A stretch of 64,000 nt of DNA from Eledone cirrhosa. Its lineage: Eukaryota. The stretch lies in the NCBI GenBank assembly GCA_964016885.1, contig OZ024742.1, positions 299,956,001 through 300,020,000 of the forward strand, in the 5' to 3' direction. Position 1 is the first letter of the stretch. Each line of letters begins with the position of its first letter. The notes under the pieces are model-generated. The model was not told the origin of the DNA and did no database searches. It saw nothing but the letters and a program-made list of their open reading frames with translations. Made by a program: the position numbers and the translations under genes. Shown one piece after another: positions 1-64,000 of the stretch.

Positions 1-40
<40 letters not shown>

Positions 41-51
41 TACATATACAT

Positions 52-82
<31 letters not shown>

Positions 83-107
83 CATACATATATATATATA
101 TATACAT

Positions 108-174
<67 letters not shown>
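1..174. repeat. (TA)n/(TACA)n microsatellite
   Basis: Direct dinucleotide repeat. Similar tracts recur through the window, e.g. 20690-21070, 32955-33660, 34095-35133, 51047-52056. Confidence 0.98.
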
Positions 175-177
<3 letters not shown>

Positions 178-762
178 AGAGAGTTCTTAACGATAAGTTG
201 TAGATTTATAGGTATAAAAAAATTATTGATGGGATGACTCACGGGTCGGCTGAACTCGAATACCAATCAACCAAGGTACAGATGACAATAAATCACACAA
301 GCACGCACACACACACACACACACAAACACACAAATTTATTCAAATACATGCATGTATATATATGTTTACATACACACATAGATACATATACATGTATAT
401 GTGTGTGGATATATGCATGTACATGTGGGGGGGGGGGCGTTTGCGTATAACATGTATATACACATAGAGTTTTTCAAAAATAAGAAAAAAATAAAACACG
501 GAGAATAACGTCTCATTATTTTTCAAAGGTGGGGGGGGGGGTATATCAGGAAGAAATTGTTGAATCAAATTTTGATGATTGAACCTTTTAATTCTTCATC
601 AATGTGGAAAATTGAATAGTTTAACATTTCCATTTATTTGCCAGGATTTTCGACAGACAAACCAATTGAAGCGTTCTACTCTACTTCATTCACACAAAAG
701 TAAATAGCTTGTCTTTATATTGACTTTTCAACAAGTTTTCACTTCACTTTTGTATTTCTACT

Positions 763-903
763 CTTGTTGTTGTTGTTCTTGTTGCTGTTGTTCCTGTTGT
801 TGTTGTTGTTGTTGTTGCTGTTGTTGGAAGTGGTGGTGTTGTTGTTGTTACTACTGCTGCCACTTCTGTTGCTCTTACTGTTTTTATTGTTGTTTGATTC
901 GTT
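763..903. repeat. (GTT)n/(GCT)n trinucleotide microsatellite
   Basis: Imperfect GTT repeat; it explains the poly-Cys ORF 720..905. Confidence 0.9.
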
Positions 904-3394
904 GATTTCTTCTGATCTTTGCCAATTTCAGTACTTTTGAGATGTAAACAGGCAATAAGTTCCCGATAAATCGAGCTACGAAAACAGGCTCAAGTTGAAC
1001 AGTAAGTAAGAGAGAGAACTCCTTCAATATTAATTGATCCAAAAAGCAGCTGGATTTAGGATGTTGCTACAAAGCAATTAGAGATATAAATATCAAGTTA
1101 ACTACGCCAGATAAAAAAGGAAAAAGGATAGAGGAAAACTGAATGCCACCCTTTCAACCAAGGAAATCAGAATGTTACCTGGGTAATGTTTTAATAGTTC
1201 GTTATATTTCGGATAATGTATCCAATGACAAAAGAAATGTTAAAGAACTGCCAGAGGGTGATTTATGTGCCCCTTGCGATTGAAATTTTCCCCTGTACTT
1301 CGTGGATCCAGTTTCTTTCATTTTTTTTTATATTTCGACAGTACTGTTTTTAGACTCAGACACGTTTAAAGTGACTTATTAACTTCAAATTGTGAGTATA
1401 ATCTCAATTGGTAGAATTTCCTCTTCTTGAAGTAATTCCGATTTCTCGTAGTATTCAATAGTTTAGAGTACGATGAACTCTATCATGCTGATTTCTCATC
1501 GATATAATTGATGAAGATAACACACCTTGGTGGTGACTGAATAGGTCATTAATAGGTACAGTGCAGTTTCGTTTATATTCTAGTAACTTACTGTAGAGAA
1601 CTATGCTAATCCATGGTTTTAATGGTGGATCGTTCATAAGAGAATCAATTCATTGGGTTGTAGTGACAACGAATTACTGGCGAGCGGAGTTCAACAGTCA
1701 TTTTCTTACCCAGAAATCCGGTTTTTTCATACTCATCGAACCAACGAGTACGTTTCTAAGAGGTGGCTTAACGTACTAGAAATAACAACGAAATCTCTCT
1801 CATATTGCACTACTTAATGCAAGCCAAGATATAATATGCCTGAACAAAATAGCAGGATGGTCATGTTTGAAACACCTTTGACCATAGATCTGCTTGAACT
1901 AGCATGATCTTGGCTGAATAACAATGACTAATGGTAATTTAAATAGCTTTTGATCGAACAATTGGAACCTTCATCTTTGAAAGCGACGGTAAGGGTCCAT
2001 ATCGACTTAACCTCTAATTTTGCCTCATGCTCCCGCCAGACAAGGTCGCCAGAGAGTAACGAGTGGGATGCACTAGAAAAGCCAATCAACCACACGGGGC
2101 TCATTATAGTGGACCAGTGAAACATTGATCCTTCCATTGCTGATACTATCTGTCAATCGCAAATCCTGGTAGAAGTTGGCGGAAATTGAAATCAGAATGA
2201 ACGGTGACGGATGAAATACCGATTCATGTATAATTTCGCTAATCTGCTATGATCTGCACCTTGAAATGAAAGACAAAGATGACTGCGCGGAGATATGAGC
2301 TCACCGCGCAGTGAGCTAAAAAGATGCTGAGGCATTTAATCGACTTCACACTAATACAAATTTTAATGCTACTATTTCGAACACGGTCAAAGTAACCCAA
2401 TGTAAAGTAACAGAATTTACATGGATTCTGCCATCATATTTGTCAAATTGAATCAAATGTGAGTTTTGTAAATTCATAAATATAATCTTTGTTTTTTTTT
2501 TTTATTATTTATTTATGAGATGTTCAGAATGAGTAATGCAGATCAATCCTGAAAGAAGATTAATTCTAAAATCCTTCTGCAAGTTCTATTAAATTAATTT
2601 ACAAATTATCCAACGTGTATGAAATCAAATCATAAATATTTTCTCATTATTCTCTTGAGGAAATGATAAGACTAAAGAAGTCATTAATATTCGAAGATTC
2701 GTGTTGTCATATCGCTGAGCTGCAATTCCTTTAAATTGAAAGAATACAGATTGAGGGTTTGATAATCCAGATCGTATAAATGTATGAGAAATCACTTACA
2801 AGTACTCATACACATACACACTCACATAATTACACACACGCACATGCGTGCAGACACACACACATACTTACGCACTCACACATACACTTTCATACACAAA
2901 CATACATACAATCGCACAATTTCACATATATACACATACACACACACAGACCAATACGGTAAATCTTACATCATTATTCGTGTTGGTAGAGTTAGGACTT
3001 AAATCCCCAACAAATTACACCATACCGTCCCAAAATAGTAGGGGCACATTAGATAATGTACTCCTCGATATACCATATATAATGATATATCAAAATCATG
3101 AGTCTCATAAGGATATTTATTTTAATATCTGTACACATATTTTACTATACATGTTCAACTATAATGATTTTATTTAACGCCATCTAAAAATATCCTGCAA
3201 TATCGTGATATTAATATTCACAGGTCAATAATATATAACCTCATATTTATATAGCAACATATAATTCGATATATATATATATATATGTATAAATATTTTG
3301 TATCTCCAAAGAAATACAGTTTTAGAAAGCCGTAGCTATGCAAACACCGGGGGGCTAACGCCCTCTGGTGATGTCCAGCAGAAGCAAGGGGGAC

Positions 3395-3440
3395 AACCGT
3401 CTATGCATTTCCGGCTTAACAGGCCTTCGTCAGGACGGTC
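3395..3440 (-). ncRNA. Minimal type I hammerhead ribozyme (mirror copy)
   Basis: Reverse strand reads gaccgtc-CTGACGA-aggc ctgttaa gccg-GAAA-tgca-TA-gacggtt. Confidence 0.85.
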
Positions 3441-3670
3441 TCTCCCACCGCTTGCGACTGCTGGACTAGAAGACAGCTGAGAATATATACTTTTCTCGTC
3501 TGTGTAAATGAGGTGATTAATCTCATTTGCATATTTCTCGTCTTTATTATAAGTTGAGCCAACTTATGCAGCTTCATATGCAAATGAGATTAATCACCTC
3601 ATTTACACAGACGAGAAAATGTATATATTCTCAGCTGTCTTCTAGTCCAGCAGTCGCAAGCGGTGGGAGG

Positions 3671-3716
3671 GACCGTCCTGACGAAGGCCAGTTAAGCCTG
3701 AAATGCATAGACGGTT
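3671..3716 (+). ncRNA. Minimal type I hammerhead ribozyme
   Basis: gaccgtc-CTGACGA-aggc cagttaa gcct-GAAA-tgca-TA-gacggtt: all core nucleotides present, palindromic stem III, AUA cleavage triplet. Confidence 0.88.
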
Positions 3717-3825
3717 GTCCCCCTTGCTTCTGCTGGACATCACCAGAGGGCGTTAGCCCCCCGGTGTTTGCATAGCTACGGCCTCCTAAAACTGTATTTC
3801 TTTGGAGATACAAAATATTTATACA

Positions 3826-4970
3826 TCATTATCTATAAAAGGCAGATTGTTGTGGTTGTGTGTGTGCATGTTCCATTTTTATACATTTGCACAATTTCAA
3901 ACCGATTCGACTCAACGTCTGTAAGAATGTTGTAAATAGTCTAACTTAGGTCACCGACTATTTATTTCATTCACACTCACCCACAATTACGGAAATAATC
4001 GATAAAACTAAATACATGACGCTTAACCCTCTAATACAATCAGATTTCCTCTCTCTACTCCCCTTAAACTTTAAAAGAGGGAGAGGGAGAGGGAGAGAGA
4101 GATAGAACGTTTGTTTTTGAGTGTGGAACGGTCAAACATGTATTTACTTCAATGACAAAGAGAACTTATTACATTTCATACGAAACAACAATTATTCCAA
4201 AGCAACAGATAAATTTATTCAACAACAAAAAAAATAGCGATAAATCTTTTTTAAAACATCTATCAACGAACGCGGAAGAAAGAAGTATCAGTTCATTTAC
4301 TATACACAATAATATCCTTTATGAGATCACTAAACCTGCTAGAAACAGCAGCTAACTCTCACCCATATCACACCACTCCCTACTGTCTTAAATTTAGAAA
4401 ACATATCCTCTATGAGGTCACTAAACCTGCTAGAAACAGCAGCTAACTCTCCCCCATATTCAAAAGCAACAGATAAATTTATTCAACAACAAAAATAGCG
4501 ATAAATCTTTTTTTAAAACATCTATCAACGAACGTGGAAGAAAGAAGTATCAGTTCATTTACAATACACAATAATATCCTCTATGTGGTCACTAAACCAT
4601 ATCACACCACTCCCTCTATGTGGTCACTAAACCATATCACACCACTCCCTACTGTCTTAAATTTAGAAAACACACATTAGACAACCATGCAGAACAACTC
4701 CATCGCAGCTCTGTTGTTCGGCTGGCATCGTCTACGCGCGTGTTGCGCAAGTACTGTGAAACAATAAATTTCAACACTTCTTTGCACAGAGATAATATCC
4801 ATAGGCGAAACTACAATTGTCACTGCTGGCGCAGCTCCTGCTTCGGCAGTCCAGGTCTGCAATTCATTCACCCAGTGCCTGGCAGACAAAAAAGTGCTGC
4901 CATAAAATGGGTGGTGCAACCTAACTTTGGTAACTTACTGACCCCGAGCAACGCCGGGCTTTAATGCTTG
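3826..4970 (+). mobile_element. Non-autonomous Helitron-like element with internal duplications
   Basis: Begins TC after an A. GC hairpin cccgagcaacgccggg (4943-4958) lies 8 nt before a CTTG (degenerate CTAG) end followed by T. Internal direct duplications at ~4193-4404 and ~4457-4671. Confidence 0.6.
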
Positions 4971-5051
4971 TATTGTATAAAGCTATACTTGAAGCGAAAT
5001 CCTATTTCTTTTTTATATATATATCTATATCTATATATACATACATGTATG

Positions 5052-5087
<36 letters not shown>

Positions 5088-5394
5088 CGTGTGTGTGTGC
5101 GTGCGTGTCTGAGTGTATGTGTGTCTGTGTGTGTGTGTTTGTTTGTGTGTCTGTGTGTGTATAGAAAATAACTTTGCAATCATGAGGTCACGTGTTGACC
5201 CAAGCCATTTGTGTGAAATATGGCAGAAGCCTGTCTGATGGACTGTACATGTAATTCAAGTCTGCAGCCTTGTCTCAGTCACGCTGATTCCACTTGAGAA
5301 CCACATTAATATACGCGCGTGGAATACCCAGCGACCTCAATTAGTAGGTCGTTTAGTTGGTTTGAACAACTGAGCGACCTATACGCACACATAC

Positions 5395-5439
<45 letters not shown>

Positions 5440-5606
5440 AAAAAATGATGAAGCATTTCCGTAGGAAAGGTAAAGGAAAAGATAGTGCTCTATGTTGGAT
5501 ATTTATTTATAATTTTTTTTCCCTCAATTTTTGCCTGTTATTTTATTTCAGCCTCACTTTCATTTATCCTAGACTCTGTTTTCAAATCCATATTACTATT
5601 TCATAA

Positions 5607-5683
5607 ATAATTATTTCTTCTGATGAATGAAGACAGACATAAGTATCTGTCTTCAAGAAACCACTGGTAAATGAAATAATTAT
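5607..5683 (+). ncRNA. Type I hammerhead ribozyme in a small element (~5437-5710) between microsatellite tracts
   Basis: ataattatttctt-CTGATGA-a tgaagacaga cataagta tctgtcttca a-GAAA-ccactgg-TA-aatgaaataattat; GUA cleavage triplet. Confidence 0.82.
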
Positions 5684-5709
5684 CTTATGTTGTTTATTAC
5701 ATAACGTTA

Positions 5710-5772
<63 letters not shown>

Positions 5773-5820
5773 ATGTGTGTGTGTGTATGTGTGTGTGTGT
5801 ATGTGTGTGTGTGCGTGTAA

Positions 5821-5854
<34 letters not shown>

Positions 5855-6054
5855 TTAGACAGATAGATAGATAGTAGATAGATAACTTTCACTATAAATC
5901 TTGAATTACAAATTGAATTATAATTTCGATATTTTCTACTGAATTTCGCTTGACTCGCTATAGTAACTAATTTATGCTAATTGGTAATAGATGAACGATT
6001 ATGCTGTCTTGTCATCGATTACTGGTATAGATGAAGCTTTGTTGACAAATTATG

Positions 6055-6258
6055 TTTAAGGACTGACAACTTGAGAGCCTTTCATCTTGGTTTTACCATA
6101 TATTTAAAGGACTGACACCTCATTAGCCTTACGCCTTAGTTCTACCATATATTTAAAGGACTGACAACTTGAGTGTCTTACGTCTTAGTTCTACCATAGA
6201 TTTAAAGGACTGACAACTTGAGTGTCTTACGTCTTAGTTCTACCATAGATTTAAAGGA
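6055..6258. repeat. 49-bp minisatellite, about 4 copies
   Basis: Unit tttaaaggactgacaacttgagtgtcttacgtcttagttctaccataga starts near 6055, 6103, 6152 and 6201. Confidence 0.9.
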
Positions 6259-8401
6259 ACATAAAGGTGTAGATCGTCCGATTGGATCAAGGAAAATATG
6301 TTTTTATTAGTCTTTTCATTGCTGATTCTATCTGCCGGTCGTTACGCCTGGCAGAGGTATCACCATTTTTCTGGTAATGGGAAGTGGAATTTGATCTCAG
6401 AACGCACAGAGCCGAAAGAAGTGCAGCAATACATTCCGTTCGACTCTTTAACGATTCCGCCAATTTAGCGCCTATGTACTGGTACTTTATTTATCGACCC
6501 CGAATAGATGAGAGGAGCAAAGTTGACCTATGCTGAACCGGAACAAATATGGAGATATTGAATCCGACACTCCAATGACTTTGCAAAATTCACCAATTAA
6601 AAGTGTAATAAATATAACAACTGTGAAGCGATGCGATAATGGTACAGGTTTAAAAATTCTTTAAGGTGTAAAACCTGATCAAAATGATAAGGTAAAAATT
6701 ATATTTTGGATCTTTACATTTTAACAAGTAAAGACAACTATTATCAAAATAAGAAGGAAATAAATGAGAAATACTAAAACAAAAATAGTATTCGTCGAAG
6801 TCATTTGAGAATAGAATAGTATACAGTAGTAAAAGAAATATGGCCGTATTTATTTTGTCAGATGAACGAGGAATATTATTCTCTTTGTTGATTTAGAATT
6901 ATCTTGGTTCCGTGACTTGTCACGTCTTCGAAGTGGAGAAATAATTTGGCTATTATCGCAACTACATCAAGTAGGCAGGGGGTAAAGGGAGAAACGACAA
7001 TTTTCAAGCAAATGGAAACTAATTTTTAATATGTCCTGAACATCATCATCGATACAAGAATGGTCACGAAAGAAATAGGAAGCTGTTACTTTGATATTAC
7101 TATAGCAACGCAATGCCGAAGGGGAAGAAATTCAAAATAACATCAAAACACATTAACTTTTCAACACTTGTTCCTGAAATCAATACTCTTTCGTATAACA
7201 CAAGCAGTGATGTTATTTTATCATTAAATCATGTGGATGACTTGATTATAAAATATTTCTATCACCTCATTATCTTACAACTGTCGATATTTCGATGGCA
7301 TCCCAATAAAATCCCAAGTGACAATTTTTCTTGTAGTGGAGTGTTTTAGAAACGTTAATATTTCAAAGAACAAATGTAAAACTGTCATATATATAACTCA
7401 TTTTAGTGAGACAAGACGATTATTTAGTACAGAGAAATGAGATCGTTAGATACAAATCATAAATCAAACTCATTGCCTTATATTTGTAGCTTTGGTGCAT
7501 TATATTTATATATAGAAAAATATTACAATAATGGGACTTGTAATTTCATTCAACCCGCTCTGATTGTAGTGAAGAGCAGTTGACTGATCTATCCTGGAAA
7601 TATTCTTTATCTCTAATCATGGAAAATAAACCGTAGTTTATTGGAGCTGACCTGCTGCAAGACCAACCAATAAAGTAAAGGAGAATTCCATCAGATAAAT
7701 AGTAGATGAGATTTTTGTGAACGTAGTAAGGTAGTATGGTTGAAATTTTAAGACATGTGCTTTACAATAATAAGGTTCCAAGTTCATTTCCATTGTATGG
7801 CATCTTGGACAAATGCCTAGGGTCGACATATGTCTTGTGTGTCAAATTAGGTAGACAGAAACTCTTTGATAGCCCGTCGAATGGAGTGTGCCTCTAATTC
7901 AAAGGGTAGGCCTTCTCATATACCGCGTCACGCTGAATCCCCAGGAAAATTAAATTAAAAGTACTCGTGTTTGTGGAACGCTCGGCCACTTACACGTTAA
8001 TTCCATGAGCAGGCTGTTCCATTGATCGAACAACTAGAATAATTATCGTCGAAATAAAATCATAATGCTACAAAATGCTCATTTGATCACAGCTAATTCA
8101 AAACCCAGAAAAGAAATGCATAATTACAAACACTACTTGCACAGATCCAAAACGATCTCTATTTTATTCTTTTATTCTTTTACTCATTTCAAACATTAGG
8201 CTGAACTTCGAAGGGATTTAGTCGATCATACCGACACCGGTACTTATACTTAGTTGTACTTATCTTGCTATATATTTTATCCATCGCTTTTCCGAACCGC
8301 TAAGTTACAGTGCAAACAGTAAACGTAAACACACACACACACATCACGCATCCATAGATCTGCTCATACACACACATACTCTCTCTCTCTCTCACACTTC
8401 G

Positions 8402-8463
<62 letters not shown>

Positions 8464-8465
<2 letters not shown>

Positions 8466-8730
8466 CGAAGGAATTGTGGTCAGGAACCAGATGGACATAA
8501 CGCACCATGTTATTTTCAACCTAAAAACTTTCCGGACTTTCGCAGTTATCTCCCTTACACCTCCCGCACGCAGTCTAGTATTGCCTGTGTGAAGTGACCG
8601 AGTTTCTGCGCATGCGCGTTCGTACGGTTGTCCTTCCTGTTCCTATAACCATACACATCCCGAGCTGAAGATCCGCGAAGGTGAAACAATTGTTCTCGGT
8701 ATGGTGAACTAACTGTTGTGTAACCACTTC
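8464..8730 (+). mobile_element. Small hammerhead-bearing element inserted in (TA)n
   Basis: About 265 bp of unique sequence with (TA)n on both sides; contains GCGCATGCGC (8608-8617) and a hammerhead. Confidence 0.7.
8660..8699 (+). ncRNA. Minimal type I hammerhead ribozyme
   Basis: ccgag-CTGAAGA-tcc gcgaa ggt-GAAA-caattg-TT-ctcgg. Palindromic stem III; stem I can extend via accata/tatggt; stem II is short. Confidence 0.72.
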
Positions 8731-9202
8731 TATATATATATATATATATATATTTCGTTTCTGAATTTGATTAGCAAGATTCTTTATCTGAAATCGTGTG
8801 TTGAAACCGATATTGTTATACTTTGGGAGGGTCATGTTGCCAGTAAGAAACACACGCACCAGTTGCTTTCACTTCAATTTATTATAATAAATTTATAATA
8901 AATTTATAAATTTCTGGTTGGTTGGTTGGTTCCACAACCAGATAGTTGTTTATATATAGTCATAGTTCTTTCGTCACACACTCTGTGACCTCTTCAGTGA
9001 CTGGGGATTCCTTTCTTTGTTTCTGTGCCTCTCCTTTGTTCTGTCCTACGCCATTTTGTTTCTGTGTGTGTGTTGCGTGCTCAGTCTGCGCATGCGCCAC
9101 ATCCGGGTGTCTGTGTGTGTTTATGTTCATTTATTTATTTGTTTATTTACATGTTACTGGTTGGTTGTTTGTTCTATGTGTGTGTGTGTTTTCATTTTGT
9201 CC

Positions 9203-11320
9203 TTAATTGTAAGTTGTGATGTTGCTGTTCCACTCATATTTTCTATTTAATTTTGGTTGTAATTCTTTTATGTTTATTGCCTCTGTAATTTGTCTAAACA
9301 TTGCGTCTTTTCTGTGTGTAGATTCTATTTTTATTTCTATGTTCTCTAATTTACTCTTGTGTTCTATTTTAGCATGTTGGTAGAGTACAGATGATTCTTT
9401 ATTATCTTGAAGGTCTCGCCAGTGTTCATTTATCCGTTCCCCTACACTACGAGATGTCTCACCTATGTACACTATATTTTTGTCTCTACATTGTCCTTCA
9501 GTACATCTTATGCTACATTTCTAGTTTTACAGTTAATATGGGGGCTTATTTTACAGGTTATACATTTCTTATCTATACATGAGGGTTTTTGAAAAGGGTA
9601 TGTCTTGCTAATAAGTGTTTTTACGGAGGTACCTGGTCTTTCTACTATCTTAATATTGAGTTTATGTTTATTTAGGGCCCTTCTAAATTTGTAAGCTAAT
9701 TCACATCTAGGGGTTGTATCGATGAACATTACACTCTGGTATTTATTGCTATCATACCATGAGTTTATTCTATTAGCCTTGTTCCTAGTTCTTTCTATTC
9801 TATTCCAAAATTTGCTCCTATACAAGGGGCAGGTCCCATTTATGTCATTATTTACCATTTTTTCCCATTTGGTTCTGGCTCCTCTATACACTCTGATTTT
9901 ATCTCTCTGATAGTAGCCAGAGAACTGCATACGGTGGATGAAGTGTTGTATGTGTCTCTCTAGTTCTTCGGGGTTGCACATGCGGGACACATTTCTCATC
10001 ACCCGTACCAAATCCGCAATCAGTATGTTGATTTTGGTATGGTCCGAAACGCCCGAGTTTCGGTGGATCAGATGTTTGGAAGTCATGGGTTTGGCATAAT
10101 GGGAATGGAGGATTTGTTTTTTGTTGTTAATGGTATCTAACCAGAGCTCTGTGTCTAGTACAGGTAATCGATGGTTGGGGTGTTTACTTGGGTAGTCTAT
10201 AGTAACTCTAATTCTCTGGTGGATGGAGTTTGCTATTTGCTGGATGCTTTCCATTGTGTTTTTCTCTAGTTCCTGACTGTTCTCTAGTAGGGGTGTCTTA
10301 ACTACGATGTTTATATCATCTACGTAGCGGGAGTACATTATCAGGGTTAAGGGGTCTTCTAATTGTTCTTTAAGTTTAAGTTTAAGTCTACTGTCCCACG
10401 ATACCATGAATAAGTTAGCTATGTCGCCTGCAATGCTAACACCAATGGCTGCTCCTTCCTCTTGGGCATATGTTTTCCCATTAAATTTGAACATATGTTC
10501 CTTAAGGGTTAGTTTTATGCTGGCCCCTACCGCATGTGCAATCATTTTCTTCAGTTCATCGTGCTTTTCGGGTGTCCGTATGGCTCTGGTCCACCCGTTC
10601 CATCTATCTGTGTGGGTTTTCTTGGCCATTGAGGTAATGGTAGGTGGTCTGCCTCTTGCTGGTCTTGTAGGGCACAGGTTGCTAAGGTCATATGTGTCTA
10701 GGTAATTATTACTATAGGTAAGCTTAAGTAGGAGTTCCAGCTCACTGGTATCAATCCCACGGAACTCAACCTTGCTCTCACTGATCATTTCTACGCATTT
10801 CTCCACAGCAAAATCCACGTCAATAGATGGATACAGGGACACAACATCCATACTGCCTATTATGCAGTTTGTTAGGTCCCCAGATCGGTTACCCACGCCG
10901 ATTCTGCTGAGGAGGTCCTCCGTGCTGTCACATACATCTGGGGACATTGCAATGATGGGGCGTATGATCAGGGAGAGGAAGTAGGACAGTCTGTAGTTAC
11001 TAGCAATGTTAGCTCCACCGACTGGCCGTGTTGGTGGTCCCGCGACAGGGTCACAGCCCATTTTATGGTCTTTTCGAAGCCCATACAACGCCGGCACGTC
11101 ATTGTTCCAGGCCTGGAAGTTGTTGGCAGTCCTTTTGTTGGGCTGCATTATATTCGTCCACATCACCATATGGGCATTGAGGGCTTTTTCTCTATCCTCA
11201 TGCTCCTGTGGTGTTACCTCTCTTGTGTTAGTGATGTGGGGTTGCATTGCCTGGATGTAGTTTGGCAGGCTGTCAACCGACATTCTGCCAGACTTGTCTG
11301 TTGGAAAGCATGCTATCTCT
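9203..11320 (-). pseudogene. PLE polyprotein: reverse transcriptase plus GIY-YIG endonuclease (frameshifted)
   Basis: RT motifs SMDVVSLYPSI, QEEGAAIG, YSRYVDDI and LPVLD; Cys-rich linker; YIGETSRSVGERINEH. A 7-bp deletion near 9510 splits ORFs 9508..11400 and 9203..9472. Confidence 0.92.
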
Positions 11321-11793
11321 AACATAAACTCAATATTAAGATAGTAGAAAGACCAGGTACCTCCGTAAAAACACTTATTAGCAAGACATACCCTTTTCAA
11401 AGACCCTCATGTATAGATAAGAAATGTATAACCTGTAAAATAAGCCCCCATATTAACTGTAAAACTAGCAATGTAGTGTATAGCATAAGATGTACTGAAG
11501 GACAAAGTAGAGACAAAAATATAGTGTACATAGGTGAGACAGCTCGTAGTGTAGGGGAACGGATAAATGAACACTGGCGAGACCTTCAAGATAATAAAGA
11601 ATCATCTGTACTCTACCAACATGCTAAAATAGAACACAAGAGTAAATTAGAGAACATAGAAATAAAAATAGAATCTACACACAGAAAAGACGCAATGTTT
11701 AGACAAATTACAGAGGCAATAAACATAAAAGAATTACAACCAAAATTAAATAGAAAATATGAGTGGAACAGCAACATCACAACTTACAATTAA
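11321..11793 (+). pseudogene. Inverted duplicate of the PLE GIY-YIG endonuclease domain
   Basis: Continuous frame NVVYSIRC...VYIGETARSVGERINEH...LNRKYEW within the inverted arm. Confidence 0.88.
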
Positions 11794-11993
11794 GGACAAA
11801 ATGAAAACACACACACACATAGAACAAACAACCAACCAGTAACATGTAAATAAACAAATAAATAAATGAACATAAACACACACAGACACCCGGATGTGGC
11901 GCATGCGCAAACTGAGCACACAACACACACACAGAAACAAAATGGCGTAGGACAGAACAAAGGAGAGGCACAGAAACAAAGAAAGGAATCCCC

Positions 11994-12038
11994 AGTCACT
12001 GAAGAGGTCACAGAGTGTGTGACGAAAGAACTATGACT
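11994..12038 (+). ncRNA. Hammerhead ribozyme of the PLE pseudo-LTR (mirror at 8958-9002 on minus strand)
   Basis: agtca-CTGAAGA-g gtcac agagtgt gtgac-GAAA-gaac-TA-tgact. It lies on the sense strand downstream of the ORF stop, as expected for PLE pLTRs. Confidence 0.8.
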
Positions 12039-12186
12039 ATATATAAACAACTATCTGGTTGTGGAACCAACCAACCAACCAGAAATTTATAAATTTATAA
12101 ATTTATTATAAATTTATTATAATAAATTGAAGTGAAAGCAACTGGTGCGTGTGTTTCTTACTGGCAACATGACCCTCCCAAAGTAT

Positions 12187-12226
<40 letters not shown>

Positions 12227-13050
12227 AGAGACAAGGATAAAAATATATATCCATAATATCTGTAGTTCCATAATCTTCATTGTAGTTAGTTCCTTTATAT
12301 CTCCATAAGTTATATTCATATAAATTATGTTTCACATATTTACTTAACACACATATGATCCTGCCACCACTCAATCATTCACCCATCAAAGCGTCTATCA
12401 TCACAACTACCATTCAACTACCATTACATATCACAGCTCTATACTTCATATTCTATAATTTATATTCCCTTAATCTTCATCGTATTTAATTCTTTAATAT
12501 TTAAACTACATCGCATTATATTCTTTACTCATTCCACCACACCAACACCACTGCCGTCACTATGACTATCCCCCACCGTCGCATCACCACAGTATCCATA
12601 CACCCACCCGCCCATCGTATTTATGTATATATGCAAGTGTAGGCATGTATTTATGTATATATGTTGGCGTATTTTTATGTGTATGTATGTACACAATTTA
12701 TATGTGTATTTGGGCGTTCATATGTATATGTGTATGTGTCTGTGTATATGTATATATATGTGTGCATATGTACATATATATATGTGTGTATGCACGTATA
12801 AGCATGTGTATATATATATATATATATATTTAATTTTTTATTAATTTTTTATAAGGTATTTTTATATTTCTTAAATATTTTTTTTATATTTTCTTATATG
12901 TCTTTTATATATAGGTGTGTACACATATATTAATTTATATATATGTAAGCACTTGCGTATGTGTATTTAGTGCGTATGTATGAGTATATACGTTTGTGTG
13001 TATGTATGTATATTTATGTATTTGTACGTACATGTGTATACGGTAAGTAC

Positions 13051-13622
13051 CACCACGGAATCACCCTCTACCCATTCGAAGAGGTAGATCCCTCATCTGG
13101 GACACCACCTGCTGCGACACGTGCTCTGCTTCCAACTTAGTCGCTTCGACCATAAACGCCGGCATCGCGGCCCGCCTCGCAGAAGAACGTAAAAGAATAA
13201 ACAAATTCCGGGCTTTGTCTGGCCGCTTCCTCTTCGTAACGGTCGCCGTCGAAACCTTAGGCGTACTTGGACCCCGTACTGCCGAGCTCCTCCGCAAGAT
13301 CGGAGCATCGGCGGCCCGTCTGAGGAAGGAGCTCCGCGAGGTTGGGTGGCTGTTGCAGCGGGTGTCACTGGCCATCGTCCGCGGAAATGCTTTTGCTATC
13401 TTATCCGCGGGGCGGAACTTCTGCCCTCTTGCCCTAGGCCCGAAGCCCAATAATCCCCCTTCACCCCTCCCCTCTCTTCTGCGGCACCAAAGCTCTTGAC
13501 ATCCCCGCCCCTTGCCGTTATTTTTCTTTTTTTTATTATTTCTCATTTGCACCGTCCTGTATTGTCCTTTGCTGACTTAATGTTATACTTTATGTCAACC
13601 CTTGCGGTTAATAAATAAAGCA
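13051..13622 (+). mobile_element. 3' fragment of a CRE-clade non-LTR retrotransposon (restriction-like endonuclease C-terminus)
   Basis: GC-rich island encoding TLYPFRRGRSLIWDTTCCDT...VAVETLGVLG...LLQRVSLAIVRGNA, followed by a 3' UTR with AATAAA near 13610. Confidence 0.75.
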
Positions 13623-13635
13623 TTATTATTATTAT

Positions 13636-13866
13636 GTCGATAAAATAAAGTACCAGTAATATACTGGGTAATTGCTGGCCTTGTGTCAAAAGTAGAAACA
13701 ATTATTATTATTATTAGTATTATTATTAGTATTATTATGAGTTCAAATCCCGCCGAGGTTGACTTTGCCTTTCATCCTTATGGGGTCGATAAAATAAAGT
13801 ACCAGTAACGCACTGGGTAATTGCTGGCCTTGTGCCTAAAGTAGAACAATTATTAGTATTATTATT
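13636..13866 (+). mobile_element. Two tandem 5'-truncated tRNA-derived SINE copies (Nin/Deu-type central domain)
   Basis: B-box gagttcaaatccc, domain tttgcctttcatcc..ggggtcgataaaataaagtacc, (TTA)n tails. Confidence 0.8.
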
Positions 13867-16397
13867 GTAAATAAATTTTATATAGATATGTAAAAAAAAA
13901 ATTGTATATATATGTGTATTTAATCCACCACTTCATCCTGTTAATCCCACCAACCCTTTCACTAACTCACTATACACCTGCCTTCCCATTTATCACCTGC
14001 CTCCCATTGACCAGTTAAAAAGCTATGGCTATGTCCATTGTCACCCATTATCCTCTTTTTCGCGATCGGGGGGGGGGGGGGGGGGCGAAGGCACTAATCA
14101 CTAAGCCACGCGCATTCACAACGTATCTTATTAAATGAAATATTGAAACCCATACCATGCCCCAATCTGAATCAAACGTGATTTTTTATGGTAATATCCA
14201 ACCGTTACAGTTTCGATTCCTTCGAATATTGTGGGATTTCCTTTTGTGATTAAAACATTGGAAGCATTGCTTAAATATTTGCATCGTTATCCGAGAAAAC
14301 AATGAATTTATCAGTGATATGATACCAGTATTGAATGAGTAGAGAGGCAGTATGGATGAAAATGTCATATCTTTAATCGAGTCTAGTGTTGCACACATTA
14401 GCTTTAGAATAATCAGTTTCATGTAGATGTGCAGGAATTAACATATTCTAGATATATGAATGATTTTTATTCTTTCTTAAAGGAAACTTGATGTATAAAC
14501 ATAGGAAAACTCACAATGTATTGCATTGTATGTGAAAGACTAAGTATATTTTTAATAGTTGCGTTATCGCCTAGTGAGAAGCCTCCAATAAGTCCAACAC
14601 CACGAAAATTTCAATTCTCTTAAGTGTGGTACCTTTATAAATTTCACCCTTTAAGAATAATATAGAACTGAATTCTAGCTAATAAAATTTGGTTTCGCTA
14701 TATAATCCAATTAAAAGTTTATATAACAAAACATTTCAGAATTTCATTCTTAGTCACAATATTACATTAATAGCAAATAAATTTAAGAGATTTTCCCCCA
14801 GATATTTTAAAACAAACTCCTCTTATTTCAATTATATTTGTAAATATATATTTTTTATACATTTGTGTATTTAGTGTGTATACGTACACGTGTACGTGAA
14901 TGTATGTATATTAATATGAGTTAAATTACCCAAAACTATAACACAATCTTTAAGATAAAACTGTTTTGAAGGTCAAAAGAAAAAACAAACTGCGGAAATA
15001 AAAAGAAAAAAAGAACTTACAAAAACTGTATAAGATAGACAAACAAAAATAGTTCCACAAGATTTTGTAGAGAAGTAGAGATGTCGATAGACTAATTAGA
15101 TCAACCGACGAGAGAAAATGAAATGCGAAGAATAAGGAAGCTCAGGTTAAGCTATTAACAAGTTTCTATTGCCATTAATATTTTTCAGTCACTTTTATTT
15201 TATTTTTTTTAAAGTATTATTTATGGTGTGAAAACCGATAAACTGGGAAACATCAATCATTTGTTTTTCTATCCTGGTAGAGTCAGTTTGACCATTTAAA
15301 CTATACGTGCTACAAATATCAATGAAATTTATGTTATGTGAATTTATTTTAATACTTGACTACAAAAGGTGGTGCCCCAGCATGGCCGCAGCCTAATAAC
15401 TGATACTAGTAAGAGCATAAAAAAGAAAAAAATATAACCGAGCCGCATCTTACACAGTTTTTGAAGATACGTGATCGGAAAATAGCTTTTTGAAAAAGAA
15501 GTAGACGGTTGTAACACTCTTAATGTTTTGTTTCACACGAAATTGTATCATCTAATATAAGGGGGAAATTTTAACCCCGACCGCTATAATTCTTTTCATA
15601 AATTTTCACAACCTTCAGATAACCTGACTTTAAGCCTCCTTCAAAACTCGGTGAAGCAAATAAGCTAACTCCTTAAGCACATAGCTAGACCTGCACCTAC
15701 AAAAAATCAAAATAAATAAGAAATGTAGAAGCTTTCGGCGTGAAAATTACCAGAGATGATTCCGTTCCTCTTTACTTCCGCTATAAATATTTTCATCAAA
15801 ATCTCATTTTGCTTCTTCAGTATACTTAAACTTTAGTATTAGCTGTATATATGAAGACATACATAAACATATATAATACATATGGGCTAATCATATGATT
15901 GTTTGCTTGATAATATATTTCTGTAAAATTCCTACTATGTGTTGCAGCCGGCAGATAATACGAGCATTGAAAATATTATCTCTTTAGACCTATGTAACGA
16001 CCGACTCTTTTATAGTCTTGAAAAGGTTAAATAATTTTTCAATATTTTATTCTATTTTCTTACTTTCTGTGATGGTGCTACTAGTTCCTTTTTATCACCA
16101 CATTTCTCACACCCAGAGCAGGCACAAATATTGCAAAGCATTTTAATCCGGCTTTGCCAATTCCCCACCGTATCTTATTCTGTCTATTTGCTGATCACCA
16201 ATTTATATTTTCTGTCAGGAAAGCTTACGTAAGCAAAAGATTGTTTTGTTTTTTTTCGCTCTAATGTTTGATATAACATAGAATATAAATGTATAATGAC
16301 GGTAGATGACAAATGATGTCATTATAATATAACGATTTCACACACCCACACACACATATACTGTATATGCATATATATATATATATGCATATATATT

Positions 16398-17232
16398 CAA
16401 ATAAAAAAGAAAACTTTTTTCGCTCTACATGGCTGAATACAATAAGTGTAATCTGAGTTTTTCGAATATTAATAATAATATTCGATTCGTTTGCATTTAT
16501 GGAAACAAGCCTCATTTTTATAGCCATGTCAATAGAATGAACCCCTCATTCTTTCTCTTGTGTTGGCATGTAAAAAGAACCGCAGAGACCAATGTTTATG
16601 GGTATCACCCTTCATCAGTTCAGCCCACCGTTCACCTGCAAACTGTCAGATCCAGTGAAAATACATGCTATTTTCCAAAATATACAGTGACTGATCGGCC
16701 CGATTTGCATATTAGCAGACTGGCTGATCAGTCAGATCCGCATATTAGCAGATCCACTGATCAGCCAGATTTGCATATCAGACTGGGCAGTCAGTTTCCT
16801 GTATACGAGTGATAAATGGCCGACTTTACCAAATTCAAATGAAAAAAAAAGAAAATTTTCGCTCTACATGGCTGAATACAATAAATGTAATCTGAGGTTT
16901 TCGAATATTAATAATAACATTCGATTCGTTTGCAATTATGCAAACATGGCTGATCAGCCAGTCTGCCAATATGCAAATCGGGCCGATCAGTCTGTGTATA
17001 TTTTGGAAAATAGCATATATTTTCACTGGCTCTGACAGTTGGTAGGTGAACGGTGGGATGTACTGATGAAGGGTGATACCCAGAAACATTGGTGTCTGCG
17101 GTTCTGTTTACATGCCAACACAGAAGCGAGAATGAGGGGTTCATTCTACTGAGATGGCTATAAAAATGAGGCTCGTTTGCATATTGAAAACGAATCGAAT
17201 GTTATTATTAATATTCGAAAAACTCAGATTAG
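16398..17232. mobile_element. Tandem plus inverted non-coding element with degenerate hammerheads
   Basis: ~16449-16730 is inverted at ~16950-17230, and 16398-16500 is directly repeated at 16836-16940. CTGATGA-agggtgataccca-GAAA at 17063-17086. Confidence 0.8.
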
Positions 17233-17414
17233 TTATTTGTATAGGGAATGTTTCCACGAACCAAAGTATCGTCTTCCTGTCTTCCTTCAGTTGCAACGTT
17301 TTTCGAAATATTTACTTCTGTGTTCACATATTGATTTTTTTTAGTTTCTGAAGATCCCGTTAAGGGTGAAAACAGCGATTCTTTGCTTAAACTTGAATCT
17401 GTTATTTTAATAAA

Positions 17415-17446
<32 letters not shown>

Positions 17447-20400
17447 ACTTTGATAACTTTGATAGGTTTCGGCCAGTATTGGCCCAGGCCATGTCTAACT
17501 CAATAGCACCACCTGGCGAAGTCTTACAAATCAGTGTTTGGGCAGCATGGCCCACTCGAGTAGAGAGTTATTGTTCACGGAGACATATCCGGGTGTAGGA
17601 GGCTTATACGGGATTTCTTGAAGGAATTTCTCCAAAGACTTCTTGAACTTGATGGGGTTTGTTTCTGCTTTGATGTAATGTTAAAGAGAGCAGGGCCAAT
17701 TGAGGTGAAATAATTGTGCCGTATTGTTGTTATGAGATGCGAGTGAGATTTTTGTCGTGGGCGAATAGAACGAGGCCCAAGCCTTGGGTGCACATTAAAG
17801 GTGATCCCAACATCATTTGGGCAAAGCTGATGGAATATTTTCCACATCATGCAGATAATGTAGCGCTCACGGCGACGTTGGAGAGAATAAAGTTTGTGCT
17901 TTTCTAATCGACTCCAATAGTCAAGGCTTGTCATGCTCTCTATCTTTTTTGTAATCGATCTTTGGGGTGCTTCAATTTTCATGATACTTTGTTTCATGTG
18001 GGGAGACCACAGTGGACAACAGTATTCAAGGTGGGGTCGGGCAAAAGTGGAGAAGAGAAGGATAACAGTGTGGATATCTCTCGACTGGAAGGTTCTGAGA
18101 ATCCAGGAACACATTCTGCGAGCCATGTCAACTTTGCTGTTTATATGAGTAACCCAGCTTATGTTGTTGTCCACAATTACTCCCAGGTCTCTGATGTTGT
18201 TGGATGCCACTAGAGTTTCACCCGAAGGAAGAGAGTATGGTAGTTTCAGGGCAACTTTTTTCCAAAGTGGATCAAGTCAAACTTATCCTCATTCAACAGC
18301 ATATTATTCTTTTCTGCCCATTGGATAACAGCCAGTAGGTCTGACTGAAGGCAAGTCCGGTCATCCACCTCATTGATGATCCTTTGGAGCTTGGAATCAT
18401 CTGCGAAGATTCTTATGCTCCTGTGCTTGATGATGTCAGTAATGTCATTAATATAGATGTTGAAAAGAAGTGGGTCCAACACAGTGCCTTGTGGGACGCC
18501 ACTGCTGACTTTGGCAGGGCTTGAATTTACTCCTTCGACTACAACATGCTGGGTTCTGTCTGTCAGGAAACATTTGATCCACTGTAGTAACTTTCCAGAG
18601 ACACCAATATTGGATAGTTTTTCAGTAGAATCTTATGATCAACCCTGTCAAAGGTCTTGCTGAAATCAAGGTAGATGACATCAGTGTTGGAGCCCTCTCC
18701 CAAGGCTCTCAAAACATCGTCAAAGTGATGGAGGAGCTGCGTTAGGCAGTCCCTTCCATTACGGAACCCATGTTGGTTGGAGTTCAGCAGGCCGTTGCTT
18801 TCAAGAAAGTGGGTTATTCGTGATCTCACCACCTTCTCAAATACTTTGATAATATGAGAGGTGAGTGAGATCGGACGGTAGTTCACTGCAAGGGACTTAT
18901 TTCCCATTTTGAAGACTGGGACAACGGACTGGGACAGAAATTTTTAGGAATATAGCCAGTATCCAGTGAGTTCCTCCACAGATTAGCAAGAGGAGATGCA
19001 AGTTGGAGTCGACTCACCTTCAGGACACAAGCAGGAAACCTGTCGGGGCCTACTGCTGAATTGTGTTTAATTTCGTTTATTGCCGCTAAGACATCAGGGG
19101 CGCCAAACGTTATGTCCGATATAGTGCGTAGGGGATTAACATCACTGATACAGCCCAGATCGGCCATATCAGGATTGCTGAAAACAGAGCAGTATTGTTT
19201 CTGCAGTATCTCGCCCATGCAGTATCTCGCCCATGCAGTATCTCGCCCATTATCTTGGAGTGTGCCATTTTCATCAACTAGAGGGCCAACAGAGGAGACG
19301 GTGACCTTGTGTTTTTTAGCAAATGAAAAGAACACTTTGCGGTTGAGTTTGATGTTCTCAATGGCCCACCTCTCTTCGGCTGTTCTCTGGTTATTGATGA
19401 TGGTCTTCATACATTGTTGGAGGTTATATTTTTTTTATTCAAGCAAGGCGATAGCCGTCGAATGTGTGTGTTGCTGTTGGCAGTATTTTAGTGTGTTCAT
19501 TTCTTTGTTCTTTTTATTTTTCTGATAATTGTTTTTCTGTTTTGGGGGATACTGCACTTAGTTTTGTTCACAGGTTTTGGTGGGGTGTGTTTTGTACATA
19601 TATTTGTGACACTGTCTACAAAGATCTGCCAAGATGTTTTGATGTTGGTGGAAATGTGTGTAAAAGACCAGTCGACATGTGATAGCTCGTTCATAATTGC
19701 ATCCCAGTTGGCATTGTAGAGATCCATGTTATCAAATGGGTGGGCTTGAAAAGGTTCCTAGGATGTGGAATCTCACGTTAGAAAAAACAATGTCATGATC
19801 TGAGAGAAGGGTTTTTTCCACTGTAATATTATGTATAGTGTTAGTGTGGTTACTAAACACTAGATCCAAAATGTTCTTCTGATGCCGTGTTAGTGCAAGG
19901 ACAAGTTGGGACAAGAAAAACTCATCCATGAAGTCAAGAAGTGACTCGACTGCTTCCTTGTCAGTGGTTGAGGTTGGAGTGCCTGGTTTCAAACTGCTTG
20001 TAGACCAATCGACACAGAGTAGATTAAAGTCTCCCATCAAAAGTATGTTGCTAGAATGGCATTGTTTAATAAAGCATTTAATGCTGTTGAGGCATGTGAA
20101 GCAGATTATGGATGTTTGTGGTGGCCTAGAGAGCCCAACTAATATCAGGTCATTGGCTTTGTTGTACACTGACTGATTCACAGTAGCCATTGGTGAATGT
20201 TTTGTTACCATCTGCTGCAAAGGAATCATGCAGGAAAATGACAGTTTCACCCTTCCTTCTGCCAACACGATCCGCGCGGATGGTTGTGAAATTCCTCGCT
20301 CTTACTTCGGCCGCCAAGTGGGATTTGTCAAGGTGGGTCTCAGTAAGAATGAAGAAGGGGATATGAAATGGATGGTTACCAACCCAATCCTCAATGATTG

Positions 20401-20490
20401 GATCTTCCATTTCTGTGCATTGATGGATGGGCTGATACCTTGTGTATTGAGTAAAAATGTGGAGGCTAGTGTGGTGGCTGGTTTTGACTG
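17447..20490 (-). pseudogene. CR1/L2-group LINE ORF2 relic (APE endonuclease plus RT)
   Basis: Frameshifted pieces: ILTETHL, LMGDFNL, LDLVFSN, SDHD; NYRPISLTS, QHGFR, YLDFSKTFD, FADDSKL, RPHLEYCCPLWSPH. Short tandem (TATCAAAGT) tail; both ends in (TA)n; 16-bp triplication at 19203-19250. Confidence 0.9.
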
Positions 20491-20518
20491 TATAATATAT
20501 ATATATATATAAATATAT

Positions 20519-20688
20519 ATAGGAGTAAGTAAGACCCCGACGGCTGAGCTCAAGCCGTTTCGACGGCTAATTCTGTACTGAAAGATTCGTCGGGGTCTTA
20601 CTTACTCCTATTACCCACTCTACTACCCTAAGTATTGAGTACTTTGGTGCGTTATGGTCCACCTGGTTCCTTACCACTTTTCCCTCGC

Positions 20689-20690
<2 letters not shown>
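20519..20690. mobile_element. Small fold-back element in (TA)n with the 3' half of a hammerhead
   Basis: 24-bp inverted repeat ataggagtaagtaagaccccgacg/cgtcggggtcttacttactcctat. Minus strand reads GAAAC-GGC..GCC-GTC. Related fragment at ~28038-28090. Confidence 0.6.
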
Positions 20691-20783
<93 letters not shown>

Positions 20784-21210
20784 ATATATATATATATATA
20801 TAATATATATATATATATATAATATATAATATATATATATAATATATATATATATATATAATATATAATATATATATATAATATATAATATATATATATA
20901 TATATATATAATATATAATATATATATATATATATAATATATATATATAATATATATATATATATAATATATATATATATATAATATATATACATACATA
21001 TATATATATAAATGTATATAATATATATATAAATGTATATATATATATATATAAATGTATATATATATATATTAATATTTGATAAACATTTACATTCTGC
21101 TCAGAAGCGATTCTTAGAGCTGAAATAATTGTAAATGACCCCATTGAGTGTAAACTCTAAGTTATATTATATATATATACATATACATATATATAAATAT
21201 ATATATATAT

Positions 21211-21548
21211 ATGCAAAAGTTCTATTTAAATTGTTGGGATACAACAAGCAAATATTTTTATAACTGACAAGTATTTGGAGTAAATATACGATATTAACAA
21301 ATGGATACTATATTTATAAAACCATATCTATTTTATTATACATATTTCAAGGATACCATGTTAAATTATGGTATGCTTTCATCAGACAAAATACAATATA
21401 TACCAGTTTTATAAATAAATATTGACATACCCTTACAAAATGCAACCGTTACTTTCGGAAGACATATAAAACTGGAATATATTGTAATTTTGTCTGATGA
21501 AAGCATACCATTCTTAGAAGTATTCATTGAACCTTGTTTAACTCTTAA

Positions 21549-21550
<2 letters not shown>
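21211..21550 (-). mobile_element. Repeat family in (TA)n with a hammerhead-like motif and partial inversion (other copies 31496-31880 and ~63700-63830)
   Basis: About 250 bp nearly identical to 31496-31750. Minus strand reads CTGATGA-aagcataccat..atggtatcctt-GAAA-tatg-TA; stem I is weak. Confidence 0.7.
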
Positions 21551-21625
<75 letters not shown>

Positions 21626-21842
21626 TGCCCCCTCGTTATCAAGGTATGGCCATTGCACAGGAAAAAAAAAAATAAATAAAATTAAATTAAAAAAAAATAA
21701 AATAAAATAAAAAAATAATAATAATAATAATAAATAAATTTAAAAAAAAAAAAAGAAATATATATATATATATACATACATATATACATACACACATACA
21801 TACACATACACTCACATATATATACACACATACATTAATAAC

Positions 21843-21874
<32 letters not shown>

Positions 21875-21877
<3 letters not shown>

Positions 21878-22236
21878 GGTCGTGCCTGATTGTGGATGTG
21901 GCCTGCCCGTTCGACACGAGAGTGCAAGAGAAGGAGAGGGAGAAAATTAACCGATACCAGGACCTAAAGTGGGAGGTGAAAAGGATTTGGAACTGCCATG
22001 AAGTCAAAGTGATCCCGATTGTCATAGGCGCACTGGGGACTATCTCCAAAGGTTTCCAGGGATGGTTAAAGAAAATCGGCCCCTTCACGCTTTTTGGAAC
22101 GCTTCAAAAGGCATGCTTGCTTGGAACGGCAAGAACCCTCCGATACGTCCTGAATATCTGAGGCTGCAGGTAGTGGCTTGATATTCAATCCAACGGACTT
22201 TCCAGTTAACCAACATCAATGACTGAGATTCAAGGA
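21875..22236 (+). mobile_element. 5'-truncated R4/Dong-like retrotransposon end inserted in (TAA)n
   Basis: RLE C-terminus IVDVACPFD..EKEREKINRYQDLKWEVKRIW..VIPIVIGALG..LQKACLLGTARTLR; TAA repeats on both sides. Confidence 0.82.
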
Positions 22237-22337
22237 ATAACAATAACAATAATAGCAATAATAATAATAACGACAACAACAATAATAATATACATATTCA
22301 TATGTATATACACACACACACGCACGCACATAAGCAC

Positions 22338-22401
<64 letters not shown>

Positions 22402-22407
22402 TAGCAA

Positions 22408-25400
22408 CTAACAGTGCTGCGATCGAATGTGGCTTTTTAGCCCAGCCAATGATCTAAAATGTCTTGCACAGAGTCGGCAACCAAAACATTCACTGGGAAT
22501 AGTCGGCTGTGGTTGGAGTTCGTGTACTTTTGCATGTCGCTTGAGCCCTCCTGCTGATTTACATTCTCTACCACATGTTTGGCAAGCATGATGAGTAGCA
22601 TCTCCAACAGCAGCCTGGTAGTCAACCACTGGTCTTACTTTATGACTGCGAAGATGACTTTCGAGTCCAGCTTTGCTTAGGCAGAGTCTCGCACAGACGC
22701 TGCATGTCAGAACCATAGGAGGACCCTCGCCGTCTGGAAGTGCAACAGCAATGCCCTTCCTCACGTCCCGCTTTACTTTCTCGTGTGCGATTCGAGATGC
22801 CTCAAAGGCAACTTTTCCCTCATATACAGTCTTTCTCCATTTATTACGATCAGCAGCAATATTTTCCCATGTATCAGCAGAGATGTTAGCGTCTTTCAGA
22901 GAGGCTTTCAAGGAATCCTTATACCTCTTTTTTGGTTTATGTGGCGGTCGTTTTCCTTTAACCAACTCTTCATAGAAGAGTTGTTTTGGTATTCTAGAAT
23001 CCTTCATCCTGGCAAGGTGACCACTCCAACGGAGTCGTTGCTTAAGCACAAGAGCTTCTATACTGTCACACATAGAGCTTTCCAAAATTTCGACATCACT
23101 GATGTGGTCCCTCCAGTGAACGCCATGGATCCGTCTGAGACACATCTGATGGAAACGCTCCAATTGCTTAAGGTGGCGTCGATATGTGACCCAGGTCTCG
23201 CAGGCATAAAGAAGACAAGAGAGTACACATGCCCTGTACACCCTTACCTTTGTCCTCCTGCATATGTCTCGCCGACCCCAGAGTCGCCTTTCTAGCTTTC
23301 CGAAAGCATCACTTGCTTTCCTAATCCTAAGTGAGATTTCACTGTCAAGGTTGCCGTATCGATTGACAGTGCTTCCCAGGTAGACAAACTGATCAACCAC
23401 TCCAAGTCGTTTGCCATACACATAGATGTTTGGTTCAGTGTACTGCTTACTAGGGGCAGGTTGGTACATGACGACGGTTTTCTTGAGACTGACAGTCAAA
23501 CCCAGGGCAGTGCAAGCGTCAGAAAATACATTCAAAATGTGCTGCATATCACTCTCTGTGTGCGCTACAAGATCGCAATCATCTGCATACAAGAGGTCTC
23601 TTATGACTGATGTAAATACTTTTGTCTTCGCAGCAAGCGCCTGATGTTAAATATGCTGCCTGAGGTTCGATATCGGATGTAAACACCATGCTCGCAATTC
23701 CTGAATGCAATACAGAAAACCATTGCAAAGTATATGGCAAACAGGGTCGGTGCTGGAATATCCCCCTGTTTCACTCCATTTTTTACTGAGATAGGCTCCG
23801 ACATGTTACCTCCGACATTAACCCAAGCCTTCATGTCGTCATGGAAAGACCTAACTAAAGCAAGGAACTTATCAGGGCAACCAATTTTCTGGAGAACCTT
23901 CCATAATGCATCTCTGTTGACAGTATCGAAATCCTTTGTCAGATCGACAAAAACCTGATACAGATCAAAGCCCTGTTCAATGCACTTCTCCTGGAGCTGT
24001 CTAGCTGAGAAGATCATATCAGTAGTGCCGCGTCCAGCACGAAAACCAGATTGACTTTCAGGAAGGACACAATCTGCAATGTGTGTCAGCAGACGGTCCA
24101 GAAGCACCCTACATAAAACTTTCCCTACGACAGAAAGCAATGATATACCTCTGTAGTTCCCACAATCATTCCTGTTACCCTTTCCCTTGTACAAGACCAC
24201 CATTACTGCATCTCTCCAGTCCTCAGGCACGGATTCATTAGCCCATATCCTTCCAAACAGAGAGTGAAGATGTTGCAGGAGTCTCTCACCACCATATTGT
24301 AGGAGCTCAGCATGTATGCCATCCATACCTGGAGATTTTCCACTCTTCAGCTTCGAAATAGCCACTGCAACCTCCACAAGCGTCGGAGGTTCTGCGAGAG
24401 CTACTTTCACAGGACTTTCCGGAATGAGATTGAGGAAATCTTCACTGACGACAGACGGCTGATTCAAAAGATCATCAAAGTGCTCTCGCCACCTTCGTAG
24501 AATTCCCTGTGAGTCACGAAGAAGTTCTTTGCCATCCTTGCTGCGAATCGGTGTCACCAGAGAAGAAGACGGTCCATAAACCTCACCCAAGAGACTGTAC
24601 AACAGCTTTGTGTTATTGCAATCAGACGCAGTTTGTATCTCACCAGCCTTCTCACTCCACCACTGATCCTTCATCTGAGAAAGACTCCGCCTAACACGTG
24701 ATTTTACATCCCTGAGCTCCTCATGCAACGTATTCCTCTCCTGTGGTTTTGCCGTCAAGTAGCGTGACAGAGCACGCCTCTTATCAGCCAACAAGTCTTC
24801 TATATGTACATCATTCTCATTAAACCAGTCCTGATGTTTTCTCTGCACCAATCCCAGAACACGTCTGCCTACATCATAAACCGACTTTTTAAGGGTCGGC
24901 CAATCCTCACCAAGATCTGCAGCCTGCATCTCTTCTTCCAATGTCCTCTTCACATTTTTATCCTTAAGACGAGCAGCATTCAATCTTTTGGGCAGGGTAA
25001 CACCAGGAGCCCGGATTTTACGTTTGGTGATTAGATTCACTTTTGCGCGTACCAGGCGGTGGTCCGTCCAGCACTCAGCTCCACGAAGAACACGAACACA
25101 CTGCACATCCTGTCTGTCACGCATCCTGACTAGGACGTAGTCCAAAAGATACCATTCCTTAGATGCAGGATGCATCCATGTGGTCTTGAATTTGTTCTTT
25201 TGTTGGAACATGGTGTTGGTAACACACAGATCCAGCTCCTCACACACCTGCAGCAAGAGCATACCATTGCTGTTACACTTTCCCACCCCATGCCTTCCGA
25301 TTACATTCCATGTGTTAAAATCCCTACCCACTCTAGCATTAAAGTCACCAAGCACGATGACTTTGTCTGCCTGAGGGATATTTCTTAGAACACCTTTCAA

Positions 25401-25800
25401 GGCATGGTAAAAGGACAGTTTTTCTTCATCGACAGAATTCATAGTTGGAGCATACACACTCACCAGGGTAGCATATCTTCCCTTGTCCAGCGGAACTCTC
25501 ATGGACATAAGACGCTCACTAATCCCTACTGCGAATTCTTCTAATTTATTCACCAGTACAGTCTTAACAGCAAATCCTACCCCAGCCTCTCTTCTGGTTC
25601 CTTCATCTCTTCCTTTCCAGAAGAATGTATATTCTCCACAAAACTCCGTAAGATGACCATCTCCAGCTAACCTCGTCTCAGATAAAGCCACGATGTCAAG
25701 ATCGTAACGTCGAAGCTCCTTTGCAACAAGAGCGGTCCTTCGTTCAGGACGCTCCAAAGAATCCCTGTCAAGCAGCGTCCGTACGTTCCAGCGTCCGTAC
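22408..25800 (-). pseudogene. RTE polyprotein: APE endonuclease, RT and three C-terminal C2H2 zinc fingers; one frameshift near 23630
   Basis: WNVRTL, ALSETR, LGDFNARVG, TDH; NYRGISLLS, QSGFR, GVKQG, YADD; three CxxC-x12-H fingers. Confidence 0.93.
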
Positions 25801-26485
25801 TGTTTGGCTCTATTACAATGGCACGATGACGGGCGGGCCCAGGTTGTGATAACTTGGGGCCCCTGCCCTTATTGCCAATGATCTTTTTTGTTCCAGAACC
25901 CAAATTGGCAATTATCTCGTTTACATTGTTCTGGAACATCATTGAATTGGAAAAAAAAAAAAAAAATTGGAAAAAAAAAAAAAAAAAAAAAAAAAAGTAA
26001 TAATAATAGTAATAATAATAATAATAATAATAATAGTACACTATTAATAATTATTAATGCACTCGTGCAATGCCTGTGCGTGACGAATATTTTTAAAGTG
26101 AGGAAAGACTGTGCACTGAGCCAATCCCACTCTCTGAGTGACAGTAGCTATAACCCGAAAAGAAGAAAAGATCAACATCATCTGAGTCGTAACTACTGAG
26201 CCGCAGGTTTTATATCGGAGTTAACCCAGTTTCCTGAGATGCCTTCTCCTAGAAGAATACCCTGACAAGGGCTAGGGGTTCTTCACTCCCAGTGGTTTAA
26301 CTGCGCGATCGGGCATCCAGCCCGATTATTTCTATGTCCCCACGCAAAAAAAAAAAAAATAAAATAAAAATAACTTATTGACACTTATATGTACGACATA
26401 CACACACACGCATACATATGCGCGCACACAGCAACACTCATACATACAACAAACACACACACACGCTACTCTACTCACTTACACG

Positions 26486-26532
<47 letters not shown>

Positions 26533-26831
26533 CCGTCATTACTGATACAAGATTACAAGATTATGTCAACTGTTGACTTTCAAGAGTTTGTATAGTTGAA
26601 GCCGATCGTATTACAGTCCAGTATTACTATAATTGCTTTACAGCATAGAGTTATGGCTCTCCACGGAGTCAACAAAAGAGAGTACCAGTGATGCGCTGGG
26701 TCAGTCGCTGGATCCGTGCCAAAAGCAGAAAAATTATTATTAAAGTTGTTCTTAAGGCCAGGTCGCTGGTGATGGTGATGGCGGCGGCGGTGGCGGTGGT
26801 GGTGGTGGTGGCAGTTGATGTTGTTGTTGTG

Positions 26832-26863
<32 letters not shown>

Positions 26864-27563
26864 TTTGTTATTTTGAGGTTGTTTTGGGGGGTTTTTTTCC
26901 CTTCCCCTTTTCTTTTTTCTTTTCCCTTCCTTTTTTATGTTTTGATGCCGCTGTTGTTGTTGTTGTTGTAATTGTTGTAAATGTTCATTTCAGTTCATTC
27001 TGAAGCTGTTGTTGCTGTAAATATTAGTGCCGGTGTTGTTGTTGTTGTTGTTGTTGTTGTAGATGTTGGGGTTGAAATCTGGTTGTTTGACTGAGTGATG
27101 TATATACACACATATACATACACACACATATATATATATACATTCAACAGAGAGTAGAGAGTTTGACAACAGGTCGATGACTTTAGTCTCGATAGGGTAT
27201 GGTATGGTAATGACATGTGATGGTGGGGGGAGGGTGTAGACGTTATTGTGGTGGTGGGGACAGTGAGATGTATCTAGTTCATTTGACCGTTTTCTTCTCT
27301 TAGCAAAATTTGAATTCTAGCCATGTTATATTGTGATGTAAGTAAATGTAAAATATAAATAAGGATTGCTCTGCTAAAATATACTAAAATATTTGTGTAA
27401 CTTCCACAAACTTCTGTCGTGACATTCCCGAGTCCAGTGACCAAAAAATTGTTGTATTTTGATGTTTCAGAATACAAAAATTAATAAAAAACTTACCCCA
27501 CGAAAAGACAGCGTGTGTTGTCCTATCTATAAGCTCCCTCGATACATATATATATATATATAT

Positions 27564-27662
<99 letters not shown>

Positions 27663-27681
27663 TACTTACACATATATATAT

Positions 27682-27734
<53 letters not shown>

Positions 27735-27760
27735 AGAAAACACATATTATATATATATAA

Positions 27761-28140
27761 AAATAAAAAGGTGAAAGGGGTAAACAAATAGTTGGGTATA
27801 CGACAAATAATAAATAATTATAAAAGGGTATAAATGTTTATAGCTGATTTAGAGCACTCAACAAATTGCTGGAGCAAATGATCAATGAAAATAAGCATTA
27901 AATCACTGTATGTAATTATGCATATACATACACATACATATATACATATACATATATATATACACACACACACAGCCATGCAAATACACACATATATACA
28001 TACATATACATACATATACGTATATATATATATACATATAGGAAAACGTATGACCCCGACGGCAGAGCTCAAGCCGTTTCTGAGGCTATTATATATATAC
28101 ACACATAAACAATTATATAAAAATACACACACACAAATAT

Positions 28141-28224
<84 letters not shown>

Positions 28225-28311
28225 TAAATACAACAGAAGCATATAAAATACAATGATATACACACATACATATACATACAGATATATATATAAACATATA
28301 TACACATACAT

Positions 28312-28406
<95 letters not shown>

Positions 28407-29849
28407 TACACATATACTCGACACACACACACACACACACACACAGAAATAAATATCTAAAAATAAAAAAGGTGGGTATGTAAAGGGTAAGGTAGAAAGT
28501 AGGGGGGAAAATAAGGAAAATAAATGACATAGGAAAAGGTTTAAATATAAGGGGAGATAAGGGAGAAAAAGAATATAAGAGTACAAAAAGTGAGTTCAGA
28601 AGGTAAAAAACTCGTAGTGGATGTAAGGCGTAAAGAGCAGAGAAGAAGTTCAAGGTGGTTGAGTTATCGTAGGAATGTCAATCCAGTTACAGATCAGATG
28701 TGATTTCAGGTGAGGACAACATCTGAAGATCTCGGTCTTGGAGTTCAGGCAACTTGAAGTGGCTTTACAGTTTTGTAAAATCCTAAATTTTTCAGTGGTA
28801 CACAAAGAACAATTCTTTGTTCCCCTTTGGTACTCCCTCGAATGGTCTAAAATAGACCAATCGATAGAGTACAGGATGTTTTTATCCATGAATTCCCACA
28901 CCTATTTGCGAGAGCCGTTGCTGTTCTTTTATCGGAGTGTTTAAAAGAAGCGACATGTGCATAAAACCTGGTTTTAAACCTGTCATGAGTCATGCCAACA
29001 TATCGTTCATTCCTGGCTGGCTGGTTGTTAATTAAAGGTGTCACTTTAGCCTCATATACAACGGATATATGTTACATTTGCCCTGTAATGGGCATTCATC
29101 CGGCTTCCTGCAACTGCATCCTGGATTTATTCTCGTACGATTAGAATTAGTGATTTTAGACTTCATTGATGGGCAGCAAGAGTAACTAATTTTAACTACA
29201 TTTCTATTAAATATCTTATAATATCTATGATTAGGAGGAAAATATTTGTCTAAGAGGTCAAGAAATTTCCTTCCTACATGAGTTTTGACAGTTAGAGAGA
29301 AGGGGGGTGTAAACCAAATAATTTTCCTTTTCCTATTATTGTGGTTAGTTTTAGGGGGAGGAGTAGGTAATTCCGCATTGACATATGAACCCATTGCAAC
29401 ATCAAAAGAGTTTTCAGGGTTTGACTTTTTAACCCAAATACTTTCATTAGTAAAGAGTAAAGTTTTTCTAGCATGAAAAATAATGTCTTCTTCTAATTTA
29501 GAAATATTAATGAAGGGTCTTGCAAAATCTAAGGCATTAATTAGGAAACAGTAATAGAAGGGTAAAAATCAACAATATCAAATTAGGTAAATCTACACTT
29601 ATTTTTACCTTGTATATTATTAAACCAAGAAATAACAGAGGATGTATTTAACCATTGTGATAAGTCAGTCTTAGTTCTAATTTGGAGAATTATTTTTCTT
29701 AAGATTATTTTTCATTGATCATTTGGTCCAGGAATTGTTGAGTGCTCTAAATCAGCTATAAACATTTATACCCTTTTCTAATTATTTATTTATTTATTAT
29801 TTATCGTATTCCTAACTATTTGTTTACCCCTTTCACCTTTTTATTTTTA
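27761..29849 (-). mobile_element. Degraded Penelope-like element (linker plus GIY-YIG) with inverted terminal copy
   Basis: Frameshifted ORFs 28650-29394: IIWFTPPFS, KISYSC, CSCRKPDECPL, YVGMT..FKTRFYAH, CSLCTTEK, LNSKTE. Inverted arms at 27761-27895 and 29704-29849. Confidence 0.85.
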
Positions 29850-29861
29850 TATATATATATT

Positions 29862-29934
<73 letters not shown>

Positions 29935-29945
29935 ATATATGTATG

Positions 29946-29976
<31 letters not shown>

Positions 29977-30007
29977 ATATATGTATGTATATATATATAT
30001 ATATATA

Positions 30008-30075
<68 letters not shown>

Positions 30076-31463
30076 CGTGTGTGTATATATATAATGTATA
30101 ATATGCAATATAATTACCTCATTACCAGAGGTTTCCCGAATAAGACGAATACGGAAAACGTCCTCATTCGTTCGTCGGACAAGGCAATTTAAAACAGTGA
30201 AATATTTGAAAAGTCTCCTCAAGTAATGCAAAAAATATATAAATAAAAGTAATGCAAGAGATATATAAAAAAAAAAATAAGGAAATATAGTTAGGGTATG
30301 TGTATATGTATGTATATACACTCACAAATGTACATATGTGTGTATGTACAAATGCATGTGTATGGTGAAAATGTGTGCGTAAGTACATATATGAGGGCAA
30401 GTATATTTGTGTATATGTGACCACAAATACGTATCTAATATGAGTTGAAAAAGAAATTGTATGATAATATAGTTGACACGCATCCAGATACAGGTATTAA
30501 ATACACATACGAGTATGAAAGCACGCGTATAAACACACACACACACGCGCGGTCACTTATATGCGGAAGATAAAGAGGGAAGGGAGTGTAATAGTAAAAA
30601 GAAGTGTCATTCTCGATATATGTATAAAAATGAAACAATATATGAGAATGAAAAAATATTTTTTAAATCAAAGAGAAAGTAATCAATTAACACTAGAGAA
30701 AAGAAAACAAACGTAGGTACGCACGTATATACACATATATATATAAAAAAATATTATACACACAAATACGTACAGACAAAAGCGCATGCATGCGTACATA
30801 CATACACACGAGGCACGTATATATATATATATCGCCACATGTATATCTAATCACAGACGCACGTACGCGACTATATACATATATACATATATACATACAC
30901 ACCCATACATACATATACATCTACACACATATACATACACATACACATACATTCACCCGCATAAATAAGTATGTAAAAAACATAGATATAAAAACACACA
31001 TACACACACATATATATACACGTACGCACGCACACATATGGAAGCTTTCGTATACATATACAGAACGTATACACACATAAACACACTCACACACATAGAT
31101 ACAGATTATAAACCAGCCATATGAATAAATGAGTACAAATATAAATATAAAATCGGCTGCGAAACAACAGAATATATCTGCAGTGAAAACCCAAGTGACA
31201 TGTTTTATCAGGTAGTGAAAGAAAATGGGGAAGTAAAATGTGGAATGTGAAGATATTAGGTAGGTGAATCGAAAAGTGTAGGGGGGGGGGGCGTTACTGT
31301 CGGATGTGAAGTAAAAATAAAAATAAAATTAAAAATAAAGTTAAAAATGAAAGTAAATCAGAAAGAGAAGTCTGTAAAGAGTGTAATTTAAGGAAAGTGA
31401 AGAATAAGAGTTTATGGAGGATAAGTATCTGAAAAGTGAGTTAAGTTTATGAGCTGGAAGGAA

Positions 31464-31498
<35 letters not shown>

Positions 31499-31945
31499 AA
31501 AGTTCTATTTAAATTGTTGGGTTACAACAAGCAAATATTTTTATAACTAATATAAAGCACTCGACAAGTATTTGGAGTAAATATACGATATTAATAAATG
31601 GAAACTATATTTATAAAACCATATTTATTTCCTTATACATATTTCAAGGATACCATGTTAAATTATGGTATGCCTTCATCAGACAAAATAAAATATATAC
31701 CAGTTTTATAAATAAACATTGACGTACCCTTTCAAATGCGACTGTTACTTTTGTGAAGGCATACCATAATTTAACATGGTATCCTTGAAATATGTATAAT
31801 GAAATAAATATGGTTTTATAAATATATATATACATATATATTTAAGAGTTTAAACAATACTTCTAAGAATGAGTTTTACACACATACATGTGTGTGTATG
31901 AATTTGTATGTATGTGCGTGGCGTGTGTATATATATGAATAAGTA

Positions 31946-31983
<38 letters not shown>

Positions 31984-31990
<7 letters not shown>

Positions 31991-32663
31991 AAAGACGTAA
32001 GATAAGAAAATATTTTTTTTAAAATTTTTAAAAAATCTTTTACTTACTTACTTAAATTTTCACTCCAACTAATTAGTTTCTGCAATGGGATAAAGACAGT
32101 TACGTAATCCAACTGTCGAGAATTCATTGCGTCATCAGGGAGTCTATTCTCAGCTGAGTCTCCAGGCAATGCGCGGACACTGGCGGCTCATTATAAAAAT
32201 AATAATAATTCGGTAGAAAGAACAGCTGGCGAGGACTGGATTCCATGTACTGAAATTCTCACTGCTTCTAGTCAAATGGCCGATTCTAAAGAATCAATCA
32301 CGTGACACAGAGGCTAGTTAGAAGGAATGGGATGGTAAGATGGACTGACGCCTACTAACACCCCAAAAAAAATTTAGAAGTGGTTTTGGCAGGTTTGCTC
32401 GACAAATCAGTGATTTGGAGATAAATATAGATAATTTAATATATCAACTAACATAGGCGCACAGATGCACGTCCATGCCAGCAAATACACAGGTTATGTC
32501 ATAGTACCTAGGTGGTTCAATGCAGGAGGGTGCAGAACAATAATATAAAAGACGTAAGATAAGAAAATATTTAAAAAAAAAAATTTTTTTTAAATCTTTT
32601 ACTTACTTAAATTTTCACTCCAACTATTTAGTTTCTGCAATGGGATAAAGACAGTTACGTAAT
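31984..32663 (-). mobile_element. Hammerhead-bearing element with ~125-bp terminal direct repeat
   Basis: 31984-32108 is repeated at 32540-32663 (period ~556 bp); abuts (TA)n. Confidence 0.75.
32062..32143 (-). ncRNA. Type I hammerhead ribozyme with extended stem II
   Basis: actcc-CTGATGA-c gcaatg..gacagtt ggattacgt aactgtc..cattgc a-GAAA-ctaattag-TT-ggagt. Confidence 0.82.
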
Positions 32664-32863
32664 TGGTAAACGGAATAGAAAATGCTGACAAATTGTTCAC
32701 AGTTGAAATATGGTTTAATTAAGAATAAAAGAGTATTAGTGATTGTATGGGTTAGTATTCAGTTGTGGTTTGAAGTTTTTTAAGTTTTTAACCGGTTGCG
32801 AATTTCTAAATGCTTTTCAAAAATAATTTTGAGATAGAGTGTCCGTGCTGTTTACTCTGATCA

Positions 32864-32953
32864 GGCAACATGACCCTCCAAAGTATAACAATATCGGTTT
32901 CAACACACGTTTTCAGATAAAGAATCTTGCTAAACAAATTCAGAAACGAAATA
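32864..32953 (+). mobile_element. Terminal fragment of the 8.8-12.2 kb PLE family
   Basis: Reverse complement of ~8753-8841. Confidence 0.85.
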
Positions 32954-32973
32954 ATATATATATATATTATATT

Positions 32974-33028
<55 letters not shown>

Positions 33029-33040
33029 ATATATTATATA

Positions 33041-33090
<50 letters not shown>

Positions 33091-33261
33091 ATATATATAT
33101 AAATAATATATATATATATATAATATATATATATATTATATATATATATATATATTATATATATATATATTATATATATATAATATATATATATATATTT
33201 ATATATAGATATAATTATATATATAATATATATATAATATATATATATATATAGATATAAT

Positions 33262-33292
<31 letters not shown>

Positions 33293-33313
33293 ATATATAT
33301 ATAATATATATAT

Positions 33314-33422
<109 letters not shown>

Positions 33423-33494
33423 TATATATATATATATTATATATATATAATATATATATATATATAGATATAATTATATATATATATATTACAT

Positions 33495-33538
<44 letters not shown>

Positions 33539-33567
33539 TATATATATATTATATATATATATTATAT

Positions 33568-33649
<82 letters not shown>

Positions 33650-33660
33650 TATATATATAT

Positions 33661-34093
33661 AAAAAACAAATGACGAAACGAAATTAAATTCGTTTCGTTT
33701 GTAACTCGCTTAAACAATTAAGTTAAAAAAATTACATCTACATATGCATACTGAAATACTAGTGTGTATATGAATACACACACGTATACATATGTATATG
33801 TAACAAGTCTTTCACTGGTTGCTTTACTGTGAGCACCCAGCTATTCTGTATGTAAACACACAGACAAACCGGTTTTAGAGTCATACTGGTTTTTGAGGGA
33901 ACACCTTCCCTCTATTCTCCTGAAGGCCAGACAAGGAATATTGAACTAGTTTTCGTTGTTGTTACAACTCATCAGCAATATTTACCTATCTACCGGCCCT
34001 TCTGGAGAATTGTAAAAGCACATATCATATATGCTTTTTCTATGAAAATTAGTAGTGGGCAGACTAATTTGCATAGAGTGTGAGTACGCACCT
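33661..34093 (-). mobile_element. Diverged solo copy of the 466-bp hammerhead unit, in (TA)n
   Basis: Colinear with 39667-40110; hammerhead at 33937-33982 on the minus strand. Confidence 0.88.
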
Positions 34094-34373
34094 ATATATA
34101 TATAATTATATCTATATATATATATATATATTATATATATATATAATATATATATATATATATAGATATAATTATATATATATATATTATATATATATAT
34201 ATATATAATATATATATATATATATAGATATAATTATATATATATATATTATATATATATATATATATAATTATATATATATATATAGATATGATTATTA
34301 TATATATATAATATATATATAGATATGATTATATATATATATATAGATATAATTATATATATATATATTATAT

Positions 34374-34528
<155 letters not shown>

Positions 34529-34539
34529 TATACATATAT

Positions 34540-34805
<266 letters not shown>

Positions 34806-34809
34806 TATA

Positions 34810-35112
<303 letters not shown>

Positions 35113-35135
35113 AAATATAATATATATATATATTA

Positions 35136-35446
35136 TTTCGTTTCTGAATTTGTTTAGCAAGATTCTTTATCTGAAAACGTGTGTTGAAACCGATATTGTT
35201 ATACTTTGGGAGGGTCATGTTGCCAATAAGAAACACACGCACCAGTTGCTTTCACTTCAATTTATTATAATAAATTTATAAATTTAGGAATTTATAAATT
35301 TCGGTTGGTTGGTTCCACAGCCAGATGGTTGTTTATATATTGTCAAAGTTCTTTCGTCACACATTCTGTGACCTCTTCAGTGACTGGGGATTCTTTTCTT
35401 TGTTTTTTTGTGCCTCTCCTTTGTTCTGTCCCACGCCATCTTCGCC
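35136..35446 (-). mobile_element. Solo pLTR of the 8.8-12.2 kb PLE family with hammerhead (~35342-35385)
   Basis: Colinear with ~8753-9055 with scattered substitutions; abuts (TA)n. Confidence 0.88.
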
Positions 35447-35544
35447 ATATATATTATATTTAAAGGTTAAACAAGGTTCAATGAATACATCAAAGAATGA
35501 GTTTTACAATAGATTGGAAGCACTCAACAGTAAAGGTTTTCCAG

Positions 35545-38500
35545 AGTTATTAATATTAATTCAAAATATTAACAAAATAGATTTTCTTGTGATCAAATAT
35601 ATTTTATTATACATATTTCAGAGGTACTGCGTTAAGTTCAACAGTCGTCCTCATCAGATAAAATAAGATGATGCATGACATACTCTGACATAGTAGAGGG
35701 TTAAGATTCAGCCATAGTAGTGATTAACATATGACAAAACTCAATATTTATACCCTAATATTGAGAACATGAGAAAAATATATAATACAAACAATAGAGA
35801 GTGTGCGTGTAATACAGCTTAAAAAATACATGGCATCAATATAACAGTTAAACCTTTTTTTTTTAAACTACTGAAGAAAGAGAAAAGAAAGGAAAGCATG
35901 GAGGAAGAAACAGCTGATGTGATAATATATTTAGTAGGTGCCTCGAAAAACAAATGAAAGATGATTAAAGAGAGAGAGAGAGACAAAGGGAAGTAATTTA
36001 TGTTCAAGTTTATAGACAATTATCCATATATGCAATATATATCCAAACTTATTTAGTTGACCGTTAATATTCAAAATATTTAATTTAAGTTATTTCAGAG
36101 TAATGAGTAATATTTTAGGTTTTAAAAGTTAATAGGAATCTGTATTAATATTATATTATACTCTCAAGTTTAATTTCTAAAATTCAAATTTTATGAAAAC
36201 AAATTTAAAGGATTTACGAAGCACGATATAATGCTTTTATACCCTCACGAAAGTAATCTTTAGCAAAGTTATTTATAATATTGACAAAAGTTGATATAAT
36301 ATAATTTATAAAATAATTATAGTTATAATTATTAAAGAATTTATGATTAAACAGTTTGAGTGCCTAAAGGATCAACCGGCCTTATAACTAAACTTAAAGA
36401 AGTCTGAATTTTTAATTATATATATGAGTTAATCAAAAAATACACAAGGATTATAATGTCTAAAGTCTTAAGGTGATACCTTTCAAATATATATAACATA
36501 ATACAATAATACAATATAGTAAATAAGTTACTGAAAATATTGTTAAAAAATTATAATTCAAACACCTGTACTGTGAGTAAATCGGGGAAAAGACCCAGAA
36601 CTAAATCAGTTATATGGTTTGCCCCCCCACCCCCCCACCCACCTGCTTCTGTAGCAGTAAGAACACAACTAGCTAATTTATTTTTTAAAGCTTTAGCTAG
36701 TTCCTTCCCTAGTCAACATAAATACCACTCCATATTTAATAGGCACACAATTAAACTTTCTTATTCTACAACTATGAATATGGCCCAAAACATCGCTAAA
36801 GTAAATAGTATAATTCTAAACCAAAATCAACATAATGCTATTAATAATAATGTTAATATAAATAATAATAAATCGAAATGTAATTGTAGAAATAAACCAG
36901 ATTGCCCTCTGCAAAATAATTGTCTGGATAGAAATCTGGTGTATAAATGCACCGTAAAAACTAATAACAACACATACAACTACATAGGGGCAACTTCTTC
37001 GACATTTAAATCGAGATTTGCGAATCACAAATGCTCATTTTCGAATTTTAATAGGAAGTCTTCGACTTCTTTATCACAACTTATATGGTCATTAAAAGAC
37101 AAAAATTTAAAATACTCGATTTTTTGGACGAAGCTTTGTAATAGTAAAATATACACGAACTCGTCTATATCAACTAACTGCAACCTCTGCACAAAGGAGA
37201 CCCTATTAATAATTACTAATTATGAAAACTTAATTAACAAAAAAAGTGAATTATTTTCAAACTGCCCCCATAAAGCTTTATCCACATTCAAAGCCTCGCA
37301 AAAAGTCAGGAAAAAACACTAAACCAACAGGCCTTAATTTTTGAAGTATCCTATCAACTGTTGGGCCTAAAAAGTCATAACAGTTTATAAAACTTTAATA
37401 ATGCTTTTTCTTCTAATCATTTATGATAAAATTAATGTTAGAATGAAGGATCCTCTTTAGATATATAAACATATTATTTGGTAACTTGTTTATTTGAAAA
37501 ATATGCACACCTTAGAATTATTTTAGATATTTATAATTTTGATGCGGTTCTTTATTTATCTGTCTCTGTTTTAAATATATAATTTGGATATTTAAACTTG
37601 TAAATTTACCAATTATAATTGAACTGTAGATCATTCATGCGTTTGCATATTTTACTCATTTTGAGTATGTTTTGGGGACTCAGAAAGTTATATTTGCATT
37701 TATTTATTTTTTATATATATCTAGGTATAAATATAACAAACCATAATAGTCGACACATATTGGTCTCTCTATCCACTGAACTGGAGGTAAAACTACAATT
37801 ATAACATTACTAATAATGATTATAATTATTTATTTATTAAATGTATACCGTTTCATTAATACCTATAGTAATATCTCTATATAGTTGTACCAATATGTTT
37901 ATCTAGTGTAATACCATAGTCGTAGTCACATTTATAAATAATTTAGATACTCAAATGACTCTCTATTGTTATAAGTGTTTGATATTCCCTGGAAGTTCGA
38001 ACTTATATAATGATTATTACTTAGTTTAATATAATTTAATTTAATTCAATTTATTTTAATTAAATTTAGATTACCTTCGGCTTTTTCAAATATTTAGCTC
38101 CTCTTTCTATCACATTCACTAGATATTTTAGACGTATCTTTTGTCTACTATATATTAAAACCCTATTACATTTTATACTATATTTTTCGCAAACAATTCA
38201 TTATTTTTATTTTTTTATTTTTATATTTATTTTGTATCTAGCCCCTATCATTAGGACTCATGTAGTTTTGACTTATATATAGTATATATCAACTAAATGA
38301 AAATAATTGATATAAAACATTAATTTTTTAACAATATATTTTAACAATATATATTTTTTAACAATATGTTCAGTAACTTATTTACTATATTGTATTATTG
38401 TATTATGTTATATATATTTGAAGGTATCACCTTAGACATTATAATCCTTGTGTATATTTTGATTAACTCATATATATAATTAAAAATTCAGACTTCTTTA

Positions 38501-39340
38501 AGTTTAGTTATAAGGCCGGTTGATCCTTTAGGCACTCAAACTGTTTAATCATAAATTCTTTAATAATTATAACTATAATTATTTTATAAATTATATTATA
38601 TCAACTGTTGTCAATATTATAAATAATTTTGCTAAAGATTACCTTCGTGAGGGTATAAAAGCATTATATTGTGTTTCGTAAATCCTTTAAATTTGTTTTC
38701 ATAAAATTTAAATTTTAGAAATTAAACTTGATAGTATAATATAATATTAATATAGATACCTATTAACTTTTAAAACCTAAAATATTACTCATTACTCTGA
38801 AATAACTCAAATTAAATATTTTGAATATTAACGGTCAACTAAATAAGTTTGGATATATATTGCATATATGGATAATTGTCTATAAACTTGAACATAAATT
38901 ACTCCCCTTTGTCTCTCTCTCTCTTTAATCATCTTTCATTTGTTTTTCGAGGCACCTACTAAATATATTATCACATCAGCTGTTTCTTCCTCTATGCTTT
39001 CCTTTCTTTCCTCTTTCTTCAGTAGTTTTTAAAAAAAAGTTTAACTGGTATATTGATGCCATGTATTTTTTAAGCTGTATCACACGCACCCTCTCTATTT
39101 TTTGTATTATATATTTTTCTCATGTTCTCAATATTAGGGTATAAATATTGAGTTCTGTCATATGTTAATCACTACCATTACTGAATCTTAACCATCTACT
39201 ATGTCAGAGTATGTCATGCATCATTTTATTTTATCTGATGAGGACGTACTGTTGAACTTAACTCAGTACCTCTGAAATATGTATAATAAAATATATTTGA
39301 TCACAAGAATATCTATTTTGTTAATATTTTGAATTAATAT
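35545..39340 (+). mobile_element. Penelope-like element, 5'-truncated, with ~1-kb inverted pseudo-LTR
   Basis: Arms ~35549-36553 and ~38353-39340 are reverse complements. GIY-YIG ORF lies between them; hammerhead-like motif at 39224-39291 on the sense strand. Confidence 0.9.
36540..37322 (+). pseudogene. PLE C-terminal linker plus GIY-YIG endonuclease (no RT)
   Basis: VIWFAPP, IFNRHTIKLSYS, CNCRNKPDCPL..C, LVYKC...YIGATSSTFKSRFANH, CNLCTKE, LINKKSELFSNCPH. Confidence 0.9.
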
Positions 39341-39666
39341 ATATATATTATATATACATATATATATATATATATAGTAGAATAATCGAGTATCGAAAAA
39401 TCGGCGCACGAGTTCACGATAAACAAAATTCGATATGAGCGGCAGAGGGTTCAATAATTTAGATAAATCAGAGCTATAACTATCGTTAAAATACCGTCAC
39501 GCATAGAACAAGTCTATAATCAACCATACGACCGAAAAATTGCGATCTGGAAGATTCGGGACACTCAGATAAAAAATCAATAAATCAATAAATCAAATGA
39601 ATGTAAAAAGCATAATATATATAATATAAATATAATATATATAATATATATATAATATATATATAA

Positions 39667-41397
39667 TAACAAATAACGAAACAAAATTAAATTTCGTTTC
39701 GTTTGTAACTCACTTTTGTATGACTGACGCTTAAACAATTAAGTTAAAAATGTACATCCACATATGTATACTGAAATACTATTATGCATATGAATACACA
39801 CACGTATACATATGTAGATGTACCGAGTTTTTCACTGGTCACTTTACTGTGAGTGTCCAGCTATTCTGTATGTAAACACACAGACAAACCGGTTTTTAGA
39901 GTCATACTGGTTTTTGAGGAAACACCTTTCCTCTATTCTCCAGAAAGCCAGGCAAGGAACATTGAACTAGTTTCGATGTTGTTACATCTCATCAGCAATA
40001 TTTACCTATCTTCCGGCCTCTCTAGAGAATCGTAAAAGCACATATCGTTATATGCTTTTTCTATGAAAATTAGTAGTGGGCAGACTAATTTGCATAGAGC
40101 GTGAGTACGTACCGGTTCAACGGAGACGATAAAAACAAATAACGAAACAAAATTAAATTTCGTTTCGTTTGTAACTCACTTTTGTATGACTGACGCTTAA
40201 ACAATTAAGTTAAAAATGTACATCCACATATGTATACTGAAATACTAGTATGCATATGAATACACACACGTATACATATGTAGATGTACCGAGTTTTTCA
40301 CTGGTCACTTTACTGTGAGTGTCCAGCTATTCTGTATGTAAACACACAGACAAACCGGTTTTTAGAGTCATACTGGTTTTTGAGGAAACACCTTTCCTCT
40401 ATTCTCCAGAAAGCCAGGCAAGGAACATTGAACTAGTTTCGATGTTGTTACATCTCATCAGCAATATTTACCTATCTTCCGGCCTCTCTAGAGAATCGTA
40501 AAGAATCGTAATTTAATTTTGTTTCGTTATTTGTTTTTATCGTCTCCGTTGAACCGGTACGTACTCACGCTCTATGCAAATTAGTCTGCCCACTACTAAT
40601 TTTCATAGAAAAAGCATATAACGATATGTGCTTTTACGATTCTCTAGAGAGGCCGGAAGATAGGTAAATATTGCTGATGAGATGTAACAACATCGAAACT
40701 AGTTCAATGTTCCTTGCCTGGCTTTCTGGAGAATAGAGGAAAGGTGTTTCCTCAAAAACCAGTATGACTCTAAAAACCGGTTTGTCTGTGTGTTTACATA
40801 CAGAATAGCTGGACACTCACAGTAAAGTGACCAGTGAAAAACTCGGTACATCTACATATGTATACGTGTGTGTATTCATATGCATACTAGTATTTCAGTA
40901 TACATATGTGGATGTACATTTTTAACTTAATTGTTTAAGCGTCAGTCATACAAAAGTGAGTTACAAACGAAACGAAATTTAATTTTGTTTCGTTATTTGT
41001 TTTTATCGTCTCCGTTGAACCGGTACGTACTCACGCTCTATGCAAATTAGTCTGCCCACTACTAATTTTCATAGAAAAAGCATATAACGATATGTGCTTT
41101 TACGATTCTCTAGAGAGGCCGGAAGATAGGTAAATATTGCTGATGAGATGTAACAACATCGAAACTAGTTCAATGTTCCTTGCCTGGCTTTCTGGAGAAT
41201 AGAGGAAAGGTGTTTCCTCAAAAACCAGTATGACTCTAAAAACCGGTTTGTCTGTGTGTTTACATACAGAATAGCTGGACACTCACAGTAAAGTGACCAG
41301 TGAAAAACTCGGTACATCTACATATGTATACGTGTGTGTATTCATATGCATACTAGTATTTCAGTATACATATGTGGATGTACATTTTTAACTTAAT
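39667..41397. mobile_element. Tandem then inverted array of a 466-bp hammerhead unit (retrozyme-like)
   Basis: About 1.8 copies forward, switch at ~40503-40510, then about 1.9 copies reversed. Identical marker ORFs at 39853 and 40319 (+), 40634 and 41100 (-). Flanked by (TA)n. Confidence 0.93.
40668..40710 (+). ncRNA. Type I hammerhead ribozyme (other copies 41134-41176 +; 39959-40001 -; 40425-40467 -)
   Basis: atattg-CTGATGA-gatgt aaca acatc-GAAA-ctag-TT-caatgt. Confidence 0.9.
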
Positions 41398-41558
41398 ATA
41401 TATAATATATATATATATATAATATATGTAGATAAATCTACCAAGAGTTTACGGTAGTGTCCAATCCGTATGAAGAACTCAATGTATTCCGGATATCATG
41501 GAAAGAAGAGATGTAATGAAAAATCACTTTCGGTGAAAGATAAACGGTATACAGAGTC

Positions 41559-41863
41559 AAGATAAAATATTAAACAAATAATGAATAAACAATGAAAACA
41601 GTTCCTTATATTAAACAAAAAAAGTTCATTATTTAACGATCGTTTCTAGGATATATATGTGTTAGAATTGGCATGCATATTCAACAGATCTATGTACAAA
41701 ATTATACAAAATTATACAAACTATCAAGATTAAATATACATACCAACACATATATACGCCGTCTTCAGAAATAATCAAAAACGATCGTTAAATAATGAAC
41801 TTTTTTTGTTTAATATAAGGAACTGTTTTCATTGTTTATTCATTATTTGTTTAATATTTTATA
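41559..41863. mobile_element. Small fold-back element with ~85-bp inverted arms
   Basis: 41562-41645 is inverted at 41779-41862; lies between (TA)n tracts. Confidence 0.85.
41628..41775 (-). ncRNA. Hammerhead ribozyme with very long (~115 nt) stem-loop II
   Basis: attattt-CTGAAGA-cggcg tatatatgtgttgg...ctaacacatatata tccta-GAAA-cgatcg-TT-aaataat. Confidence 0.72.
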
Positions 41864-41883
41864 TATATAATATATATATATAT

Positions 41884-43488
41884 ATTGGAATAAATGCTCT
41901 GAAATAGCGATATATATGTGAATATAGACATAGAATATTCGAAAATATTCTGTATGTTTATAATAAACATTTTGAAGACCTAATCGCTATAGAATAGAAT
42001 ACGTCACGTATTACAATTAGATTCTCGATAAAAGCAAGGGAAGTAATCTACGCGTTTCATTCTTGTTAGAAATCATCAGGACTACATATCCAGTGCTTTT
42101 ATCGAGAATGACACAGCTAGAGACTTATAGAATACTTAGCTGTGTACAGGAACTGGTTTGAAAGAGCGGTTGCCGGTCCGGCAGAAATTAGAAATTGGAA
42201 TAAATGCTCTGAAATAGCGATATATATGTGAATATAGACATAGAATATTCGAAAATATTCTGTATGTTTATAATAAACATTTTGAAGACCTAATCGCTAT
42301 AGAATAGAATACGTCATGTATTACAATTAGATTCTCGATAAAAGCAAGGGAAGTAATCTACGCGTTTCATTCTTGTTAGAAATCATCAGGACTACATATC
42401 CAGTGCTTTTATCGAGAATGACACAGCTAGAGACTTATAGAATACTTAGCTGTGTACAGGAACTGGTTTGAAAGAGCGGTTGCCGGTCCGGCAGAAATTA
42501 GAAATTGGAATAAATGCTCTGAAATAGCGATATATATGTGAATATAGACATAGAATATTCGAAAATATTCTGTATGTTTATAATAAACATTTTGAAGACC
42601 TAATCGCTATAGAATAGAATACGTCACGTATTACAATTAGATTCTCGATAAAAGCAAGGGAAGTAATCTACGCGTTTCATTCTTGTTAGAAATCATCAGG
42701 ACTACATATCCAGTGCTTTTATCGAGAATGACACAGCTAGAGACTTATAGAATACTTAGCTGTGTACAGGAACTGGTTTGAAAGAGCGGTTGCCGGTCCG
42801 GCAGAAATTAGAAATTGGAATAAATGCTCTGAAATAGCGATATATATGTGAATATAGACATGTCTATATTCACATATATATCGCTATTTCAGAGCATTTA
42901 TTCCAATTTCTAATTTCTGCCGGACCGGCAACCGCTCTTTCAAACCAGTTCCTGTACACAGCTAAGTATTCTATAAGTCTCTAGCTGTGTCATTCTCGAT
43001 AAAAGCACTGGATATGTAGTCCTGATGATTTCTAACAAGAATGAAACGCGTAGATTACTTCCCTTGCTTTTATCGAGAATCTAATTGTAATACGTGACGT
43101 ATTCTATTCTATAGCGATTAGGTCTTCAAAATGTTTATTATAAACATACAGAATATTTTCGAATATTCTATGTCTATATTCACATATATATCGCTATTTC
43201 AGAGCATTTATTCCAATTTCTAATTTCTGCCGGACCGGCAACCGCTCTTTCAAACCAGTTCCTGTACACAGCTAAGTATTCTATAAGTCTCTAGCTGTGT
43301 CATTCTCGATAAAAGCACTGGATATGTAGTCCTGATGATTTCTAACAAGAATGAAACGCGTAGATTACTTCCCTTGCTTTTATCGAGAATCTAATTGTAA
43401 TACGTGACGTATTCTATTCTATAGCGATTAGGTCTTCAAAATGTTTATTATAAACATACAGAATATTTTCGAATATTCTATGTCTATA

Positions 43489-43492
<4 letters not shown>
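41884..43492. mobile_element. Tandem array of a 310-bp hammerhead unit folded into a spacer-less palindrome
   Basis: Units start at 41885, 42195, 42505 and 42815. Symmetry centre 42860|42861 (atagacatgtctat); about 630-bp mirror arm to 43492; flanked by (TA)n. Confidence 0.93.
42992..43080 (+). ncRNA. Extended type I hammerhead ribozyme (cores 43016-43058 and 43326-43368 +; 42043-42085, 42353-42395, 42663-42705 -)
   Basis: attctcgataaaagca ctggatat gtagtc-CTGATGA-tttc taacaa gaat-GAAA-cgcg-TA-gattac ttccct tgcttttatcgagaat. Confidence 0.9.
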
Positions 43493-43561
<69 letters not shown>

Positions 43562-43717
43562 TAATATATATATAATATATATAATATATATATAATATAT
43601 ATAATATATATATAATATATATATAATATATATATAATATATATATATACATATATATAATATATATATAATATATATATAATATAATATATATATAATA
43701 TATATATAATATATATA

Positions 43718-46700
43718 TCATCATCATCATCATCAGGTTTAGCGTCCGTGTTCCACGCTTGCATGGGTTTGGACGGGGGTTTTCCCACTTGAGGCAAGAG
43801 TGGTTGTCTTGCTCGCATAGGACTGTCTGGCGGGTTTTCTACAGTTGGATGCCCTTCCTAACACCAACCACATTTACAGTGTGGGGCTGGGAGGTTTTTA
43901 CCGTGTTGCCTACACGGCCACATTACAGCGTGGACTGTCTGGCGGGTTTTCTACAGCTGGATGCCCTTCCTAACACCAACCACATTTACAGTGTGGGGCT
44001 GGGAGGTTTTTACCGTGTTGCCTACACGGCCACATTTACAGCGTGGACTGTGTGTTTTTTGTCGTGACACCTACACGATCTCATTTGTTTCGGCCTGGAT
44101 GTTGTGTGACCAACATAACTTTACATTGAAAGGGGCGGTGTGGGTGGGGTGGAGGTGGTGGGACGGGGGTGTGTTTTGATAGAGGTGCCTACTGACTGTA
44201 GTAGGTTTTTACTTTGTATTTAGGTAAGGCGGGTCTTCTCTATTACTGAGTACCGCCAAAGGTCTCGGTCCAGTGACATTGTCTTGGAGAGGTGTAAGCG
44301 TGTGAGGTCGGAATTTATCAGCTCGTCCCATGTTTTTCTGGGTCTGCCTACTCCGTGGCTACCGTCTATCTTTATTGCCCTGCACTTTGTTATACAGCTG
44401 TCGTCTTTCATGCGCATCACGTGACCGTACCAACGTAGCCTTCTCTCGAGTAAACAACATCTGATCCCTCTTATTTCTAATTTTTTCCTTAGTTCGTTTA
44501 TGCTTTGCCGTTCACGTATATTACTATTGCACATCCAGCGGAGCATGCAAGCTTCGTTCCTCTCTAGTCTGCGTATATCCTCTGCACACAATGCCCAGGT
44601 CTCACTGCCATGCAGCATTGCTGTTCGTATGCAGGCATCGTATAACCTGCCTTTCATTTTTATGGAGAACCCTCTAGCGGCTAATAGTGGTATAAGCTCT
44701 CTGAACTTTTTCCATCCAGTTCTGACTCTAGCTACTGTACTTTCAGAGCACCCTCCCCCACTGCTGATTTTCTCACCCAGATAACGGAAGCTGTCCACTA
44801 TTTCTATAGAACCCTCTGCGCAGTTGAAGGAGCTAGTATTTTGTGGGCACTTGCTGCTACTTATTGCACCAGAGCACCGGCCACATGTAAAATCTATGTT
44901 CTTAGTTAGCTTACCTGTGATCCCACTACATCTTTTATGCACCCATACTTTGCATTTGGGACACAAAATGGAGTTTCTACCTACGCCTTTCCTACACACT
45001 GAGCATGGCCATTTCCCCGATGGGACCGCCGCCTTATTTTCTTTCCTACAAACTAGAACTTTAGTCTTAGCCAGGTTAATTTTAAGGCCTTTTGATTCTA
45101 GGCCGTGCTTCCACGTTTGGAATTTCTTCTCTAGTTCGGTCATTGATTCAGCTATGAGCGTTAGATCATCTGCGTATAGGAGTTCCCATGGGCAGCCGGT
45201 CTTGAACTCCTCTGTTATAGCCTGAAGGGCAATAATAAATAGTAGGGGGCTAAGTACAGAGCCCTGATGGACACCAACTTTTACGCTAAACTCTTCACTA
45301 TATTCGTTGTTAATTCTAACCTTACTGACTGTTTCTTTATACATGGCTTGTATAGCTCTCACAAGCCATTCGTCAACACCTAGTTTTCTAAGAGACCACC
45401 AGATAATGGAACGGGGGACTCTGTCGAAGGCTTTCTCCAAGTCGACAAAAGCTAAGTATAGGGGTTTACTTTTAGCTAGGTACTTCTCCTGTAGTTGTCG
45501 TACAATGAAAAGAGCGTCTGTGGTACTTTTGCCTGACACAAACCCGAACTGCATTTCATCTAGATCAATTCTCTCTCTGATTAGTTGCGCTATTACTTTT
45601 TCCGTGACCTTCATGACCTGGTCGATTAATTTAATGCCTCTATAGTTACTCCTATCTAGGGCATCTCCTTTTCCCTTATAGCAGTTAACGATGATGCTGC
45701 TACGCCATTCCTTCGGAACAACCCCATTCTGTACGACTTGGTTAACTATCCGGGTGACCATGGTGTGTCCCACCGAACCAGATGCCTTCAGCATCTCAGC
45801 AACTATTTCCGAAGGCCCAGCCGCCTTACCCGTCTTCATATCTTTGATTGCCTTACTTATTATACTACCTTCAACTAACACTGCTGGTCCCTCTATTGGA
45901 TCGATCTGGGGAGACTGTCTTTCTCCCATTTGTTCTCCTCATTTAGAAGCCTTTCGTAGTGACACTTCCAAGCTACCTTCTTATCAGCGTCGGTGATGGC
46001 AAGTATGCCATCATCGTTAAGTACACACTTCTCCCCGACAATATCACGGTTTTCCTTGACACATTGCCTGGCAATCCTGAACACCTCACGTTTTTGGTCC
46101 TCACGTTGTAGAACATGCTTGAACTTTCTTTCCTCTGCTTCCCTTCTTGCGAAGTACACTTGTCTCCTAGCTTCCCTCCTGGCCACTTGATAGTCTTCTC
46201 TACTTCCCCCATCCCGCCATACTTTCCAAGCCTGCTTTTTGGCCTTAATTGACTCCTCCACCTTACTGTTCCACCACCATGTTACTCTCCTCCTACCTAC
46301 AGGCCTGCTCCAGCCACAGACTTCGTCTGCCGCCGTCAGCAGGTTTGCTCTCAGGAATTCCCACTGTTCCTCTATATTATACGACTCTAATTGCTCTTCC
46401 TTACTGTCGAAAGCGTCAAGTAATTTGCTTTGAAATTTATTTCTGGCTATGGGGTCCTTTAGCTTCCATATTTTTCTCCTGAGGATAGTCCTCTTTCGCT
46501 GTCTAGTACGTCTCGTCCTGACTATGAGGTCGCTAATTATCAGTCTATGTTGGGAGGTGAATTCTTCATGGGGGTGGGATTTAGTGTTAACAACAGACAC
46601 TCTGTCACGTCTTCTGGTAAGGATATAATCTACCTGGCTTGTGTGTTCCCCCGATCTATAGGTGATCAAGTGATTGTCTCGTTTTTTGAAGTTAGTGTTA

Positions 46701-47545
46701 CAGATAGTTAAGTTATTTGCGTCGCAGAATTCCAGGATTCTGGAGCCTTCCTCATTTCTAGTACCGAACCCATAGCCTCCATGGATTCCGTCATAGCCGT
46801 CCAACGTGACCATTTAGGTCGCCTGCAATAACTATATAGTCACTGTCGGTTATTTGGGAGGTAGCGAGCATCAGTGTCTCGTAGAATCTGTCTTTTATAG
46901 CGCGGGGCTGTCCGGATTGGGGTGCGTACGCAGATATTACTGTCACCGTAGTTTTATTGAGGACAAGTCTTATTTTAATTATTCTGTCGTTCACTCTATT
47001 TACGTCTATTATCTTATCTGCCCACTTTTCTGCTACCATGATTCCTACCCCACCCAACCCATTGTCATTTCCCACCCAGAAAAGCTTATAGCATCGCTCT
47101 TTACCCACGATGAATCTAGCCGACCCTCCCCTCCACCTGGTCTCTTGAATACAACAAACATCGACCTACTTACGTTCAAGCATTTCTACAACCTCGTTAG
47201 AGCGACCCTTTAAGGTGCCTACATTCATGGTACCAACTCTGAAGTTTTGGATTGCGTTTGGAGGGTGGGAGCGGTGGGGCGCGGGGGGGGGATGGGGTTA
47301 TGTTAGCCATCCTGGGCCGAAACAAGGAGGAGTGCTTGCATTCTCGTCCACGAGGTGAATTTGGCTTTATCTTTGGCATTGTCGCTGAGCGTCCACATTT
47401 TTCTCTCTTCAACTCTCCAGGATTCCGTAGTCCATCCATCATATCGAAAAGCAACCAGTTAAGCGATAGTATGGGCCTCTGACTTATGATTGGTCCACGT
47501 AATAATGGTGGTGCGTGGGGGCGGGAGGGAGGGCTGATGGGTTGT
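43718..47545 (-). mobile_element. RTE-clade LINE with (GAT)n tail, inserted in (TA)n
   Basis: Tail tcatcatcatc at 43718-43735. The 3' UTR has a ~112-bp tandem duplication (43820-44050) containing ggatgcccttcctaacaccaacc. Confidence 0.9.
44220..47250 (-). pseudogene. RTE polyprotein: APE, RT and PHD-like Cys-rich insert; one nonsense codon and two frameshifts
   Basis: VGTMNVGTL, CIQETRW, AYAPQ, AGDLNGHVG, SQHRL; NYRGIKL, QFGF, DLEKAFD, GVHQGSVLSP, YADD; CSVC..CPKC..HKRC..CGRC. Confidence 0.92.
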
Positions 47546-50465
47546 TAGCGAGAATGTAAGGTTTAAGATAAGATCGCCGTATTTTGGGCATGATTTAACA
47601 ATAAACGAAAATACAAGATTTGTTTTGTTTAAGAAATTACGATAGAGAAAATGCGGTGATAGGGAAAATATGATTTTTAGAGAAAAGATATGATATATAA
47701 TGGTGAAAATATGATATAGTGTGAAATTAGGACATAGAAGTGATTGAATGAATGGGTTCGGATGGAGAGAAGAATCGAGAAAAAAATTGGGCATAATTTA
47801 ACAATAAACGAAAATACAAGATTTGTTTTGTTTAAGAAATTACGATAGAGAAAATGCGGTGATAGGGGAAGTATGATTTTTAGAGAAAAGATATGATATA
47901 TAATGGTGAAAATATGATATAGTGTGAAATTAGGACATAGAAGTGATTGAATGAATGGGTTCGGATGGAGAGAAGAATCGAGAAAAATTTGAACGTTACT
48001 TTATACCGAAGGGAACAGCCATCCCAGAAATAGCGAGTTGGCGATTTTGATTAATTTTGGTAGGGTTTTATCTTATATGTATAGAGAGGGGGGGGCAGGA
48101 ACCAGCATGATGAATGGGTAGGGGGTAGAATATGGGATGGAGCAGAGGTTAAAAGTTTAAATAGGTACTCGAAGATTTGCGTAAAACTTAGCAAGTTTAA
48201 CAAATTATATTTAAAGGAATATATAATAGTGATAGCGAGAATGTAAGGTTTAAGATAAGATCGCCGTATTTTGGGCATGATTTAACAATAAACGAAAATA
48301 CAAGATTTGTTTTGTTTAAGAAATTACGATAGAGAAAATGCGGTGATAGGGAAAATATGATTTTTAGAGAAAAGATATGATATATAATGGTGAAAATATG
48401 ATATAGTGTGAAATCAGGACATAGAAGTGATTGAATGAATGGGTTCGGATGGAGAGAAGAATCGAGAAAAAAATTGGGCATAATTTAACAATAAACGAAA
48501 ATACAAGATTTGTTTTGTTTAAGAAATTACGATAGAGAAAATGCGGTGATAGGGGAAGTATGATTTTTAGAGAAAAGATATGATATATAATGGTGAAAAT
48601 ATGATATAGTGTGAAATTAGGACATAGAAGTGATTGAATGAATGGGTTCGGATGGAGAGAAGAATCGAGAAAGAAATTGGGCATAATTTAACAATAAACG
48701 AAAATACAAGATTTGTTTTGTTTAAGAAATTACGATAGAGAAAATGCGGTGATAGGGAAAATATGATTTTTAGAGAAAAGATATGATATATAATGGTGAA
48801 AATATGATATAGTGTGAAATTAGGACATAGAAGTGATTGAATGAATGGGTTCGGATGGAGAGAAGAATCGAGAAAAAAATTGGGCATAATTTAACAATAA
48901 ACGAAAATACAAGATTTGTTTTGTTTAAGAAATTACGATAGAGAAAATGCGGTGATAGGGGAAGTATGATTTTTAGAGAAAAGATATGATATATAATGGT
49001 GAAAATATGATATAGTGTGAAATTAGGACATAGAAGTGATTGAATGAATGGGTTCGGATGGAGAGAAGAATCGAGAAAAATTTGAACGTTACTTTATACC
49101 GAAGGGAACAGCCATCCCAGAAATAGCGAGTTGGCGATTTTGATTAATTTTGGTAGGGTTTTATCTTATATGTATAGAGAGGGAGGGGGGGGGGCAGGAA
49201 CCAGCATGATGAATGGGTAGGGGGTAGAATATGGGATGGAGCAGAGGTTAAAAGTTTAAATAGGTACTCGAAGATTTGCGTAAAACTTAGCAAGTTTAAC
49301 AAATTATATTTAAAGGAATATATAATAGTGATAGCGAGAATGTAAGGTTTAAGATAAGATCGCCGTATTTTGGGCATGATTTAACAATAAACGAAAATAC
49401 AAGATTTGTTTTGTTTAAGAAATTACGATAGAGAAAATGCGGTGATAGGGAAAATATGATTTTTAGAGAAAAGATATGATATATAATGGTGAAAATATGA
49501 TATAGTGTGAAATTAGGACATAGAAGTGATTGAATGAATGGGTTCGGATGGAGAGAAGAATCGAGAAAAAAATTGGGCATAATTTAACAATAAACGAAAA
49601 TACAAGATTTGTTTTGTTTAAGAAATTACGATAGAGAAAATGCGGTGATAGGGGAAGTATGATTTTTAGAGAAAAGATATGATATATAATGGTGAAAATA
49701 TGATATAGTGTGAAATTAGGACATAGAAGTGATTGAATGAATGGGTTCGGATGGAGAGAAGAATCGAGAAAGAAATTGGGCATAATTTAACAATAAACGA
49801 AAATACAAGATTTGTTTTGTTTAAGAAATTACGATAGAGAAAATGCGGTGATAGGGGAAGTATGATTTTTAGAGAAAAGATATGATATATAATGGTGAAA
49901 ATATGATATAGTGTGAAATTAGGACATAGAAGTGATTGAATGAATGGGTTCGGATGGAGAGAAGAATCGAGAAAAATTTGAACGTTACTTTATTCCGAAG
50001 GGAACAGCCATCCCAGAAATAGCGAGTTGGCGATTTTGATTAATTTTGGTAGGGTTTTATCTTATATGTATAGAGAGGGAGGGGGGGGGGGGGGCAGGAA
50101 CCAGCATGATGAATGGGTAGGGGGTAGAATATGGGATGGAGCAGAGGTTAAAAGTTTAAATAGGTACTCGAAGATTTGCGTAAAACTTAGCAAGTTTAAC
50201 AAATTATATTTAAAGGAATATATAATAGTGATAGCGAGAATGTAAGGTTTAAGATAAGATCGCCGTATTTTGGGCATGATTTAACAATAAACGAAAATAC
50301 AAGATTTGTTTTGTTTAAGAAATTACGATAGAGAAAATGCGGTGATAGGGAAAATATGATTTTTAGAGAAAAGATATGATATATAATGGTGAAAATATGA
50401 TATAGTGTGAAATTAGGACATAGAAGTGATTGAATGAATGGGTTCGGATGGAGAGAAGAATCGAG

Positions 50466-50473
<8 letters not shown>
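47546..50473. repeat. Higher-order tandem array: ten 203-bp monomers (A) and three ~285-295-bp spacers (B), pattern A2-B-A4-B-A3-B-A1
   Basis: A starts at 47585, 47788, 48272, 48475, 48678, 48881, 49371, 49574, 49777, 50271. B starts at ~47988, 49081, 49977. Confidence 0.95.
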
Positions 50474-50525
<52 letters not shown>

Positions 50526-51046
50526 GCGCGCAAATAAAATTACGATTGTTTTATTTAATTTCTTTATCAAATAATGCCAATTTTATTTTTTCAGTGAGTG
50601 TGTGTTTTCGCGACGGCCCCCCCCCCCCCCCCCCCTCCCTACCCCCACACACACATACACACACTTTACGTGGCGTTTTGTTTATTTATTTATGAACTTC
50701 TTTTCATTTCAATTAAACAGTCTGAAAAATATCTAGAAAAAAAAATCATACAAAAATAAAACGAAAGCAACTACAAGAAAAAAACTTCCATCACGAAGCA
50801 ATTATTATTCAACTGAATTTTGATGATAACTATAATTGCCAATAAACTTCAATAAGAAATATATATGTCAATAGCAAGTAGGTATTTTAAAATATTTTAT
50901 CATTAACACTTATTTGTATTCAATAATTTTTAGAGTTATTTTTTTACTCGTTGTTCACTAGTGGAGACGTTGTCGATAAACAAACTTACATTATATTTAC
51001 TTATTTACTTGAAACTTTTAAACACATATACACACACATTCAGACA

Positions 51047-51167
<121 letters not shown>

Positions 51168-51278
51168 GTATATATATATGTATATATATATGTATATATA
51201 TATATGTATATATATATATGTATATATATATATGTATATATATATATGTATATATATATATATGTATATATATATATG

Positions 51279-51325
<47 letters not shown>

Positions 51326-51402
51326 GTATATATATATGTGTATATATATATATATATATATGTGTGTATATATGTATATATATATATGTGTGTGTATATA
51401 TG

Positions 51403-51479
<77 letters not shown>

Positions 51480-51512
51480 GTATATATATATATGTATATA
51501 GGTATATATATG

Positions 51513-51579
<67 letters not shown>

Positions 51580-51584
51580 ATATA

Positions 51585-51651
<67 letters not shown>

Positions 51652-51833
51652 ACATATATATATATATTTATAATTATGTATATATTTATATATATATATT
51701 TATGTACATATATATATATGTGTGTGTGTGTATTTATGTATATATTTATTTGTATATATATATATTTATATATGTGTATATATATATATACTATATATGT
51801 ATATATTTATATATATGTGTATATATATATACT

Positions 51834-51870
<37 letters not shown>

Positions 51871-51889
51871 GTGTATATATATATATATA

Positions 51890-51938
<49 letters not shown>

Positions 51939-52015
51939 ATATATATATACTTATATATATATATATATACTTATGTATATATATATATACGTATGTATAT
52001 ATATATATATATACT

Positions 52016-52058
<43 letters not shown>

Positions 52059-52745
52059 CCAATGTGTTTATTTGTCTAAGGAAAAGAAATGAATTTCAAT
52101 ATGAATAAATCATTAGTAAACAATTGTATCCTGATGGATGTTAGACATCTGTCAATTTATTTGCTCTGTGATGACACAGAGAAATAAAAATCCAATTTAT
52201 GTCCATTACAATTATAACAAAAACTTTAACACTTTCGTCACCATATTTCAAATGAAAAGCACTACCTATGATTTTCAAATAATTTTGAAAATAACCAAGA
52301 ATTTGTTGGGGGCCTACTAATATAACTAACGTTTACATTATAAAGCTGGAAATTTGGAATATTTCAAAGGTTCTTACATAAAATTTTGATGGAATATTTT
52401 TAGCTATATAATATAAACTATTTAAAATAACTAGTTTTGTATCATAGAATCATGGATGTTTTCTAGCAGTTTGATATAAAAAAGGTTAAAGATATATTTG
52501 TGGTGGTCGTGCTTTTATTTTCTTCTTCAAATGTTTTCCTATATATTTTCAATTCTATTTTATTTTGTACTTTTTTACTCTCTAAGGACGTACAGCTCGT
52601 GAAATTTTGTGATTTGTCTCTTTTGAGTAATATAACACAAGAATTCAAAACAATAAAAAAACATTATATGTTTATATGTATATATATATGCAATTATTCT
52701 GAAAACGACAAAAGAGTTATTTTAAGGGAAGATCAATCTCATATT

Positions 52746-52928
52746 GTGGATTGGCAGTAGAGGGTTGGACGCCATGCTTTGCAGCATAATTACGGTCCTT
52801 TACGGTCTCAGTTCAAATCCCGCCGAGGTTAGCTTTGCCTTTCATCCTTCCGGGGTCAATAAAATAAAATACCAGTAATGCACTGGGATAATTGCTGGCC
52901 TTGTGCCAAAAAGTTGAAACAATTATTG
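52746..52928 (+). mobile_element. tRNA-derived SINE (Nin/Deu-type domain)
   Basis: A-box-like tggcagtagagg, B-box gttcaaatcc, tttgcctttcatccttccggggtc domain, short ATT tail. Confidence 0.8.
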
Positions 52929-52997
52929 TTAAATCAAATACGTTAAATATCCTTGAAAAGAAGAAATGTTTTATCAATTATTTTAGGGTATAGGTAA

Positions 52998-54700
52998 CCT
53001 ACTTTGTTGAAAAAGATGCCATCCGACGTATTCTTTTTACTGGATATTCTGTGTAATGAACATGAAATACTTTAATTATACGAAATATGAAGGTAAAGCC
53101 AGTTGAATGGTTTAGTGAGAGGGGAAACACAACGATAAAGAAAAAGACAAAATGGAGTGGAAAGAAAGTATGTTTGCATATGTGGAAATTAGTTCAGTAT
53201 TTTTATTCAAGGTTTTAATATTATGACTTAAAATTAAAAGTTTCTCCAGAGTAGGCAAAGAACAGTATGAGTTAGATTGCATTTTTATACTTTGTACGAA
53301 AGTTGTCATCTAATGTTGCAAATTCAATTATAACTTCTCATACACATGTGTTACTGGGCTAGTGGTGATAGATCATCTCATTAATGTTATAAATGCATAA
53401 TTATGCTGATGAAATCTAATTTTAAATTGATTTGCTGTTAATCTGATATAATCTATGTCAATCTGACGAATGTTTAATGTGACAATGGCTGCATAGATAA
53501 CTGTTTTATTTTTTCTTTGGACAAATGACATAGCTGGACAAAATATTTATGAATGGCAATTACATTTGGGAGTTGTTAATGTTATTTGGGCTCTGGTAAT
53601 TAGAGTTATTTATCGTTTTTATGATTGCCAATGGGTGATATTTTGTTAGTTTGTGAGCGAGGTTTGTGGCGTTGAGTAGCATAATTTGATTGAATTTGGT
53701 TTAACAAGTTTCCTATATTTATGTGTAATGTGAAATTGCGATTTTAGATGATGGAGGAATGAATATCTTTTCCTTTTGAGGTACTGACATTCATTAAATG
53801 TGATGGATCAAACCACCTGATCCTTCATTGGGTTTCCGCTTATCAACGTGTGTGTGTGTGTTTGATATTTATTGGGCTTTTTAAACCGTTAGATTACAGT
53901 GTTTCATTGTATAAATCTACTACTCTATTCAATAAGGCTTCGTCATAAGAGATAGCCGAGGTTCTGAAAGTAGATTTCTAGTAACATATAATGGTCAAAC
54001 CAACCATCGTGACCATGAATGATAGCGAGCGCCAAATAATTTAGTTTGGTTGGATTTTACTGTTATTAAGGTCAAATATTACCTCTAAGAAATTGGCCAA
54101 TCCGTGGTTGCTATATATTGTAATTTTTTGAAATAGCTTTGTTAGATTTTTCCTCATATTTTCTCCTTGTTACTCGTTGTTATAATTGGAGATTGAACAC
54201 GCCGTTATCTCTAAATATTCCCGTTAACAGATTAGAATTAATTTTCTATTACGTTATCCTTCCACCCAAGCCCACCCCAAGTCAATTAAGTTTAAAATTT
54301 TTATGAATCTCATGGCTTACTATATTGTGTGTTCGCCATCCGTATGGTATTATGAAAGAAAAGATTTTCTAGCGTGCGTTATTATTTGTATATAATTATC
54401 TGCGATAAAAGAATAGAGTTTAAAAAATGCATGATTTTTAAAAGCAAAGGTTTAGTTATGGAAGGGTTGTATTCAATTATATCAAAGTGGGCGTACACGT
54501 ATTTTCTTTATTATGGATAGCCTACTTTGTTGAAAAAGATGCCATCCGGCGTATTCCTTTTACTGGATATTCTGTGTAATGCTTCAGGCATTTGTGAACA
54601 TGAAATACTTTATTTATACGAAATATGAAGGTAAAGCCAGTTGAATGGTTTAGTGAGAGAGGAAATACAACGATAAAGAAAGACAAAAGGAGTGGATGGA
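52998..54700 (-). mobile_element. Old, degraded Penelope-like element with direct pseudo-LTRs
   Basis: Direct repeats at 52998-53161 and 54521-54696. Manual minus-strand translation gives RIRWFDP, KCNCHS*IFCP, VIYAAIVT...YIRLTANQFKIRFHQH, CSLPTLEKLLIL..LNKNTEL. Confidence 0.75.
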
Positions 54701-55249
54701 CGTGGTGGAGGTGAAATTGTGTATATAAAAGTTATGGTGAGAGGAACAGTAGCATAAAAGCTGCTTACGTTAATTCCTAAAGTTTTAGTCAACAATTTTG
54801 CTTCTAGGTATTTATGTGTGTATACCTATCTTTACTGTCGTCTTATGTATGCAGGTGTGCTTATGCACCTGTGTGTCAGTATTCGTAAGTTGAAACTTGA
54901 TATGCTTTCCGTTACATTTTCCGACTTATGCACTCTCTACAACGTGTACTTGTTCATTATATTTTAAATTAATACTTGTTATAAATATGTTATTAATTCT
55001 TGAAACAAACGTGTTGGTGGCATTTTCACGGACAATTGCAACTAAAATTCATTCAAACAACCACAAGATCTTTTGTATCATCATAAATGTCAATGAGGTG
55101 ACAGCTAAGCTATTTTATGTAAATAGCAGTTGAAGGAGCATGTACATCTGCATTCTCAACAATGTATGTTTATATACATTTATGATGGCTGCAACTCGAT
55201 GTTGAGTAATGCCAAAGCTTGATACTTAAGCATGATACTTAAGAATTGC

Positions 55250-56335
55250 CTGTGGCCAGCAATTCCATGCATCGCAAAAATATCACATATCTAGTGATGA
55301 CTGTGCGTGAAGCTTTTTTAAGTGAGCAGAGGCTTTACACGGAGTCAATTTCACTCTCTGAACATCGAATGCATTTGCCCAAAAAGTAGAAGTGGTCTAC
55401 ATCATTGGATGCAAACGAAGTTACAGGTTTTATATCAGAGTGACCTTCTTCCAGAGAGATGTCTTAATGAAGACGAGGAGTCTCTCGCTCAACAAAAAAC
55501 ATACATACATAATCAAAAGCTCACACCCAGGTAAATTGCCCAGCAATACTGCAGCGAAGCCATGGATGAAAAACTGCATGCTTATCAGCAACAAGTCATA
55601 CATGGATATGTTGCCAGGAATCTCCAGAGTGAGAGTGATACTGATAAGCAAATTAGTCTATCTTGGACCAACAACCGCTATATTGACTCCCACTTTGAAG
55701 GATATGCTTTAGCAATCCAAAAACAGGAAATCAACACGAAATACCTGATTCACAAAAGAGATAGGGATGTATGCAAAACACCTAGATGTGACAACAAATA
55801 CAGACTCTGCAGAATTAACATCGAAGATGTCACCCATGTCATTAGCAGCATGAGGCATGATGTAGTGGCCAAAACACTGTACAATGCAATCCGTAGAAAA
55901 GATAGCCCCGGCAACAAACACATTAAAAGTTACAGCAATGTAATATGAAATATGAAATATGAAAGAGTACTGGTCAAAACCCCAATAAAATGCAAACATA
56001 ACAGACCATATATAACGATATGGGACATGGAAAAGAAAGCTTGTACAGTAGTGGAAGTTAGCTGCCCAGCAGATGCCAGTTTAATATTAAAGATCAGCGA
56101 AAAGGAGAATATCTATGCAGAACTAATGAGAAATCTGCAGATATTCCACCCTGACTATACATTTAGCTTTATATCTGTGATTATTGGGGCACTGGGATAT
56201 GTTAGTAACTGCCTCAGTATAAATCTTGAGAAGCTGGGCTTCACAGAAACAGATTAAACATGACTAGTTAGGAAATTACAAGTACAATCCAATAATGGAA
56301 CAGTAAAAATGTGTTAAACATTCCAAAAATTCTGT
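55250..56335 (+). pseudogene. R4/Dong-like non-LTR retrotransposon 3' relic (zinc knuckle plus RLE)
   Basis: EGYALAIQKQEINTK, RLC..IEDVTHVISS..RHDVVA, RPYITIWD..VVEVSCP, IIGALG. Confidence 0.78.
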
Positions 56336-57362
56336 ATATACACATGTACAGATACAAAGCATATGCACATGCACACATATAACTCAAAACATACACACCC
56401 ACACATACATTAACATCTATACCTGCACACACATGCATGCAGACATGCATACGCATCTACCTAGTTGATGTTGTTTAAATTCCAATGAGAGAGTCTTGTA
56501 TCTATGTTGGAAACCGACTTTCTCTCTATTGGTAAAAATTCATAAAATTATAAAACCAGAACATACATACATGCGAGAGCCGCAGAAATTCTCCATCACC
56601 GTTACATCCCTAAATAGATTCTTCTCTTTTGATAAGGGAACTTGTCATCAGTTTCGCATTAATAGAATATTAATTGTTTCTACTTTTGGCACAAGGCCAG
56701 CAATTACCCAGTACATTAATATTAATGTCGGTCAACGCACACTGAATGCAGTGATTAATTCTGGTATGGCGCGTAAAACGGCCGTCTTTGATTTTACAGA
56801 AAAAAATGTGAACACCCCTCCTATCCATCTGATTACAATAATTAATATGAGTATTATTCGCAAACCGTTTCCACAATGTCATAAGCCAAATCGATGCGGT
56901 GATCATCACTGTTAAGCAAGTTCCCCAAACGAGCAATGGGGAACGTAAGCTTCTATACACTGGAATTTTGCGACGGGGAAATCTGTAGGCGACCTCTATT
57001 TCGAGAAAATGTCCTAATAAGTAATTGAGCTAAAGATTGTTTATAATTAAAACCACCCCAATACCGCTGTTTCGTAATGTATATATCAATGTATACAAAT
57101 GTTTGAAAAGGAAAAAAACAACATTTTCCATGTGCGAATATTTCATTTTGCAATTTTTAAAATTCAATTTAACAGAAAAAATATTTTCTACAGAACAGGA
57201 CAAACATGGTAGACATAAGGACAGACACCCACAGGCATTTTTTTCCATATATACAGGGGATACGTGAGTGAGTTCTATATCAACCCCATTATTTAACTTG
57301 TAAGTATTTCATTGGCCCATGAATGATAGAATTATTCTGCTTTTGAGGAACAACGAGTAAAA

Positions 57363-57553
57363 GGGTGTGGATTGGCAGTATCGGTAGAGAGTCGGAAGCC
57401 ATGCTTTCCAGCATAGTTACGTCCCTTTACGGACTGAGTTCAAATCCTGCCGAGGTAAACTTTGCCTTTCATCCTTTCGGGGTCGATAAAATAAAGTACC
57501 AGTAATGTACTGGGTAATTGCTGGCCTTGTGCCAAAAGTAGAAACAATTATTG
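57363..57553 (+). mobile_element. Full-length tRNA-derived SINE flanked by 68-bp direct repeats
   Basis: tggcagtatcgg A-box, gagttcaaatcc B-box; flanks 57295-57362 and 57554-57621. Confidence 0.85.
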
Positions 57554-60097
57554 AACTTGTAAGTATTTCATTGGCCCATGAAGGATGGAATTATTCTGCT
57601 TTTGAGGAACAAAGCGTAAAATTAATAAACTAACAAGCAAAACAATATGATACTACCAACGTTAAAACTGAAAATCATTTCTGAGATCCCTGATTGAATG
57701 GGGAAACACTTCCACTTCCATTTCTCAGAATAACATTTTTGTGGTTATTTTCTATGCATATTTGCAACTATTTCTTTTATTATAATCTCTTAGCGTTGTG
57801 TTACAGAGACCAACTTAATGCTATCTTCTGATAAGCTTCTAAATCGACAATATCAATCCATGAATGACATTCGGAATGCACGAGTAATAAAATCGAGTAA
57901 TAAACATATATGACCAAGTAATGTATAGCTGTAAAATATAAGAACATTTTATGTAATGATAGGGAATTGTAATCATGTATTTCACAGCAATTAATTAACA
58001 TTGTTATCGTATCAATACATATTCTGTCTTTAAATGGAATTTAAAAACGATTTAGAAATATATCGAATGCTTTATTCTTCTATTGTTTTTTTTTATTTGT
58101 TTTGTTTTGTTTTTATGTTTAGTGGTTTCAGTCATTAGACTACGACCAAGTAGGGGCACCATCTTAAAGAGATTTAGGCGATCATATCAATCCCAGTATA
58201 TATTTTTCAAATCTAGTATTCAATTTATCGTTTAGTAATGGAATATAAACAAACACTGACACAGACACACAAGTGTATATTCAAGACGCTTATATAAAAG
58301 TACCTCTGTGTTTTGGAGGTAATATTACACCAGGTTCTCTGGATGTCGAGAAAACTCGGAAACAGGATGATAACGGAAGTTGTAAGAGATTTTCCCTTAC
58401 ACCAGATGATACGGTTTCATGTGGAACAGGACGTTAAGAGTTTTACAACTTTTGATTTAAAAAATGTTTTCCTGACAGTGTATATTCAAAATAGGCCTAC
58501 TTAAAGCTGGGTAAGATACAAGCCCACTGTAGACATTAAGAGACACACTGATACTTGTCGACTTTACCAAGTGTTACTGTCGTTGTCCTTGTTATGGCTC
58601 ACACTTCGTAGTTCTGGAAGATGTGCTATGAGGTTGCATTTCATAGGCCATCTCTTAAACACTGAGTTGTTCAATTAACCGAACGTCCATAGATACGAAC
58701 ACGAATACCCATAACGTAACTCTCAATGAGATTCAGCGTGACATAATATGGTCCATCTGACGGACTTCTAAACAGTTTCCGTCTACCCAATTTCACACAA
58801 AAGGCGTGGATATAATCGAGGCTATGATAAATGACACTTGGCCAAGATGCCATACAGTGAGATTGAACCCGGGACCTAATAGTTGCGAAGCGAACTTCGT
58901 AACCATTCGGCTATACTGCGGCCAGTTTGAGCAATTAATCCGTATATCAAAGGAATAAAGCAGTGTCCACATGTTAGAAAAGCGTGAATAATATTCAGTA
59001 GAACGATAGTTGTAAAATTATATTCCATTGATAAGAAGTGCAAGATTACATTAGAGAGTTGCAACAGACATCCCGTAAATAAACAGCTGATGTATTCTGC
59101 AGATGGAAACGTTTCTATTGTTCGTCTTACATTTTACAGTTTAACAACGGCAGTTGTAAATATAACAGAGAAATGTGCCATTACTCTAAATAACATTATT
59201 TTTGTTAATGCATATTGCAGCTACGTTTCTTTTTATCATTATTTTTTAGTGTTGTTTTACAATAGGATTATATGAAGGTAAGTCTGAACCGACTTATGAG
59301 TTACTTATCTCAAACAGCCTTAAGTATATTCTTGAAATAAGCAAGTTTCAAGAAGTGTTACAAAAATTGCTTTTAAATCGTTAATACTTTCCATATACAC
59401 TGATTATAAAAATATGTACACCACTAACGGTGTATTGGCACAACTGTTAATGAATCGAACGAAATACCTTGTGGTATATTTTTCAACTTCTTGCATTCTG
59501 ACTTCAAATCCCGCTGAGTTCAACTTTGCCTTTCATCCTTTAGGTGTTGATGAAATAAAATACCAGTTTGAACGTCGGACGAGATGTTCTGTAGCATATG
59601 TTAATCCTGTGGTACACTTTAATCCTTCACACAAATTAACACCACCACATCACTGTTTCGGCTCTGTGTTCTGAGTTCAAATCTAGCTGTAGTGAACTTT
59701 ACCTTTCATCCTTTCACGATCAATAAATATAGTACCGATTTAGGTGAGTATTGATGGAATTGTTTGCGCATCAGACGTGATGACATGCGGCATTTCTTTC
59801 ATCTGACGTCAAACTGTATCGGCCCTTGCTTTTCTTTCGGAATGCATCGATGACTTGAAGAGAGGAGACTGCTAAATCTTCTACAAAATGCCTTACACCT
59901 TAGAAAGGAACATTCCAAGTGCTGACCCATGATCAGCCATGATAAAAAGGGTCCTTTCAAGGACCCATACCTGCGAAAGGAGTCTCGTGTGTTGGAATTG
60001 CGGATGCAGCGGACATAATTCGGTGCAGCTGTCTAGTCGAGAGTGTGAGGCTTGCCTCTTCACTATTTTTCTTAGTTTTAATTGAGTTACTGAAATA

Positions 60098-60200
60098 CAG
60101 GGCGTCTAAAAAAAAAACTGTATACACACTTCAACAGCATTCTAATAAATATTGCCTGTACAGGTAATCGAAGTGTGCATACATTTTGGGGGACATACTG
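60098..60200. mobile_element. Tc1/mariner-type MITE
   Basis: TA|cagggcgtc..tgtatacacacttc ... gaagtgtgcataca..gacatactg|TA: imperfect TIRs with TA duplication. Confidence 0.65.
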
Positions 60201-60529
60201 TATATTATTAAGATATTGATTAATAATTAAGAATAAAATAAATTACCAGCAAAATCCTGAGGTCAATATAATATATTCCTTCAAAGCGTGTGGCCTTGTA
60301 TCTATATTTGTAGAAAGAAATATAGATTAATGAGTGCGAACACAGAGCATTAAAGTGTGACAATTCTTAAACAATTCTACAAAAGTACAAACATTTTCTA
60401 TTTAGCAGTTGAAATATTATCTTTCAGAAGCATGATGTGCTTTCATTTATAGGATAAGACTGAACATTTCTAGTATCTTCTAAGAATAAGTGCATTTTAC
60501 ACTCAATTAGCATCAGGTAACATTATTAT

Positions 60530-60938
60530 AAATTCAACTTTGCCTTTCATCCTTACGGCGTCGATAAAATAAAGTACAAGTAATGTACTGGGTAATTGCT
60601 GGCCTTGTGCCAAAATTAGAAGGTCGCGGGTTCGATCGCACTGCATAACATCTTAAGTAAATGGTCGAACTAAAACATGTCAGTGATGCGTAAAATGCCA
60701 AGCCATTCACTCGTTAATATCCCAAGAATGTCGAAATTGAGGTAGATTTATTCCTTATATGTACGTATGCATGTCACATTTACTGAAACGCATCTATGAT
60801 ATTGGCAGTGTCGGTAGAGCGTCGGACAACATGCTTTACAGCAGAGAGTTAAGGCCCTTTACGTTCTGTGTTCAAAGGTTAGATGTGCCTTTCATCCTTG
60901 CGGAGTCGATAAAATAAAGTACTAGTAATGCACTGGGT
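60530..60938 (+). mobile_element. Two partial SINE copies (60530-60622 and 60798-60938)
   Basis: Same central domain as the other SINE copies; more decayed copies at 59500-59567 and 59670-59737. Confidence 0.7.
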
Positions 60939-62256
60939 GGTGGTGGTAGTAGCCCCAACACCGAAGTTATTTTTAATCCCACGCTGTAACAAGTCTTTAT
61001 GGAATGGGGTGCTATGGGCGTGTGTGTGAGTGTAAAAGAGAGAGAGAAAGAAAGAAAGAGAGAGGGTGAGAGGGAGAAACAAAGACTGAGAATGAGAGAG
61101 AGTGAAAGACAGTGAGAAAGAGAAAGAGAGGAGGGGGAGAGAGCATTGGTGGTGGTAGTACTGCTACGCCGAAAAAACCTTTTTTTTTAATCCTAGCCGA
61201 TTATATTATTTGTGTGTATATATATGACTTATATAGACACATGGATTTTTGATACTAGGTAGATGTCACTAATAGAAGTATAGAATTTCCACGGGGCCAG
61301 CTAGTTCTCCATCGACTCCGACGACGAGTGCTACAGTTGATTCTATCTACAGAACACCCTTCTCATGAAATTAAAGTGCATGAGGCTGAATATTTCACAG
61401 ACACGTATAACCTTAAAGTAATTTATTTCCCGGTGCCGAAGATGCTGCTTCCTCGAGGACGCACCCTAATTTTGACAACCAAAAATTTGAAAAAAAAATA
61501 ATAAACAAAGTTCGGCCTCCAGGATGCAAGGTAGATATTTTAGACTTCGTCGCCGGGAAATACGGTAATTATCAAGGATATTCAGCGTGACACAGTGTGT
61601 GACAAAGCTGTCTCTTTGGATTACAGATACAACTCATTTTTACCAGTTGAGTAAACTGGAACAATGTGAAATGAAGTGTCTTGCTCAAGGATACAATGAG
61701 CTGTGAATAATGGAAATATGCCAGAAATAAAATTATAACCACTTTTTGATTTGTCTTCACTATTCACAGTTGAGTATGTTATGTTTTAGTAGTTAAATTT
61801 TTATTACTCATCCTTTAGAATATTTTCTTTAAAAAAATTGACAGAATTTGCACCAGACAGTAAGTAAAGTTAATATCTATTCCGAAACATTCTAACATCA
61901 AGCAATTTTACCAAATTAAAATTCTGGTCGGACAGTAATAAAATGTTACACTTTTGGCATTGAGCCAAACTTTCTAATGTGAGGTCTTTTTATAATTATA
62001 TATGCTCATATAAACTTTGGCATACTTTTAAACACCCACACACTAACATACACACACAAGTCTTTCCTCTTCTTGGGACCTCCGTCGGTTTCGACGATAA
62101 GTGTTCAGGTTGTGCAATCAACGCAACAACCTGATCCTGAAATAACACGTTTACACTTTAACGTTTCTTATCGTACATCTTTATTATCGTAGAGAAGAGT
62201 ACTCAGAACACAGGAAGTGTACACTGTTATATTAGTGGCTGTGATTATCTTATTAT

Positions 62257-62560
62257 TCGATAAAATAAAACACCAGTAATATACTGGGGTCGATTTAATC
62301 GACATTCCCCTCCCCAAAAGTTGTTGGCTCTGTGCCTAAATTAGAAACCATTATTTATTCCCACGGCGGTGGATTGGCAGTATCGGTAGAGGGTCGGGCG
62401 ACATGCTTTGCAGCATAGAGTTACGGACTTTTACGGTCTGAGATCAAATCCCACCGAGGTTAACTTTGCCTTTCATCCTTACGGGTTCAATAAAATAAAG
62501 TACCAGTAATGCACTGGGATAATTGCTGGCCTTGTTCCAAAAGTAGAAACATTATTTTAT
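62257..62560 (+). mobile_element. SINE 3' fragment followed by a full-length SINE (62365-62560)
   Basis: ggcggtggattggcagtatcggtagag head, gagatcaaatcc B-box, conserved central domain. Confidence 0.8.
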
Positions 62561-62900
62561 TCACGCTTCCTTAGAAATCTTGTCTATGATAACAGCAGCT
62601 ATCTGTATTCCCCTTTTGAGTTCTGGACCGAGGGGGACAGCTTTTGACGAACCATCGCCCCTAAGTGTTAATAGTGTTCCCTAGTGTATCATACTACCTT
62701 ACTACAGAATATATCGACAGATTTTAAGCCAATCCATGATTGAAATAAATCCAGTTGATCCCCTCATTTTAAGTTTTTGAAGATATTGAACATACAGGCA
62801 AGGTGTTTGCATCAGTCTATACATATAATACTGACTTCAAATCTATACATGTGTTTTCTAGTCAAACATTCTCGGGATATTTCACCTTTAAAACAGCGGT

Positions 62901-62990
<90 letters not shown>

Positions 62991-63005
62991 AATATATATA
63001 TATAT

Positions 63006-63036
<31 letters not shown>

Positions 63037-63039
63037 CAA

Positions 63040-63092
<53 letters not shown>

Positions 63093-63116
63093 TGTGTGTG
63101 TGTGTGTGTGTATATA

Positions 63117-63300
63117 AGTTTATACCGGGTTCAATCGGGGGTAACCACAGTAAGTAAGGTACTCAATACATAGCAGAGTATAAATATTTAATATAGAAAT
63201 TACTTCTACAGGACTAGAACTGTTTCATTCGGAAGAAATCATCAGGGCTTCCTGATTATTTCTCCCGAATGAAACAATTCTAGTCCTCTAGAAGCCAGTT
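63117..63300. mobile_element. Small fold-back element with back-to-back degenerate hammerhead cores
   Basis: Arms 63203-63246 and 63251-63294 each read CTGAT(G/T)A-tttc..gaat-GAAA-ca(g/a)ttc-TA; lies between microsatellites. Confidence 0.65.
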
Positions 63301-63307
63301 ATATATA

Positions 63308-63357
<50 letters not shown>

Positions 63358-63510
63358 TGTAAGTATAGTATATTTGGCAATATAATGTATGTTTAATTAA
63401 AAACATTTAGAAGACCATTCGAAATCAGTTTTAAAGTAGTGACTATATCACTTACTTATTTTCAGCGAAATGTATACATCGCTATTTCAGAGCACCAATA
63501 CTAATATATA

Positions 63511-63591
<81 letters not shown>

Positions 63592-64000
63592 GTAATAATA
63601 ATAAATTCGAAGACTAAAATCCAAAGAGGGCTCGATAAGGATAAATATATATCAAGTATAAACTTTAATTTGTTATTTTAATAAATATATATATATATAT
63701 ACAATGATATTAAATAAATGGAAACTATATTTATAAAACCATATTTATTTTATTATATATATTTCAAGGGCACCAAAACACATTGGTACGCTTTCCTCAT
63801 AAAATACAAAGTTTGTTTTATAAATAGAGACATACCCATGAAAATCATACTTTATCGGTTGGTTATTCTCTGGATAGTGGAAATATATTAGGGATTTTTC
63901 AAACTTATGGGTGAATATGCAAATGAATATGTAAATAATTGAAAAACAACCGTTTATTTAAACGACTATGGAGAGAAAGAGAAGAGAGAAGAGGAGAAGG

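Follow-up and report, generated by a model that had tools for sequence, protein, structure and literature searches.

The window analysed here is a 64,000-nucleotide stretch of the Eledone cirrhosa genome, and at positions 41884–43492 it contains 310-bp, ribozyme-bearing units that face each other across a centre without any spacer. Perfect palindromes are unstable DNA, and fold-back chimeras give rise to zero-spacer palindromes; a first-pass annotation had read the structure as a fold-back that was either very young or an artefact. How, then, did this palindrome arise, and does it reflect the way in which its family of repeats is normally inserted?

Architecture of the palindromic locus

Tandem Repeats Finder reported a 310-bp period at 41884–42861 (3.2 copies) and, inverted, at 42860–43501 (2.1 copies). 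The left arm comprises 3.15 units (978 bp; 41884–42861), with the ribozyme sense on the minus strand, and the right arm 2.04 units (42860–43492), with the ribozyme sense on the plus strand. The arms pair with each other over 1,264 bp (42229–43492), and no spacer separates them at 42860|42861. Their sole mismatch, T at 42317 against G at 43404, is a CpG-type change private to a single unit (42317) and likely arose after insertion. The tandem 310-bp units meeting head-to-head without a spacer and the single arm mismatch that the first-pass annotation had described are thus confirmed, as is a unit size typical of animal retrozymes, 310 bp falling within their 150–450 bp range.

Unit positions 1–310 were numbered in RNA sense from the predicted cleavage site. 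On this scale, the left arm ends outwardly at position 165 (tail-plus) and carries a 35-nt "tail" (unit 131–165; 41884–41918, minus strand) that is present at the left outer end only. The right arm ends at position 130 (tail-minus), its match extending to position 139 through likeness to TA. The two outer ends are therefore unequal by 35 nt, and both adjoin the (TA)n target, which occupies 41861–41883 on the left and 43493–43718 on the right. At the centre, the arms join at unit position 118 on either side (118/118) with a self-complementary 2-nt overlap (AT; 42860–42861), at the foot of a predicted UUCG hairpin. The unit has a GC content of about 33%; no frame of at least 120 aa lies inside the arms, and two low-complexity frames enter from the TA flank. 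Bounded by two predicted cleavage sites, a 310-nt monomer (43053–43362, plus strand) would circularise, and its circular fold is predicted at -67.8 kcal/mol (z = -4.4 against 100 shuffles).

The hammerhead ribozyme of the 310-bp unit

The locus holds five hammerheads, as the first-pass annotation had counted, and all are of type I. Three lie on the minus strand, with cores at 42079, 42389 and 42699 (motifs 42021–42109, including the distal stem, 42331–42419 and 42641–42729; cleavage predicted after 42049, 42359 and 42669), and two on the plus strand, with cores at 43022 and 43332 (motifs 42992–43080 and 43302–43390; cleavage predicted after 43052 and 43362), so that the ribozyme-sense 3' ends face outwards. 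Helix I of 6 bp and a distal stem of 16 bp are paired at every position, in agreement with the earlier description; the "internal loop" that accompanied them there contains a 3-bp helix in the predicted fold. Helix II has 4 bp with a U-U mismatch at its base, replaced by A-U in the 287A haplotype, and helix III is a single A-U pair capped by the palindromic loop CGCG. The predicted fold of the motif has a z-score of -5.6 against 200 shuffles. No Rfam family matched at its gathering score, the best being a weak hit to Hammerhead_HH9 at 43007–43072 (19.2 bits against a gathering score of 52; E = 0.028).

The motif matches what PMC4209133 describes as the canonical type I hammerhead of metazoans, with a helix I of 6 bp, a helix II of 4 bp and a helix III of 1–2 bp with a palindromic loop; of the axolotl motifs in PMC7229834, it shares helix III with HHR_Amex1 and the U-U base of helix II with HHR_Amex2. 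It departs from the minimal PLE (Penelope-like) type of PMC4209133 (helix II of 7–8 bp, helix I of 4–5 bp, poor loop 1) in having a 6-bp helix I with an extended stem and a 4-bp helix II, and from the fast monomeric class (stable helix III, G10.1-C11.1 pair, conserved loop-loop contacts) in its 1–2 bp helix III and U-U helix II base. A helix III of 1–2 bp with a palindromic loop hinders cleavage of the monomer, the ribozyme being active as a dimer (PMC4209133); as monomers, the axolotl motif with this helix III cleaves 6% in 1 h and the one with the U-U helix II base 22% (PMC7229834). Judged by its sequence, the helix III of the 310-bp unit appears to be of this weak, dimer-dependent type. The annotation of a "fast" hammerhead is thus unsupported. 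Its contrast between this ribozyme and those of PLEs was correct in that the hammerhead is not of the minimal PLE type, but misleading in that the insertion bears a PLE signature.

Dispersed copies share two fixed outer ends

Counted by exact sequence patterns, the 36-nt core occurs 4,495 times in the 3.0-Gb genome (reversed control, 0), and the first 100 core matches listed fall into minus-then-plus arrays. Exact junction patterns identified 1,078 tail-plus and 1,255 tail-minus array ends genome-wide. Flanks of the arrays are unrelated between loci, indicating that the copies are dispersed and mobile. Among the first ten other loci, each two-armed one ended near unit 130–139 on one arm and 165–170 on the other. 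The first 218 Mb of contig C1 contained 184 listed ends, with 53 outward-facing pairs within 20 kb, and every one of these pairs consisted of one tail-plus and one tail-minus end (53/53; like-ended pairs, 0).

The sample from C1 comprised 52 of the 53 pairs, with one pair left out (>10 kb), together with 32 of 78 unpaired ends; the loci analysed all come from one contig, most selected through TA-flanked ends. Seventy-nine of 91 stretches were clean two-armed loci. Seven stretches were one-armed, and the other five that were left out had extra inversions (L041), a join identical to that of L052 (L101), a far end beyond the stretch (L098), a run of N at the end (L033) or a second arm of about 10 nt (L093). 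All 79 clean loci combined a tail-plus with a tail-minus end: the former stopped exactly at unit 165 in 61 loci, and the latter at unit 130 or 139 in 66. The longer arm was the tail-plus arm in 41/79 loci, arm lengths were uncorrelated (rho 0.18, p = 0.11), and arms starting at the fixed sites reached 27 units. The low load of single-unit variants, on average 0.137 per unit, marks the copies as very young. Arm ends seemed to cluster at the cleavage site, but this proved to be a filter artefact, the true ends lying at 295–310. In the long arm of L035/L036, two variants repeat seven units apart, which suggests that seven units were later duplicated or that the template was a 7-mer.

Flanks were AT-rich or (TA)n in 150 of 158 cases, a share inflated by the finding of most loci via a TA-flanked end, and unit site 130–139 can pair with TA repeats. 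One copy inserted outside (TA)n, L034, has a 14-bp target duplication, as staggered double-strand priming would give. Retrozymes are expected to have target duplications longer than 4 bp; overall, duplications were found at 10/76 loci, compared to 6.2 ± 2.1 in shuffled flanks, which is not above chance in flanks as repetitive as these.

Inner joins are variable and the palindrome is incidental

We mapped the joins with each locus's own unit sequence. Inner break points are distributed over the whole unit: in the 79 loci, the arms overlap by at least 1 nt in 47, meet bluntly in 10 and are separated by inserted bases in 22. Overlaps of at least 2 nt account for 35 of the 57 insert-free joins as compared to 18% by chance (p = 5e-13), and a 2-nt overlap is the commonest type of join (18/79). 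Joins at the predicted cleavage site show no excess over chance. The break points of the two arms are independent of each other, with loops of at most 30 nt in 7/79 loci versus 7.9 expected (KS p = 0.93). Each arm seems to have been primed on its own, from its outer end, contrary to the fold-back that had been annotated.

Symmetric joins were found at the window locus and at L084 (192/192), the latter being 1 of 78 other loci versus approximately 0.25 expected; both together (2/79 versus 0.25) give p = 0.027, with the window locus itself chosen for its symmetry. The exact 118/118 join occurs once in the genome. At the window locus, both cDNAs may plausibly have been halted at the foot of the UUCG hairpin. 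A head-to-head arrangement is what insertion normally produces in this family, and the perfect palindrome is incidental. Of the two alternatives offered by the first-pass annotation, the young insertion stands; an artefact is unlikely, because the two flanks do not mirror each other and the short arm ends at a site characteristic of the family. The join varies between loci, and a centre without a spacer is one of its rare forms. L041 contains additional inversions at its join. Between the arms of L037 (2299–2570) lies a 272-bp foreign repeat, 96–98% like copies clustered on contig C25; we considered this insert as a partner mRNA and rejected it because it belongs to that other repeat.

Haplotypes within and between arms

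Variants were counted in 77 loci, two of the 79 being too short. A total of 104 variants were fixed in every unit of both arms and none in one arm only; of the remainder, 13 were fixed in all covering units, 1 was nearly fixed, 12 were partial and 101 were present in a single unit. Fourteen variants were confined to one locus and fixed there in both arms. The loci represent 30 haplotypes, with a 0.13 chance of two random loci matching, and two independent RNAs would therefore usually disagree. Only one mirrored single-unit variant was found (L057) versus approximately 30 expected under linear-multimer templates, an expectation that presumes an average mutation load in the source arrays and would be lowered by very young sources. 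Within 5 nt of the cleavage site there were no single-unit variants versus 3.1 expected, indicating that passage across the junction is clean. This haplotype pattern looks like that of a monomer bottleneck, in which one unit is copied repeatedly, as PMC7229834 and PMC4209133 have proposed without insertion data. These variants suggest that each insertion derives from one RNA, probably a circle. Arm identity could be raised by gene conversion or assembly polishing.

A few loci depart from a single repeated unit. In L066, whose arms have 3 and 18 units, the haplotype order counted inwards from either outer end is A, A, B, where a centre-made copy would give B, B, B; L066 and L057 each call for a template that was a linear multimer, or else for a simultaneous template switch. 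In L103, the haplotype changes after four units in one arm and is unchanged in the other, which suggests two templates or conversion.

The same variants bear on the ribozyme. Propagated variants at its paired positions preserve pairing in 6/6 cases and single-unit variants in 3/14 (p = 0.002), and the 11 invariant core positions are changed by 0/31 propagated versus 4/97 single-unit variants. Ribozyme pairing is thus under selection, and since propagated variants, unlike single-unit ones, spare the core and the pairs, the fold of the ribozyme matters for spread.

Coding PLEs and neighbouring repeats

The 310-bp element lacks an RT plus GIY-YIG ORF and is not an autonomous PLE, though its insertion is PLE-like. 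A coding PLE lies in the window at 8732–12194, with an RT frame of 632 aa (minus strand), a GIY-YIG domain, an inverted 3' copy and a tail of approximately 58 nt at one end. A second PLE remnant at about 35460–39340 has inverted 1-kb arms, hammerheads at 35657 (minus) and 39235 (plus) and a longer left end. At 39663–41397, a 466-bp unit with four hammerheads (helix III loop CUAG) is arranged head-to-head in (TA)n with one end longer; this repeat has 2,178 exact matches genome-wide, and its arrays reach 30 units or more. The genome contains approximately 10,600 GIY-YIG candidates, some with frames of 844–1,096 aa, and the coding PLEs of window and genome share the head-to-head layout. An autonomous PLE with ends matching the 310-bp unit was found at 0/50 GIY-YIG loci, nowhere in the window and nowhere upstream in 30 sibling loci; likewise, neither the window nor 50 of the approximately 10,600 GIY-YIG candidate loci, a small sample, yielded a pLTR homologue of the unit.

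Other repeats were observed alongside these. The coding PLE L208 (1260–4525) is palindromic over 3.27 kb (99.7%), its loop being short and its two ends alike, and is a fold-back product or an assembly artefact. An older sibling retrozyme (window 63340–63506; L162, 1155–1812) has a unit of approximately 320 bp that is 70–80% like the 310-bp unit, the same layout and a homologous tail, whose motif has 2,888 exact matches. In L143 this sibling lies at the tail junction of a pLTR resembling that of the window PLE, an arrangement that possibly hints at the sibling's mobiliser; PLE fragments beside the sibling copies L160 and L162 were rejected as a partner, being separate insertions in shared TA tracts. 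A third hammerhead family (window 63130–63310; L220) has 27,663 exact matches, often tiny head-to-head copies, and a tail of approximately 70 nt on one side; L220 is likewise a zero-spacer palindrome. We rejected this family as a relative of the 310-bp unit, as only the core is in common. Further inverted elements, mostly with hammerhead-like cores, lie at 3274–3837, 16449–17231, 21184–21511, 31467–31826 and 41562–41862, and the window is crowded with head-to-head insertions nested in TA tracts. At 47543–50472, a purine-rich 203-bp unit is tandemly repeated, with spacers in between; the array is strongly GC-skewed, and a scan found no hammerhead in it.

The unit in public sequencing runs

Of the sampled words of the unit, 72–100% are present in each of twenty public runs, which come from 16 studies and carry the labels of 17 organisms. 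Run X3, from another study, gave 551 contigs at very high depth that exit the unit into TA repeats at position 139 (9 contigs) and at 170, and contigs of run X1 exit into TA repeats at 165. Runs X2 and X4 each gave one looped contig with zero differing letters at a depth of 10–12; tandem DNA would produce the looped 340-nt contigs of the runs equally. There was no RNA run containing the unit among the matches listed, and no exact core in metagenome or viral contigs. Close kinship, horizontal transfer or cross-contamination would each account for a near-identical unit across labelled organisms; the RNA circle might move between species.

Discussion

We consider it fairly likely that a Penelope-like RT/GIY-YIG protein acts in trans on the 310-bp element, an ORF-less non-LTR retrozyme, and inserts it by twin target priming on one RNA; that the mobiliser is PLE-type machinery is what we infer from the insertions. 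Array transcripts would self-cleave, probably via hammerhead dimers, and the 310-nt monomer would be ligated to a circle. A PLE protein, predicted to be a dimer, would make a staggered cut of both (TA)n strands, the first 3'-OH priming at unit 130–139 and the second at 165–170. Both RTs would circle the same RNA, displacing strands, with independent numbers of turns, and the cDNA 3' ends would then anneal via 0–6 nt and mutually prime the second strands. About one-tenth of copies would come from uncleaved linear multimers. At the window locus, both cDNAs would have stopped by chance at unit 118, leaving a perfect palindrome.

A related process operates in LINE-1 twin priming, in which a single RNA is primed from the two sides of a staggered break and the cDNAs join via microhomology. 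In LINE-1, the internal position of the second primer varies and inversion is confined to the 5' part; the 310-bp family, by contrast, has two fixed priming sites at a distance of 35 nt and arms that are both multimeric.

Several features of the family are shared with PLE insertions as described in PMC8557442 and PMC3846280, namely an inverted 5'-truncated copy placed head-to-head, a one-ended tail of 30–40 bp, (TA)n targets and type I hammerheads; the target duplications of PLEs are near 10 bp. The tail is optional in those PLEs, whereas exactly one is present per two-armed insertion here (79/79). Unlike PLEs, the 310-bp element has no RT or GIY-YIG ORF and no pLTR homologue was found in the loci searched, and its joins lack the short-loop palindromes that underlie the PLE self-priming model. 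The Poseidon PLE of Anolis provides a parallel in vitro (PMC11167929): the purified protein, predicted to dimerise, cuts and extends both strands of an AT-rich target, and two internal RT start sites downstream of the hammerhead cut delimit the tail. In the available part of that paper, the sites are not assigned to the sides of the break and the cDNAs are not joined. Its template is linear and used unprocessed, ribozyme cleavage not being needed in vitro, and its starts are not homologous to the target, whereas site 130–139 here resembles TA repeats.

The unit is also like the non-LTR retrozymes of animals (PMC7229834, 10.64898/2026.07.22.740005), which are ORF-less 150–450 bp tandem repeats of low GC with a canonical type I hammerhead per unit and a self-paired predicted circle. 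Retrozymes are described there as tandem arrays only, and the word "inverted" is absent from the available text of PMC7229834, whereas here two opposed arrays have fixed starts. Circles are proven for the published retrozymes; the present family is known here from DNA. Mobilisation by PLEs was argued in these papers from co-occurrence and pLTR phylogeny. In the 310-bp family, each insertion consists of two opposed arrays with fixed start sites, and the footprint of the mobiliser is thus present in the DNA. Non-LTR retrozymes, their circles and a likely PLE link had therefore already been published (PMC7229834, 10.64898/2026.07.22.740005), as had PLE inversions and tails (PMC8557442, PMC3846280); two-armed retrozyme insertions, a strict one-tail rule and PLE twin priming were undescribed in the literature searched, which was mostly without subscription papers.

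An alternative template for PLE twin priming is an uncleaved linear multimer from an existing array, with the ribozyme minor for mobility and array uniformity maintained by gene conversion or unequal exchange. This would explain why L066 and L057 are in register from their outer ends, and it accords with the slow cleavage predicted by the weak helix III, with the lack of effect of hammerhead mutants on anole PLE insertion in vitro (PMC11167929) and with the unequal crossover proposed for local amplification (10.64898/2026.07.22.740005). We nevertheless regard it as unlikely, given that variants occur in a single unit (101) or in all (104) and seldom in some (12), that one mirrored single was seen where approximately 30 were expected, that arms of up to 27 units begin at fixed priming sites and that propagated variants conserve ribozyme pairing. 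The published self-priming account, by which PMC3846280 explains head-to-head Penelope copies and PMC8557442 the tail, would have one cDNA or antisense RNA form a hairpin centrally and copy itself, with endonuclease resolution setting the ends. The findings argue against it for the 310-bp family, where short loops are not in excess (7/79 versus 7.9), the register of L066 runs from the outer ends and not from the centre, and the longer arm can bear either end type. One haplotype per locus, the two perfectly symmetric loci (2/79 versus 0.25, p = 0.027, one of them preselected), the extra inversions at the L041 join and the palindromic coding PLE L208, with its 3.27-kb length, short loop and like ends, are what self-priming accounts for, and on balance we hold it improbable here. 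Given this appearance of L208, fold-back may take place in families other than the 310-bp one.

Two further readings concern the window locus itself. The insertion may be real and its join symmetrised later, by cruciform resolution in the animal, the library or the assembly; the instability of perfect palindromes would favour this, but a 2-nt overlap like that at 42860–42861 is the commonest join (18/79) and symmetry at other loci is near chance (1/78), making later symmetrisation very unlikely. That the entire palindrome is a chimeric-read or assembly artefact is more improbable still: fold-back chimeras do produce zero-spacer palindromes, but the flanks here are not mirrored, and the right arm ends at the tail-minus site, which would otherwise require a second chance event. 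Moreover, 78 other loci have the identical layout with different joins, and the end sites recur in contigs of an independent study. Twin priming on a single RNA remains our preferred reading of the locus.

The origin of tandem and inverted PLE copies and of the one-sided tail has been called open (PMC8557442, PMC3846280, PMC11167929), and PMC7229834 and 10.64898/2026.07.22.740005 offer hypotheses as to what mobilises animal retrozymes and what serves as their template. With more than 1,000 young, near-identical insertion products that carry haplotype markers, these models can be separated from DNA alone, and the 310-bp family is an unusually clean record of Penelope-type insertion of ribozyme RNA. 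For the PLE assay already established in vitro, it provides a substrate of 310 nt on which two start sites are mapped. It is quite possible, and we propose it tentatively, that PLE proteins in general perform twin-primed rolling-circle reverse transcription as a dimer, with starts 35 nt apart on one ribozyme-made circle. If so, one mechanism would explain both the tandem arrays of retrozymes and the inverted copy and one-sided tail of PLEs, replacing the self-priming model; a eukaryotic RT would make concatemers from a ribozyme-derived circle, and a large genome would receive a steady supply of kilobase inverted repeats.
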